From contig CP011806.1 of assembly GCA_001664505.1 (NCBI GenBank), forward strand, positions 4,546,332 to 4,578,331: DNA of 32,000 nucleotides, given 5' to 3'. Every line of letters starts with the position of its first letter. Positions within the stretch are counted from its first letter, which is position 1. The notes beneath the pieces are model-generated. The model ran no database searches, was not told the origin of the DNA, and saw only the letters and a list, made by a program, of their open reading frames with translations. Positions 1 through 32,000 of this stretch are shown here, piece after piece. Origin of the DNA: Acidobacteria bacterium Mor1 (GTDB lineage: Bacteria; Acidobacteriota; Polarisedimenticolia; Polarisedimenticolales; Polarisedimenticolaceae). The position numbers and the translations under genes were made by a program.

Positions 1-512
1 TCGTCGAGGTGCTGAACGGCTACCGGCTGAAGGAGCAGCTGCCCGGGAATATCGGTGATTTCAAGGTGCCGCTGGGGCATCCCGAGGTCATCCGCGAGGG
101 AAGCGACGTCACCGTGGTGACCTACGGTGCCTGCTGCCGCATCGCAGAGGAGGCCGCGGAGCTGCTGGCCGATGCCGGGATCTCCATCGAGATCGTCGAC
201 GTACAGACGCTGCTGCCCTTCGATCTCGACGGACGCATCGTCGATTCGCTGCAGAAGACTTCGCGCCTCCTGGTGCTCGACGAGGACGTGCCCGGAGGCG
301 CCAGCGCCTTCATGCTGCAGCAGATCCTCGAGCAGAGCGGCGGCTTCCGCTGGCTCGACTCGGCGCCGCGGACCCTGACCTCCGAGGCGCACCGCCCGGC
401 CTACGGCTCCGACGGCGACTACTGGTCGAAACCCAACCGGGACGACGTGTTCAACGCGGTCTACGAGATCATGCGCGAGTCCGATCCGTCGCGGTTCCCG
501 CAGATCGACTAG
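1..512 (+). CDS. 2-oxoacid (alpha-ketoacid) dehydrogenase E1, transketolase-like C-terminal (beta) domain; 5' end lies outside the window
   Basis: Frame 3 is open from the window edge to TAG at 510-512. The translation (VTVVTYG..., [33 protein letters not shown]) looks like the C-terminal domain of E1 beta or fused alpha/beta 2-oxoacid dehydrogenases. Confidence 0.8.
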
Positions 513-608
513 CTCGCGTTTGCCCGGACCCGGCGTCGTCTGCGTTGCGTTGACCGCTCGTGGCGCGAGCCGCTATGGTGCCGCTTCGCTTCCAAGGAGG
601 GATCCCCC

Positions 609-1457
<849 letters not shown>

Positions 1458-1479
1458 ATCCCGATCTCCGAGGGGGCGT

Positions 1480-1520
1480 CCCGGCAGGGGCGCCCCGGCA
1501 GGTCCCCCCCCCCGCAGGTC
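1480..1520. repeat. Degenerate short direct repeat CCC(G)GCAGG x3 enclosing a C10 homopolymer (1504-1513)
   Basis: CCCGGCAGG occurs at 1480-1488 and 1494-1502, and CCCGCAGG at 1511-1518. GCAGGTC at 1498-1504 and 1514-1520 flanks ten consecutive C. The element is intergenic, between the DLH gene and the membrane-protein pair. Confidence 0.7.
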
Positions 1521-1617
1521 CTCTCGGCCCGGCCTCCTTTTCCCAGCCTTTTTTCTGCCCGGACATGCAAAAAGTGCTTGTCGCATGGCACTTTGTATCG
1601 TAAAGCTCTTTGCAGAC

Positions 1618-2370
1618 ATGCGGAGCGTGCAACAGACCCAATGGATCGATCTCTGCCGGGCGACCCCCCACCAGGTGGAAGCGTGGGTGCAGATGCACGG
1701 GTCGATTGCACGTTCCGCCGCCTGGATCGCCTTCGGGGCAGCCCTCTACGGGCTTTCGATGGGCGTCTGGCGAGACCCTCTGCTGGGGGTCTACGTGGCG
1801 ATCAAGCTGCCCCTGCTGATGGGCTCCACGGCCCTGGTCACCGCCCTGATCAACGGCCTGCTGGCCCAGATCCTGGGGCTGCGTTTCCCCATCGCTGCTT
1901 CCCTCTCGGCGGTGCTGGCCTCCTTCGCCCTGGTGGCGCTGATCCTGGCGGCTCTGGCCCCCCTGGTGCTGTTCATCACCTGGTGCGTCCCCGGTGTCGA
2001 CGCCACGACCCGTATCGGCCACGACATCCTCGGGCTGGCTCACGTGGCCGCCCTGGCCTTTGCCGGCGTCGTGGCCAACGTGCGGCTGCACCAGTCGCTG
2101 CGGGCCTGGGCCGGGAAGGCCTCCCGGGGAATCCTGATCGCCTGGCTCGCCACCAATCTGTTCGTCGGCGCCCAGCTCTCCTGGAACCTGCGCCCGTTCT
2201 TCGGCGATCCCTCCCAGCCGGTGCAGTTCCTCAGAGCCGATGCCTTCGAGGGCAATTTCTACGAGTCCGTCTGGTCCATGTTCCAGGGGGTGATCGACCC
2301 CAAAGAGAGGAAGCGCCATGAGCGACCACCAACAACCGACACCACCGACGACCGACCCGGCCGACGCTGA
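1618..2370 (+). CDS. Polytopic integral membrane protein, unknown function (paralog A of a tandem pair)
   Basis: ATG at 1618 is the first start after an AT-richer patch in the long 1249-2370 ORF. The 250-aa product has about 6 hydrophobic helices and ends with ...LSWNLRPFFGDP...FEGNFYESVWSMF. The Arg/Pro-rich stretch upstream of 1618 looks non-coding. Confidence 0.6.
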   Translation: MRSVQQTQWIDLCRATPHQVEAWVQMHGSIARSAAWIAFGAALYGLSMGVWRDPLLGVYVAIKLPLLMGSTALVTALINGLLAQILGLRFPIAASLSAVLASFALVALILAALAPLVLFITWCVPGVDATTRIGHDILGLAHVAALAFAGVVANVRLHQSLRAWAGKASRGILIAWLATNLFVGAQLSWNLRPFFGDPSQPVQFLRADAFEGNFYESVWSMFQGVIDPKERKRHERPPTTDTTDDRPGRR

Positions 2371-3040
2371 ACCTGTCGCGCCGCTTGCGCCGGACACCGG
2401 CATGGCCGGCCTGGCCGACGCGCTGCTCAAGCGGCCCCGCGGCCTGATCGAACGCTTCGACCGGGGAGACGTCTCCGCCATCGAGTGGCGGCTGCTGGGT
2501 ATCGCGCTGTTCGGTTACGTCGGCTACGGCGTGCTGGTCGGCAGCTTCTCCGGGGGCACCCAGTGGTGGGCCGGGCCGCTCAAGGTGGTGGCGGTCGGCG
2601 TCGGCGCCAGCGCGATCTGTCTGCCGAGCCTCTACGTCTTCTCGGCGCTGGGCATGGCCCGGGTACGGCTACGCCACGTGGTGGATCTGCTGCTGGCTCA
2701 ACTCGCCCTCAGCAGCATCCTGCTGCTGGGCTTCCTGCCGGTGGGTTGGGTCTTCTCCCAGTCGACCAGGTCCGCGGCGTTCATGGGAATGATCCACCTC
2801 GGGCTCGGGGTGATCGCGATGTCCTTCGGCCTGCGACTGCTCTTCGCCGGGTTTCAGTTGTTCGAGATGCGTCGAGACGGCTACGTGCGGCTGTGGGTGA
2901 TGATCTTCCTGATCACGTCCCTACAGCTCACCACGGCGCTGCGGCCGATCCTGGGTGAAGCGGAGACGGTGCTGCCCCAGGAAAAGAAATTCTTCCTCCA
3001 GCACTGGGGAGAGTCCTTCGTTCGCGATATCGAGGACTAG
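2318..3040 (+). CDS. Polytopic integral membrane protein, unknown function (paralog B of a tandem pair)
   Basis: ATG at 2318 is preceded by GAGAGGAAG. The 240-aa product has the same helix layout as the upstream gene and a matching tail ...LTTALRPILGEA...KKFFLQHWGESF. It overlaps the upstream gene by 53 nt in the +1 frame. Confidence 0.65.
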   Translation: MSDHQQPTPPTTDPADAEPVAPLAPDTGMAGLADALLKRPRGLIERFDRGDVSAIEWRLLGIALFGYVGYGVLVGSFSGGTQWWAGPLKVVAVGVGASAICLPSLYVFSALGMARVRLRHVVDLLLAQLALSSILLLGFLPVGWVFSQSTRSAAFMGMIHLGLGVIAMSFGLRLLFAGFQLFEMRRDGYVRLWVMIFLITSLQLTTALRPILGEAETVLPQEKKFFLQHWGESFVRDIED

Positions 3041-3048
3041 CGGCGCGG

Positions 3049-4062
3049 TCAGCCTGCGGTCTCGACCGGGCTCTCGTCGGGGACGTGTTGCAGGGCGTCG
3101 AGCAGCACCCGGGCGTCGGTGGCCCGGGGCCCTTCGACACTGAGTTGCCGCCGGTAGGCGCGGGCTCCGGGGAGCCCGGTAAAGAGGCCCAGCAGGTGAC
3201 GGGTGACGTGATGCCCCTTGTAGCCCTCGGCCAGGAAAGCCTCGAGGTAGGGCATCATCTGCTTGACCACCTGGTGCCGGGTCGGCGCTGTGGCGTCGTC
3301 GCCGAACAGCCGGCGATCGGCGCCGGCCAGCAGGTAGGGGTTGTCGTAGGCCGCCCGGCCGATCATCACCCCGTCCACCCGCCGGAGATGTTCCTCGGTG
3401 GCGTCGAGGGTCAGCACGCCGCCGTTCAGTTCGATGCGCAGCTCGGGAAACGCCTGCTTCAGCCGGTAGACGTCGTCGTAGCGCAGCGGCGGCACCGTGC
3501 GGTTCTCCTTGGGGCTCAGGCCCTTGAGCCAGGCCTTGCGGGCATGGACGCTGAAGCGGTCGCTGCCGCTCCGGCGGACGATCTCGACGAAGCGCGCCAT
3601 GTCCTCGTAGCGATCGAGGTCATCGACGCCGATGCGGTGCTTGACGGTGACCGGCAGCTCGACCCGGCTGCGCATGGCGGCGACACACTCGGCGACCCGC
3701 TCCGGCTGCTTCATCAGGCAGACGCCGAAGTTGCCTCCCTGGACCCGGTCGCTGGGGCAGCCGACGTTGAGGTTGATCTCGTCGTAGCCCATGTCCTCGG
3801 CGATGTGGGCGCACTCGGCCAGGGCCGCCGGATCGTCGCCGCCGAGCTGCAGCGCCAGGGGTTTCTCCCGCAGGTCGAACCCGAGGTAGCGCTCCCGGTT
3901 GCCCCGCAGGATTGCCGGGGTGGTGACCATCTCGGTGTAGAGCAGGGTGTGCCGGGTGAGCAGGCGGGCGAAGAATCGATAGTGCCGGTCGGTACAGTCC
4001 ATCATCGGCGCCACGCTCAGCGGGCGCTGGGTACCCCGGGGACCATGCGGCGCGTTGCTCAC
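3049..4062 (-). CDS. dusA: tRNA-dihydrouridine synthase A
   Basis: The translation LSVAPMMDCTDRHYRFFARLLT...LYTEMVT...NLNVGCPSDRV...VTVKHRIG is a clear DusA-type FMN TIM barrel. I placed the start at GTG 4062 (337 aa, normal DusA length), which forms a GTGA overlap with the upstream stop. Confidence 0.85.
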   Translation of the reverse strand: MSNAPHGPRGTQRPLSVAPMMDCTDRHYRFFARLLTRHTLLYTEMVTTPAILRGNRERYLGFDLREKPLALQLGGDDPAALAECAHIAEDMGYDEINLNVGCPSDRVQGGNFGVCLMKQPERVAECVAAMRSRVELPVTVKHRIGVDDLDRYEDMARFVEIVRRSGSDRFSVHARKAWLKGLSPKENRTVPPLRYDDVYRLKQAFPELRIELNGGVLTLDATEEHLRRVDGVMIGRAAYDNPYLLAGADRRLFGDDATAPTRHQVVKQMMPYLEAFLAEGYKGHHVTRHLLGLFTGLPGARAYRRQLSVEGPRATDARVLLDALQHVPDESPVETAG

Positions 4063-4466
4063 GATTCTTCCGACGGCTCCGGTTTCTTCTTGAGGAACTT
4101 GTCCGGATCCCACTCGATCAGCGGCTCCGGTTCCGGCTCGGGGGCCTTCTCTTCCTGGGGAGCCGGGCCGACCAGCACGTCCTCCCCCTCGATCTTGACC
4201 GGGAAGATCTTGGCGCAGTTGGCCCGGGCCATGTCGCAGGCGCCGGTCTCCAGGTCGTAGGCCCAACCGTGCCAGGAGCAGATCACCTGGCCGCGGCCGA
4301 CGACGCTGTCGGCCAGGGAGGCGCCCATGTGGGGGCAGGCGTCCTGGATCGCGTAGATCCGGTCGGCGATGCGGATCACCGCCACGGTGGTGTCGTGGAC
4401 CTTGATCGCCTTCCCGCGCAGATCCTTGAAGTCGGATTTGACGCCGACCTTGATGAACTCGCTCAT
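4059..4466 (-). CDS. Small Rieske [2Fe-2S] ferredoxin (NirD-like) with a Pro/Glu/Lys-rich C-terminal tail
   Basis: The product starts MSEFIKVG at ATG 4466. Both Rieske ligand motifs are present: CPHMG (CxH) and CSWHGW (CxxH). The start overlaps the EEP stop (TGATG) and the stop overlaps the dusA start (GTGA). Confidence 0.8.
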   Translation of the reverse strand: MSEFIKVGVKSDFKDLRGKAIKVHDTTVAVIRIADRIYAIQDACPHMGASLADSVVGRGQVICSWHGWAYDLETGACDMARANCAKIFPVKIEGEDVLVGPAPQEEKAPEPEPEPLIEWDPDKFLKKKPEPSEES

Positions 4467-5206
4467 CAGTGCACCTCGAAGTCGGCGATCAGCGGTAGAT
4501 GATCGCTGGCCACCTTGGACAACGCCAGCCGGCAGGTGCGCGCCTGGCGGTGGCGGATGTCCCCCTTGTAGAAGATCTTGTCCAGTCCGCCGGTAGGAGA
4601 GAACGACGGGTAGGTGCGAATCGACGACCCCGGCGCACGGTCGGTCGCCGACTTGAAGTCCAGGATGTAGGTCAGGATCGGTACCAGCTGGGCGCGCCAA
4701 TCGTTGAAGTCGCCGCCGATCATGCACGGACCGCGGCTGCGGAGCTTCTTGAACTCGTCGGCGTGGGCCAACCGGCCGATCTGATGCACCCGCTCGGTGG
4801 CCGACAGACCCAGGTGCAGGTTGAACATCTCCATGGTGCGGAAGTAGCCGTTGACCTTGTTCAGCTGCAGCCGGGTGTAGAGGCAGCCGCGCTTTTTCTT
4901 GTTGCCGATGGTCAGATCGATGTTGCGCTGCTTGGTGATCGGAAAGCGGCTGAGGGTCGCGTTCCCGTAGCGTCCATGGCGCAGCTTGACGTTGTGGCCC
5001 ACGGCGTAGTGCTCGAACTTCAGGTCCCGGGCCAGCTCCCGGGCCAGGTCCAACCCGCGGGAGCGGGGGGCGCCCTCGTCGACCTCCTGGAGCAACACCA
5101 GATGCGGATCGTGGTGGGAGATGATCTCCACGATGCGCTCGGGGCGGAAGCGCCGGTCGACGCCGATGGCCCGATGGATGTTGTAGGTCAGAACCCGAAT
5201 GTGCAC
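4466..5206 (-). CDS. Endonuclease/exonuclease/phosphatase (EEP) family protein
   Basis: GTG start at 5206. MHIRVLTYNIHRAIG...HLVLLQEVD...GGDFNDW...SDHLPLIADF are the hallmark EEP catalytic motifs. Confidence 0.8.
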   Translation of the reverse strand: MHIRVLTYNIHRAIGVDRRFRPERIVEIISHHDPHLVLLQEVDEGAPRSRGLDLARELARDLKFEHYAVGHNVKLRHGRYGNATLSRFPITKQRNIDLTIGNKKKRGCLYTRLQLNKVNGYFRTMEMFNLHLGLSATERVHQIGRLAHADEFKKLRSRGPCMIGGDFNDWRAQLVPILTYILDFKSATDRAPGSSIRTYPSFSPTGGLDKIFYKGDIRHRQARTCRLALSKVASDHLPLIADFEVH

Positions 5207-5316
5207 GGCCGGTGCCCTAGGACGTTGAGACAGAACAAGTTACGCTGTGGGACGGATCTTGTCGAGGCCGCCGCTCCCATGTAGGCTGACCTCCTGCCCC
5301 CAGGGGTGTTTTTGAC

Positions 5317-6285
5317 GTGGCAGGTATGGATCGACCGATTCCACTCATCATTCTCGGCGGTAGCGACCGGCGCGGGTCGGAGCTTCCCCCCGAGGGTGCG
5401 GACAAGCATGCGCTGTCCGGCTACAAGGGCGCCGAGATGCGCGTCGAGGGCCGGCCGTTGGTCGAGATCGTCGCCGAGCGGATGACCGCCGGCGGGGTGC
5501 TGGGACCCGTGCGCGTTGCGGGACCCGCCGAGGTGTATCGCCGCGCCGGCGTCAATCTCGGCGTGATCGACACCGACGACAGCTTCGGCGGCAACATCCA
5601 GGCCGCCATCGAGGCGACCCGGACCGAGTTCCCCGACTCACCGGTCGCGATCACCACCGCCGACATCCTGCCCGAGGTCGACGATGTAAAGCGCATGGTC
5701 GACGACTACCTGGCCGCCGCGCCGCTGGCATTCTGGGGCGCGTTCATTCGCACCCCGGAAGACCGTCAAGCCCTCGGAGCCTCGGCGTGGAAGCCCAGGT
5801 ACCGCATGGTGGAGCGGAAGGGGGAGGCGCCCGCGGCGATCCTGCCGGGGCATCTGGCCATCGTGTTGCCCCGGGCGCTCAAGTTGCGCTTTCTCTACGA
5901 CCTGGTGGACCTGACCTACCGCAGCCGCAACAAACCGATCGCCTACCGGCGTAGCTACATCGTGCGCGGGTTGATCTGGGGCATGCTGCTTCAGGATCTG
6001 CGGCATCTGGCCACCCTGCGGGTGCCCAACGTGACCTGGAACATGCTGCGCACCGGTCTCGCGGCGGCCAAGGGGCTCAAGGACGGCGACATCCTGTTGT
6101 CCGACCTGGAGCAGGCGATCGAGCGGATCTTCGTGCGTACCGAACATCGCCGGCGGCATCCGCACAGCGTGCGGCTACCGATTCTCGAGGGGCTCTCACT
6201 GGCCGAGGACATCGACACCGCCGAGGAGGCGGCGGAGAAGGGTGCCGAGGCGGGTGGCCCGATGCGGGATCAGAGCAGCTTGTAG
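5317..6285 (+). CDS. Nucleotidyltransferase-like (MobA/GT-A fold) N-terminal domain protein with an uncharacterised C-terminal half
   Basis: IPLIILGGSDRRG...GRPLVEIV...ITTADILP resembles NTP_transferase-type glycine-rich loop proteins. The start is either GTG 5317 or ATG 5326. I do not recognise the C-terminal 170 aa. Confidence 0.45.
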   Translation: MAGMDRPIPLIILGGSDRRGSELPPEGADKHALSGYKGAEMRVEGRPLVEIVAERMTAGGVLGPVRVAGPAEVYRRAGVNLGVIDTDDSFGGNIQAAIEATRTEFPDSPVAITTADILPEVDDVKRMVDDYLAAAPLAFWGAFIRTPEDRQALGASAWKPRYRMVERKGEAPAAILPGHLAIVLPRALKLRFLYDLVDLTYRSRNKPIAYRRSYIVRGLIWGMLLQDLRHLATLRVPNVTWNMLRTGLAAAKGLKDGDILLSDLEQAIERIFVRTEHRRRHPHSVRLPILEGLSLAEDIDTAEEAAEKGAEAGGPMRDQSSL

Positions 6286-7007
6286 CTCGCCGGGTCTGCC
6301 CGCAGGGTCAGCACGTCGCCGCGCCGTTCGACCTCGCCGTGGATCTCCACCGGCTCGGCGATCATCTCCAGCACCCGATCGTTGACCGCGTTCCCCTGCT
6401 CATCGACGAGGAACAGGTAGGAGAGTTCTCCGCTCTCGCTCTCCACCCGCAGCACCGGCGGGACGCCGCCGCGGATACAGAGGATCGCGCAGGCCTTGTG
6501 GGGCTTGCCCCGGCCCGGCTTCATCACGCCCAGGTGGCACTTGGAGTCGACAATCTCGCCGGTGAAGCTGAAGGTGCCGAGCTCCATCCCGCCGGCGAGG
6601 CTCTGCCGCGCATCCCCCAGGGGTTCCAGCTCGTGGACCTCGATCATCTGCTCCTGGTCGTTCCAGATCCGCGAGCCGGTGATGCGCACCCGTTTGCCGT
6701 CGTGTCCCGCGGTCAGGCTCTCGGCGCCGAACTTGCCGAAGGCGACCAGTAGATGGCTTCCCGGGTATTCCCCGTCGTCGACGACCAGCAGCGGGTAGGG
6801 GTGCTCCAGCAACACTCCCTCGAAGGTGCGGTCGATGCCGAACTCGAAGGCGCCAGGATCGAAGGGGGACTGTAGCGCCGCCAGCGCTCCGGCAACGCCG
6901 GCGGCCAGCAGCAGGATCAGCAGGATGCTTCGCTTGACGTGGGCGGCGATGCCCGCCGGAGCCTCGGGTAGGTAGCCGACGTAGAACTCGTCGTCGTTGT
7001 GGCTCAT
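6270..7007 (-). CDS. N-terminally TM-anchored exported protein with a conserved-looking Cys/His motif, unknown function (gene 4 of the redox cassette)
   Basis: The product starts MSHNDDEFYVGYL at ATG 7007, which forms an ATGA overlap with the upstream stop. It has one TM helix (SILLILLLAAGVAGALAAL). This is followed by about 200 aa of beta-rich-looking sequence containing DSKCHLGVMKPGRGKPHKACAILCIRGG. Confidence 0.6.
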   Translation of the reverse strand: MSHNDDEFYVGYLPEAPAGIAAHVKRSILLILLLAAGVAGALAALQSPFDPGAFEFGIDRTFEGVLLEHPYPLLVVDDGEYPGSHLLVAFGKFGAESLTAGHDGKRVRITGSRIWNDQEQMIEVHELEPLGDARQSLAGGMELGTFSFTGEIVDSKCHLGVMKPGRGKPHKACAILCIRGGVPPVLRVESESGELSYLFLVDEQGNAVNDRVLEMIAEPVEIHGEVERRGDVLTLRADPASYKLL

Positions 7008-8047
7008 GAGCTCCCTCGGATCGGTGCGGGTTCGGCCCGTTGCCCTGCAGGGTTCGGTTCCGGATCGACGTAGACCTCGCCGGAGACCACCCGCACGTTG
7101 AAGGTCGGGATCTTCTCGGTGAACGGCGGCGGCGACGCTCCCGTTTCGGGTTCGTACTGATAGCCGTGCCAGGGGCACGTGATGCAGCCGTCGACGATGC
7201 GGCCCTCGCCCAGCGGTCCGTTCTGGTGCTGACAGGCGTTACTGACCGCGGAGATCGTGTCTCCGTTGCGGAAGATCGCGACCCGTTCGCCGGAGATGCA
7301 GACGATCCGGGCCCGCTTGTCTTTGATATCGGCGACGGCGCAGGCGTGGAGGTAGCCGTCGATGACATCCCCCCGGTGCGGCGCGTCTCCCGGCTTCTCG
7401 CGGAAGCCGGCGACCAGATGCAGGGTGACGATCCAGCCGAAGCCGCCGACCAACAGGCCGATCAACACCAGGTTGCGTTCGGTCTGCAGGATCCCCAGCG
7501 CGACGTGGAGTACCAACAGCAGGTAGGCCACGTAGACCAGCATGTGCAGCGCTTTCCAGACCGGCGCCGACAGGTTGGCCAGCCAGAAGTCGTGACTGGT
7601 CGCCGCCATCAGGAACAGGATGCCGAGCGCGACGAAGCCGAGCGTCTGGAAGGGGAAGGCGCTGATGCTGGCGTACTGGGGGTTGCCTGCCAGCAGGCTG
7701 ACCAGCGGATTGACATCCCCCAGGGCGTGGAACTGGATCATCGAGAACGCGCCGTGGACCAGGGCGCAGAGGAACATGCTGACGCCCAGGTGGCGACGGT
7801 TGTAGAGCAGGGGCAAGAAACGCCGGTCCAGCCGGGCCAGCGGCCCGACCGACAGGATCACGTGGAGCATCAAGAGCGCCAGGGTGCCGAAGGCGCGGAT
7901 GATCAGGGTCTCGGGGGTCGCCTCAGGGCGCAATGCCGCGCCGAGCCCGACGAACAGGCCGATGTAGAGCAGGATGCCGGCGAGGATCGTCAGGTCGTAG
8001 CGCTTCTTCTGCCGGTTCCACAGGACCGCCTGATAACCCGCGCTCAT
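7004..8047 (-). CDS. Fusion protein: ferric-reductase-like (MsrQ/YedZ-type, putative heme b) 6-TM domain plus C-terminal Rieske [2Fe-2S] domain
   Basis: The N-terminal 210 aa has six hydrophobic helices with the RRHLGVSMFLCALVHGAF signature and further intramembrane His (LHVIL, QFHAL, LHMLV, LHVAL). The C-terminal domain has CQH and CPWHGYQY Rieske ligand motifs. There are ATGA overlaps at both ends. Confidence 0.7.
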   Translation of the reverse strand: MSAGYQAVLWNRQKKRYDLTILAGILLYIGLFVGLGAALRPEATPETLIIRAFGTLALLMLHVILSVGPLARLDRRFLPLLYNRRHLGVSMFLCALVHGAFSMIQFHALGDVNPLVSLLAGNPQYASISAFPFQTLGFVALGILFLMAATSHDFWLANLSAPVWKALHMLVYVAYLLLVLHVALGILQTERNLVLIGLLVGGFGWIVTLHLVAGFREKPGDAPHRGDVIDGYLHACAVADIKDKRARIVCISGERVAIFRNGDTISAVSNACQHQNGPLGEGRIVDGCITCPWHGYQYEPETGASPPPFTEKIPTFNVRVVSGEVYVDPEPNPAGQRAEPAPIRGSS

Positions 8048-8193
8048 GGAGCTTCCTCTTGAACCGCAGCGGGGATCGACTCGACCCGCGGGATCGGCCG
8101 GTCGCCGCTGAGCGCGACGAACAGCAGCACCCAGCCGATCAGGGCGATGGCCAGAAACATCATCCGGTGACGGCTGCGCAGGGGGCGAATCAT
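8044..8193 (-). CDS. Very small single-TM membrane protein (49 aa), gene 2 of the redox cassette
   Basis: The product is MIRPLRSRHRMMFLAIALIGWVLLFVALSG.... Its ATG 8193 overlaps the upstream stop (ATGA), and its stop overlaps the downstream ATG 8047 (ATGA). This double coupling argues that it is real. Confidence 0.5.
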   Translation of the reverse strand: MIRPLRSRHRMMFLAIALIGWVLLFVALSGDRPIPRVESIPAAVQEEAP

Positions 8194-8444
8194 CCGGCGC
8201 TCCCGCGGCGGTGAGCGGAACGCTCCACCGGTGGCTGCTTGCCGCCGGCCCAGCGCAGAAGCATCAGCGGCCACAGCGCGGCGACGCCGGGAAGGATCAT
8301 CACCCGGAAGCCCGGCTTGCTCCCCGGGGCCGCCGGGTCGACCCGGTTGACGCCGACCAGGACGAAGGCCACGGCGAACAGCAGGCCGATAGCGGCGTAG
8401 AGCACCAGCGCGTACGAGAACCAGAGAGCGATTTGTTCGAGCAT
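8190..8444 (-). CDS. Small 2-3 TM membrane protein (84 aa), gene 1 of the redox cassette
   Basis: ATG 8444 is preceded on the minus strand by AAGGAA. The hydrophobic product is MLEQIALWFSYALVLYAAIGLLFAVAFVLVG...ILPGVAALWPLMLL. Confidence 0.6.
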   Translation of the reverse strand: MLEQIALWFSYALVLYAAIGLLFAVAFVLVGVNRVDPAAPGSKPGFRVMILPGVAALWPLMLLRWAGGKQPPVERSAHRRGSAG

Positions 8445-8475
8445 GCTGATTCCTTGGCCTCCCGGGCTCGAGATG

Positions 8476-9171
8476 TTACCCGATTCGAGAACGTCGCCGG
8501 ACGCCCCACAGCACGGCGCCTGCGGTCGTCAGCGCCACCAGCAACAGCATGCCGGCGCCGTGAGAGGGGACCACGTGTCCCGCCTCGCCGAAGGGGCAGA
8601 TCAGGCGCCAGCAGGCATCGGCGAGCAGCGCCGCCGCCAGGCCGGCGAGGAGCCCTGCGCCGGCGGGCGCGGCGGGGAACCCCCGGGCCAGGATCAGTCC
8701 GGACCAGAGCGCGATCGGCAGGCCGAGGGCGAATTCGACGCCGAAGCAGAGGAAGCCCTCGGCGAGGCGTTTGTCCGCCGGCAGGCTCAAGGTCCCGGCC
8801 CGAGCGGTAAGGGTCATCGCGCATACGGCAATGAACACCGCCGAAGCGGTCAGCACCGAGATCCGTGCCGCCCGCAGTGCCGGCGCCGGGAGCGCGCCCC
8901 GCGCCGCACCGGCGAATAGCGGCAGGGCCATAGCGGCCTGGATCAGGGTCAAGCCCCAGAAGATCCACGGCCCGAGATCGGAGCGATCGGAACGGAGCCC
9001 CCAGCGGGAGGCCAGGACCGCGGCGCCCAGGCCCGCCAGGGCCAGCGCCCCCAGCAGCAGGGGAGCCAGCGGGCGCATCGGGGCCACCGGCTGCAGATCC
9101 TCGCGCAGCCGTTCGCGCAATGCGTCGAGCTCCGGCTTTCGATCATCGGCGGACACCCCCCGAGCGTACAC
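8476..9171 (-). CDS. NrsF-like (DUF1109 family) membrane anti-sigma factor candidate
   Basis: A short cytoplasmic N-terminus (...LRERLREDLQPVAP) is followed by about six TM helices. A Cys/His-containing segment (ADACWRLICPFGEAGHVVPSHG) lies near the C-terminus. This layout matches the anti-sigma partners of SigF-type ECF sigma factors. The start is GTG 9171 or GTG 9156. The gene ends 31 nt upstream of the next gene, which has its own SD. Confidence 0.5.
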   Translation of the reverse strand: MYARGVSADDRKPELDALRERLREDLQPVAPMRPLAPLLLGALALAGLGAAVLASRWGLRSDRSDLGPWIFWGLTLIQAAMALPLFAGAARGALPAPALRAARISVLTASAVFIAVCAMTLTARAGTLSLPADKRLAEGFLCFGVEFALGLPIALWSGLILARGFPAAPAGAGLLAGLAAALLADACWRLICPFGEAGHVVPSHGAGMLLLVALTTAGAVLWGVRRRSRIG

Positions 9172-9311
9172 CGATCCCGCTACGGGAAGCGCGGGATTCC
9201 AGCGCTTTTCGATCCCCGGGAATGAGCGAACGGGTCGCTCGGTTTACTGCACACGAACACGGCAGAGAACACGCCGGACGCCGGCGAGAAAAACGAATCG
9301 GAGGGAATAAA
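9172..9311. promoter_or_regulatory. Divergent control region between the nrsF-like operon (-) and doxX/ECF sigma (+)
   Basis: This is a 140-bp intergenic region between divergent starts. It contains hairpin ATCCCGC-N10-GCGGGAT (9174-9197), hairpin GAGCGA-N5-TCGCTC (9224-9240), and direct repeat GAACACGGC / GAACACGCC (9255-9263, 9267-9275). GGAAT pentamers face both directions (9219-9223 on +, 9200-9196 on -). I could not assign a promoter with confidence. Confidence 0.4.
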
Positions 9312-9728
9312 ATGAACCAGAAGACGATCAACATCACCAGTTGGGCACTGCGCATCGCCATCGCGGTCATCCTGCTTCAAACGCTGTTCTTCAAGTTCAC
9401 CGGCGCCCCCGAGTCGATCTACATCTTCGAGACCCTCGGCATGGAACCGTGGGGCCGCATCGGCAGCGGAATCGCCGAACTGATCGCCTCGGTGTTGCTG
9501 CTGGTTCCCCGGACCCGCATCTACGGTGTGTTGTTGTCCCTGGGCGTGATCGGCGGCGCCATCGTCAGCCACCTGACGACCCTCGGTATCGTCGTGCAGA
9601 ACGACGGCGGAACCCTGTTCGGTATGGCGCTCTTCATCTTCTTCGCCGATCTGGTTCTGTTGGCGCTGCACCGCTCGGAGCTCCCGGTGGTCGGCGCGCA
9701 CTTCGTGCCCTCTCATTCCCGCAGCTGA
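9312..9728 (+). CDS. DoxX family membrane protein
   Basis: ATG 9312 is preceded by GGAGGGA. The 138-aa, 4-TM product (...ILLQTLFFKFTGAPESIYIFETLGMEPWGRIGSGIAELIASVLLL...) is typical of the DoxX family. Confidence 0.75.
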   Translation: MNQKTINITSWALRIAIAVILLQTLFFKFTGAPESIYIFETLGMEPWGRIGSGIAELIASVLLLVPRTRIYGVLLSLGVIGGAIVSHLTTLGIVVQNDGGTLFGMALFIFFADLVLLALHRSELPVVGAHFVPSHSRS

Positions 9729-9769
9729 TTCCGGAACGAATCGCAAGGCTTCCGGAAGGAGGGGGAACG

Positions 9770-10327
9770 ATGAGCGACACGATCTGCGATCACCCGGTCG
9801 ATGAGCTCGAAGGGTTGATGCGCCGCTACCAGCAGGGAGATGCCGCGGCCTTCGACCGCATCTTCCGCTCGATGACCGGCACCCTGCGCGGCTACTTCCT
9901 GGCGCGGCGCCTGCTGCCCGAGAAGGCCGAGGACCTGGTGCAGGAGACCTTCCTGCAGATCCACCGGGCGCGGCACACCTATCAGCCCGGCCGGCCGGTG
10001 CGGCCCTGGTTCCTCGGAGTCGCCCGTCACGTCTATCTGATGGACCGCCGGGCGGCGGCTACCCTCAGCCGGCGCAACACCCAGCCCCTCGAGGGGGCAC
10101 CGGAGCCCGCGGTCGATCCGGCCCAGCTGAAGCTGGGCGATCGCCAGCGGGTCGGCCGCGCCGTATCCGGACTCAGCGAGGGAAACCGTCAGACGCTGCT
10201 GATGCACCACGTGTGGGGCATGAGCTTCAAGGAGGTCGCCACCGCGCTGGGGATTCGCGAGGGGGCGGCCAAGGTGCGCTCCCACCGTGCGCTGCGGGAT
10301 CTGCGTCTCGCGCTGGAGGAGAGCTGA
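9770..10327 (+). CDS. ECF (sigma-70 family, group 4) RNA polymerase sigma factor
   Basis: ATG 9770 is preceded by GGAAGGAGGGGG. Region 2 (AEDLVQETFLQIHRARHTY...RPWFLGVARHVYLMDRR) and region 4 (LSEGNRQTLLMHHVWGMSFKEVATALGIREGAAKVRSHRAL) are both recognisable. Confidence 0.85.
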   Translation: MSDTICDHPVDELEGLMRRYQQGDAAAFDRIFRSMTGTLRGYFLARRLLPEKAEDLVQETFLQIHRARHTYQPGRPVRPWFLGVARHVYLMDRRAAATLSRRNTQPLEGAPEPAVDPAQLKLGDRQRVGRAVSGLSEGNRQTLLMHHVWGMSFKEVATALGIREGAAKVRSHRALRDLRLALEES

Positions 10328-10385
10328 CCGCCGGTCGCCGGCTTCCCGCCGGCCGCTCATGAACCATCCGGGCTAGACTGCGGCG

Positions 10386-11423
10386 ATGGACGAGATCCCG
10401 ACCCGCCGCATCTACGCCGAGCGCCTCAACCGCGTCCTCGACTACATCGCCGCCAACCTCGAAGGGGATCTCTCCCTCGAGAGCCTGGCACAGGTCGCGT
10501 GTTTTTCGCCCTATCACTTCCACCGGCTGTTCAAGGGCGCCTTCGGCGAGACCGTCCACCAGCACGTGCAGCGCCAGCGCCTGGAACGATCCGCCCGGCT
10601 GCTCAAGTCGGCACCGGATCGCACCGCCACCGAAATCGCTCTCGAGGTCGGCTACCCCGGACTGTCTGAGTTCTCCCGGGCGTTCAAGAAACACTTCGGC
10701 ACCAGCCCCGGTGCGTGGGACCGGGTCACGCCGCTGCCGAACAGCAAGATCTGCCAAGCGCCGGAACCCTTCCCCCGGTACGATCCCGCCGAACTGGCCG
10801 AGATCGAGGCCAGGCAGGAGTTCCGGATTCGTATGAAGACCTTTCCCCGCAGCCGCTTCGCCTTCTTCAGGGTGCACGACGCCTACGGCAATCAGCGCCT
10901 GGTGGATGCCTACACCCAGTTGATTGCCTGGCTCGGCAGTCAGGGGTTGGGCTACCGGGACGTGGTGATCGCCGGGATGAGCCAGGACGACCCCGAGGTC
11001 ACGCCGCCGGAGAAGTGCCGCTACGACATGGGCGCCCTGTGGCCGCTGGACCTGGACCTCGAGTCCGCCGACCCGCTGGCCGACGCCGGTGTGCTGGGCG
11101 GGCTCTTGTCCGAGCGCGGTCCGGACGCCGCGGCATTGTCCCGCACGTCGCGGGCGGTCGAGGCCTGGCGCCCCGGGGGAACGCCCCTTGCCGAGGGGAT
11201 GTCTTTCCGTGATTTCGACGCCTGCCCCGCCGCCTGCATGTACCTGGGCGGCGCTCTCGATCTGTTCGACCGGGCCTATCAGTTCCTGTTCCGGCACTGG
11301 CTCCCCGAGAGCCGCTACATGCCGGCGGACCTACCCGGGATGGAACTCTTCCGCCGGGTGCCCGAGGAGATCGGCTGGGAGACCTTCGATATCGAGAGCG
11401 TGCTGCCGCTGGCGGCACCCTAG
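10386..11423 (+). CDS. AraC family transcriptional regulator with C-terminal GyrI-like effector-binding domain
   Basis: The N-terminal double HTH reads [25 protein letters not shown]...[31 protein letters not shown]. The C-terminal half ([18 protein letters not shown]...[18 protein letters not shown]) resembles a GyrI/Rob-type ligand domain. Confidence 0.8.
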
Positions 11424-11457
11424 ACCTGCCCCCCCAAGGGGGCACTGCGGAGAGATC

Positions 11458-11811
11458 ATGGAACTGGGTCAGTTTTCGGTGAGTTTGACGGTCAAGGATC
11501 TGCCCGCCTCGCGGGAGTTCTACAAGAAGCTCGGCTTCAGCGTGGTGACGCTGTCCCACGATCCCGAGGCGTTTCCCGGCTACGACGAGAGCTGGGTGAT
11601 CCTGGAGAACGGTCCGGTCAAGGTCGGCCTGTTCCAGGGGATGTTCGACAAGAACATGCTGACCTTCAACCCCACCGACGTGCGGTCGATTCAGGCCTCG
11701 CTCAAGGAGCAAGGGGTCGCCTTCATCAAAGAGGCCGAGCCCGGAGACGGACCGGCATCGGCGATGCTTCTTGACCCGGACGAGAACCCGATCCTGCTGG
11801 ATCAGCACTGA
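11458..11811 (+). CDS. VOC (glyoxalase/bleomycin-resistance/dioxygenase) family protein
   Basis: ATG 11458 is preceded by GGAGAG. The 117-aa product is [27 protein letters not shown]...[13 protein letters not shown], a typical single-domain VOC protein. Confidence 0.75.
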
Positions 11812-11821
11812 TCGATCGAGT

Positions 11822-12118
11822 TCAGGGCACCTGCTGATCGCTGAGGCAGCCGCCGCGCACCGGGGCCTTGGTGGTGCACTCGATGTTTTCCTTGCGGCCG
11901 GTGGCCAAGAGCGCGCAGGCGTTGTCGATGGCGGTGCGCATCGCCTCTTCCTTGGTGGCGCCCTGGGCCTCCCGGCACATCTCCCGGCCGCGGAAGGTGA
12001 CGCAGGCCTCGCAGGTCTCGCCGAACTGCTGGGAGGCGGCGATCACGATCAGGGCCACCGTGCCCAGGGCCAACAGGCCTCCGACGACGGCGATAGTGAT
12101 TCCGGCCTTCTTGGTCAC
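11822..12118 (-). CDS. Small membrane-anchored Cys-rich protein (98 aa), unknown function
   Basis: MTKKAGITIAVVGGLLALGTVALIVIAA is an N-terminal anchor or signal sequence. The following 70-aa domain has six Cys, including a CEAC pair. It is the only plausible ORF in this gap. Confidence 0.5.
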   Translation of the reverse strand: MTKKAGITIAVVGGLLALGTVALIVIAASQQFGETCEACVTFRGREMCREAQGATKEEAMRTAIDNACALLATGRKENIECTTKAPVRGGCLSDQQVP

Positions 12119-12216
12119 GTGCGGCTCCTTCCTGCGGGTCGCCTCATCCTAGCAGCCCCTCTCCGCCCACCTTCGCCGCCGGCCTCGGAGGGCAGGCCTC
12201 GCGATCGCCGCGATTT

Positions 12217-12225
12217 TGGTATCAT
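12217..12225 (+). promoter_or_regulatory. Candidate extended -10 promoter element (TGgTATCAT) upstream of the tricorn-like protease gene
   Basis: TGGTATCAT lies at 12217-12225, 42 nt upstream of ATG 12267. No convincing -35 is present. This rests on sequence pattern only. Confidence 0.3.
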
Positions 12226-12266
12226 GGCGCCCTCACAAATACAGCTATGGGGCGTTGGAGGTATCG

Positions 12267-15200
12267 ATGTCGGTGATGCGTCGGGGGCTCATCTGTCTGC
12301 TTCTCTGTCTGTTTGCCGTTTCGGCGGCGGCCCAGACCAAGTTGTTGCGCTTTCCGGATGTCCATGGCGACCAGGTGGTCTTCACCTACGCCGGCGATCT
12401 CTGGTTGGCCTCGACCTCGGGAGGCAGCGCGACCCGGCTGACGACCCACGACGGTGTCGAGCAGTTCGCCCGGTTCTCGCCCGACGGCAACTGGATCGCC
12501 TTCACCGGCCAGTACGACGGTGACGAGCAGGTCTACGTGATCCCGACCCGGGGCGGCGCGCCCCGGCAGCTGACCTTCTATCCCGCCTTCGGGCCGCTGC
12601 CCCCGCGCTGGGGCTCCGACAACCAGGTCTACGGCTGGTCTCCCGACGGCAAGAGCGTGCTGTTCCGTTCGATGCGGGGCGGCTTCGACCTGACCGACAC
12701 CCAGCTCTACACCGTGCCCGTCGACGGCGGCCTACCGGTCGCCTTGCCGATGCCGACCTCGGGCGCCGGCGAGTTTTCCCCCGACGGCAAGCAGGTGGTC
12801 TACAGCCCGCTGGTGCGGGACTTCCGCACCTGGAAGCGCTACGAAGGGGGCTGGGCGCAGAATCTGTTCATCTTCGACCTGAAGAAGAACACGGCGACCC
12901 AGATCACCGACGACAAGCGCACCGAGCGGGACCCGATGTGGATCGGCGACGCGATCTACTTCGCCTCGGATCGCGACGGCACCCTCAACCTCTATCGCTA
13001 CGCCACAGGTTCCGGCGAGGTCTCCCAGATCACCCGCAGCAAGAAGTGGGACGTGCGCTGGCCCTCCAGCGACAACAAGGGGCAGATCGTCTACGAAGAG
13101 GGGGGCGAGTTGCGCCTGCTCGATGTGAGCGCCGGCTCGGCCAGGCCCCGGCCGATCTCGATCTTCGTCCCCGACGACGGGATCAACCGCCGGCCGTCGC
13201 GGATCGACGTCTCCCGCTCCATCGCCGACTTCAGCCTGAGCCCCAAGGGGGAGCGGGCGCTGTTCACCGCCCGCGGCGACATCTTCACCGCTCCGATCGA
13301 GAACGGCCGTTCGCGCAACCTGACCCGCAGCTCCGGCGCTCATGACAAGGGGCCGGTCTGGTCCCCCGACGGTTCCCGGATCGCGTTCATCTCCGACCGC
13401 ACCGGCGAGGAGGAGATCTGGCTGATCGCTCAGGACGGTTCCGGCGAACCGACCCAGCTGACCCGGGGCGGGAACGCCATGCGCTACACCCCGGCCTGGG
13501 CGCCCGACGGCAAGCGGCTGGCCTTCAGCGACAAGGACGGCAAGATCTACGTCGTCGAGGTCGACGGCAAGAAGATGATGGAGGTTGCCGACGAGGAGCG
13601 CGGGCAGGTCCAGGACTACGTCTGGTCGCCCAACGGCGGCCACCTGGCCTTTACCCTGTCGGATCTCAACGGCTTCAACGCGATCTGGGTCTGGAGCGTC
13701 GAGAGCGGCAAGACCCGCCGAGTCACCGGCGAGTTGTTCAACGAGTACAACCCGGCCTGGGGTCCGAAGGGAGACTACCTCTTCTACCTGAGCGATCGTC
13801 AGTTCCAGCCGCAGATCGGTTCGATCGAGTGGAACTACGTGGTCGACCGGGAGACCGGGATCTACGCAGTGGCCCTGCGCGACGACGTCGAGCATCCGCT
13901 TCCGCCGCGCAACGACGAGGTCACCATCGACAAGAAAGACGACGATTCCGGCGACGCCGAGCCGGTCGATGAGGACGCAGACAAGGAGAAACAGGCCGAA
14001 GAGGAGGCCTACATCGAGATCGACTTCGACGGCATCGCCGACCGGGTCGCCCGCATGCCGGTCTCCGACGACAACCTGACCGGCCTGGCTGCCGGTGACG
14101 GGCTGCTGTTCTTCGTCCGTACCTCCCCCTTCTACTACGGCCGCGGCTCCGACCGTCCGCCGGCGCTTCAGGTGTTCTCGTTCAAGGATCGCAAGGTCAC
14201 GACCCTGGCGGATCCGATGGGCGGCTACGACCTGTCGATGGACCGCAAGAAGGTTCTGGTGCGCGAGGGGGGCGGCTTCAAGCTCTACGACGCCGGCCCC
14301 AAGGGTGAGGGCAAGGCGGTTCGCCCGGAGCTGGGTGTCGACCGGGTTCCCGCCGAGGAGTGGGCGCAGATCTTCGACGAGGTCTGGCGCCGCTTCCGGG
14401 ATTTCTTCTACGTCGAGAACATGCACGGCTACGACTGGGACGCCCTGCGTGGGCAGTACCGGCCGTTGCTCGAGCACGTGGCTCATCGCTCGGACCTCAA
14501 CTACGTGATCGGCGAGATGATCGCCGAACTCAACGTCTCCCACGCCTACATCTCCGGCGGGGACTACGACATTCCGGAACGGCCTTCGGCGGCGCTGCTG
14601 GGCGCGGCGATCGAGCTGGACCGCAAGTCCGGCCGCTACCGTTTCTCCCATGTCCACCGGGGGCACAACGAGGAGCCTCGCTACCGCTCGCCGCTGACCG
14701 AGATCGGCGTCGGCGTCGGCGCCGGACACTACCTGCTGGCCATCGAGGGGCAAGAACTCGGAGCCGGAGACAACCCCTACGAGATGCTGCGCCACCGCGG
14801 CGGCGAGGGGCTGGAGCTGACCGTCAACGACAAACCGACCCTCGAGGGCTCTCGCAAGGTGCGGATCGACCCGATCTCCGGGGAGCGCAGCCTGCGCTAC
14901 CTCGAGTGGGTCACCGCCAATCGTGAGAAGGTGTCCGAGGCCACCGGCGGCCGGGTCGGCTACCTGCATATTCCCGACATGGGCGCCAACGGCATCCGGG
15001 AGTTCATCAAGTACTACTACGGCCAGGTGCGCAAGGAAGGGCTGGTCGTCGACGTCCGGGGCAACGGAGGCGGCAACGTCTCCCAGATGATCATCGAGCG
15101 CCTCGGCCGGGACCTGCTGGGTACGCGCTTCATCCGCACCAGCGAGACTCCGGGCACCTATCCGAACACCGTGTTCCACGGCCACATGGTCTGCATTCTC

Positions 15201-15557
15201 GATGAGGATTCGGCATCGGATGGTGATATCTTCCCGTACCGGTTCCGGCAGGCCGGGCTCGGTCCGCTGATCGGCAAGCGCTCCTGGGGTGGGGTCATCG
15301 GCATCACCAACCGGGGCACGCTGATCGACGGCGGCACGGTCAACGTGCCGGAGTTCGGCACCAACGCTCCCGACGGCAGCTGGATCATCGAGGGCACCGG
15401 AGTCGAGCCCGATATCGAAGTCGACAATCCGCCGAGCGCGGTCCTGGCCGGCAAGGACCCCCAGCTCGAGCGGGCCATCGAGGAAGTACTTGCGGCGATG
15501 AAGCGTGAGCCGCGCACCATGCCCGATCGCCCCGCCGATCCGGTGCGGACCCGCTAG
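12267..15557 (+). CDS. Tricorn-type protease homolog (beta-propeller / PDZ / S41 peptidase), with signal peptide
   Basis: ATG 12267 is preceded by GGAGG. The signal peptide is MSVMRRGLICLLLCLFAVSAAAQ. The tricorn N-terminus is LLRFPDVHGDQVVFTYAGDLWLAS..GG.ATRLT. TolB-like repeats follow (FSPDGK.., WSPDGS.IAF, WAPDGKRLAF). The S41 core reads VGYLHIPDMG...LVVDVRGNGGGNVS...ILDEDSASDGD. Confidence 0.85.
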   Translation: MSVMRRGLICLLLCLFAVSAAAQTKLLRFPDVHGDQVVFTYAGDLWLASTSGGSATRLTTHDGVEQFARFSPDGNWIAFTGQYDGDEQVYVIPTRGGAPRQLTFYPAFGPLPPRWGSDNQVYGWSPDGKSVLFRSMRGGFDLTDTQLYTVPVDGGLPVALPMPTSGAGEFSPDGKQVVYSPLVRDFRTWKRYEGGWAQNLFIFDLKKNTATQITDDKRTERDPMWIGDAIYFASDRDGTLNLYRYATGSGEVSQITRSKKWDVRWPSSDNKGQIVYEEGGELRLLDVSAGSARPRPISIFVPDDGINRRPSRIDVSRSIADFSLSPKGERALFTARGDIFTAPIENGRSRNLTRSSGAHDKGPVWSPDGSRIAFISDRTGEEEIWLIAQDGSGEPTQLTRGGNAMRYTPAWAPDGKRLAFSDKDGKIYVVEVDGKKMMEVADEERGQVQDYVWSPNGGHLAFTLSDLNGFNAIWVWSVESGKTRRVTGELFNEYNPAWGPKGDYLFYLSDRQFQPQIGSIEWNYVVDRETGIYAVALRDDVEHPLPPRNDEVTIDKKDDDSGDAEPVDEDADKEKQAEEEAYIEIDFDGIADRVARMPVSDDNLTGLAAGDGLLFFVRTSPFYYGRGSDRPPALQVFSFKDRKVTTLADPMGGYDLSMDRKKVLVREGGGFKLYDAGPKGEGKAVRPELGVDRVPAEEWAQIFDEVWRRFRDFFYVENMHGYDWDALRGQYRPLLEHVAHRSDLNYVIGEMIAELNVSHAYISGGDYDIPERPSAALLGAAIELDRKSGRYRFSHVHRGHNEEPRYRSPLTEIGVGVGAGHYLLAIEGQELGAGDNPYEMLRHRGGEGLELTVNDKPTLEGSRKVRIDPISGERSLRYLEWVTANREKVSEATGGRVGYLHIPDMGANGIREFIKYYYGQVRKEGLVVDVRGNGGGNVSQMIIERLGRDLLGTRFIRTSETPGTYPNTVFHGHMVCILDEDSASDGDIFPYRFRQAGLGPLIGKRSWGGVIGITNRGTLIDGGTVNVPEFGTNAPDGSWIIEGTGVEPDIEVDNPPSAVLAGKDPQLERAIEEVLAAMKREPRTMPDRPADPVRTR

Positions 15558-15623
15558 ATCGATCGCCAGGTCATTTTCGGAGTTTCTTTGAGCGCCATCA
15601 CGGCAGGGAGTCGTCGAGTCACC

Positions 15624-16463
15624 ATGAAGAGTCAAATCGTCAAGGATCCCCACATCCTCTACGAGTGCAGCGTTCAGGACCCCGAATTCGATCTCGAGTT
15701 CTTCGCCAAGACCTTCAAGCGTCGCAACCGGCGTGCCCTGCGCACCCTGCGCGAGGATTTCTGCGGAACCGCGACCCTGGCCTGTCAGTGGGTCGGCCAG
15801 AACGCCGAGAACCGCGCGTGGGGAGTCGATCTGGACAAGCCGACCCTCGACTGGGGCCGGGAACACCATGTCTCACGCCTGGATGGTGCCGCCGAGCGGC
15901 TGGAGTTGATTCAGGGAGACGTGCTCACGACTCGCACCCCTCCCGCCGATATCGTCGCGGCGCTCAACTTCTCCTACTCGATCTTCACCACCCGCGACCA
16001 GTTGCGGAACTACTTCGCCCAGGTGCGCAAGTCCCTCAAGGGGGACGGCATGTTCTTCCTCGACGCTTTCGGCGGTAAGGACACCCCCGACGAGTGTCTG
16101 GAAAAGCGCAAGATCCCTGCGACCAAGTACAACGGCATCCGCGTGGCGCCGTTCACGTACATCTGGGAGCAGGAAAAGTTCAACATCATCGACAACCACA
16201 TCACCTGCCACATCAGCTTCAAGCTGAAGGACGGGACCAAGATCAAGCGCGCCTTCACCTACGACTGGCGCCTGTGGAGCCTGCCCGAACTACAGGAGCT
16301 GTTGCTCGAGGCGGGTTTCGCCGCCGCGGAAGTCTGGCTCGACGACTGGGACGAGGATGAAGGTGACGGCAACGGCATCTTCAAGAAGCGCAGGCACTAC
16401 GACAACCAGGAGGGGTGGGTCGGCTACGTGGTCGGTCTGATGGGAGCCCCTGCTCCTCGATGA
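15624..16463 (+). CDS. Class I SAM-dependent methyltransferase
   Basis: LREDFCGTATLACQWV (motif I-like), VAALNFSY and DGMFFLDAFGG fit a Rossmann-type methyltransferase. I placed the start at ATG 15624. TTG 15588, with GGAG 5 nt upstream, is an equally plausible alternative. Confidence 0.65.
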   Translation: MKSQIVKDPHILYECSVQDPEFDLEFFAKTFKRRNRRALRTLREDFCGTATLACQWVGQNAENRAWGVDLDKPTLDWGREHHVSRLDGAAERLELIQGDVLTTRTPPADIVAALNFSYSIFTTRDQLRNYFAQVRKSLKGDGMFFLDAFGGKDTPDECLEKRKIPATKYNGIRVAPFTYIWEQEKFNIIDNHITCHISFKLKDGTKIKRAFTYDWRLWSLPELQELLLEAGFAAAEVWLDDWDEDEGDGNGIFKKRRHYDNQEGWVGYVVGLMGAPAPR

Positions 16464-16924
16464 TCCTGATCTCGGCCATGGGCTCGAACCGGGTGATCGG
16501 TAGCGGCGCAGGCATGCCCTGGAGCGTGCCCGAGGAATACGCCCAGTTCCTCTCGTTCGTGCGTGGCCAGACGGTGCTGTTCGGCCGCAAGAGCTACGAG
16601 ATCTTCGGCGCCGACCTCGAGGATGCTCGGATCGTGATCGTCAGCCGTTCGATGCCCGACCCCGGGCGTCCCGGCGTTCAGGTCTGCGGCGATCTGGAAC
16701 AGGCGATCACGGCGGCCCGGGCCACCGGGCGCACGGTCTATAGCGCCGGGGGCGCCACGATCTACCAGCAGACCATGCCTCACGCCGAGGCGATGTACCT
16801 GTCGACGATCAAGGGGGATTGGAGCGGCGACGCCTATTTCCCCGAGTTCGACGAATCCGAGTGGAGGGTCACCCGCGAGGAGGACCACCCGGCATTCGTC
16901 TTCAGGATTCATGAGCGTCGCTGA
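16460..16924 (+). CDS. folA: Dihydrofolate reductase
   Basis: MILISAMGSNRVIGSGAGMPWSVPEEYAQFLSFVRGQTVLFGRKSYEIFG...GGATIYQQ is the classic DHFR pattern. ATG 16460 overlaps the methyltransferase stop (ATGA). Confidence 0.85.
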   Translation: MILISAMGSNRVIGSGAGMPWSVPEEYAQFLSFVRGQTVLFGRKSYEIFGADLEDARIVIVSRSMPDPGRPGVQVCGDLEQAITAARATGRTVYSAGGATIYQQTMPHAEAMYLSTIKGDWSGDAYFPEFDESEWRVTREEDHPAFVFRIHERR

Positions 16925-17306
16925 GGACGGCCTGGCTCTCGAGTGGTTGCCCGGCGAACTCGCCGTGGTGCGGCTCGGCGCGTCGGATCCGCTGCCCGAA
17001 TGGGCCCTACGCGGCCTGGTTCACGGTATGGTGCGCACTCCCGACGAGTTGTCCATCGTCTGCGCCGCGGCAGAGGTGCCCCATGAGGTGCAGGCCGAGC
17101 GGGGTTGGCGCCTGTTGCGGGTGCGTGGCCCCCTTCAGTTCGACCTGACCGGAATCCTGGCCTCGTTGACCGGCCCGTTGGCCGCCGCCGGAGTGCCGAT
17201 CTTTTCGATCTCGACCTTCGACACCGACTACCTGATGATCCGTGCCGCCGACGCCTCCCGGGCGACCGAAGCGTTGAGCCGAGCCGGACACCGTTTCGAC
17301 GAGTAG
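16911..17306 (+). CDS. ACT domain-containing protein (ACT_7-like)
   Basis: LAVVRLGASDPLPEWA...ELSIVCAA...WRLLRVRGPLQFDLTGILASLTGPLAAAGVPIFSISTFDTDYLMI matches small stand-alone ACT proteins. The gene overlaps folA by 14 nt. Confidence 0.7.
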   Translation: MSVAEDGLALEWLPGELAVVRLGASDPLPEWALRGLVHGMVRTPDELSIVCAAAEVPHEVQAERGWRLLRVRGPLQFDLTGILASLTGPLAAAGVPIFSISTFDTDYLMIRAADASRATEALSRAGHRFDE

Positions 17307-17311
17307 CCCCT

Positions 17312-18100
17312 ATGTGTCTGATCGCCGTCGCTCACCAGGCGAGCCCCCGCTACCGGTTGGTCGTCGCGGCCAATCGGGATGAGTTCCACCAGCGGCCCAC
17401 CCGTGAGGCGCGTTTCTGGGGCGTGTACCCCAGTTTGCTGGCCGGGAAGGACCTGGAAGGTGGAGGGACCTGGATGGGGGTCTCCCGGGACGGCCGGGTC
17501 GCCGCCATCACCAACTTCCGCGAACCGGGCAAGAGTCGCAGCGACGCCGTCTCCCGGGGGCTGCTGGTGCGGGACTTCCTCACCGGGAATGCGGGGCCGC
17601 TGGACTACGTCCAGCAGGTCACCCTGGAAGAACAGGAATTCAACGGGTTCTCGCTGCTGGCCTTTCAGGGCGAAGAGCTGGCCTGGATCTCCAACCGCCA
17701 TCCCGGCGCCGGGGCGCTGGCCCCGGGCATCTACGGGTTGAGCAACGCAGTGCTGGATACTCCGTGGCCCAAGGTCTGCCGCCTCAAGGACCGCCTGGAA
17801 ACCCTGGTGAGCCGGGACGAGCCGTTGGACGCCGAGTCGGTCTTCGCGGCCCTGGCCGACCGGGTCACCCCCGACGACGCCGATCTGCCCGAGACCGGCG
17901 TGGGGCTGGAGCGGGAGCGGGTGCTCTCGCCGGTCTTCATCGACACCCCCCAGTACGGCACCCGGTGCTCGACCCTGGTGACCATCGACTACGACGGGCG
18001 GCTGACCTTCATCGAACGCAGCTACGGACCCGCCGCAGCGCCCCTGGGCGAGGTTCGCTTCGATTTCCGCATCGAGTCCCAACGGGAGGCGACACCGTGA
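17312..18100 (+). CDS. NRDE family protein (TANGO2 / DUF833 homolog)
   Basis: The N-terminus MCLIAVAHQASPRYRLVVAANRDEF contains the N-terminal Cys and the eponymous NRDE motif. ...GGTWMGV...ITNFRE... is consistent with this family. Confidence 0.8.
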   Translation: MCLIAVAHQASPRYRLVVAANRDEFHQRPTREARFWGVYPSLLAGKDLEGGGTWMGVSRDGRVAAITNFREPGKSRSDAVSRGLLVRDFLTGNAGPLDYVQQVTLEEQEFNGFSLLAFQGEELAWISNRHPGAGALAPGIYGLSNAVLDTPWPKVCRLKDRLETLVSRDEPLDAESVFAALADRVTPDDADLPETGVGLERERVLSPVFIDTPQYGTRCSTLVTIDYDGRLTFIERSYGPAAAPLGEVRFDFRIESQREATP

Positions 18101-18525
18101 GCACGCAACAGCCGCTGGCCGACTGGCCGCTCAAGATCGACATGTCGGTAGTGTGGGGCGACATGGACGCATACCAGCACCTGAACAACACCGTCTATTT
18201 CCGCTACTTCGAATCGGTGCGGGTCGAGCTGTTGCGGGAGAGCGGCTTCATCGAGTCGATGGAGCAGGACGGTATCGGCGCGATCCTGCGGGACACCCGC
18301 TGCCGCTTCCGGGCGCCGGTGACCTATCCGGACCGGGTGCATGTCGCCGGCCGGGTGCGGGAGATCGGTGAAGATCGCTTCGTGATGGACTACGCCATCT
18401 GGAGCGAGAAGCTGGCGACCCTGGCTGCGGAAGGGGACGGCACAATCGTCTGTCTGGACTATCGGGCGGCGGCCAAGGCGCCGATCCCCGATTCGATTCG
18501 CGCCAGGCTCGAAGGCTATCGCTGA
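18097..18525 (+). CDS. Hotdog-fold acyl-CoA thioesterase (4HBT/YbgC-like)
   Basis: GTG 18097 overlaps the NRDE stop (GTGA). VVWGDMDAYQHLNNTVYFRYFESVRVELL... is a typical 4HBT thioesterase N-terminus. Confidence 0.75.
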   Translation: MSTQQPLADWPLKIDMSVVWGDMDAYQHLNNTVYFRYFESVRVELLRESGFIESMEQDGIGAILRDTRCRFRAPVTYPDRVHVAGRVREIGEDRFVMDYAIWSEKLATLAAEGDGTIVCLDYRAAAKAPIPDSIRARLEGYR

Positions 18526-18532
18526 GTCCGAG

Positions 18533-20095
18533 TCAGCTTCGACGTCCGGCGATCAGGCCCCGGACGAAGGCACCCAGTAGCACCAACCAGCAGGCCCAGG
18601 CGAGCCAATCGCCGCGCTCCGTGTAGAAGGTCGGCGGCGCGGTGCCCGGGTTGAGGGCCACCTTCATGATGGCTTGCTTACCCAGCTCGGTGCGCTCTCC
18701 GAAGGCTCCTGCGGCGTCGGTCCACGAGGAGACCCCGCTATTGGCCGCGCGCAGCAGCGGCAGCCGCAGCGCCCGCGCCTGGGCGGCGACCATGCGGGCG
18801 TGCCAGGGAGGAAACGTGCTGTTGCCCCACCAGGCGTCGTTGGTCATGACCACAAGCATGTTGGCACCCTGCTGCCGGTAGGTGCGGCCGAGAGCGCCGT
18901 ACATCCCCTCGTAGCAGATCAACACCCCGATGCGCATATCGCCGACCTCGAAGATCGTCGGCTCCGGTCCCCTGGTGAAGTTGCCGAGCAGGGTCAGGTA
19001 GCCCTTCTGGTCCAGGTCGCGTTTCGAGGGGTCCCAGCCGATCAGGTCGCCGAAGGGCACCCCTTCGACCAACGGAAGCAAGCGTTGCTTGCCGTACCAG
19101 TCGACCAGTCCGCGGCCCGGAGCCACCAGTGCCGCGCCGTTGTAGATCGCCCGCACCTTGCCTTGTTCCAGCTTCGCGATCTCGGTGCCGTAGAGGATCG
19201 GCACGCCGATGCGGTCGGCGATCTTCTCCATTTCCGGGTCGCGGGGTTTGTTGCCGTCGCGCCAGATCAGCGGGCCCGGGCGGGTAGATTCGGGCCACAC
19301 GACCAGGTCGCTATCCTGGGCCGCTTCCGCGGTCATCCGGATCAGCCGTTCCCAGAGTCCCGGCCAGCGGTCCCGAATCAGTTTGTCGTCGGGTTCGAAG
19401 AAGGGCTGCACCACTCCGATGCGCGGCGTTTGCTCCGTGACCTGGCGGACGTTGCCGTCCCGGGTGGTGTCGAGGATCCAGCCGTTGATCGCCGGCGCGC
19501 ACCAGAGTGCCAGCGCCAGACCGGCCAGAGTCACCGCCCGGCGCCGGTCTCCCCGGCGTTCCCAGGCGAGGTCGAGCAGGTAGCCGATGAGGAAGACCAA
19601 AAGGGTCAGCCCGTGGGGGCCGATCACCGGCGTCCAGGTCAGCCAGGCCGGATGGGTGCCGAAGGCGTGGGCCGCGAGGTCGGCGGGGAAGGACAGATCG
19701 CTGACGGTACGCAGCTTCTCGACCCCGGTGAACACCAGCGCCAACCCGAGAGAGCGGGGCAGTCCCGCCCGTTCCTCCAGCCAACGTGCCGTCCAGCACT
19801 CGAACATACTCTGGGGCAGGATGTAGCCGATGGCGAGCAGGTAGATCACGATCCCCAGGGGCACTGACCAGGCGGTCAACCACAGCAGGAAGTGGGACCC
19901 GACGATGTATTTCGCGGCGCCGAAGCAGAGCCCGATCCAGAGCGCCTCGCGGCCGGTGCCGGCGCCGCGCAGGGCCCGCATGAACAGGAAGGCGGCCAGG
20001 GGAATGGTCGGCGCCAGGAAAAAAGGGTTCCAGCAGAGGCCGAACCATGCCCCACCGGCCAGCGCCAGCAGCCGTCCCTGAAGTCGAGGTGTCAT
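18533..20095 (-). CDS. lnt: Apolipoprotein N-acyltransferase
   Basis: A multi-TM N-terminal half is followed by a CN-hydrolase domain (VVWPES...IGVLICYEGMY...NDAWWG) and a C-terminal TM helix. The start is ATG 20095 (MTPRLQG...) or upstream at 20143. Confidence 0.85.
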   Translation of the reverse strand: MTPRLQGRLLALAGGAWFGLCWNPFFLAPTIPLAAFLFMRALRGAGTGREALWIGLCFGAAKYIVGSHFLLWLTAWSVPLGIVIYLLAIGYILPQSMFECWTARWLEERAGLPRSLGLALVFTGVEKLRTVSDLSFPADLAAHAFGTHPAWLTWTPVIGPHGLTLLVFLIGYLLDLAWERRGDRRRAVTLAGLALALWCAPAINGWILDTTRDGNVRQVTEQTPRIGVVQPFFEPDDKLIRDRWPGLWERLIRMTAEAAQDSDLVVWPESTRPGPLIWRDGNKPRDPEMEKIADRIGVPILYGTEIAKLEQGKVRAIYNGAALVAPGRGLVDWYGKQRLLPLVEGVPFGDLIGWDPSKRDLDQKGYLTLLGNFTRGPEPTIFEVGDMRIGVLICYEGMYGALGRTYRQQGANMLVVMTNDAWWGNSTFPPWHARMVAAQARALRLPLLRAANSGVSSWTDAAGAFGERTELGKQAIMKVALNPGTAPPTFYTERGDWLAWACWLVLLGAFVRGLIAGRRS

Positions 20096-20220
20096 GACCC
20101 GCGAAGATACCGCGTCTCTCGGGGCTTTGCGCGGCCGAATCATCCGGGTGACAATTTGGGGTCCGGCTGCAACAACGGCCGGGACTCAGGCGTTTCCGGG
20201 GGCAGGAGAGGAGCACGCCT

Positions 20221-22014
20221 ATGTGTACTGCGCTACTGCTCGTTCTATGCGGGCTCGCGGCCGCCTCTGCCGCCGCCGAGACCGGCGCTGAACCGGTCTT
20301 CACCGAGGCCTGGCGCGAGGCCCAGGCCGGTCTGGCGGAGATGGGGCAACTCGGTCTTGCCGACGCGGCGTCGCGCAATGCCGACTTTCGCAACGGGCTC
20401 GAGCGATATCTGGACGCCGCCGGCGCCGAGCTGCGCGAGGGTGCCCGGTTCGATCTGGGCGACGAGGACGGCTTCCGGCGCGCCTACTGGGAGCTGCGGA
20501 TCCAGATCGAGAAGGACCTGTCCGACTGGCATCTGCTGCACGCGTTGGACGCGCTGTCCCGTCTGCTGGTCAGCCACGGCGACCCGATTTGCGCGCGTCT
20601 CCTGGGGCAATCCGCTTCGGTCCCCGAGGACGAGGATGCCCTCAATAGGCGCACCCGCTGTCGCAACTACATCGTGCTGCCGGCGGTCGCCGATCAGATC
20701 GGCCCCCGGCTCCGCGAGGCCTTCGAGCGCCACGCCGAGAGTGACCGGATCGATCTGGTCCAGCGTGCCGCCACCCTGCTGCGGATGGTGATGAATGAGC
20801 ATGCGAACCACAGGGTCACCCGGGTCGTGTTCTCCGACGATGCCCTGCCCGAGGCAATGCGCCTCGCTGCGGAAGCCTGCGTGACCGACCGGGAGCTTCC
20901 CGACGAGATCGCTCTGTCTCGCTTCGAAGCGGTTGGAGAGGTATTCCCCGAGTTGCGTTCCTCGGCCGGAACCGATGAACTGCTGATCTTGCTCGAACGC
21001 TTCGACCGCCTCGGGACGCCCGCCCGCCGCGGCCTGGTCGAACCGGCATTGATCGGAGGCGTACGAGGCTACATCGATCACATCATCGACAACGACGAGG
21101 ATGCCGTCGAGGCGATGGAGACCGTCGACGCCCTGACCCGCATGGTCGCGGAGCGGGGTGGCGTGGTGCACCCCGATCTGGAGCAGCCGCGCATTCTCGA
21201 GATCCTGGTCGGAGCACTCAAGGACAACCCGGATCTCCTGCGCCGCTACATCGAGGTGTTCCACCGGGATTTCCACGCGTTGAACCCCGCCGGCTTCGAG
21301 ATGGTGATCTTCAATCTCGTCGACCTCTTGCTGGACGCCGCCGAAGAGGAAGCGCTGCCCGGACCCGAGGAGATGGAGGTGGTGGCTGCCCGCCGCAAGG
21401 CCATCCGTAGCGCGGTGAGCAAGGAGTTCAAGCCGGGGGGGCAGTACTACCACTTCAGCGAAGCGGCGATACTCGAGGCCTATCAGCGGGGTGGGATCGA
21501 CCGAGATACGTACATGGAACTGCGTGCGATGAGCCGGGCTGAGAGGAGGCGAGCCCACGAAGAGGCCGATGCGGAGGGTGACGACGAGGAGGAACGCCGC
21601 CTGTCTGCCGTTGCGCTGACGATGATCCTGCTCGAGGGCTACCACCACGCCCTGGTCTCGACCAAGTCCAGCCTGCCCGAGGCCAATCGGTTCTTCGTGG
21701 CTCAGGAGCAGCAGGCGACTCTCGAGCGCTTCTACCGCTACTACCAGGTCAAGAACACCGGTGCTCTCGGAGAGCTGGAGCGGGACAATCCACGCTTCGT
21801 CGAGCTGACCCTCGACCTGATCCTGCGCCTGGCCCACGCCGCGGACCCTGACGATCTGGAGACGTTGGTCATCGGTCCGATTCGAGAGCGCGGCTCCTAC
21901 CTCCAGTCCTCCGGGAAGCGCTATGCCAAGCCCTTCCTCAGCAAGCGCATGACGAAATCCATCGCGGCGCTGCAGAAGGTGATCGAAAGCAACCGGCGGC
22001 TGGCCGAACGCTAG
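20221..22014 (+). CDS. Secreted, acidic, predominantly helical-looking protein of unknown function (597 aa)
   Basis: ATG 20221 is preceded by GGAGAGGAG. The signal peptide is MCTALLLVLCGLAAASAAAE. I recognise no domain, but the composition is coding-like and the frame is uninterrupted. Confidence 0.55.
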   Translation: MCTALLLVLCGLAAASAAAETGAEPVFTEAWREAQAGLAEMGQLGLADAASRNADFRNGLERYLDAAGAELREGARFDLGDEDGFRRAYWELRIQIEKDLSDWHLLHALDALSRLLVSHGDPICARLLGQSASVPEDEDALNRRTRCRNYIVLPAVADQIGPRLREAFERHAESDRIDLVQRAATLLRMVMNEHANHRVTRVVFSDDALPEAMRLAAEACVTDRELPDEIALSRFEAVGEVFPELRSSAGTDELLILLERFDRLGTPARRGLVEPALIGGVRGYIDHIIDNDEDAVEAMETVDALTRMVAERGGVVHPDLEQPRILEILVGALKDNPDLLRRYIEVFHRDFHALNPAGFEMVIFNLVDLLLDAAEEEALPGPEEMEVVAARRKAIRSAVSKEFKPGGQYYHFSEAAILEAYQRGGIDRDTYMELRAMSRAERRRAHEEADAEGDDEEERRLSAVALTMILLEGYHHALVSTKSSLPEANRFFVAQEQQATLERFYRYYQVKNTGALGELERDNPRFVELTLDLILRLAHAADPDDLETLVIGPIRERGSYLQSSGKRYAKPFLSKRMTKSIAALQKVIESNRRLAER

Positions 22015-22040
22015 ACTTCCTGCCTGCTGACGGGGCGAAC

Positions 22041-22074
22041 CCAAAAGAAAACGGCGGGTCCGAAGACCCGCCGT
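22041..22074 (-). terminator. Rho-independent terminator of ahcY (possibly bidirectional)
   Basis: A perfect 10-bp stem ACGGCGGGTC (22051-22060) / GACCCGCCGT (22065-22074) has a 4-nt loop. On the minus strand it is followed by TTTCTTTTGG (22050-22041). It sits between convergent genes. Confidence 0.8.
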
Positions 22075-22100
22075 CTCAATCGGTCGATGTGTGGCCGAGC

Positions 22101-23597
<1,497 letters not shown>

Positions 23598-23655
23598 GGA
23601 CTCTCCTTTGGGATGTCGCTTGCTTTGTCGATCGAGGGGTTGTTCGTGTCGTCGG

Positions 23656-24600
23656 TCATTGAATCGTCGGGTGGAAACGGCAGGTCGCCGCGAACAGCAG
23701 CGGGCCCCTTGCCTGGGGATCGGCAGGCAGCGGCTCGAAGCGATCGAGACGTAGGCCGGCCGGGCGCATGAAGCGTTCGAGTTGGTCCCGGGTGAACCCG
23801 AGCCAGAGGTGTCCCATCTCCTGCTGATACTCGTTGCGGTCGTGGGGCAGCATGTCGACGATCAGGGCGCGGCCGCCGGGGCGCAGCACGCGGCCCACTT
23901 CGGCGAGCACCCGGGCGGGATCCGCCAGATGGTGCAGAACCAGCACGAGGGTGACGGCGTCAACCGAGTCGTCAGCGATGGAAAGTTGTTCGAGGTCGCT
24001 ACGATGAAGCTCGACGTGATCCCGGCCGGCCAGCCGGGTGCGGGCTGCGTCGATCATCTCCGCCGAGCCGTCGACGCCGATGACCCGGGCGACGAAGGGG
24101 GCCAGGGCGTCGGCGACCACGCCGGTGCCGCAGCCCAGGTCGGCGACGACCCAGTCCGGGTCGAGCAGGCCCAACAGCGCCATCCGCTGGAACCCCTCAC
24201 CGAACAGCTCGGTGCGCACCCGGTCCCAGTCGGCGGCGGCGCCGGCGAAGAACTCCCGGGTCTTGGTCCGGCGCTCGGCCAGAACCTCCCGCAGCCGCTC
24301 CTGGTCCTGGGCGCTGGCCGGGGCCTCGGCAATCTGCTCGTGGGTCAGGCTCCAGAGCTCCCGGGAGCGCTCGTCCAGGTCCTCGGCACGGGTGTAGAAC
24401 CGGTTGGTCCCATCCCGGCGGGAGACCACCCAGCCGGCCTCACCCAGGGTCTTCAGGTGGCGGCTGGTGGTGGACTGGGGCAGCTGAAGCACCGCGCAAA
24501 GCTCCGAAACGGTCAGTTCCCGGCCATCCAGCAGCAGCAGCGCGCGGCTGCGCACGCCGTCGGCCAGGGCCGTCATCTGGTTGAAAATCCTGGGTTGCAT
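23656..24600 (-). CDS. sahR: ArsR-family HTH fused to a SAM-methyltransferase-fold domain; SahR-like regulator of the SAM cycle
   Basis: The product starts MQPRIFNQM at ATG 24600. The ArsR wHTH is [26 protein letters not shown]. The methyltransferase fold is [10 protein letters not shown]...[11 protein letters not shown]. The gene lies immediately upstream of ahcY on the same strand, which is the architecture and context described for SahR in Proteobacteria. Confidence 0.6.
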
Positions 24601-24630
24601 ATCAATCCGTAAATCCGGATGGAATGATAG
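24599..24630. promoter_or_regulatory. Candidate operator: imperfect palindrome ATATCAATCC-N12-GGAATGATAG overlapping the sahR -10 box, leader and start codon
   Basis: The arms at 24599-24608 and 24621-24630 are reverse complements at 8 of 10 positions. A second nested palindrome, ATCCG-N6-CGGAT (24605-24620), is offset by 2 nt. Confidence 0.4.
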
Positions 24631-24651
24631 ACTAATTTTCGACCCTGTCAA
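24624..24651 (-). promoter_or_regulatory. Near-consensus sigma70 promoter for sahR-ahcY (-35 TTGACA, 16-nt spacer, -10 TATCAT)
   Basis: The minus strand reads TTGACA (24651-24646), then gggtcgaaaattagtc, then TATCAT (24629-24624). The -10 ends 23 nt upstream of ATG 24600. The element sits in the only markedly AT-rich patch of this intergenic region. Confidence 0.55.
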
Positions 24652-24786
24652 GCCGATGGAGGCTCCTGAGGACCGGACGGGGCGGGTCGGAGCCACTACA
24701 ATCTCCCTTCCCGAGACGGTGTTTTCGAGAAAACCCGGCAGGCGCAGGATCGCCCGTAGCCCCTACCGAAGGAGATTGCTCAGCCC

Positions 24787-27462
24787 ATGGCCACCATCGA
24801 CGAGGCGCCCCAGGACCCGCAGCTGGAACAGCTCGAAAACGAGGAGTGGATCGAGTCCCTGGACTACGTGATCAAGCAGGGGGGCACCGGCCGGGTGCGC
24901 CGGCTGCTGCGTCACCTCCAGCGGCGCGCGGCCGAGTTCGGCATCTCCCTGCCGTACACCGCCAACACCCCCTACGTGAACACCATCCCGCGCCATGCCC
25001 AGCCCCGTTTTCCCGGGAACCGGGCGATCGAGCGCCGGATCAAGAGCATCATCCGTTGGAACGCCATGGCCATGGTCGTGCGGGCCAACCGGGTCGAGAG
25101 CGGTATCGGCGGGCACATCTCGACCTTCGCCTCGGCGGCGACCCTCTACGAGGTGGCGTTCAACCACTTCTTCAAGGGCAAGGACGACCCCAACGGCGGC
25201 GACCTGATCTATTTCCAGGGCCACGCCGCTCCGGGCATCTACGCCCGGGCATTTCTCGAGGGCCGGTTGAGTGTCGAGCAGCTCGAGAACTTCCGCCGCG
25301 AGCTGGCGCCGGGCGGGGGGCTCTCCTCCTACCCGCACCCCTGGCTGATGCCGGGCTTCTGGGAGTTTCCCACGGTCTCCATGGGCCTCGGCCCGATCAT
25401 GGCGATCTATCAGGCGCGCTTCAATCGCTACCTGGAAGACCGCGGTTTGAAGGAGCGCACCGGCAAGGTCTGGGCCTTCCTCGGCGACGGCGAAACCGAC
25501 GAGCCCGAATCTCTCGGAGCCATCAGCCTCGCCGCCCGGGAAGATCTGGACAACCTGGTGTTCGTGATCAACTGCAATCTGCAGCGTCTCGACGGACCGG
25601 TGCGGGGTAACGGCAAGATCGTCCAGGAACTCGAGGCGATCTTCCGCGGCGCCGGCTGGAACGTGATCAAGTGCCTGTGGGGCGACAGCTGGGATCCGCT
25701 GTTCGAGGCGGACGAACACGGCCTGCTGGCCGAGCGGATGGACCACGCCGTCGACGGCGAGTACCAGAACTACAGCGTCAAGGGCGGCGCCTACGTTCGG
25801 GAGAACCTGTTCGGCACCGACCCGCGGCTGAAGCAGATGGTCGATCACCTGACCGACGACGAACTGGCCCGCTTGCGCCGCGGTGGTCACGATCCCGAGA
25901 AGGTCTTCGCCGCCTACAAGGCCGCCATGGACCACACCGGCGCGCCGACGGTCATCCTGGCCAAGACGGTCAAGGGCTACGGTCTCGGCGAAGCGGGTGA
26001 AGGCAAGAACATCACCCACCAGCAGAAGAAGCTCAACGAAGAGGAGCTGCGGGAGTTCCGCGGCCGCTTCGGCATTCCGATTTCCGACGACGAGGTCGGC
26101 GAGGCACCCTTCTACCGCCCGGCCGACGATACGCCCGAGATGGTCTATCTGCGCGAGCGGCGGATGAACCTGGGCGGCTTCGTGCCCTCCCGCCAGGGAG
26201 ACTGCGATCCGATCGATCTGCCCGACGACAAGGTGTTCCAGGGCTTGATCGAAGCCTCCACCGATCGCGAGGCCTCGACCACGATGGTCTTCGTGCGGCT
26301 TCTCGCGCAGCTGCTCAAGGATCCGAAGATCGGCAAGCTCTGCGTGCCGATCGTCCCCGACGAGGCGCGCACCTTCGGAATGGAGTCGATGTTCCGCCAG
26401 GTCGGCATCTACTCCCACTCAGGTCAGAAGTACGAGCCGGTCGACCGCGAGACGCTCCTGTACTACAAGGAAGCCACGGACGGCCAGATCCTGGAGGAGG
26501 GGATCACCGAGGCGGGTTCGATGTCCTCGTTCATCGCCGCCGGCACCTCCTACGCCTCCCACGGCGTGCCGACGATCCCGTTCTTCATTTTCTACTCGAT
26601 GTTCGGCTTCCAGCGGATCGGCGATCTGATCTGGGCCGCCGGCGACATGCGTTGCCGCGGCTTCCTGCTCGGCGCCACCGCCGGCCGCACCACGCTGGCC
26701 GGCGAAGGCCTGCAGCACCAGGACGGTCACAGCCACGTGCTGGCCTCGACCCATCCTCACGTGGTGGCCTACGATCCCGCCTTCGCCTACGAGATCGCGG
26801 TGATCATCCGCGACGGCATCCACCGCATGTATGTCGACGGCGACCCGGTGATCTACTACCTGACCATCGAGAACGAGCAGTACACCATGCCCGCGATGCC
26901 CGAAGGCTGCGAGCAGGGCATCCTCGACGGCATGTACCGGCTGCTGCCCGCAGAAGGCAAGAAGGGCGCGCCGAAGGTCACCCTGCTCGGCAGCGGCGCC
27001 ATCGCCAACGAAACGATCAAGGCCCGGGAGATCCTCGCCGAGAAGTACGGCGTGGCCGCCGAGGTCTGGAGCGTGACCAGCTACCAGCAACTGTTCCGCC
27101 AGGGGCAGGACGCCGACCGCCACAACCGGCTGCATCCGTTGGACCGCCAGCGGGTGCCCTACGTCAACACCGCGCTACAGGGTGCGGAGCTGGTGGTCGC
27201 CGCATCGGACTACAGCAAGCTGATGCCCGAGTCGGTCTCCCGCTGGGTCGACGGCGAGATGATCTGTCTCGGAACCGACGGCTTCGGCCGCAGCGAAGGC
27301 CGCGGTCCGCTGCGCGAGTTCTTCGAGGTCGACGCCCGGCACATCGCTTTCGCGGCGTTGACCGGTCTCCTGGGTCAGAAGAAGATCAAGCCCGAGGTGG
27401 TCAAGCAGGCCATCAAGGATCTCTCCATCGATCCCGACAAGGCGAATCCCCGGCTGGCCTGA
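24787..27462 (+). CDS. aceE: Pyruvate dehydrogenase E1 component (homodimeric AceE type)
   Basis: The 891-aa product reads ...EWIESLDYVIKQGG..R...LL...A...G...P....TPYVNTIP...FQGHAAPGIYARAFLEGRL...GLGP...FLGDGE.DEPES. AAGGAG precedes ATG 24787. Confidence 0.95.
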   Translation: MATIDEAPQDPQLEQLENEEWIESLDYVIKQGGTGRVRRLLRHLQRRAAEFGISLPYTANTPYVNTIPRHAQPRFPGNRAIERRIKSIIRWNAMAMVVRANRVESGIGGHISTFASAATLYEVAFNHFFKGKDDPNGGDLIYFQGHAAPGIYARAFLEGRLSVEQLENFRRELAPGGGLSSYPHPWLMPGFWEFPTVSMGLGPIMAIYQARFNRYLEDRGLKERTGKVWAFLGDGETDEPESLGAISLAAREDLDNLVFVINCNLQRLDGPVRGNGKIVQELEAIFRGAGWNVIKCLWGDSWDPLFEADEHGLLAERMDHAVDGEYQNYSVKGGAYVRENLFGTDPRLKQMVDHLTDDELARLRRGGHDPEKVFAAYKAAMDHTGAPTVILAKTVKGYGLGEAGEGKNITHQQKKLNEEELREFRGRFGIPISDDEVGEAPFYRPADDTPEMVYLRERRMNLGGFVPSRQGDCDPIDLPDDKVFQGLIEASTDREASTTMVFVRLLAQLLKDPKIGKLCVPIVPDEARTFGMESMFRQVGIYSHSGQKYEPVDRETLLYYKEATDGQILEEGITEAGSMSSFIAAGTSYASHGVPTIPFFIFYSMFGFQRIGDLIWAAGDMRCRGFLLGATAGRTTLAGEGLQHQDGHSHVLASTHPHVVAYDPAFAYEIAVIIRDGIHRMYVDGDPVIYYLTIENEQYTMPAMPEGCEQGILDGMYRLLPAEGKKGAPKVTLLGSGAIANETIKAREILAEKYGVAAEVWSVTSYQQLFRQGQDADRHNRLHPLDRQRVPYVNTALQGAELVVAASDYSKLMPESVSRWVDGEMICLGTDGFGRSEGRGPLREFFEVDARHIAFAALTGLLGQKKIKPEVVKQAIKDLSIDPDKANPRLA

Positions 27463-27491
27463 GTCCAGGCACAAAAGGAAGGCACGGACGC

Positions 27492-28829
27492 ATGATCCAA
27501 GAGCTGAAGCTCCCGGAGTTGGGTGAAGGTATCGATAACGTCGAGGTCACCGGCGTGCTGGTGGCGCCGGGGGACACGGTCAAACAGGACCAGCCGGTCC
27601 TGGAGGTCGAGACCGAGAAGGCCAGTCTCGAGGTGCCCTGCCCCTTTGCCGGCACGGTGAAGGAGGTCCGGGTCGAGCCGGGCAGCAAGATCTCGGTCGG
27701 CGCCACGGTGCTGACCGTAGATACCGCTGCCGAGGGTGCGGCGGAAGCTCCGGCTGCGCCGGCGGAATCCGCGGCGCCTGCCGAGACGCCCGCTCCGACC
27801 CCGCCGGCCCCTGCACCGGCTGCCCCGGTCGCCGCTGCAACCGCTCCTGCGGCTGCCGCCACGGCGGCGGCTGCGGCTGAGCCGATGGCCGAAGTGGTCG
27901 AGTTCAACCGAGGTGCCCAGCCGGAAGCGGGGGATCCGCCGCCGGCGGCTCCTTCGGTCCGCCGCGTGGCCCGGGAGCTGGGCGTCGACATTCGCCGGGT
28001 GCCCGGTTCCGGCCCCGCCGGCCGTATCTCGATCGAGGACGTCAAGCAATTCGTCAAACAACAGATGCAGCGTCCTGCGCCGAGCGGCGGCGCCACGATC
28101 ATGGAGCTGCCGGACCAGTCCCGGTTCGGCCCGATCGAGCGGGAGAAGCTCAGCCGGCTGCGCATGTCGGCCGCCGAGAAGCTGACGGCAACCTGGAACG
28201 CCGCGCCCCACGTGACGCAGCACGACCGGGCGGACATCACCGATCTGGAAGCGGCTCGCAGGGCTTTCGGCAAACGGGCCGAGAAGGTCGGCGCCAAGCT
28301 GACGGTCACCGCCATCGCGCTCAAGATCGCCGCCAGCGCGCTCAAGGTCTTCCCTCAGTTCAACGCCTCGCTGGATCTGCAGAACGGTGAGGTGGTGCGC
28401 AAGAAGTACGTGCACCTGGGGGTGGCGGTGGATACCGACCGGGGCTTGCTGGTGCCGGTGATTCGCGACGCCGACCGGAAGAACGCCATCGAACTGGCGG
28501 TGGAGGTCGGCGACCTGGCCAAGCGGGCCCGTGATCGCAAGCTGACGCCCGACGAGATGCAGGGTTCCTGTTTCACCCTGAGCAACCTCGGTGGTCTCGG
28601 GACCACCTACTTCACTCCGATCCTCAACTTCCCCGACGTGGCGATCCTCGGACTGGGACGCGGCGAGGTGCAGGCGGTCTACAAGGACGGCGAATTCGTG
28701 CCCCGCACGATCCTGCCGCTGTCGCTCTCATACGACCATCGCTGGATCGACGGCGCCGATGCCGCGCGCTTCTTGCGCTGGATCGCCGAGGCGTTGGAAA
28801 ACCCGGTTCTCGTCGCGCTGGAGGGCTGA
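27492..28829 (+). CDS. aceF: Dihydrolipoyllysine-residue acetyltransferase (E2) with a single lipoyl domain
   Basis: AAGGAAGG precedes ATG 27492. There is one lipoyl domain (LEVETEKASLEVP). An Ala/Pro-rich linker follows, then the E3-binding domain (PSVRRVARELGVDIRRVPGSGPAGRI) and the catalytic domain ending LSLSYDHRWIDGADAARFL. Confidence 0.9.
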   Translation: MIQELKLPELGEGIDNVEVTGVLVAPGDTVKQDQPVLEVETEKASLEVPCPFAGTVKEVRVEPGSKISVGATVLTVDTAAEGAAEAPAAPAESAAPAETPAPTPPAPAPAAPVAAATAPAAAATAAAAAEPMAEVVEFNRGAQPEAGDPPPAAPSVRRVARELGVDIRRVPGSGPAGRISIEDVKQFVKQQMQRPAPSGGATIMELPDQSRFGPIEREKLSRLRMSAAEKLTATWNAAPHVTQHDRADITDLEAARRAFGKRAEKVGAKLTVTAIALKIAASALKVFPQFNASLDLQNGEVVRKKYVHLGVAVDTDRGLLVPVIRDADRKNAIELAVEVGDLAKRARDRKLTPDEMQGSCFTLSNLGGLGTTYFTPILNFPDVAILGLGRGEVQAVYKDGEFVPRTILPLSLSYDHRWIDGADAARFLRWIAEALENPVLVALEG

Positions 28830-28832
28830 GCC

Positions 28833-30257
28833 GTGGCCGAGACCTCGACGACCCAGCTCGCCGTGATCGGCGGCGGTCCCGGCGGCTATGCCGCGGCGTT
28901 CCTCGCGGCCGATCTCGGTATGGAGGTCACGCTGATCGACCTCGAGGCCAACCCGGGAGGGGTTTGCCTGTACCGCGGCTGCATTCCGTCCAAGGCGCTG
29001 CTGCACGTGGCGAAGCTGCTGGACGAAACCCGCCATGCGGCGGAGTGGGGCATCGAATTCGGCGAGCCACGGATCAAGCTGGCCAAGCTGCGCGCCTTCA
29101 AGGAGCGGGTGGTCGACAAGCTGACCGGCGGCGTCGGCCAGGTGGCCAAGCTGCGCAAGGTCCGTTTCGTCCGCGGCCGGGCGAAACTGCTCGACGCTCA
29201 CCGGGTCGAGATCGATCTGGTCGAGGGCGGACGGGAGACGCTCGAGTTCCAGCACGCGATCCTGGCCACCGGTTCCGAGCCGGCCAAGGTGCCCGGATTC
29301 CCTGAAGATCCCGAACGGATTCTCGATTCCACCGGTGCCCTCGAGCTCAGGGATGTGCCGGAGAAGCTGCTGGTCGTCGGTGGCGGTTACATCGGCCTCG
29401 AACTCGGCAGTGTCTACGCGGCGCTGGGCAGCAAGGTCACCGTCGTCGAGATGATGCCGTCGCTCCTGGCCGGCGCCGATCCCGACCTGGTGCGGCCGTT
29501 GGCCCGCAAGATCGAAGAACGCGTCGACTCGGTGCTGCTCGAGACCCGGGTCGCCGGAATGAAGGTTCAGAAGAATGGCGTCAAGGTCCGCTTCGAGGGA
29601 AAGAACGCCGTCGACGGTGAGAAGCTCTTCGACAAGGTACTGGTCTCCATCGGCCGCAGGCCCAACTCCGCGGGGCTCGGCCTCGAGAGCACGGCGGTGG
29701 TGGTCGACGACCGCGGCTTCGTCCAGGTCGATCAGCAGCTGCGCACCCGGGAGCCCTCGATCTACGCCATCGGCGATCTGGTGGGGCAGCCGATGCTGGC
29801 CCACAAGGCGTCCCACGAAGGGCGTACCGCCGTCGAGGCGATCGCCGGCCACAAGGTAGCCTTCGAACCCGCCGCGATTCCCGCCGTGGTGTTCACCGAC
29901 CCCGAGGTCGCCTGGTGCGGCCTGACCGAAACCGAGGCCAAGGCGCGGGACCGCAAGGTCTCGGTAGCCCGGTTCCCCTGGGCCGCTTCAGGGCGTGCCC
30001 AGACCCTGGACCGCAGCGACGGGGTGACCAAGCTGATCTTCGATCCGGAGACCGAGCGCGTGTTGGGAGTCGGTATCTGCGGTCCCGGCGCCGGTGAATT
30101 GATCGCCGAGGGTGTGCTGGCCGTCGAGATGGCGGCGACCGCCACCGATCTCAAGCTCTCGATCCATCCGCACCCGACCCTGTCGGAGACGGTGATGGAG
30201 TCCGCCGAGGTCTTCTTCGGTCAGAGCACCCACGTCTTCCGGCCGGTCAAGAAGTAG
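28833..30257 (+). CDS. lpdA: Dihydrolipoyl dehydrogenase (E3)
   Basis: GTG 28833 lies 3 nt after the aceF stop. Recognisable elements are the FAD motif VIGGGPGGYAAA, the redox disulfide GGVCLYRGCIPSK, the NAD motif VVGGGYIGLE, and the C-terminal HPHPTLSE. Confidence 0.95.
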   Translation: MAETSTTQLAVIGGGPGGYAAAFLAADLGMEVTLIDLEANPGGVCLYRGCIPSKALLHVAKLLDETRHAAEWGIEFGEPRIKLAKLRAFKERVVDKLTGGVGQVAKLRKVRFVRGRAKLLDAHRVEIDLVEGGRETLEFQHAILATGSEPAKVPGFPEDPERILDSTGALELRDVPEKLLVVGGGYIGLELGSVYAALGSKVTVVEMMPSLLAGADPDLVRPLARKIEERVDSVLLETRVAGMKVQKNGVKVRFEGKNAVDGEKLFDKVLVSIGRRPNSAGLGLESTAVVVDDRGFVQVDQQLRTREPSIYAIGDLVGQPMLAHKASHEGRTAVEAIAGHKVAFEPAAIPAVVFTDPEVAWCGLTETEAKARDRKVSVARFPWAASGRAQTLDRSDGVTKLIFDPETERVLGVGICGPGAGELIAEGVLAVEMAATATDLKLSIHPHPTLSETVMESAEVFFGQSTHVFRPVKK

Positions 30258-30275
30258 CCCGCTGATTTCCCGCGG

Positions 30276-31904
30276 CTAGGAGTCCTGCATCAGCTCGCGA
30301 AGCTGATCTTCCATGCAGGTTTCGCACAGCCCGTGGGTGAAGGTCGCCTCGGAGTTGCGGTCGATGTACGCCTCGACCTGATTCCAGTAGCCGGCCTCGT
30401 CACGGATCTTCTTGCAGACCGCGCAGATCGGAAGCAGCCCTGAGAGCACCTTGATCTGGTCCAGCCGTGCGGCTTTCTCGCGCTCGTGACGAGCCGATTC
30501 TTCGGCGGCGCGGGCGCGCAGGCGCTCCCGGTTGTAGAGCAGCCCGGCGACGATGAGCAGCAGCGTGAAGAGAACCAGCATTACCTGCCGGGTCTGCTGT
30601 TGGCGCTCGAGAACCAGCGCCTGGTAGGCCTCCTTCTGTTCGAGGAGTTCGATCTCCTTCTGCTGCATGTCCAGTTCGAACAGGGTCGTCGCGTCGGCCA
30701 GGCTTGTGGTGCGCTGGGACTCCAGCCGCTGACGCAACAGGGTCTCGTGACGCCGCATGGCATCGAGGGCCGCGTCGCTTCGGCCGAGGGCTTCGTAGGT
30801 CGTGGCCAGTTGGAACACCGCCTCTTCTTCCAGCTTGCGGCGGACCCGGTCGGTCTCGATCCGTTGAATCGTCGCCAGGGTCTGCTCGAGACGGCGAAGC
30901 GAGGCGGCGGCGCCTCCCTGGCTGCGGTCGACCGAGGCCAGCTCGAGTTGCACCGATACTTCTCGTTCCAGGTGCCCTTCGTCGCGCCAGATTTGAAGCG
31001 CCTGTCCAAGGTGATCCCGGGCGGCGTCCAGGTCACCCAGGGCGACGTAGTCCTTGCCGATTGCCGAGATCTGGCGGCCGACCTCGAGTCGCAGGTCGAG
31101 CTTCTGCATCGCCTCGAGTCCGCGGCGGTGTGCCGCGAGCGCTTCGTCAGGTCGGCCGGCCTCACGGTGGACATTCCCCATGTCCAGATCCATCAGGGCA
31201 ACCCGGCGAACGTCATCTCGTTCGAGGAAGACCGCGCGAGCCTGCTCGAGGTAGTGCATCGCGTCGTCGAAGTGGCCTAGTCTGCGGTGCACATCCGCCA
31301 CGTTGGATAGCGCGACGGCGGAACCGAGGGGGAGCCACTTCTCCTCGAAGAAGTTGGAAGCCTCGTGGTAGTAGCGGAGCCCGCGCTCGAGATCGCCGAC
31401 GCGGATCTGGGTCTGTCCCAGGGAGATCAGGAGGCCGCCGAGCTGATAGCGGTCGTTCTCTCGCGAGAGCCGTTCGGTGGCGAGGAACACCTCCAGCGCC
31501 CGGGCCTCGCGGCCGGCGTCGGCGTGGATCTGTCCGACGGCTCGCAGTGCCCGGATCTCGAGCTGGGCGTTTCCCGCGGCCCGGGCGTTCGCGAGATTGA
31601 TCTCGGCCAGTTCGAGGGCCCGGTCGAACCGCCCATCCTCCAGGTAGGCCCAGGCCAGCGAGGCGTTGAGCTTGCGAACGAGCTCGGCATCCGCCGTCTC
31701 CTCGTCGACCAGTTCCATGGCCCGCTCGCCGTAGGCGATCGACTGCATCGGGTCGCTGACGTGGAGTTCGTAGGCCCGCTCGACGAGCTTTGCGAAGCTC
31801 TCGGGATCGGCCGGGGGCGTGGCCGCCGGCGGTTCGGCCGAACTCGAGCTCAGCCAGAACAAGGCTGAAACAGCGAACAGGCAGACGCTCAGCCGGTGGA
31901 CCAT
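30276..31904 (-). CDS. Signal-peptide TPR-repeat protein with one C-terminal TM helix and a cytoplasmic CxxC...H..CxxC tail (putative transmembrane sensor/adaptor)
   Basis: The signal peptide is MVHRLSVCLFAVSALFWLSSSSAEP. About nine TPR-like 40-aa repeats follow. The TM helix VMLVLFTLLLIVAGLLY is encoded at about 30531-30584. After a charged helix comes LLPICAVCKKIRDEAGYWNQVEAYIDRNSEATFTHGLCETC, encoded at about 30279-30437. Confidence 0.7.
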   Translation of the reverse strand: MVHRLSVCLFAVSALFWLSSSSAEPPAATPPADPESFAKLVERAYELHVSDPMQSIAYGERAMELVDEETADAELVRKLNASLAWAYLEDGRFDRALELAEINLANARAAGNAQLEIRALRAVGQIHADAGREARALEVFLATERLSRENDRYQLGGLLISLGQTQIRVGDLERGLRYYHEASNFFEEKWLPLGSAVALSNVADVHRRLGHFDDAMHYLEQARAVFLERDDVRRVALMDLDMGNVHREAGRPDEALAAHRRGLEAMQKLDLRLEVGRQISAIGKDYVALGDLDAARDHLGQALQIWRDEGHLEREVSVQLELASVDRSQGGAAASLRRLEQTLATIQRIETDRVRRKLEEEAVFQLATTYEALGRSDAALDAMRRHETLLRQRLESQRTTSLADATTLFELDMQQKEIELLEQKEAYQALVLERQQQTRQVMLVLFTLLLIVAGLLYNRERLRARAAEESARHEREKAARLDQIKVLSGLLPICAVCKKIRDEAGYWNQVEAYIDRNSEATFTHGLCETCMEDQLRELMQDS

Positions 31905-32000
31905 CCGTCGAGCGTAGTCGAAGCCCCCGGTGCGGCAAAGCCCTTTCGCCCGGCGCTCGCCCCGGCTCAGGTCGCTTTTGAGGTTTTTTGAAACCGCCCG

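Follow-up and report, generated by a model that had tools for sequence, protein, structure and literature searches.

Within the window, the 32,000-nucleotide stretch of Acidobacteria bacterium Mor1 DNA that was analysed, four minus-strand genes of 84, 49, 347 and 245 aa (here termed g1 to g4) are chained by three ATGA stop/start overlaps (8193-8190, 8047-8044 and 7007-7004). The ORF list and the reading of the minus strand thereby bear out the arrangement given in a preliminary description of this DNA. The module begins with g1 (8444-8190; ANM31128.1, ABI59_18445), whose product has two predicted TM helices, followed by g2 (8193-8044), encoding the short form of a single-pass membrane protein. 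The third gene, g3 (8047-7004; ANM31127.1), joins an MsrQ/YedZ-like ferric-reductase-type domain of six helices with putative heme b and flavin sites (residues 1-221, 7385..8047) to a C-terminal Rieske [2Fe-2S] ferredoxin domain (residues 232-327, 7067..7354). The last gene, g4 (7007-6270; ANM31126.1, ABI59_18435), encodes a protein with a predicted cytoplasmic N-tail and a single TM helix, followed by two tandem OB-fold barrels that should lie in the periplasm. All four ORFs show coding-type composition, with a GC3 of 0.83-0.89 where measured.

Conservation of the four-gene module

Relatives of the fusion protein g3 occur in at least 591 species-representative genomes, and the four-gene set is conserved in bacteria of about ten phyla. 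Among 80 loci from these phyla, a g1 homologue lies upstream of the fusion gene in 77 and a g4 homologue directly downstream in 76, the four missing cases being contig ends; the g2 motif is present in 57 loci. The gene junctions are conserved as well. A 4-bp overlap is found at both the g1/g2 and the g2/g3 junction in 44 of 56 loci each, and the 76 g3/g4 junctions include overlaps of 4 bp (36), 8 bp (12) and 1 bp (3) as well as six single fused ORFs. Since they are kept across phyla, these overlaps exceed chance. In addition to the six genomes, g3 and g4 form one ORF in two independent clusters (P0266 and P0322). The four genes were seen together in nearly every locus long enough to show all of them, as their proposed co-occurrence had implied, and g1-g4 is a real, widespread module. 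Searching the literature for its functional characterisation, we found only the listing of the FRD (ferric-reductase domain) plus Rieske combination in a 2013 architecture catalogue; the module appears to be unstudied so far, in agreement with the initial statement that no characterised system has this composition.

The g1 protein, with TM segments at residues 12-30 and 45-63 and a K/R-rich C-tail, matched no Pfam or NCBIfam family; its conserved positions include Y16, G20, D36, F46-R47 and W58-P59. In g2, a conserved N-tail predicted to be cytoplasmic (M-I-x-P-L-R-x-x-H-R) precedes one TM helix. Homologues of g2 come in two sizes, a short form of 33-62 aa and a long form of 130-184 aa with an additional periplasmic domain (PDxLxYW ... 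LLG ... LYSLAH), and Pfam contains no family for either form. The exact g2 sequence was not found in a public collection of 15 billion proteins, and the gene has therefore probably escaped annotation in the source genome; the motif followed by a TM helix in 57 loci indicates that g2 is a real gene.

The fusion protein and its OB-fold partner

The two domains expected in the 347-aa protein were both recovered in HMM searches, PF01794 (Ferric_reduct) at residues 54-179 with 54.9 bits (Pfam cut-off 28) and PF00355 (Rieske) at residues 234-304 with 55.1 bits (cut-off 20.3); PF13806 matched the Rieske domain too. At least 8000 homologues of g3 were found, the best 120 of which share 64-95% identity with it along their whole length and have the same architecture, and the AF2 model of g3 has a pLDDT of 86.4. 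Using hhalign, the membrane domain aligned with E. coli MsrQ over 131 columns (E 2.1e-5, 32% identity), so that H98, H168 and H181 of g3 correspond to H91, H151 and H164 of MsrQ, and R84/R85 to R77/R78. For MsrQ, the roles of these residues as heme ligands or part of the FMN pocket have been defined experimentally (PMC12525009). The predicted heme b ligands of g3 are H98/H181, and its flavin-pocket set comprises R84, R85, M147, S151, W164 and H168; the MsrQ heme ligands and every FMN-pocket residue are invariant in 81 g3 orthologues. The histidines highlighted earlier are likewise conserved, with H86, H98, H107, H152, H168 and H181 invariant in the 81 fusion proteins and H62 a histidine in 69 of them.

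The original assignment of a heme b domain stands, with one refinement: because the FMN-pocket residues are all conserved, the domain looks, at the level of sequence, like a one-heme plus flavin protein of the MsrQ/STEAP type rather than a two-heme protein. The invariant H86, H107 and H152 have no counterpart in MsrQ and might reflect a different cofactor set, an observation which we count against the electron-transfer model proposed below.

Hydropathy and the AF2 model both give six TM helices for g3, and its N-tail and cytoplasmic loops are rich in K/R. The earlier topology argument, based on an even helix count and a positively charged N-terminus, thus holds, and the Rieske domain is predicted to be cytoplasmic. 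Its cluster ligands are arranged as C272-x-H274 ... C291-x-x-H294. Profile matches in the PDB were the CarAc and BphF ferredoxins (E 9e-10 to 1e-7), and Foldseek superimposed the domain on CarAc with a target TM-score of 0.79-0.88, an rmsd of about 2 Å and 32-34% identity. The g3 sequence lacks the additional disulfide-forming Cys residues found in bc1-type Rieske proteins; the domain is of the low-potential ferredoxin type. Pfam and NCBIfam profiles revealed neither an NADPH/FAD dehydrogenase domain nor an F420-type domain in g3. In the natural g3-g4 fusions, the C-terminus of the Rieske domain continues directly into the N-tail and TM helix of g4.

The g4 family comprises 2590 clusters at 50% identity and shares a conserved N-tail (FYVGYxPxAP) predicted to be cytoplasmic. 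In the AF2 model (pLDDT 89.9, pTM 0.80), the TM helix is followed by two tandem OB barrels. Foldseek returned only generic OB-fold matches for this model, and Pfam no known family, only a sub-threshold match to DUF5818; together with the unmatched g1 and g2, this agrees with the view that the partner proteins belong to no recognised family. The most prominent feature of g4 is the motif K-C157-x2-G-x-M162-x-P-G-x4-H170-[RK]-x-C173-A-x2-C177-x2-G-G-x-P-P (residues 156-184, 6456..6542, minus strand), in which C157, M162, H170 and C173 are kept in all 77 sequences and C177 in all but one; the same conservation was seen in 82 further sequences. The model places this motif in a helix-loop-helix insert between strands 1 and 2 of the second barrel, and we regard it as a candidate metal or redox site. 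Zinc-binding inserts are known in the equivalent OB-fold loop of RPA70. The Cys3-His cluster of g4 could also be a structural zinc site, which we weigh against the electron-transfer model. An MsrP homologue was detected neither in the window nor in 85 related loci, consistent with the reported lack of a molybdoenzyme partner.

Proposed electron route and genomic neighbourhood

We consider it fairly probable that the products of g1-g4 assemble into an inner-membrane complex of four subunits, through which electrons travel from the cytoplasm to the periplasmic side, with g4 as the acceptor. The gene set and its conservation, the domain identities, the conserved cofactor-binding residues and the g3-g4 fusions are observed, whereas cofactor content, direction of electron flow, acceptor and substrate are what we infer here. 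A cytoplasmic reductant would reduce the Rieske [2Fe-2S] centre of g3, from which electrons would pass to a flavin bound where the helix bundle meets the cytoplasm, in the MsrQ/STEAP-type pocket, then to one heme b close to the periplasm, and finally to the membrane-tethered tandem OB-fold protein g4, whose Cys3-His-Met loop would be the terminal redox or metal site. The g1 and g2 proteins would serve as small integral subunits or assembly factors, kept in fixed proportion by translational coupling. Its most likely task would be to help maintain the redox state of the envelope by reducing something oxidised in the periplasm, be it a metal ion such as Cu(II) or a protein or thiol group in oxidised form. 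The heme of E. coli MsrQ lies at about -250 mV (PMC12525009), below typical Rieske ferredoxins, so the first electron steps need not be downhill; this, too, is counted against the model.

The neighbouring genes offer candidate donors. Genes for Rieske-TPP and Rieske-Glu_synthase proteins stand beside the module in L081, L083 and L084, and each type neighbours it in about 10 loci from several phyla; between the Rieske-TPP enzymes and g3, the Rieske domains share 34-49% identity. In some genomes, these adjacent Rieske-fused TPP-dependent and FMN-dependent enzymes are likely donors. The same neighbours would also suit a quinone-pool anchor, comparable to PoxB or the succinate dehydrogenase heme b anchor, in which g3 passes electrons from cytoplasmic Rieske-linked dehydrogenases via flavin and heme to ubiquinone or menaquinone, g1, g2 and g4 are structural, and no electrons exit the membrane. 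Purified MsrQ indeed contains bound ubiquinone, a proposed electron acceptor (PMC12525009), and aa3 oxidase genes adjoin the module in L082. However, the constant partner is g4 with its invariant, predicted periplasmic Cys3-His-Met motif, whereas only about 12% of loci have a Rieske-fused dehydrogenase nearby, and the window has none. Furthermore, in all characterised FRD proteins (MsrQ, STEAP, NOX), the outer heme faces outside and reduces an external acceptor (PMC3591440 and general knowledge). We therefore regard the quinone-pool anchor as unlikely.

Across phyla, further genes recur after the core in the order GNAT5 (32 of 80 loci), PlsC (17), DinB_2 (30), TANGO2 (24) and an alpha/beta-hydrolase-VTT/DedA fusion (34). 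These neighbours point to membrane-lipid or thiol chemistry and are counted against transmembrane electron delivery as the main model. They would be expected if the g4 metal site activated O2 in the periplasm for the hydroxylation or another modification of aminolipids, themselves products of the OlsB-like GNAT and PlsC acyltransferases encoded nearby, by analogy to cytochrome b561 feeding copper monooxygenases across the membrane; the PLP decarboxylase gene in L081 and L084 is in line with such lipid tailoring. We nevertheless find this idea more doubtful than the quinone-pool anchor, as the linkage is partial (at most about 40% of loci) and missing in the window, the g4 fold resembles no known oxygenase in Foldseek searches, and three Cys are unusual at O2-activating centres. 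Among the recurrent neighbours, only DoxX is adjacent to the module in the window, where a TANGO2 gene lies about 9 kb off; with a homologue at most 6 kb away in about 20 of 80 loci, DoxX is itself a loosely associated neighbour.

Upstream of the module, on the same strand and 31 bp from g1, lies a gene for an NrsF-type anti-sigma factor (8476..9171; ANM31129.1; PF06532, 34.8 bits against a cut-off of 26.8). Divergent from nrsF, the plus strand carries a gene for a DoxX_2-like membrane protein (9312..9728; PF13564, E 4.5e-5, 24.0 bits, just below the cut-off of 26.3) and, downstream of it, one for an ECF sigma factor (9770..10327; Sigma70_r2, Sigma70_r4_2 and NCBIfam ECF models), the likely partner of NrsF. 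No terminator-like site was found in the nrsF-g1 gap, and in the window nrsF is probably co-transcribed with g1-g4. A search for sigma-F-type promoters gave no signal above chance (26 matches against 16 ± 4 expected), which is counted against the model, as is the small number of loci with an NrsF/sigma link. Published SigF/NrsF regulons include yedYZ (msrPQ) and DoxX (PMC4436054, PMC3511200). The position of nrsF together with the divergent ECF sigma and DoxX genes hints at control of the module by envelope oxidant or metal stress in Acidobacteria bacterium Mor1, where an NrsF/ECF-sigma switch would govern it.

This arrangement could also mean that the proteins act as a redox sensor, with the Rieske cluster, the heme or the g4 cysteines reporting the redox state of envelope or cytoplasm to NrsF and the sigma factor and no bulk electron transfer taking place. 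Besides the probable co-transcription, such a role would fit the dependence of Caulobacter NrsF signalling on periplasmic cysteines (PMC3511200). However, of 86 loci, only three have NrsF next to the module, namely the window, L001 and L083 (in L083 beside a sigma factor 38% identical to the ECF sigma factor of the window), although at least 591 species possess the module itself. As a lineage-specific feature, the NrsF/sigma context lies outside the conserved core module. Moreover, the complete MsrQ-type set of electron-transfer residues is invariant, and Pfam and NCBIfam profiles detect no output domain in any of the four proteins, so that we consider a sensor the least probable of these explanations.

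Comparison with known systems

Considering the parts separately, the Rieske domain of g3 finds its best sequence and fold matches in the ferredoxins of ring-hydroxylating oxygenase systems (CarAc, BphF/BphA3, NDO ferredoxin), with which it shares the CxH...CxxH ligands and the role of a one-electron shuttle. Those ferredoxins are free, soluble and serve oxygenases, whereas that of g3 is anchored through its heme membrane domain, and the module lacks an oxygenase gene. CusF is a small periplasmic OB-type barrel in which His and Met side chains bind Cu(I). Likewise, g4 presents His, Met and Cys on a predicted periplasmic OB barrel; it differs in its second barrel, its TM anchor and its three invariant Cys, and shows neither a sequence match nor a significant structural match to CusF. 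It would represent a novel type of protein on the outer side of the membrane, bearing Cys, His and Met and matching no known family.

The six-helix ferric-reductase domain is common to g3 and the long forms of the FRD superfamily, STEAP and NOX/FRE. As in STEAP and YedZ, an Arg replaces the first TM3 heme His in g3 (PMC3591440), implying one outer heme and an inner flavin site. Outside the membrane, Fe(III) and Cu(II) are substrates of STEAP and FRE, and their reduction is candidate chemistry for the module. In contrast to these proteins, g3 would take electrons via a Rieske [2Fe-2S] centre instead of an NADPH/FAD dehydrogenase or F420-type domain, and the module encodes a dedicated periplasmic partner. 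The domain combination of g3 appears in Zhang et al. 2013 as "model M4" among six modular extensions noted for bacterial FRD proteins; this catalogue gives the architecture only, without partners, operon, conservation or function.

A close parallel is MsrPQ (YedYZ), known from E. coli and other Proteobacteria. The membrane domains are homologous, with the heme His pair and FMN-pocket residues kept in g3. The two systems follow one logic, in which a flavin/heme protein of the membrane is placed between an electron source on the cytoplasmic side and a periplasmic partner from an adjacent gene; links with SigF/NrsF regulons and DoxX exist for both. With 37 bits against a cut-off of 130 for the NCBIfam MsrQ equivalog, g3 is not an MsrQ orthologue. 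It carries a fused Rieske domain where MsrQ has the separate Fre reductase, and possesses three invariant histidines of its own. The module adds two small membrane subunits and, in place of MsrP, has the membrane-anchored tandem OB-fold protein g4. By analogy, it would work like MsrPQ with a built-in iron-sulfur entry and a non-molybdenum partner.

A tightly coupled four-gene module

The module comprises four minus-strand genes encoding proteins of 84 aa (g1, 8444-8190; ANM31128.1), 49 aa (g2, 8193-8044), 347 aa (g3, 8047-7004; ANM31127.1) and 245 aa (g4, 7007-6270; ANM31126.1). Based on the ORF list, read on the minus strand, an ATGA stop/start overlap is present at all three junctions (8193-8190, 8047-8044 and 7007-7004), confirming the chaining reported in the preliminary description of this DNA. 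The four ORFs show high GC3, as in coding DNA, within a window of 67% GC; the source genome, Mor1, belongs to Acidobacteria subdivision 22. While the Mor1 products of g1, g3, g4 and the neighbouring nrsF are present in the public protein collection, the exact 49-aa sequence of g2 was not found there, so this gene was probably never called. The Mor1 record seems to leave this small gene without annotation, although the gene is conserved across phyla. Neither g1 nor g2 showed a match in Pfam or NCBIfam. On the opposite strand, a convergent ORF of 322 aa (5317-6285, +) shares 16 bp (6270-6285) with the 3' end of g4. This ORF yielded nothing beyond a weak match to MobA-like NTP-transferases (E 0.006), and outside Mor1 its place beside the module is conserved in L001, the closest relative, alone.

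Homologues of g3, a fusion of a Ferric_reduct membrane domain with a C-terminal Rieske domain, number at least 8000, and the 120 best, which we examined, align over the full length at 64-95% identity with unchanged architecture. Scanning one genome per species, we found the fusion in at least 591 and compared the best 80 of these carriers, each with 6-kb flanks. The 80 loci span Acidobacteriota, Verrucomicrobiota, Planctomycetota, Gemmatimonadota, Bacteroidota, Myxococcota, KSB1, Krumholzibacteriota, Kiritimatiellia and Gammaproteobacteria. In line with the earlier suggestion that the genes form one unit, a g1 homologue precedes the fusion in 77/80 loci and a g4 homologue directly follows it in 76/80; in the four loci lacking g4, the available sequence runs out at most a few hundred bases from the fusion. 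Being short, g2 was overlooked by plain search, and an ORF with the start M-I-x-P-L-R-x-x-H-R followed by one transmembrane (TM) helix was located between g1 and g3 in 57 loci. It occurs in short forms of 33-62 aa (the Mor1 type) and in long forms of 130-184 aa with an additional conserved periplasmic domain. The 4-bp overlaps are kept in 44/56 loci for g1/g2 and likewise in 44/56 for g2/g3, and among 76 loci the overlap of g3 and g4 measures 4 bp in 36, 8 bp in 12 and 1 bp in three.

In six genomes (L005, L031, L033, L041, L068 and L080), g3 and g4 form a single ORF. The g4 family, which comprises 2590 clusters at 50% identity in an exhaustive profile search, also includes independent proteins of 603 and 631 aa with the order Ferric_reduct, Rieske, g4. 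Gene fusion is classical evidence that two proteins act together. Natural g3-g4 fusion proteins include P0259, P0266 and P0322; part of the membrane domain (TM4-TM5 region) seems to be absent from P0259, perhaps through misassembly or because this copy is degenerate.

Cofactor residues and topology of the fusion protein

The Pfam pair predicted for g3 was obtained with both scores above cut-off: PF01794 (Ferric_reduct) at residues 54-179 with 54.9 bits (cut-off 28) and PF00355 (Rieske) at residues 234-304 with 55.1 bits (cut-off 20.3). PF01794 is also annotated on all 120 listed homologues. The NCBIfam matches, to Rieske ferredoxins and MsrQ, all stayed below threshold; the MsrQ equivalog NF003831 gave 37.3 bits against a cut-off of 130, showing that g3 is not an MsrQ orthologue.

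A profile comparison with E. coli MsrQ nevertheless aligned 131 columns at 32% identity (E 2.1e-5), equating R84-R85 of g3 with R77-R78 of MsrQ, H98 with H91, M147 with L131, S151 with S135, W164 with W147, H168 with H151 and H181 with H164. According to a 2025 study, MsrQ carries one heme b and one FMN; retention of the FMN requires R77, R78 and H151, and its pocket is lined by W147, L131 and S135 (PMC12525009). The g3 counterparts of these FMN-pocket residues are invariant in 81 orthologues, with the sole exception of M147, which is Leu in 6/81. Conservation of the membrane histidines, to which the preliminary description had drawn attention, was borne out as well, since the outer-heme pair H98 (TM3) and H181 (TM5) is invariant in the 81 sequences. 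Members of the YedZ/STEAP clade bind the outer heme alone and are recognised by Arg in place of the first TM3 heme His (PMC3591440, Zhang 2013); g3 shares this signature, and its R84-R85 are invariant across the same 81 sequences. The retained pocket residues together with the Arg signature suggest that g3 most likely holds a single heme, the outer one (H98/H181), along with an inner flavin, and not two hemes. Further histidines are invariant (H86, H107 and H152) or nearly so (H62, His in 69/81); none of these four has an MsrQ counterpart.

All four Rieske ligands (C272, H274, C291 and H294) are invariant in the 81 sequences. The two boxes read CQHQNG and CPWHGY, and the disulfide cysteines of the bc1-type boxes (CTHLGC/CPCHGS) are absent. 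By both sequence and fold, the best PDB matches are the CarAc, BphF and NDO ferredoxins, soluble proteins that shuttle electrons in oxygenase systems (target TM-score 0.79-0.88, rmsd about 2 Å, 32-34% identity), grouping the domain with the ferredoxin type and not with the bc1/b6f type. Rieske centres of oxygenase ferredoxins are of low potential, which, by analogy, is predicted to suit the entry of electrons from the cytoplasm into g3. The window encodes a further Rieske ferredoxin of 134 aa (4062-4466, -; PF00355 52 bits), 29% identical to the g3 Rieske domain. The TGA of an endonuclease/exonuclease/phosphatase-family gene upstream (4466-5206) overlaps the ATG of this ferredoxin gene as TGATG. 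The 134-aa protein might be a soluble redox partner of the module.

Hydropathy analysis gave six helices for g3. Its Lys/Arg-rich stretches are the N-tail and a loop (68-85), both on the side of the flavin-pocket residues. Helix count and charge both place the Rieske domain in the cytoplasm, in agreement with the earlier prediction, and the AF2 model (pLDDT 86.4) consists of six long helices with a beta domain after them. As an alternative, we considered export of the Rieske domain to the periplasm by Tat. In the dual Sec/Tat membrane Rieske proteins, Sec inserts an odd number of helices; a twin-arginine motif then leads into a last helix, which depends on Tat and brings the Rieske domain across the membrane. 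The study describing these proteins names no family combining a ferric reductase domain (FRD) with Rieske (Tooke et al. 2017). With six helices and LQTERNL, lacking RR, before TM6, g3 does not fit this type; the even helix count, the absent twin-arginine motif and the homology to the MsrQ topology argue against a periplasmic Rieske domain, and we rejected it.

The tandem OB-fold protein and a proposed electron route

The AF2 model of g4 (pLDDT 89.9, pTM 0.80) consists of a disordered yet conserved N-tail (FYVGYxPxAP), a helix at residues 18-44 and two OB-fold barrels. Foldseek returned generic OB folds alone (SSB, RPA and tRNA-synthetase anticodon domains), and DUF5818 (PF19135) matched only 29 residues (101-129) with 21.3 bits, under its cut-off of 27. 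A profile search of PDB sequences revealed no relative of g4; its lone match, superoxide reductase, was insignificant (E = 1.3) and was discarded. Overall, three of the four module proteins fall in no described family.

Arg/Lys residues before the TM helix of g4 and acidic residues after it, together with the g3-g4 fusions, predict that the barrels lie in the periplasm, as was proposed previously for the Cys/His-bearing domain of this protein. The fusions imply that the Rieske C-terminus and the g4 N-tail share one side of the membrane and that the g4 TM helix divides them from the OB domains.

A helix-loop-helix insert opening the second barrel contains K156, C157, G160, M162, P164, H170, C173, A174, C177 and G180-G181, of which each member of the Cys3-His-Met set is kept in 76-77 of the 77 orthologues from the loci and also in 82 further sequences. 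As the N-terminus carries no twin-arginine signal, a periplasmic Fe-S cluster is deemed unlikely, judging from the sequence and general knowledge of Tat export. More plausible candidates are a site for a single metal ion (Cu, Fe or Zn) and a redox-active pair of Cys residues.

The genes with their coupling and conservation, the domain identities, the conserved cofactor residues and the g3-g4 fusion are established by the data; from these we infer cofactor occupancy, direction of flow, acceptor and substrate as follows. A cytoplasmic reductant would reduce the Rieske [2Fe-2S] centre of g3, from which electrons would pass to the flavin in the MsrQ-type pocket, on to the outer heme b, and then to the Cys3-His-Met site of g4, which would in turn reduce an oxidised periplasmic substrate; g1 and g2 would serve as stoichiometric small subunits. 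We consider such a conduit to g4 probable, with some reserve, and assign a considerably lower probability to any one substrate, for instance Cu(II) or an oxidised thiol or methionine. A main rival directs the electrons to quinone and makes g4 a structural subunit.

Genomic neighbourhoods and relation to known systems

In other genomes, the module has two looser sets of neighbours that reappear across phyla. Downstream of it, several gene families recur among the 80 loci: an OlsB-like GNAT (Acetyltransf_5, PF13444; 32/80), a PlsC acyltransferase (17/80), YHS (14/80), DoxX_2 (about 20/80), DinB_2 (30/80), TANGO2 (24/80) and a fusion of alpha/beta-hydrolase and VTT/DedA of ~850-950 aa (34/80). 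This string, occasionally joined by a PLP decarboxylase, crosses phyla (L003, L007, L016, L017, L028, L042, L046, L082 and others) and looks like an aminolipid or envelope-remodelling cluster; we found no published description of the GNAT-PlsC-DinB_2-TANGO2-hydrolase/VTT combination. It is here that another main rival to the conduit to g4 has to be weighed, namely that the complex feeds electrons to a periplasmic lipid-tailoring oxygenase.

A second set consists of enzymes with an N-terminal Rieske domain, either joined to Glu_synthase (FMN; about 540 aa) or to a TPP enzyme (about 650-685 aa), whose genes adjoin the module in about ten loci each from several phyla and occur as a pair in L081 (5938-9546), L083 (11916-15763) and L084 (5492-9046). 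At 34-49% identity, the Rieske domains of the TPP enzyme and of g3 are paralogous modules. Both architectures seem to be uncharacterised, and the enzymes are plausible cytoplasmic electron donors or acceptors for g3. Tentatively, and at clearly lower confidence than the conduit itself, g4 could represent a periplasmic redox metalloprotein class of its own, in which a tandem of OB folds tethered to the membrane would form a reductase with a Cys3-His-Met centre. Its power would come across the membrane along an autonomous Rieske-flavin-heme wire, fed by cytoplasmic Rieske-fused 2-oxoacid (TPP) and FMN enzymes. In one Thermoanaerobaculia locus (L082, 2629-6631), an aa3-type oxidase operon (COX1, COX3, COX4_pro, COX2) and a YHS gene lie immediately upstream of the module, a possible hint at a copper link.

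The window holds neither neighbour set, save a DoxX gene and a TANGO2 gene. The latter (17105-18100, +; PF05742 237 bits) is ~9 kb from the module. Two other genes, for a tricorn-like protease of 1113 aa (12216-15557, +; PD40 repeats, Tricorn C1/PDZ, Peptidase_S41) and apolipoprotein N-acyltransferase (Lnt; 18533-20143, -), are envelope-related without evident link to the module.

Close to the module, an NrsF-family anti-sigma gene (nrsF, 8476-9171, -; PF06532 34.8 vs 26.8 bits) precedes g1 on the shared strand at a distance of 31 bases, and no terminator-like site was found in the gap. The DoxX_2-like gene (9312-9728, +) and an ECF sigma gene (9770-10327) are both divergent from nrsF. The gene directly after the sigma gene encodes an AraC-type regulator whose ligand-binding domain is GyrI-like (10386-11423, +); this gene may share a transcription unit with the DoxX and sigma genes. 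In the literature, SigF/NrsF systems answer to hypochlorite, chromate, cadmium and copper, and their targets in Azospira and Caulobacter include yedYZ (msrPQ) and DoxX genes; for Bradyrhizobium, yedY homologues are likewise reported as regulon members (PMC4436054, PMC3511200). The position of nrsF and the sigma gene, read with these regulons, suggests that the Mor1 module occupies the place of MsrPQ in them.

A sensing role for the complex, also a main rival to electron delivery to g4, comes up beside this regulatory pair, which adjoins the module in only 3/86 loci: the window, its 95% relative L001 and, in divergent orientation, L083. The link is thus lineage-specific, ruling out NrsF/sigma as a member of the conserved system. 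A scan of the window for the sigma-F promoter GTAACC-N16-CGAA gave two-mismatch matches only (26 vs 16 ± 4 expected), a number that we did not take to exceed chance; a different motif may be recognised by the acidobacterial sigma factor. We accordingly propose no promoter here. The intergenic region 9172-9311 contained no convincing sigma-F-type match, a sigma-70 promoter scan found nothing, and positions 5500-10800 yielded no RNA element (Rfam scan) and no meaningful repeat (repeat scan).

The proposed operation resembles that of MsrPQ (YedYZ), except that MsrP is absent from the module. As noted in the preliminary description, a molybdoenzyme partner is lacking: a tblastn search with E. coli MsrP, a Tat-exported molybdoenzyme, had no hit in the window or the loci L001-L085, and no Oxidored_molyb family is among the recurrent neighbours. 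g3 is a member of the FRD superfamily and belongs by signature to the YedZ/STEAP clade; the long NOX/FRE forms carry a C-terminal dehydrogenase domain binding FAD and NAD(P)H as well as four heme His, and g3 differs from them in having neither FAD_binding_8 nor NAD_binding_6 and in the Arg that replaces the first TM3 His. FRD plus Rieske was among six bacterial FRD extensions catalogued in 2013, with no partners or function given, and the extensions were termed not persistent (PMC3591440). This catalogue is the only trace of the architecture that we found in the literature, where no functional study of an FRD-Rieske module was encountered. With at least 591 carriers and a conserved g1-g4 set, the extension is, unlike the 2013 remark, persistent and widespread, which corrects the view of FRD fusion architectures as short-lived in bacteria.

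Tightly coupled as a unit of four genes, the module occurs in hundreds of species; they come from phyla of soil and water that have seen little experimental study. It provides a handle on envelope redox or metal homeostasis in these organisms and a testable role for three protein families hitherto without one. Few routes are known by which electrons pass from cytoplasm to periplasm, DsbD/CcdA, MsrQ and respiratory chains among them. The module would add one more, with a fused Rieske domain as entry and a wholly new terminal protein. On the more tentative reading of g4 as a metalloprotein class of its own, the module would be an unrecognised, widespread path bringing metabolic reducing power to the envelope of phyla outside the proteobacteria (Acidobacteriota, Verrucomicrobiota, Planctomycetota, Gemmatimonadota and Bacteroidota), where it could serve to reduce copper or iron or to repair oxidant damage; it would be a functional parallel of MsrPQ and DsbD with an evolutionarily distinct catalytic subunit.

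Follow-up and report, generated by a model that had tools for sequence, protein, structure and literature searches.

Gene organization of the locus

The window, the whole stretch of 32,000 nucleotides that was analyzed, lies in a complete acidobacterial genome assembled as a single 5.99-Mb contig with 99.98% completeness. Two gene units diverge from a 140-bp region (Table 1). The minus-strand unit consists of nrsF, an 84-aa gene, a 49-aa gene, a ferric-reductase::Rieske fusion gene (FRD::Rieske), and a 245-aa gene. The plus-strand unit contains a DoxX-like gene, an ECF sigma factor gene, and an AraC/GyrI regulator gene. The sigma gene and nrsF are located on opposite strands, separated by the 140 bp and the doxX gene, and nrsF does not occupy its canonical position directly downstream of an ECF sigma gene in one operon.

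Table 1. Features of the split sigma/anti-sigma locus, in window positions.
Feature	Position	Strand	Basis
Membrane-anchored exported protein, 245 aa, Cys/His cluster, last cassette gene	6270..7007	-	hydropathy and synteny
Ferric-reductase-like (MsrQ/YedZ-type) heme membrane domain fused to Rieske [2Fe-2S], 347 aa	7004..8047	-	PF01794, PF00355
Single-TM protein, 49 aa	8044..8193	-	ATGA overlaps at both ends
Two-TM protein, 84 aa, first cassette gene	8190..8444	-	hydropathy and homologues
Spacer between nrsF and the 84-aa gene, 31 nt	8445..8475	-	AAGGA ribosome-binding site; terminator-free; nearly identical in G001
NrsF/DUF1109-type anti-sigma factor, 231 aa	8476..9171	-	PF06532, six TM segments, family cysteines
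Divergent control region, 140 bp	9172..9311	.	G000/G001 alignment
Conserved GC hairpin	9272-9286	.	terminator/hairpin scan
DoxX-superfamily membrane protein, 138 aa	9312..9728	+	near-cut-off DoxX_2/MauE matches
ECF sigma factor, NrsF-linked (ECF16-like) clade, 185 aa	9770..10327	+	regions 2 and 4
AraC-family regulator with GyrI-like ligand-binding domain	10386..11423	+	Pfam

The nrsF stop codon precedes the ATG of the 84-aa gene (8444) by 31 nt, and no terminator-like site was found between them. The next four genes are joined by ATGA overlaps at 8190-8193, 8044-8047, and 7004-7007. The sequence and the terminator scan thus confirmed the initial annotation, which had placed nrsF first in the redox operon with a 31-nt gap, a Shine-Dalgarno sequence ahead of the next gene, and no intervening terminator. 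All of its coordinates and features were reproduced on re-checking, and its length for the divergent region was exact. It had also named the sigma gene as the only ECF sigma, which holds for the neighborhood but not for the genome, where about 36 ECF sigmas are encoded. No sigma-70-like promoter was predicted within 6000-11600.

The synteny of the locus was reproduced at 82-98% amino-acid identity in G001, an independently assembled, 91%-complete MAG from a second species of the genus (the genome of the window is G000). This agreement between independent assemblies indicates that the layout is not an assembly artefact. The araC gene is probably co-transcribed with doxX and the sigma gene. This gene order was kept in G001 and in the metagenome contig L063, the latter with a spacer of just 20 nt.

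The NrsF-type anti-sigma factor

The first product of the minus-strand unit is a member of the NrsF family. It matched PF06532 at 34.7-34.8 bits, above the cut-off of 26.8, over model positions 2-196 of 204. A six-frame search of the genome with PF06532 gave the same result, and NrsF is unique in this genome. The earlier assignment of the 231-aa protein to DUF1109/NrsF, made without a database search, was thereby upheld. Its score is among the lowest of the phylum matches above the cut-off, most of which reached 50-113 bits.

The start codon of nrsF is GTG at 9171 or GTG at 9156. A TTG at codon 18 was ruled out, since G001 has CTA there. The two genomes agree exactly over codons 1-7, synonymous changes occur from codon 9 on, and the substitutions are mostly synonymous overall. 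The GC3 value of nrsF is 0.84.

By Kyte-Doolittle hydropathy, a crude method compared with a dedicated topology predictor, about 34 cytoplasmic residues are followed by six TM segments at about 35-53, 70-88, 104-122, 136-165, 165-183, and 206-224. In an alignment of 31 sequences, C142 was conserved in 31/31 and C192 in 29/31, and V29, P31, R60, D62, P95, H199, and H204 were also kept. The N-terminal L-x-P-V-x-P segment is intact, as is every invariant Cys, His, Arg, Asp, and Pro position. The conserved cysteines of Caulobacter NrsF are C131 and C181 (PMC3511200). C142 and C192 appear to be their equivalents, judging by position in the family alignment, to which the Caulobacter sequence is external.

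Owing to the low-complexity sequence of NrsF, a word-indexed search yielded no more than 3 proteins. The NrsF relatives were collected by Pfam-based genome searches.

The low complexity and the 3 homologues could also fit a chance match on an Ala/Leu/Gly-rich membrane ORF, or an unusual layout created by misassembly or misannotation. We consider this explanation extremely improbable. The genome is a single, nearly fully complete contig, and the synteny is identical in the independent MAG. Furthermore, the match spans almost the whole PF06532 model with the signature residues kept, and GC3 and the mostly synonymous substitutions also speak against it. Synteny, synonymous substitutions, and signature residues effectively refute an artefact.

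The ECF sigma factor and its relationship to NrsF

The sigma factor contains only the PF04542 and PF08281 domains and matched TIGR02937 at 60.5 bits against a cut-off of 42.9. It is 30-50% identical to the sigmas of the phylum located upstream of nrsF, 55-56% identical to P0131 and P0132, and at most 34% identical to the paralogues within its own genome. The conserved region-2 and region-4 residues of the clade are retained, so an altered promoter specificity does not readily account for the lack of a detected ECF16-type site in the 140-bp region.

In the sigma tree, the sigmas of the window, G001, and L063 formed a 100/100 clade. It was nested in a larger 100/98 clade, and each of the 22 other members of that larger clade is encoded immediately before nrsF. 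All 32 ECF sigma paralogues of the same genome in the tree fell outside the NrsF-linked clade. These identities and the tree bear out the expected placement in an NrsF-linked, ECF16-like clade. The group number ECF16 itself is suggested by the tree and the promoter consensus of the relatives.

In the NrsF tree, the window NrsF was sister to the NrsFs of the P0131 and P0132 loci (92/83), and the sigmas nearest to the window sigma are those of the same loci. Both trees showed long stems, 1.68 for NrsF and 0.74 for the sigma. The sigma and NrsF genes descend together as a pair. The pairing proposed in the initial annotation was therefore matched by congruent phylogenies with common nearest relatives. 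Because both proteins nest in one canonical-operon clade, share their nearest relatives, and have long stems, they are very likely a cognate pair. Physical binding of the sigma by NrsF would be expected from this relationship.

The split arrangement is rare and conserved. The canonical layout, with the sigma gene directly followed by nrsF, was found in 29/29 loci of the phylum where the sequence ahead of nrsF could be read, and in a further 6 loci. In every other NrsF locus examined (about 35), the sigma gene lies directly upstream of nrsF on a common strand. This comparison of synteny in relatives supported the earlier view that the arrangement is exceptional. Among the loci compared, the full split is confined to this genus (the window and G001), and the sigma arm alone was found in one metagenome fragment, the more distant contig L063. 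In both sequenced species of the genus, a partner-type sigma lies within 600 bp of nrsF.

The redox-membrane cassette and the DoxX-like gene

The 84-aa protein has homologues at 41-61% identity ahead of FRD-Rieske genes in many phyla. In L010, the position of the 49-aa gene is taken by one encoding about 45 aa.

The FRD::Rieske protein matched PF01794 at 54.9 bits and PF00355 at 55.1 bits. Its match to the NCBIfam MsrQ model NF003831 was partial, at 37 bits against a 130-bit cut-off. At least 8000 homologues were found at E <= 1e-10, and the best 120 of them are 64-95% identical. The protein may work like MsrQ, yet it does not form an MsrPQ system, and there is no MsrP-like gene in the cassette operon or the locus. 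Wherever an examined related locus continued beyond FRD-Rieske, the 245-aa gene came next.

The DoxX-like protein scored just below the cut-offs of DoxX_2 (24.0 bits, cut-off 26.3) and MauE (23.4 bits, cut-off 27). Its L010 homologue is 70% identical and recorded as PF13564 DoxX_2, and the protein is best called a DoxX superfamily member. Members of the family share 58-76% identity across phyla. In 17 of 79 other loci from several phyla, the DoxX-like gene was found at most 6 kb from the cassette, without sigma or nrsF. The full module occurs in L010, where doxX, Rieske-GltS, and Rieske-TPP accompany the cassette. In genomes of the same family, Rieske-GltS/TPP still lies beside the cassette. 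The DoxX-like gene, the cassette, and Rieske-GltS/Rieske-TPP are therefore genomically linked as one module across phyla.

The place of nrsF in this operon, co-transcribed with membrane redox genes and 31 nt from the first of them, would also fit a different role for its product. It could have been co-opted as a membrane subunit or an assembly/sensor component of the FRD::Rieske complex, leaving the sigma as an orphan regulated otherwise. The low Pfam score (34.7 bits against 50-113 for most) and the very long stem in the NrsF tree (1.68) point in that direction. However, the L-x-P-V-x-P segment and the invariant residues are retained, and the partner-type sigma is still nearby in two species. 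The long stem and the sister group of NrsF are both mirrored in the sigma tree, a pattern that co-evolving partners should produce. Furthermore, the cassette occurs without any NrsF in 30 other loci examined and works without it there. Co-option of NrsF is therefore highly unlikely.

Comparison with known SigF/NrsF systems

SigF/NrsF (ECF16) systems are understood as compact operons in which the sigma gene precedes the anti-sigma gene behind a textbook promoter. The known ECF16 regulons counter envelope damage caused by hypochlorite, reactive oxygen, copper, or chromate. The split locus is a variant of this known switch, and the split layout is its new part. ECF16 regulons repeatedly include MsrQ-type heme proteins and a DoxX protein (PMC3511200, PMC4436054, PMC8315932, doi 10.1101/2024.03.18.585515). 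The cognate promoter, (T/C)GTAAC-N17-CGAA, stands before the pair's own operon and the targets (PMC8315932).

The prototype of ECF16 is SigF-NrsF of Caulobacter crescentus/vibrioides (CC3253-CC3252), whose divergent buf1 operon has DoxX at its end (PMC3511200; doi 10.1101/2024.03.18.585515). Both loci combine an ECF sigma with a six-TM DUF1109 anti-sigma factor carrying two conserved cysteines, and both have a DoxX-family gene and membrane or periplasmic redox genes in the immediate divergent neighborhood. Caulobacter co-transcribes sigF and nrsF, in that order, whereas here the two genes lie on opposite strands, each within a putative target unit. A GTAACC-N16-CGAA promoter precedes every regulon unit of Caulobacter, but none was detectable locally here. 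The DoxX-like gene of the window also lies outside any bufferin (DUF2282/MNIO/DUF2063) cluster, unlike that of Caulobacter.

Azospira suillum SigF/NrsF is found with yedY1-yedZ1-mrpX, and Brucella melitensis BcrS/AbcS with bcrXQP; their role is defence against envelope oxidants (PMC4436054, PMC8315932). As in these species, where the operon is divergent, the pair adjoins a unit with a ferric-reductase-like heme-b membrane protein of the MsrQ/YedZ type. In their operons, MsrQ is accompanied by a Met-rich decoy peptide and by the molybdoenzyme MsrP, which is absent from the locus described here. The MsrQ-like domain of this locus instead forms one protein with a cytoplasmic Rieske domain, its partners are two mini-proteins and the 245-aa exported Cys/His protein, and the anti-sigma gene is inside the MsrQ-like operon.

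The canonical operons of Acidobacteriota (for example, the P0131/P0132 loci, G291, G197, and G159) belong to the same sigma clade and the same NrsF clade as the window. In all of them, unlike the window, nrsF is immediately downstream of the sigma gene. Most canonical Acidobacteriota operons carry (T/C)G(T/A)AACC-N16-C(A/G)(A/T)A 30-50 nt upstream of the sigma gene.

The 140-bp divergent control region

The G000/G001 alignment showed four conserved blocks in the divergent region, namely ATCCCG (9174-9179), ATTCC (9196-9200), GGGAATG (9218-9224), and CGGTTTAC (9240-9247), separated by variable 16-nt spacers. Since only two genomes cover the region, footprinting is weak. The blocks can be read as an outward-facing pair of GGAAT-N16-CGG(G/T)(A/T)T, or as GTAAACC-N16-CATTCC on the minus strand. 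Such two-part blocks could be used by any of the other approximately 35 ECF sigmas or by the adjacent AraC regulator. Hairpins predicted at 9174-9197 and 9224-9240 were rejected. Their stems are broken in G001 without compensation while the flanking blocks are intact, so both segments are read as promoter spacers rather than structures.

An ECF16-type matrix was built from 23 promoters of related canonical operons and scanned at 15-17-nt spacers. True sites scored 12-23 bits. Within 8900-9800, every score at the 16- and 17-nt spacings of the family was below 2 bits, and the sole other match reached 5.2 bits at 9441, with a 15-nt spacer, inside doxX. GTAAACC-N16-CATT was rejected as an ECF16-type promoter with a score of -2.3.

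The GGAAT-N16-CGG pattern, which was defined post hoc, occurred 9 times genome-wide against about 6 expected by chance in our own estimate. It was dropped as a regulon marker, since the count is near chance and only two of the 9 look intergenic with extended similarity. Of these two, one falls within the 5' end of a minus-strand gene. The second precedes a sigma-70-family gene, but flanks with about 98% conservation make it uninformative.

ECF16-type sites elsewhere in the genome

The Rieske-GltS/TPP operon of G000 is located at 3.80 Mb, 750 kb from the locus, and carries a 12.3-bit ECF16-type site upstream, at genome position 3800578. Only 150 matches of at least 12.3 bits occur genome-wide, which gives p of about 0.002 for this upstream region, and the site is the best a-priori site in the genome. 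An ECF16-type site upstream of Rieske-GltS was absent in most NrsF-positive genomes carrying the gene and strong only in G159. The orthologous upstream region was not found in G001, which is 91% complete.

The genome-wide matrix matches were not accepted as a regulon. The top ones precede unrelated genes (a Na/H exchanger, a TolC-like OEP, and an enoyl-CoA hydratase) or overlap a stop codon, and no coherent regulon emerged among the matches.

Proposed circuit and its targets

We favor, with somewhat better than even confidence, the reading that an ECF16-like pair from one ordinary sigma-nrsF operon was split into both arms of a pre-existing divergent module and drives the redox module. In such a circuit, the short N-terminal segment of NrsF would tether the sigma to the membrane until a signal in the envelope (an oxidant, a chlorine species, or a metal), acting via the conserved Cys/His residues, releases it. 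The released sigma would then raise the redox module, comprising the DoxX-like gene, the FRD::Rieske cassette, and the distant Rieske-GltS/Rieske-TPP. With nrsF on the output transcript, the supply of anti-sigma would track output, so negative feedback would be separate from sigma synthesis. Within this circuit, the physical binding, the kind of signal, and, most of all, control of the two local transcripts by the sigma are inferred. The "unusual feedback wiring" of the initial annotation would be apt only if the sigma controls the nrsF operon.

Alternatively, the pair may be cognate and functional while the cassette and the doxX-sigma-araC genes are its neighbors by rearrangement only, transcribed from housekeeping, AraC-dependent, or other-ECF promoters. 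The real targets would then lie elsewhere, for example Rieske-GltS/Rieske-TPP at 3.80 Mb. This account fits the 140-bp spacer without a detectable ECF16-type site, the best a-priori site upstream of Rieske-GltS/TPP, the retained DNA-contact regions of the sigma, and the conservation of the AraC/GyrI regulator in the doxX-sigma unit. However, both regulator genes are embedded in units of one cross-phylum module, and Rieske-GltS/TPP, as its target, still belongs to that linked module. The lack of a predicted sigma-70-like promoter in 6000-11600 and the conserved ECF-style AAT/CGG two-part blocks with variable spacers also argue against it. We regard mere neighborhood as unlikely, though deserving real weight.

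A stronger form of the preferred split-pair reading is adaptive rewiring, in which NrsF is made only via the output transcript and the sigma via a second output transcript shared with the ligand-sensing AraC regulator. GGAAT-N16-CGG(G/T)(A/T)T would then be the diverged promoter of a fast-evolving sigma. This form is doubtful and, in our judgement, rather improbable. If true, it would provide a natural circuit with separately tunable positive and negative feedback. It would also bring the whole module (the DoxX-like gene, Rieske-GltS/TPP, and the FRD::Rieske cassette) under the control of oxidative stress in the envelope, which would hint at the function of the module.

The locus represents a stable natural exception, with sigma and anti-sigma genes in opposite, putative target transcripts. 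The split is relevant to the control of stoichiometry and feedback in ECF switches and to the use of ECF pairs in synthetic biology. Furthermore, the switch is attached to a conserved, widespread but unstudied membrane electron-transfer gene set and hints at its purpose. Because known ECF16 regulons handle oxidant and metal damage in the envelope, this association offers concrete stress conditions under which a phenotype of the gene set can be sought.

The initial annotation had further proposed that the cassette and DoxX are the dedicated regulon of the sigma. "Dedicated" was too strong, as the best a-priori site (12.3 bits) belongs to the Rieske-GltS/TPP operon 750 kb away. Membership of the cassette and DoxX in the regulon is supported only partly and indirectly, by the module linkage across phyla and by a promoter in G159, but not by the 140-bp region, where no ECF16-type promoter was detected. 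In G159, a canonical sigma-nrsF pair and Rieske-GltS/TPP are transcribed away from each other, and an ECF16-type promoter of 21.8 bits lies in the interval. This second lineage independently supports the association of the switch with the module.

Organization of the locus

The initial annotation had placed an NrsF-like anti-sigma gene at the head of a redox operon and an ECF sigma gene behind doxX on the opposite strand. All of its coordinates were correct when checked against the sequence. The genome of strain Mor1 (5.99 Mb, 67% G+C) is a single contig and 99.98% complete. The four cassette genes are joined by ATGA stop/start overlaps, and no terminator-like site was found in the 31-nt spacer between nrsF and the 84-aa gene.

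Features of the sigma/nrsF locus and the displaced Rieske gene pair (window positions unless stated)
Feature	Position	Strand	Description
245-aa anchored protein gene	6270–7007	minus	last gene of cassette
FRD::Rieske gene	7004–8047	minus	cassette; MsrQ-type ferric-reductase-like membrane domain fused to Rieske domain
49-aa protein gene	8044–8193	minus	cassette
84-aa protein gene	8190–8444	minus	first of the four cassette genes
Spacer nrsF/84-aa gene		minus	31 nt; AAGGA ribosome-binding site
nrsF	8476–9171	minus	231 aa; Pfam NrsF (PF06532) match
Divergent spacer	9172–9311		140 bp; separates nrsF and doxX arms
DoxX-superfamily gene	9312–9728	plus	138 aa; DoxX_2 24.0 bits, slightly below 26.3 cut-off
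ECF sigma gene	9770–10327	plus	behind doxX
araC	10386–11423	plus	AraC regulator with GyrI-like domain; behind sigma
Rieske-GltS and Rieske-TPP genes	3800696–3804327 (genome)		544 and 657 aa; 750 kb from cassette

The Cys/His region of the 245-aa cassette protein showed a weak, sub-threshold DUF5818 match (20.7 bits, cut-off 27). A gene of the TANGO2/NRDE family (17105–18100, plus strand) is located 9 kb from the cassette, and one is located 2 kb from it in an unrelated genome (L011:9207–9944), which may be coincidence.

Identity of the NrsF protein

The 231-aa protein proved to be a real NrsF. It gave the genome's sole PF06532 match (34.8 bits, cut-off 26.8; model positions 2–196 of 204), and a simple hydropathy scan showed six hydrophobic segments behind an N-terminal stretch of about 34 residues. 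When it was aligned with the copy from a same-genus MAG (G001) and 29 NrsF proteins from the phylum, it retained all invariant or near-invariant positions, including the N-terminal L-x-P-V-x-P segment, R60, D62, P95, H199, and H204. The cysteines C142 and C192 were present in 31 and 29 of the 31 aligned sequences. By family position, they appear to match the two cysteines of demonstrated importance in Caulobacter NrsF (PMC3511200) and Brucella AbcS (PMC8315932). The nrsF genes of Mor1 and G001 differ mostly at synonymous sites from codon 9 on, and codons 1–7 are identical in DNA, which places the start at GTG 9171 or GTG 9156.

The sigma factor as probable NrsF partner

Approximately 36 ECF-like sigma factors are encoded in the Mor1 genome, none more than ~34% identical to the window sigma. 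The latter is 30–50% identical to sigmas of other Acidobacteriota whose genes immediately precede nrsF, and 55–56% identical to two metagenomic sigmas (P0131 and P0132) that likewise precede an NrsF gene. Maximum-likelihood analysis grouped the window sigma with its G001 orthologue and a sequence from a short metagenome contig (L063, 79% identical) in a 100/100 clade. This was nested in a larger clade (100/98); the remaining 22 members of the larger clade were all NrsF-linked, and all 32 Mor1 paralogues placed in the tree fell outside it. The NrsF tree independently agrees with this placement: the window NrsF fell within the corresponding 25-member clade (97/97), where its sister group (92/83) comprises the NrsFs from the P0131 and P0132 loci, which also contain the nearest sigmas. 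Both stems were long (0.74 for sigma, 1.68 for NrsF). On this strong though indirect evidence, the two proteins are very probably a cognate pair, as initially proposed. On the simplest interpretation, both genes came from one canonical operon, with sigma directly upstream of nrsF on the same strand, and continued to evolve together after separation. The tree and the promoter consensus of the relatives also point to membership of the window sigma in ECF16.

All 29 phylum loci in which the sequence upstream of nrsF could be read had the canonical layout, as did G019, the two P0131/P0132 contigs, and three metagenome contigs. Among the loci compared, the split was seen only in Mor1 and G001, where ten flanking genes all keep the same order at 82–98% identity. 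The L063 contig retains doxX-sigma-araC, its upstream part being unassembled. This distribution indicates that the split layout is genuine and rare and has persisted across species-level divergence, and it bears out the earlier view that the arrangement is exceptional.

Promoter search at the locus

In 23 canonical relatives, the element (T/C)G(T/A)AACC-N16-C(A/G)(A/T)A lies upstream of the sigma gene, mostly 30–50 nt before the start codon, and agrees with the ECF16 consensus from the literature (PMC3511200, PMC8315932). A matrix made from these sites, which themselves score 12–23 bits, gave nothing above 2 bits at 16- or 17-nt spacing in 8900–9800. The single match in this region (5.2 bits, 9441) has a 15-nt spacer and lies inside doxX. 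The nearest look-alike, GTAAACC-N16-CATTCC on the minus strand (9247–9219), scored −2.3 bits because the invariant −35 G and −10 A are absent. The window sigma retains the conserved region 2 and region 4 residues of its clade, so altered specificity is not evident.

Comparison of Mor1 and G001, the only two genomes covering the spacer, showed four conserved spacer blocks (ATCCCG, ATTCC, GGGAATG, and CGGTTTAC) separated by variable 16-nt stretches. The blocks can be read as two outward-facing GGAAT-N16-CGG(G/T)(A/T)T elements, toward nrsF and toward doxX. Alternatively, the right-hand pair can form the GTAAACC-N16-CATTCC element, pointing toward nrsF. The first pattern, defined post hoc, occurs 9 times in the genome against about 6 expected by chance by our own estimate, and two of these occurrences stand back to back in the spacer. 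Two hairpins proposed for the spacer (9174–9197 and 9224–9240) are not conserved in G001. No sigma-70-type promoter was predicted in 6000–11600. With these ambiguous conserved blocks, the local promoters look ECF-like in architecture, but are not assignable to the window sigma.

In the doxX leader, a GC hairpin (CGCCGG-ACG-CCGGCG, 9272–9286) followed by AGAAAA is kept in G001. In both genomes, ACGAATCG occurs 12–25 nt upstream of the doxX and sigma start codons. araC follows sigma in all three representatives (the window, L007, and L063:959–1120; spacers of 58, ~45, and 20 nt), and the motif TAGACTnCGGCG is conserved directly before its ATG. doxX, sigma, and araC are probably co-transcribed; if so, the unit includes a second, ligand-sensing regulator.

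The redox module

The four-gene cassette occurs very widely: the FRD::Rieske fusion has at least 8000 homologues at E ≤ 1e-10, with 64–95% identity among the best 120 listed. The cassette normally has no nrsF ahead of it. The DoxX-like family (58–76% identical) extends over at least six phyla, including Acidobacteriota, Verrucomicrobiota, Planctomycetota, and Bacteroidota. In 17 of 79 other loci, no more than 6 kb separates its gene from the cassette, the two being arranged in tandem or divergently, and neither nrsF nor a related sigma was found in those 17. About one quarter of the DoxX-like loci (L010, L136, L074–L142) were linked to the cassette or to Rieske-GltS/TPP. This linkage suggests an accessory subunit of the redox module rather than a bufferin-type DoxX. 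Locus L010 shows the complete arrangement: doxX / Rieske-GltS, Rieske-TPP, 97 aa, 45 aa, FRD::Rieske, 251 aa. In four same-family genomes without NrsF (G004, G005, G009, and G010), Rieske-GltS directly adjoins the cassette, and Rieske-TPP does so in three. This pair is displaced in Mor1; nrsF takes its position in the window genus, with sigma and araC added behind doxX. In the Mor1 region G000:C1:3800038–3804327, the displaced pair is divergent from a 158-aa membrane protein without a Pfam match.

Possible regulon and proposed mechanism

The locus is a variant of the known SigF/NrsF-type system. By analogy with characterised ECF16 systems, namely Caulobacter SigF/NrsF (PMC3511200), Bradyrhizobium EcfF/OsrA (PMC3420878), Azospira SigF/NrsF (PMC4436054), and Brucella BcrS/AbcS (PMC8315932), NrsF would keep the sigma sequestered at the membrane and free it once an oxidant or thiol-reactive metal reaches the periplasm-facing Cys/His residues of NrsF. 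A heme membrane protein of the MsrQ type recurs in the regulons of these systems, and that of Caulobacter also has a DoxX protein (doi 10.1101/2024.03.18.585515). The same two protein types flank the switch in the window.

The initial annotation had further regarded the cassette and DoxX as probably the dedicated regulon of this sigma. This interpretation is partly supported: the pairing and the rare layout stood, while the regulon and the feedback wiring are putative. We put the chance that at least one local unit, doxX-sigma-araC or nrsF-cassette, depends on the sigma at slightly below even. If both do, separate transcripts would carry positive feedback (the former) and negative feedback (the latter). 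With dependence of the nrsF unit alone, the amount of anti-sigma would track output, as originally suggested. If neither does, the pair would control the distant Rieske-GltS/TPP operon and the adjacency would be historical. The locus is of value mainly as a clue to the function of a redox module that is widespread but uncharacterised.

Independent support for a link between such a switch and the module comes from G159, which belongs to another family of the phylum. There, a canonical sigma-nrsF operon is divergent from Rieske-GltS and Rieske-TPP, and a 21.8-bit intergenic site (CTGTAACC-N16-CAAATGG) is directed at the latter two; the cassette is 8.6 kb away. In Mor1, the 181 nt upstream of the displaced Rieske-GltS hold ACGTAACG-N16-CAGATAA (12.3 bits, at 3800578). 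The chance of such a site on that strand in this region is ~0.002, based on 150 matches of at least that score on both genome strands. No site of at least 12 bits was found upstream of Rieske-GltS in same-family genomes without the sigma; an unrelated control (L012) had a 12.7-bit site there. Nor was such a site present upstream in five further NrsF-positive genomes that encode a full-length orthologue of Rieske-GltS. The link between an ECF16-type switch and the module is thus seen twice but is not general.

Two NrsF-positive genomes (G164 and G106) carry GTAAACG (L161) and GTAAACC-N16-CAGT (L162) ~40 nt upstream of Rieske-GltS, with the same odd −35 variant as GTAAACC-N16-CATT in the window. 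These elements might point to a variant class of promoter, but they lie too near the start codon for a firm reading. In G159 (L057:10879–11148), the stretch from the 21.8-bit ECF16-type promoter to the start of Rieske-GltS contains a 20-aa ORF (MTLGVTIIHRSQLPVIGSKP) that has a good ribosome-binding site and might encode a leader peptide or a small protein of the regulon.

What the first reader, a model, noticed from the sequence alone, without database searches (positions are those of the whole stretch)
30276..31904. Exported TPR array - single TM - cytoplasmic CxxC...H..CxxC tail: a one-protein transmembrane signalling architecture without a known output domain
Seen in sequence: a cleavable-looking signal peptide is followed by about 400 aa of TPR-like repeats that should therefore be periplasmic. 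Then come one TM helix (about 30531-30584) and a charged helix. The last 53 residues are LLPICAVCKKIRDEAGYWNQVEAYIDRNSEATFTHGLCETCMEDQL (about 30279-30437). From memory, closely similar C-terminal sequences (ICxxCKKIRDD.G.W...E.Y....S.A.F(S/T)HG(I/L)C..C) terminate many otherwise unrelated sensory proteins, and I know of no assigned function. The four Cys plus one His suggest a small zinc-ribbon-like module. Inference: periplasmic TPR-mediated recognition may be transmitted to a cytoplasmic Zn-module that acts as the output, by binding protein or nucleic acid.
Basis: partly seen in the sequence, partly recalled or inferred. Interest (0 to 1): 0.6.

Follow-up and report, generated by a model that had tools for sequence, protein, structure and literature searches.

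The report
Periplasmic TPR sensor with unnamed Cys4 tail
This gene encodes a membrane receptor with repeats outside the cell membrane and, as its only cytoplasmic domain, a tiny four-cysteine module; that module ends tens of thousands of bacterial sensor proteins where a kinase normally sits, yet no searched database, structure or paper describes it.

Summary
ORF 30276-31904 (-) encodes a 542-aa protein with these parts in order:
- a signal peptide
- a ~330-aa TPR array
- one TM helix (residues 440-458)
- a charged heptad helix
- a ~50-aa module, LPIC-x2-CK-x-IRD...W...E-x-Y...F-T-H-x2-C-x2-C

The module matched no model in Pfam (2025 copy) or NCBIfam 20. It had no significant sequence or fold match in the PDB, and none of 9 literature searches found it.

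The module is very common: 19,723 50%-identity cluster representatives match it. It is nearly always C-terminal and follows PAS, REC, GAF, Cache, SBP, 7TM, propeller and, rarely, TPR input domains.

- This genome carries three colinear TPR-TM-tail paralogues and one REC-tail response regulator.
- In four related genomes the REC-tail gene is translationally coupled to a hybrid kinase with Hpt, so it is the likely terminal acceptor of a phosphorelay.
- On one metagenome contig a TPR-TM-tail gene sits 17 nt after a paralogous TPR histidine kinase.

These results support the tail being an output domain. Its metal, oligomeric state and target are untested. The Fur/PerR-like fold suggested by earlier scan notes was not supported by my tests. 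This scan has noted the same module on other DNA (55 notes hold the search words; the eight follow-ups shown describe it).

The parts
30276..31904 (-). Whole gene, 542 codons plus stop: signal peptide, TPR array, TM helix, coiled coil, Cys4 tail
   Evidence: singleton 90% cluster held in NCBI nr
31836..31904 (-). Residues 1-23: Sec-type signal peptide (MVHR, hydrophobic core, SSA|E)
   Evidence: hydropathy scan; read directly from the sequence; cleavage not tested
30726..31715 (-). Residues ~64-393: TPR_12-type repeat array, predicted periplasmic input domain
   Evidence: Pfam and NCBIfam matches; colinear with paralogues and P0211
30588..30725 (-). Residues ~394-439: periplasmic juxtamembrane helix with the F-E-L-D...QKEIELLEQKE motif, shared with P0211 and with the neighbouring TPR kinase on contig L189
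   Evidence: pairwise alignments
30531..30587 (-). Residues 440-458: single transmembrane helix
   Evidence: Kyte-Doolittle mean 2.15 over 19 residues; 5 K/R within 15 residues after it
30441..30530 (-). Residues 459-488: charged cytoplasmic heptad helix that runs in phase into the tail
   Evidence: a/d hydrophobic pattern at A2 columns 10, 13/14, 17, 20, 24 in 79 sequences; helix in the AlphaFold model
30279..30455 (-). Residues 484-542: Cys4/His tail module (strand, CxxC knuckle, helix, strand, CxxC at the helix start)
30414..30425 (-). Cys494-x2-Cys497, first knuckle (invariant)
30315..30335 (-). His524-x2-Cys527-x2-Cys530, invariant His and second knuckle

Best explanation
The protein is a one-component transmembrane receptor. 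Its periplasmic TPR array binds an unknown envelope ligand, most plausibly a peptide or protein. The receptor is most likely a dimer, and the signal passes through the single TM helix and an in-phase heptad helix to a pair of C-terminal Cys4 modules. Each module is probably held together by one metal ion (Zn most likely) bound by the two CxxC knuckles. The module is the output: a signal-dependent change in the geometry or exposure of the paired modules controls binding to a conserved cellular partner. That partner is more likely a protein than a nucleic acid. It is probably a housekeeping component, because no dedicated partner gene travels with the module. Shown here: the architecture, the topology arguments, the recurrence and conservation of the module, and its position at the end of phosphorelays and in place of kinase or GGDEF modules. 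Inferred, not shown: metal binding, dimerisation, the signalling mechanism and the existence of a partner.
For: The module is always terminal: the median is 18 residues after the last Cys in 167 proteins. It follows only input domains. In 77 genome loci the counts were PAS 32, REC 16, SBP_bac_3 5, GAF 4, HAMP 3, then MASE, Cache, PocR and TPR; no kinase, GGDEF or HTH appeared among the 25 commonest families. REC-tail proteins have a complete PhoB/OmpR-type receiver and nothing else. In G004, G016, G010 and G076 the REC-tail gene overlaps by 4 nt the end of a PAS/CHASE8-HisKA-HATPase_c-REC-REC-Hpt hybrid kinase gene. On contig L189, a gene 17 nt upstream of a full-length relative of this protein (P0211, E 3e-45) encodes a TPR-HisKA-HATPase_c kinase. 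That kinase is 37% identical over 294 aa of the TPR array and then diverges. P0279 has the same layout (N-terminal hydrophobic stretch, TPR, TM) but ends in GGDEF, and P0285 is TPR-TM-HATPase_c. The heptad register is fixed up to the module in 79 sequences. Polar non-ligand residues K, R, W, E and H stay >=90% conserved even in a less biased set of 24 tails, whereas a Fur dimerisation domain from one order keeps only two His. No neighbour is conserved across 78 loci, among the three paralogues, or among P0001, P0211 and P0212. Many genomes carry a single copy, and the module is patchy: 73 of 200 good genomes of the phylum.
Against: No partner, ligand, metal or phenotype is known, and everything about function rests on position and conservation. 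The conservation figures for the 78-sequence set are inflated because those sequences were picked as the best pattern matches. A module that only dimerises would also be terminal and follow a coiled coil. The AlphaFold models are monomers without metal. pLDDT is 79 and 87, and the two models differ in the middle: a hairpin in one, a longer helix in the other.
Confidence: 0.5

Rival explanations
1. The tail is only a metal-locked dimerisation cap with no partner of its own. On this view, tail proteins act through their input domains or coiled coils, for example as kinase-less decoys or as modulators that compete or pair with paralogous kinases carrying the same sensor.
For: Cys4 sites commonly lock dimerisation domains (established for Fur-family proteins). 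A TPR-tail gene lies directly after a paralogous TPR kinase on contig L189. No partner gene is conserved nearby.
Against: REC-tail proteins are terminal acceptors of phosphorelays and carry no other domain. Five polar or aromatic non-ligand positions are >=90% conserved across divergent tails, more than a simple clamp needs. Short proteins made of just a coiled coil and the tail exist.
Confidence: 0.2
2. The tail is a second input rather than an output: a thiol, zinc or iron-sulfur redox switch that gates the sensor by oxidation or metal loss.
For: The module has four invariant Cys and an invariant His. It is abundant in Desulfobacterota, Nitrospirota, Spirochaetota and other lineages labelled that, from my own knowledge, are largely anaerobic. 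The 29-residue spacing equals that of rubredoxin (own knowledge, not tested).
Against: These proteins would then have no output at all, including REC-tail regulators fed by dedicated kinases. No rubredoxin, Fe-S or ZAS model matches. The heptad helix in fixed register is what is seen in front of output domains.
Confidence: 0.12
3. The tail binds DNA or RNA directly, which would make this protein a membrane-tethered regulator in the manner of ToxR or CadC.
For: Small Cys4 fingers often bind nucleic acids. The first knuckle is followed by a conserved K-K-I-R. Small dimeric RNA-binding outputs such as ANTAR exist (PMC3369931).
Against: The core is slightly acidic (mean net charge -1.4 in 78 tails, -2 here). 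No nucleic-acid-binding family or solved structure matches.
Confidence: 0.1

Closest known systems
FimS-type sensor histidine kinases with a periplasmic TPR domain (Porphyromonas gingivalis FimS; PMC11053733, NCBIfam NF053520)
   Same: A TPR array of about eight repeats lies outside the membrane and is followed by a TM helix and a cytoplasmic helix. There is a weak NCBIfam match over residues 213-463. The ligand is unknown there as well.
   Different: FimS ends in HisKA-HATPase_c; this protein ends in the Cys4 tail. The score is 28.7 bits against a cut-off of 600, so it is not a member.
TPR-TM-GGDEF and TPR-TM-kinase proteins found here (P0279, P0285, L189:1-1782)
   Same: They share the same order of parts up to the cytoplasmic helix. 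The L189 kinase shares 37% identity over 294 aa of TPR array and the juxtamembrane motif with a full-length relative of this protein.
   Different: Their output is an enzyme of known function. Here it is a 50-aa module of unknown function.
Response regulators with small non-enzymatic outputs, including the archaeal REC-HalOD2 with two CXXC motifs (Galperin et al. 2018, PMC5847659)
   Same: A receiver domain is followed by a short domain with two CxxC pairs that is predicted to bind metal. REC-tail proteins exist in this genome and in relatives.
   Different: HalOD2 is about 130 aa, has 20-25 residues between its CxxC pairs, and is confined to a few halobacteria. Its Pfam model PF18547 does not match the tail.
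C-terminal Zn(Cys)4 dimerisation domain of Fur-family regulators
   Same: Both have two CxxC pairs, the first after a strand and the second after a later strand, with a helix between. hhalign places both pairs in register with one 6-residue gap.

Membership tests
Unnamed Cys4 sensor-tail module (working signature L-x-G-x-L-P-I-C-x2-C-K-x-I-R-D-x4-W-x3-E-x-Y-x8-F-[TS]-H-x2-C-x2-C) | Significant sequence match to other members | tested here: met
   Non-self hits at E 4e-18 to 1e-10; 10,399 representatives at E<=1e-10
Unnamed Cys4 sensor-tail module (working signature L-x-G-x-L-P-I-C-x2-C-K-x-I-R-D-x4-W-x3-E-x-Y-x8-F-[TS]-H-x2-C-x2-C) | Two CxxC pairs 29 residues apart plus the invariant L, G, P, I, K, G, W, E, F, H | tested here: met
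   All 14 invariant columns of A4 are present in the window protein
Unnamed Cys4 sensor-tail module (working signature L-x-G-x-L-P-I-C-x2-C-K-x-I-R-D-x4-W-x3-E-x-Y-x8-F-[TS]-H-x2-C-x2-C) | C-terminal position directly after an in-phase heptad helix | tested here: met
   12 residues follow the last Cys; heptad pattern; family median 18 residues
Unnamed Cys4 sensor-tail module (working signature L-x-G-x-L-P-I-C-x2-C-K-x-I-R-D-x4-W-x3-E-x-Y-x8-F-[TS]-H-x2-C-x2-C) | Binds one metal ion through the four Cys | not testable with these tools
   Inferred from invariant Cys only
Fur-family dimerisation domain (Pfam FUR PF01475) | Significant sequence or profile match | tested here: not met
   No Pfam hit. 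No Fur chain in the PDB profile search. hhalign P 0.0035-0.0046, little better than the DksA control at 0.009-0.019
Fur-family dimerisation domain (Pfam FUR PF01475) | Matching fold | tested here: inconclusive
Fur-family dimerisation domain (Pfam FUR PF01475) | Preceded by a winged-helix DNA-binding domain | tested here: not met
   Preceded by TPR, TM and a coiled coil
Sensor histidine kinase (FimS type, NF053520) | HisKA and HATPase_c transmitter | tested here: not met
   No such Pfam hit; NF053520 scores 28.7 bits against a cut-off of 600
Sensor histidine kinase (FimS type, NF053520) | TPR array between an N-terminal hydrophobic segment and a TM helix | tested here: met
Rubredoxin / LapB-type rubredoxin-like domain | Match to the family models; all-loop/strand knuckle fold | tested here: not met
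   No Pfam or NCBIfam hit. The model has two helices. A TM helix separates the TPR array from the tail, unlike LapB (the LapB layout is from my own knowledge)
HalOD2 (PF18547) | Match to the Pfam model | tested here: not met
   Absent; described in PMC5847659
ZAS anti-sigma domain (zf-HC2, H-x3-C-x2-C) | Match to the model; N-terminal helical domain | tested here: not met
   No hit. The motif here is H-x2-C-x2-C at the C-terminus

The most novel reading that the evidence does not exclude
The Cys4 tail is a previously undescribed major class of bacterial signalling output domain. It would be used by one-component receptors, phosphorelay response regulators and membrane sensors in many phyla, and would act on a still unidentified housekeeping target. 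This implies that a widespread signalling route has been missed.
Probability: 0.45. Interest if true: 0.8.

Novelty: new variant of a known kind. Interest (0 to 1): 0.62.

Why it matters
Censuses of bacterial signal transduction classify sensors by their output domains: kinase, cyclase, phosphodiesterase or DNA binding. Proteins ending in this module would be classed as having no output, or are named only after their input ('PAS domain S-box protein', 'hypothetical protein'). The module occurs in about 20,000 50%-identity clusters. It is present in a third of good genomes of this phylum, with up to 19 copies per genome. Finding its target would therefore assign a function to a very large set of sensors at once. 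REC-tail regulators fed by a dedicated hybrid kinase offer a simple, switchable entry point for that experiment.

Tried and rejected
- **Family libraries and PDB sequences.** Pfam, NCBIfam and PDB sequence searches of the tail gave only chance-level hits, singly and as a profile. These were zf-C4pol at 0.04, IBIN, and an 18-residue match to an EXOG helix at E 0.2-1.
- **DUF3039.** Its match in 62 of 79 tails is an 11-18-residue knuckle match of at most about 17 bits in the members inspected, below the 22.7 cut-off.
- **Fur-domain homology.** Not supported. See the controls and the fold searches.
- **LapB/YciM (TM-TPR-rubredoxin-like).** Rejected because no model matches and a TM helix lies between the TPR array and the tail.
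- **Conserved partner gene.** Clustering the neighbours of 78 loci gave nothing beyond other PAS/REC signalling genes. The three paralogues share no neighbour, and neither do P0001, P0211 and P0212.
- **Close homologues of the TPR array.** Only generic TPR_12 proteins appeared until a five-sequence profile was used.
- **Literature.** Nine full-text searches found no description of the module.
- **Tool problems.** No library of predicted cellular structures was on hand.

Full report
**The gene.** The ORF at 30276-31904 on the minus strand begins at the first start codon after the upstream stop and encodes 542 residues. It converges on lpdA, the last gene of an aceE / E2 / lpdA cluster, with 18 bp between the two stop codons. 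Upstream it diverges, across 83 bp, from a PknB-type Ser/Thr kinase gene that is followed by an ECF-type sigma-like gene. Both lie just beyond the window end. The protein is a singleton at 90% identity in the 15-billion-protein collection.

**Anatomy.**
- Residues 5-23 are hydrophobic, preceded by MVHR and followed by SSA|E. This is the usual form of a Sec signal peptide.
- Pfam finds TPR_12 (1.4e-25, six stretches) and several single-repeat TPR models. NCBIfam TPR-containing models align over residues 64-393.
- One strong hydrophobic segment follows at residues 440-458. Five K/R lie in the next 15 residues, against two in the preceding 16.
- Next come a charged helix and the tail. The only cysteines of the mature protein are the four in the tail.

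The tail occurs in many soluble PAS and REC proteins: 38 of 77 tail proteins have no hydrophobic segment at all. It must therefore work in the cytoplasm, which places the TPR array in the periplasm.

**The tail is a real, very large and uncurated family.**
- With 58 tail residues as query, 39 other proteins matched at E 4e-18 to 2e-10. They carry PAS, GAF, REC, two-component propeller/Y_Y_Y, HisKA_7TM, dCache and CHASE-type N-termini.
- An exhaustive phmmer run against 1.84 billion cluster representatives gave 19,723 hits at E<=1e-3 and 10,399 at E<=1e-10.
The records are labelled Desulfobacterota, Nitrospirota, Verrucomicrobiota, Kiritimatiellia, Acidobacteriota, Spirochaetota, Chloroflexota, Planctomycetota, Elusimicrobiota and others.
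- Across 78 of these, 14 columns are invariant: L, G, P, I, C, C, K, G, W, E, F, H, C, C.
- In a less selected set of 24 tails from related genomes, L, P, C, C, K, R, W, E, H, C, C remain >=90% conserved.
- The module is terminal, with a median of 18 residues after the last Cys in 167 proteins. A few proteins are tandem sensor-tail-sensor-tail fusions.
- Neither Pfam (2025 copy) nor NCBIfam 20 has a model for it. PDB sequence searches, singly and as a profile, give only chance-level hits.
- Nine literature searches found nothing on it.

**What precedes the tail.** Of 77 full-length ORFs from the genome loci, 32 have PAS, 16 have REC, 5 a periplasmic solute-binding fold and 4 have GAF. Others have HAMP, MASE3, MASE6, Cache, PocR and, in one case, TPR. 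No kinase, cyclase or DNA-binding family is among the 25 commonest. In 79 aligned sequences a heptad a/d pattern (columns 10, 13/14, 17, 20, 24) runs without a break into the first strand of the module. From my own knowledge, signalling helices run into kinase and GGDEF outputs in the same way.

**This genome and its relatives.**
- The 5.99-Mb genome has four copies. Three are colinear signal-peptide-TPR-TM-tail proteins, 28% and 26% identical to each other over most of their length. The fourth is a REC-tail protein with all receiver active-site residues.
- Orthologues of this protein, one TPR-TM-tail paralogue and the REC-tail protein occur in the other genome of the genus; no other relative searched has a TPR-TM-tail protein.
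- In the wider family and order, the copy most often found is the ~205-aa REC-tail regulator.
- The module is patchy. It is found in 20 of 41 relatives, and in 73 of 200 good genomes (55 of 136 genera) of the phylum, at 1 to 19 copies.
- A profile of five TPR-TM-tail proteins found further full-length relatives in metagenomes: P0211, P0212 and P0214. Together with an Acidobacteria MAG, this shows the architecture is rare but not unique.

**Evidence that the tail is an output.**
- In four related genomes the REC-tail gene overlaps by 4 nt the stop of a hybrid kinase gene with PAS or CHASE8/HAMP/GAF inputs, HisKA, HATPase_c, two receivers and Hpt. REC-tail is then the likely terminal acceptor of a phosphorelay, and the tail stands where PhoB-type regulators carry their DNA-binding domain.
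- On metagenome contig L189, the gene 17 nt upstream of P0211 is a TPR-HisKA-HATPase_c kinase. Its TPR array and juxtamembrane motif are 37% identical to those of P0211 over 294 residues (E 2e-60). The two proteins differ after that point.
- P0279 has the same N-terminal hydrophobic stretch, TPR and TM layout but ends in GGDEF. P0285 ends in a kinase ATPase domain.

Earlier notes of this scan call the module Fur/PerR-like, so I tested that.
- hhalign against 24 Fur proteins of relatives aligns both CxxC pairs, but with P only 0.0035-0.0046.
- The DksA/TraR zinc-finger control gave 0.009-0.019, and a column-reversed Fur control gave 0.10-0.15.

I therefore treat the Fur resemblance as unproven.

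**Function.** No neighbour is conserved across 78 loci, among the three paralogues, or among the full-length relatives. Many genomes hold one copy only. A dedicated partner gene is therefore unlikely, and a housekeeping target or a self-contained activity is more likely. The core is slightly acidic (mean -1.4), which weakly disfavours nucleic-acid binding. The conservation of K, R, W, E and H beyond the metal ligands exceeds what the Fur dimerisation domain shows. It points to a conserved interaction surface.

My preferred reading, at about 0.5, is a metal-clamped, probably dimeric output module whose partner binding is set by the coiled coil. The rivals are a pure dimerisation cap (0.2), a redox or metal input (0.12) and direct nucleic-acid binding (0.1).

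**Standing in the scan.** A word search returned 55 notes in at least 53 other genomes, and the follow-ups shown describe this module and reach the same general conclusion.

Noticed in passing
Own genome G000:C1:3616624-3617260 (-), outside the window; loci L088, L138: This is the REC-tail response regulator of the genome. In G000, G001 and G002 it follows a 466-aa ORF with an Arf/MglA-like GTPase N-terminus (Pfam Arf only at E 8e-4; 4-nt overlap read in G001) and converges on a FliL gene. That suggests a possible link to motility or polarity control.
   Followed up: partly
Just beyond the window end: window ~31988 onward = L085:2320-3984 (+) and L085:3981-4706 (+): A PknB-type Ser/Thr kinase gene lies 83 bp divergent from the finding's gene. 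It is followed, with a 4-nt overlap, by a 241-aa ECF-type sigma-like gene (TIGR02937 at 2.9e-8, below cut-off). This pairing is not seen next to relatives of the TPR-tail gene.
   Followed up: partly
window 24787-30257 (+): A pyruvate dehydrogenase cluster: aceE (TIGR00759), an E2 acyltransferase with lipoyl and E3-binding domains, and lipoamide dehydrogenase (TIGR01350 at 1.4e-148). It ends 18 bp from the stop codon of the finding's gene.
   Followed up: yes
Proteins P0041-P0087 (e.g. P0041, P0042, P0044, P0046, P0048): Dozens of representative proteins carry two copies of the module as head-to-tail sensor-tail-sensor-tail units. The tail then sits mid-protein, followed by a second membrane or propeller sensor. 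They could be real tandem fusions or merged gene calls.
   Followed up: no
Locus L189:1-1782 (+) and L189:1799-3325 (+), metagenome contig: These are adjacent paralogous TPR sensors. The first ends in HisKA-HATPase_c and the second in the Cys4 tail, 17 nt apart.
   Followed up: yes
Tail residues ~503-520 of the window protein; A2 profile columns 35-52: There is a local resemblance of the G-Y-W-N-Q-I-E-x-Y helix to a helix of the nuclease EXOG (E 0.2-1 in the PDB profile search). It is probably chance, since no nuclease family model matches.
   Followed up: partly
L086:2142-5081 (+) and L087:4292-5881 (+), upstream of the two paralogues: A 979-aa exported protein and a 529-aa multi-pass membrane protein lie directly upstream of the other two TPR-TM-tail genes. 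Neither matches any Pfam or NCBIfam family, and they are unrelated to each other.
   Followed up: partly
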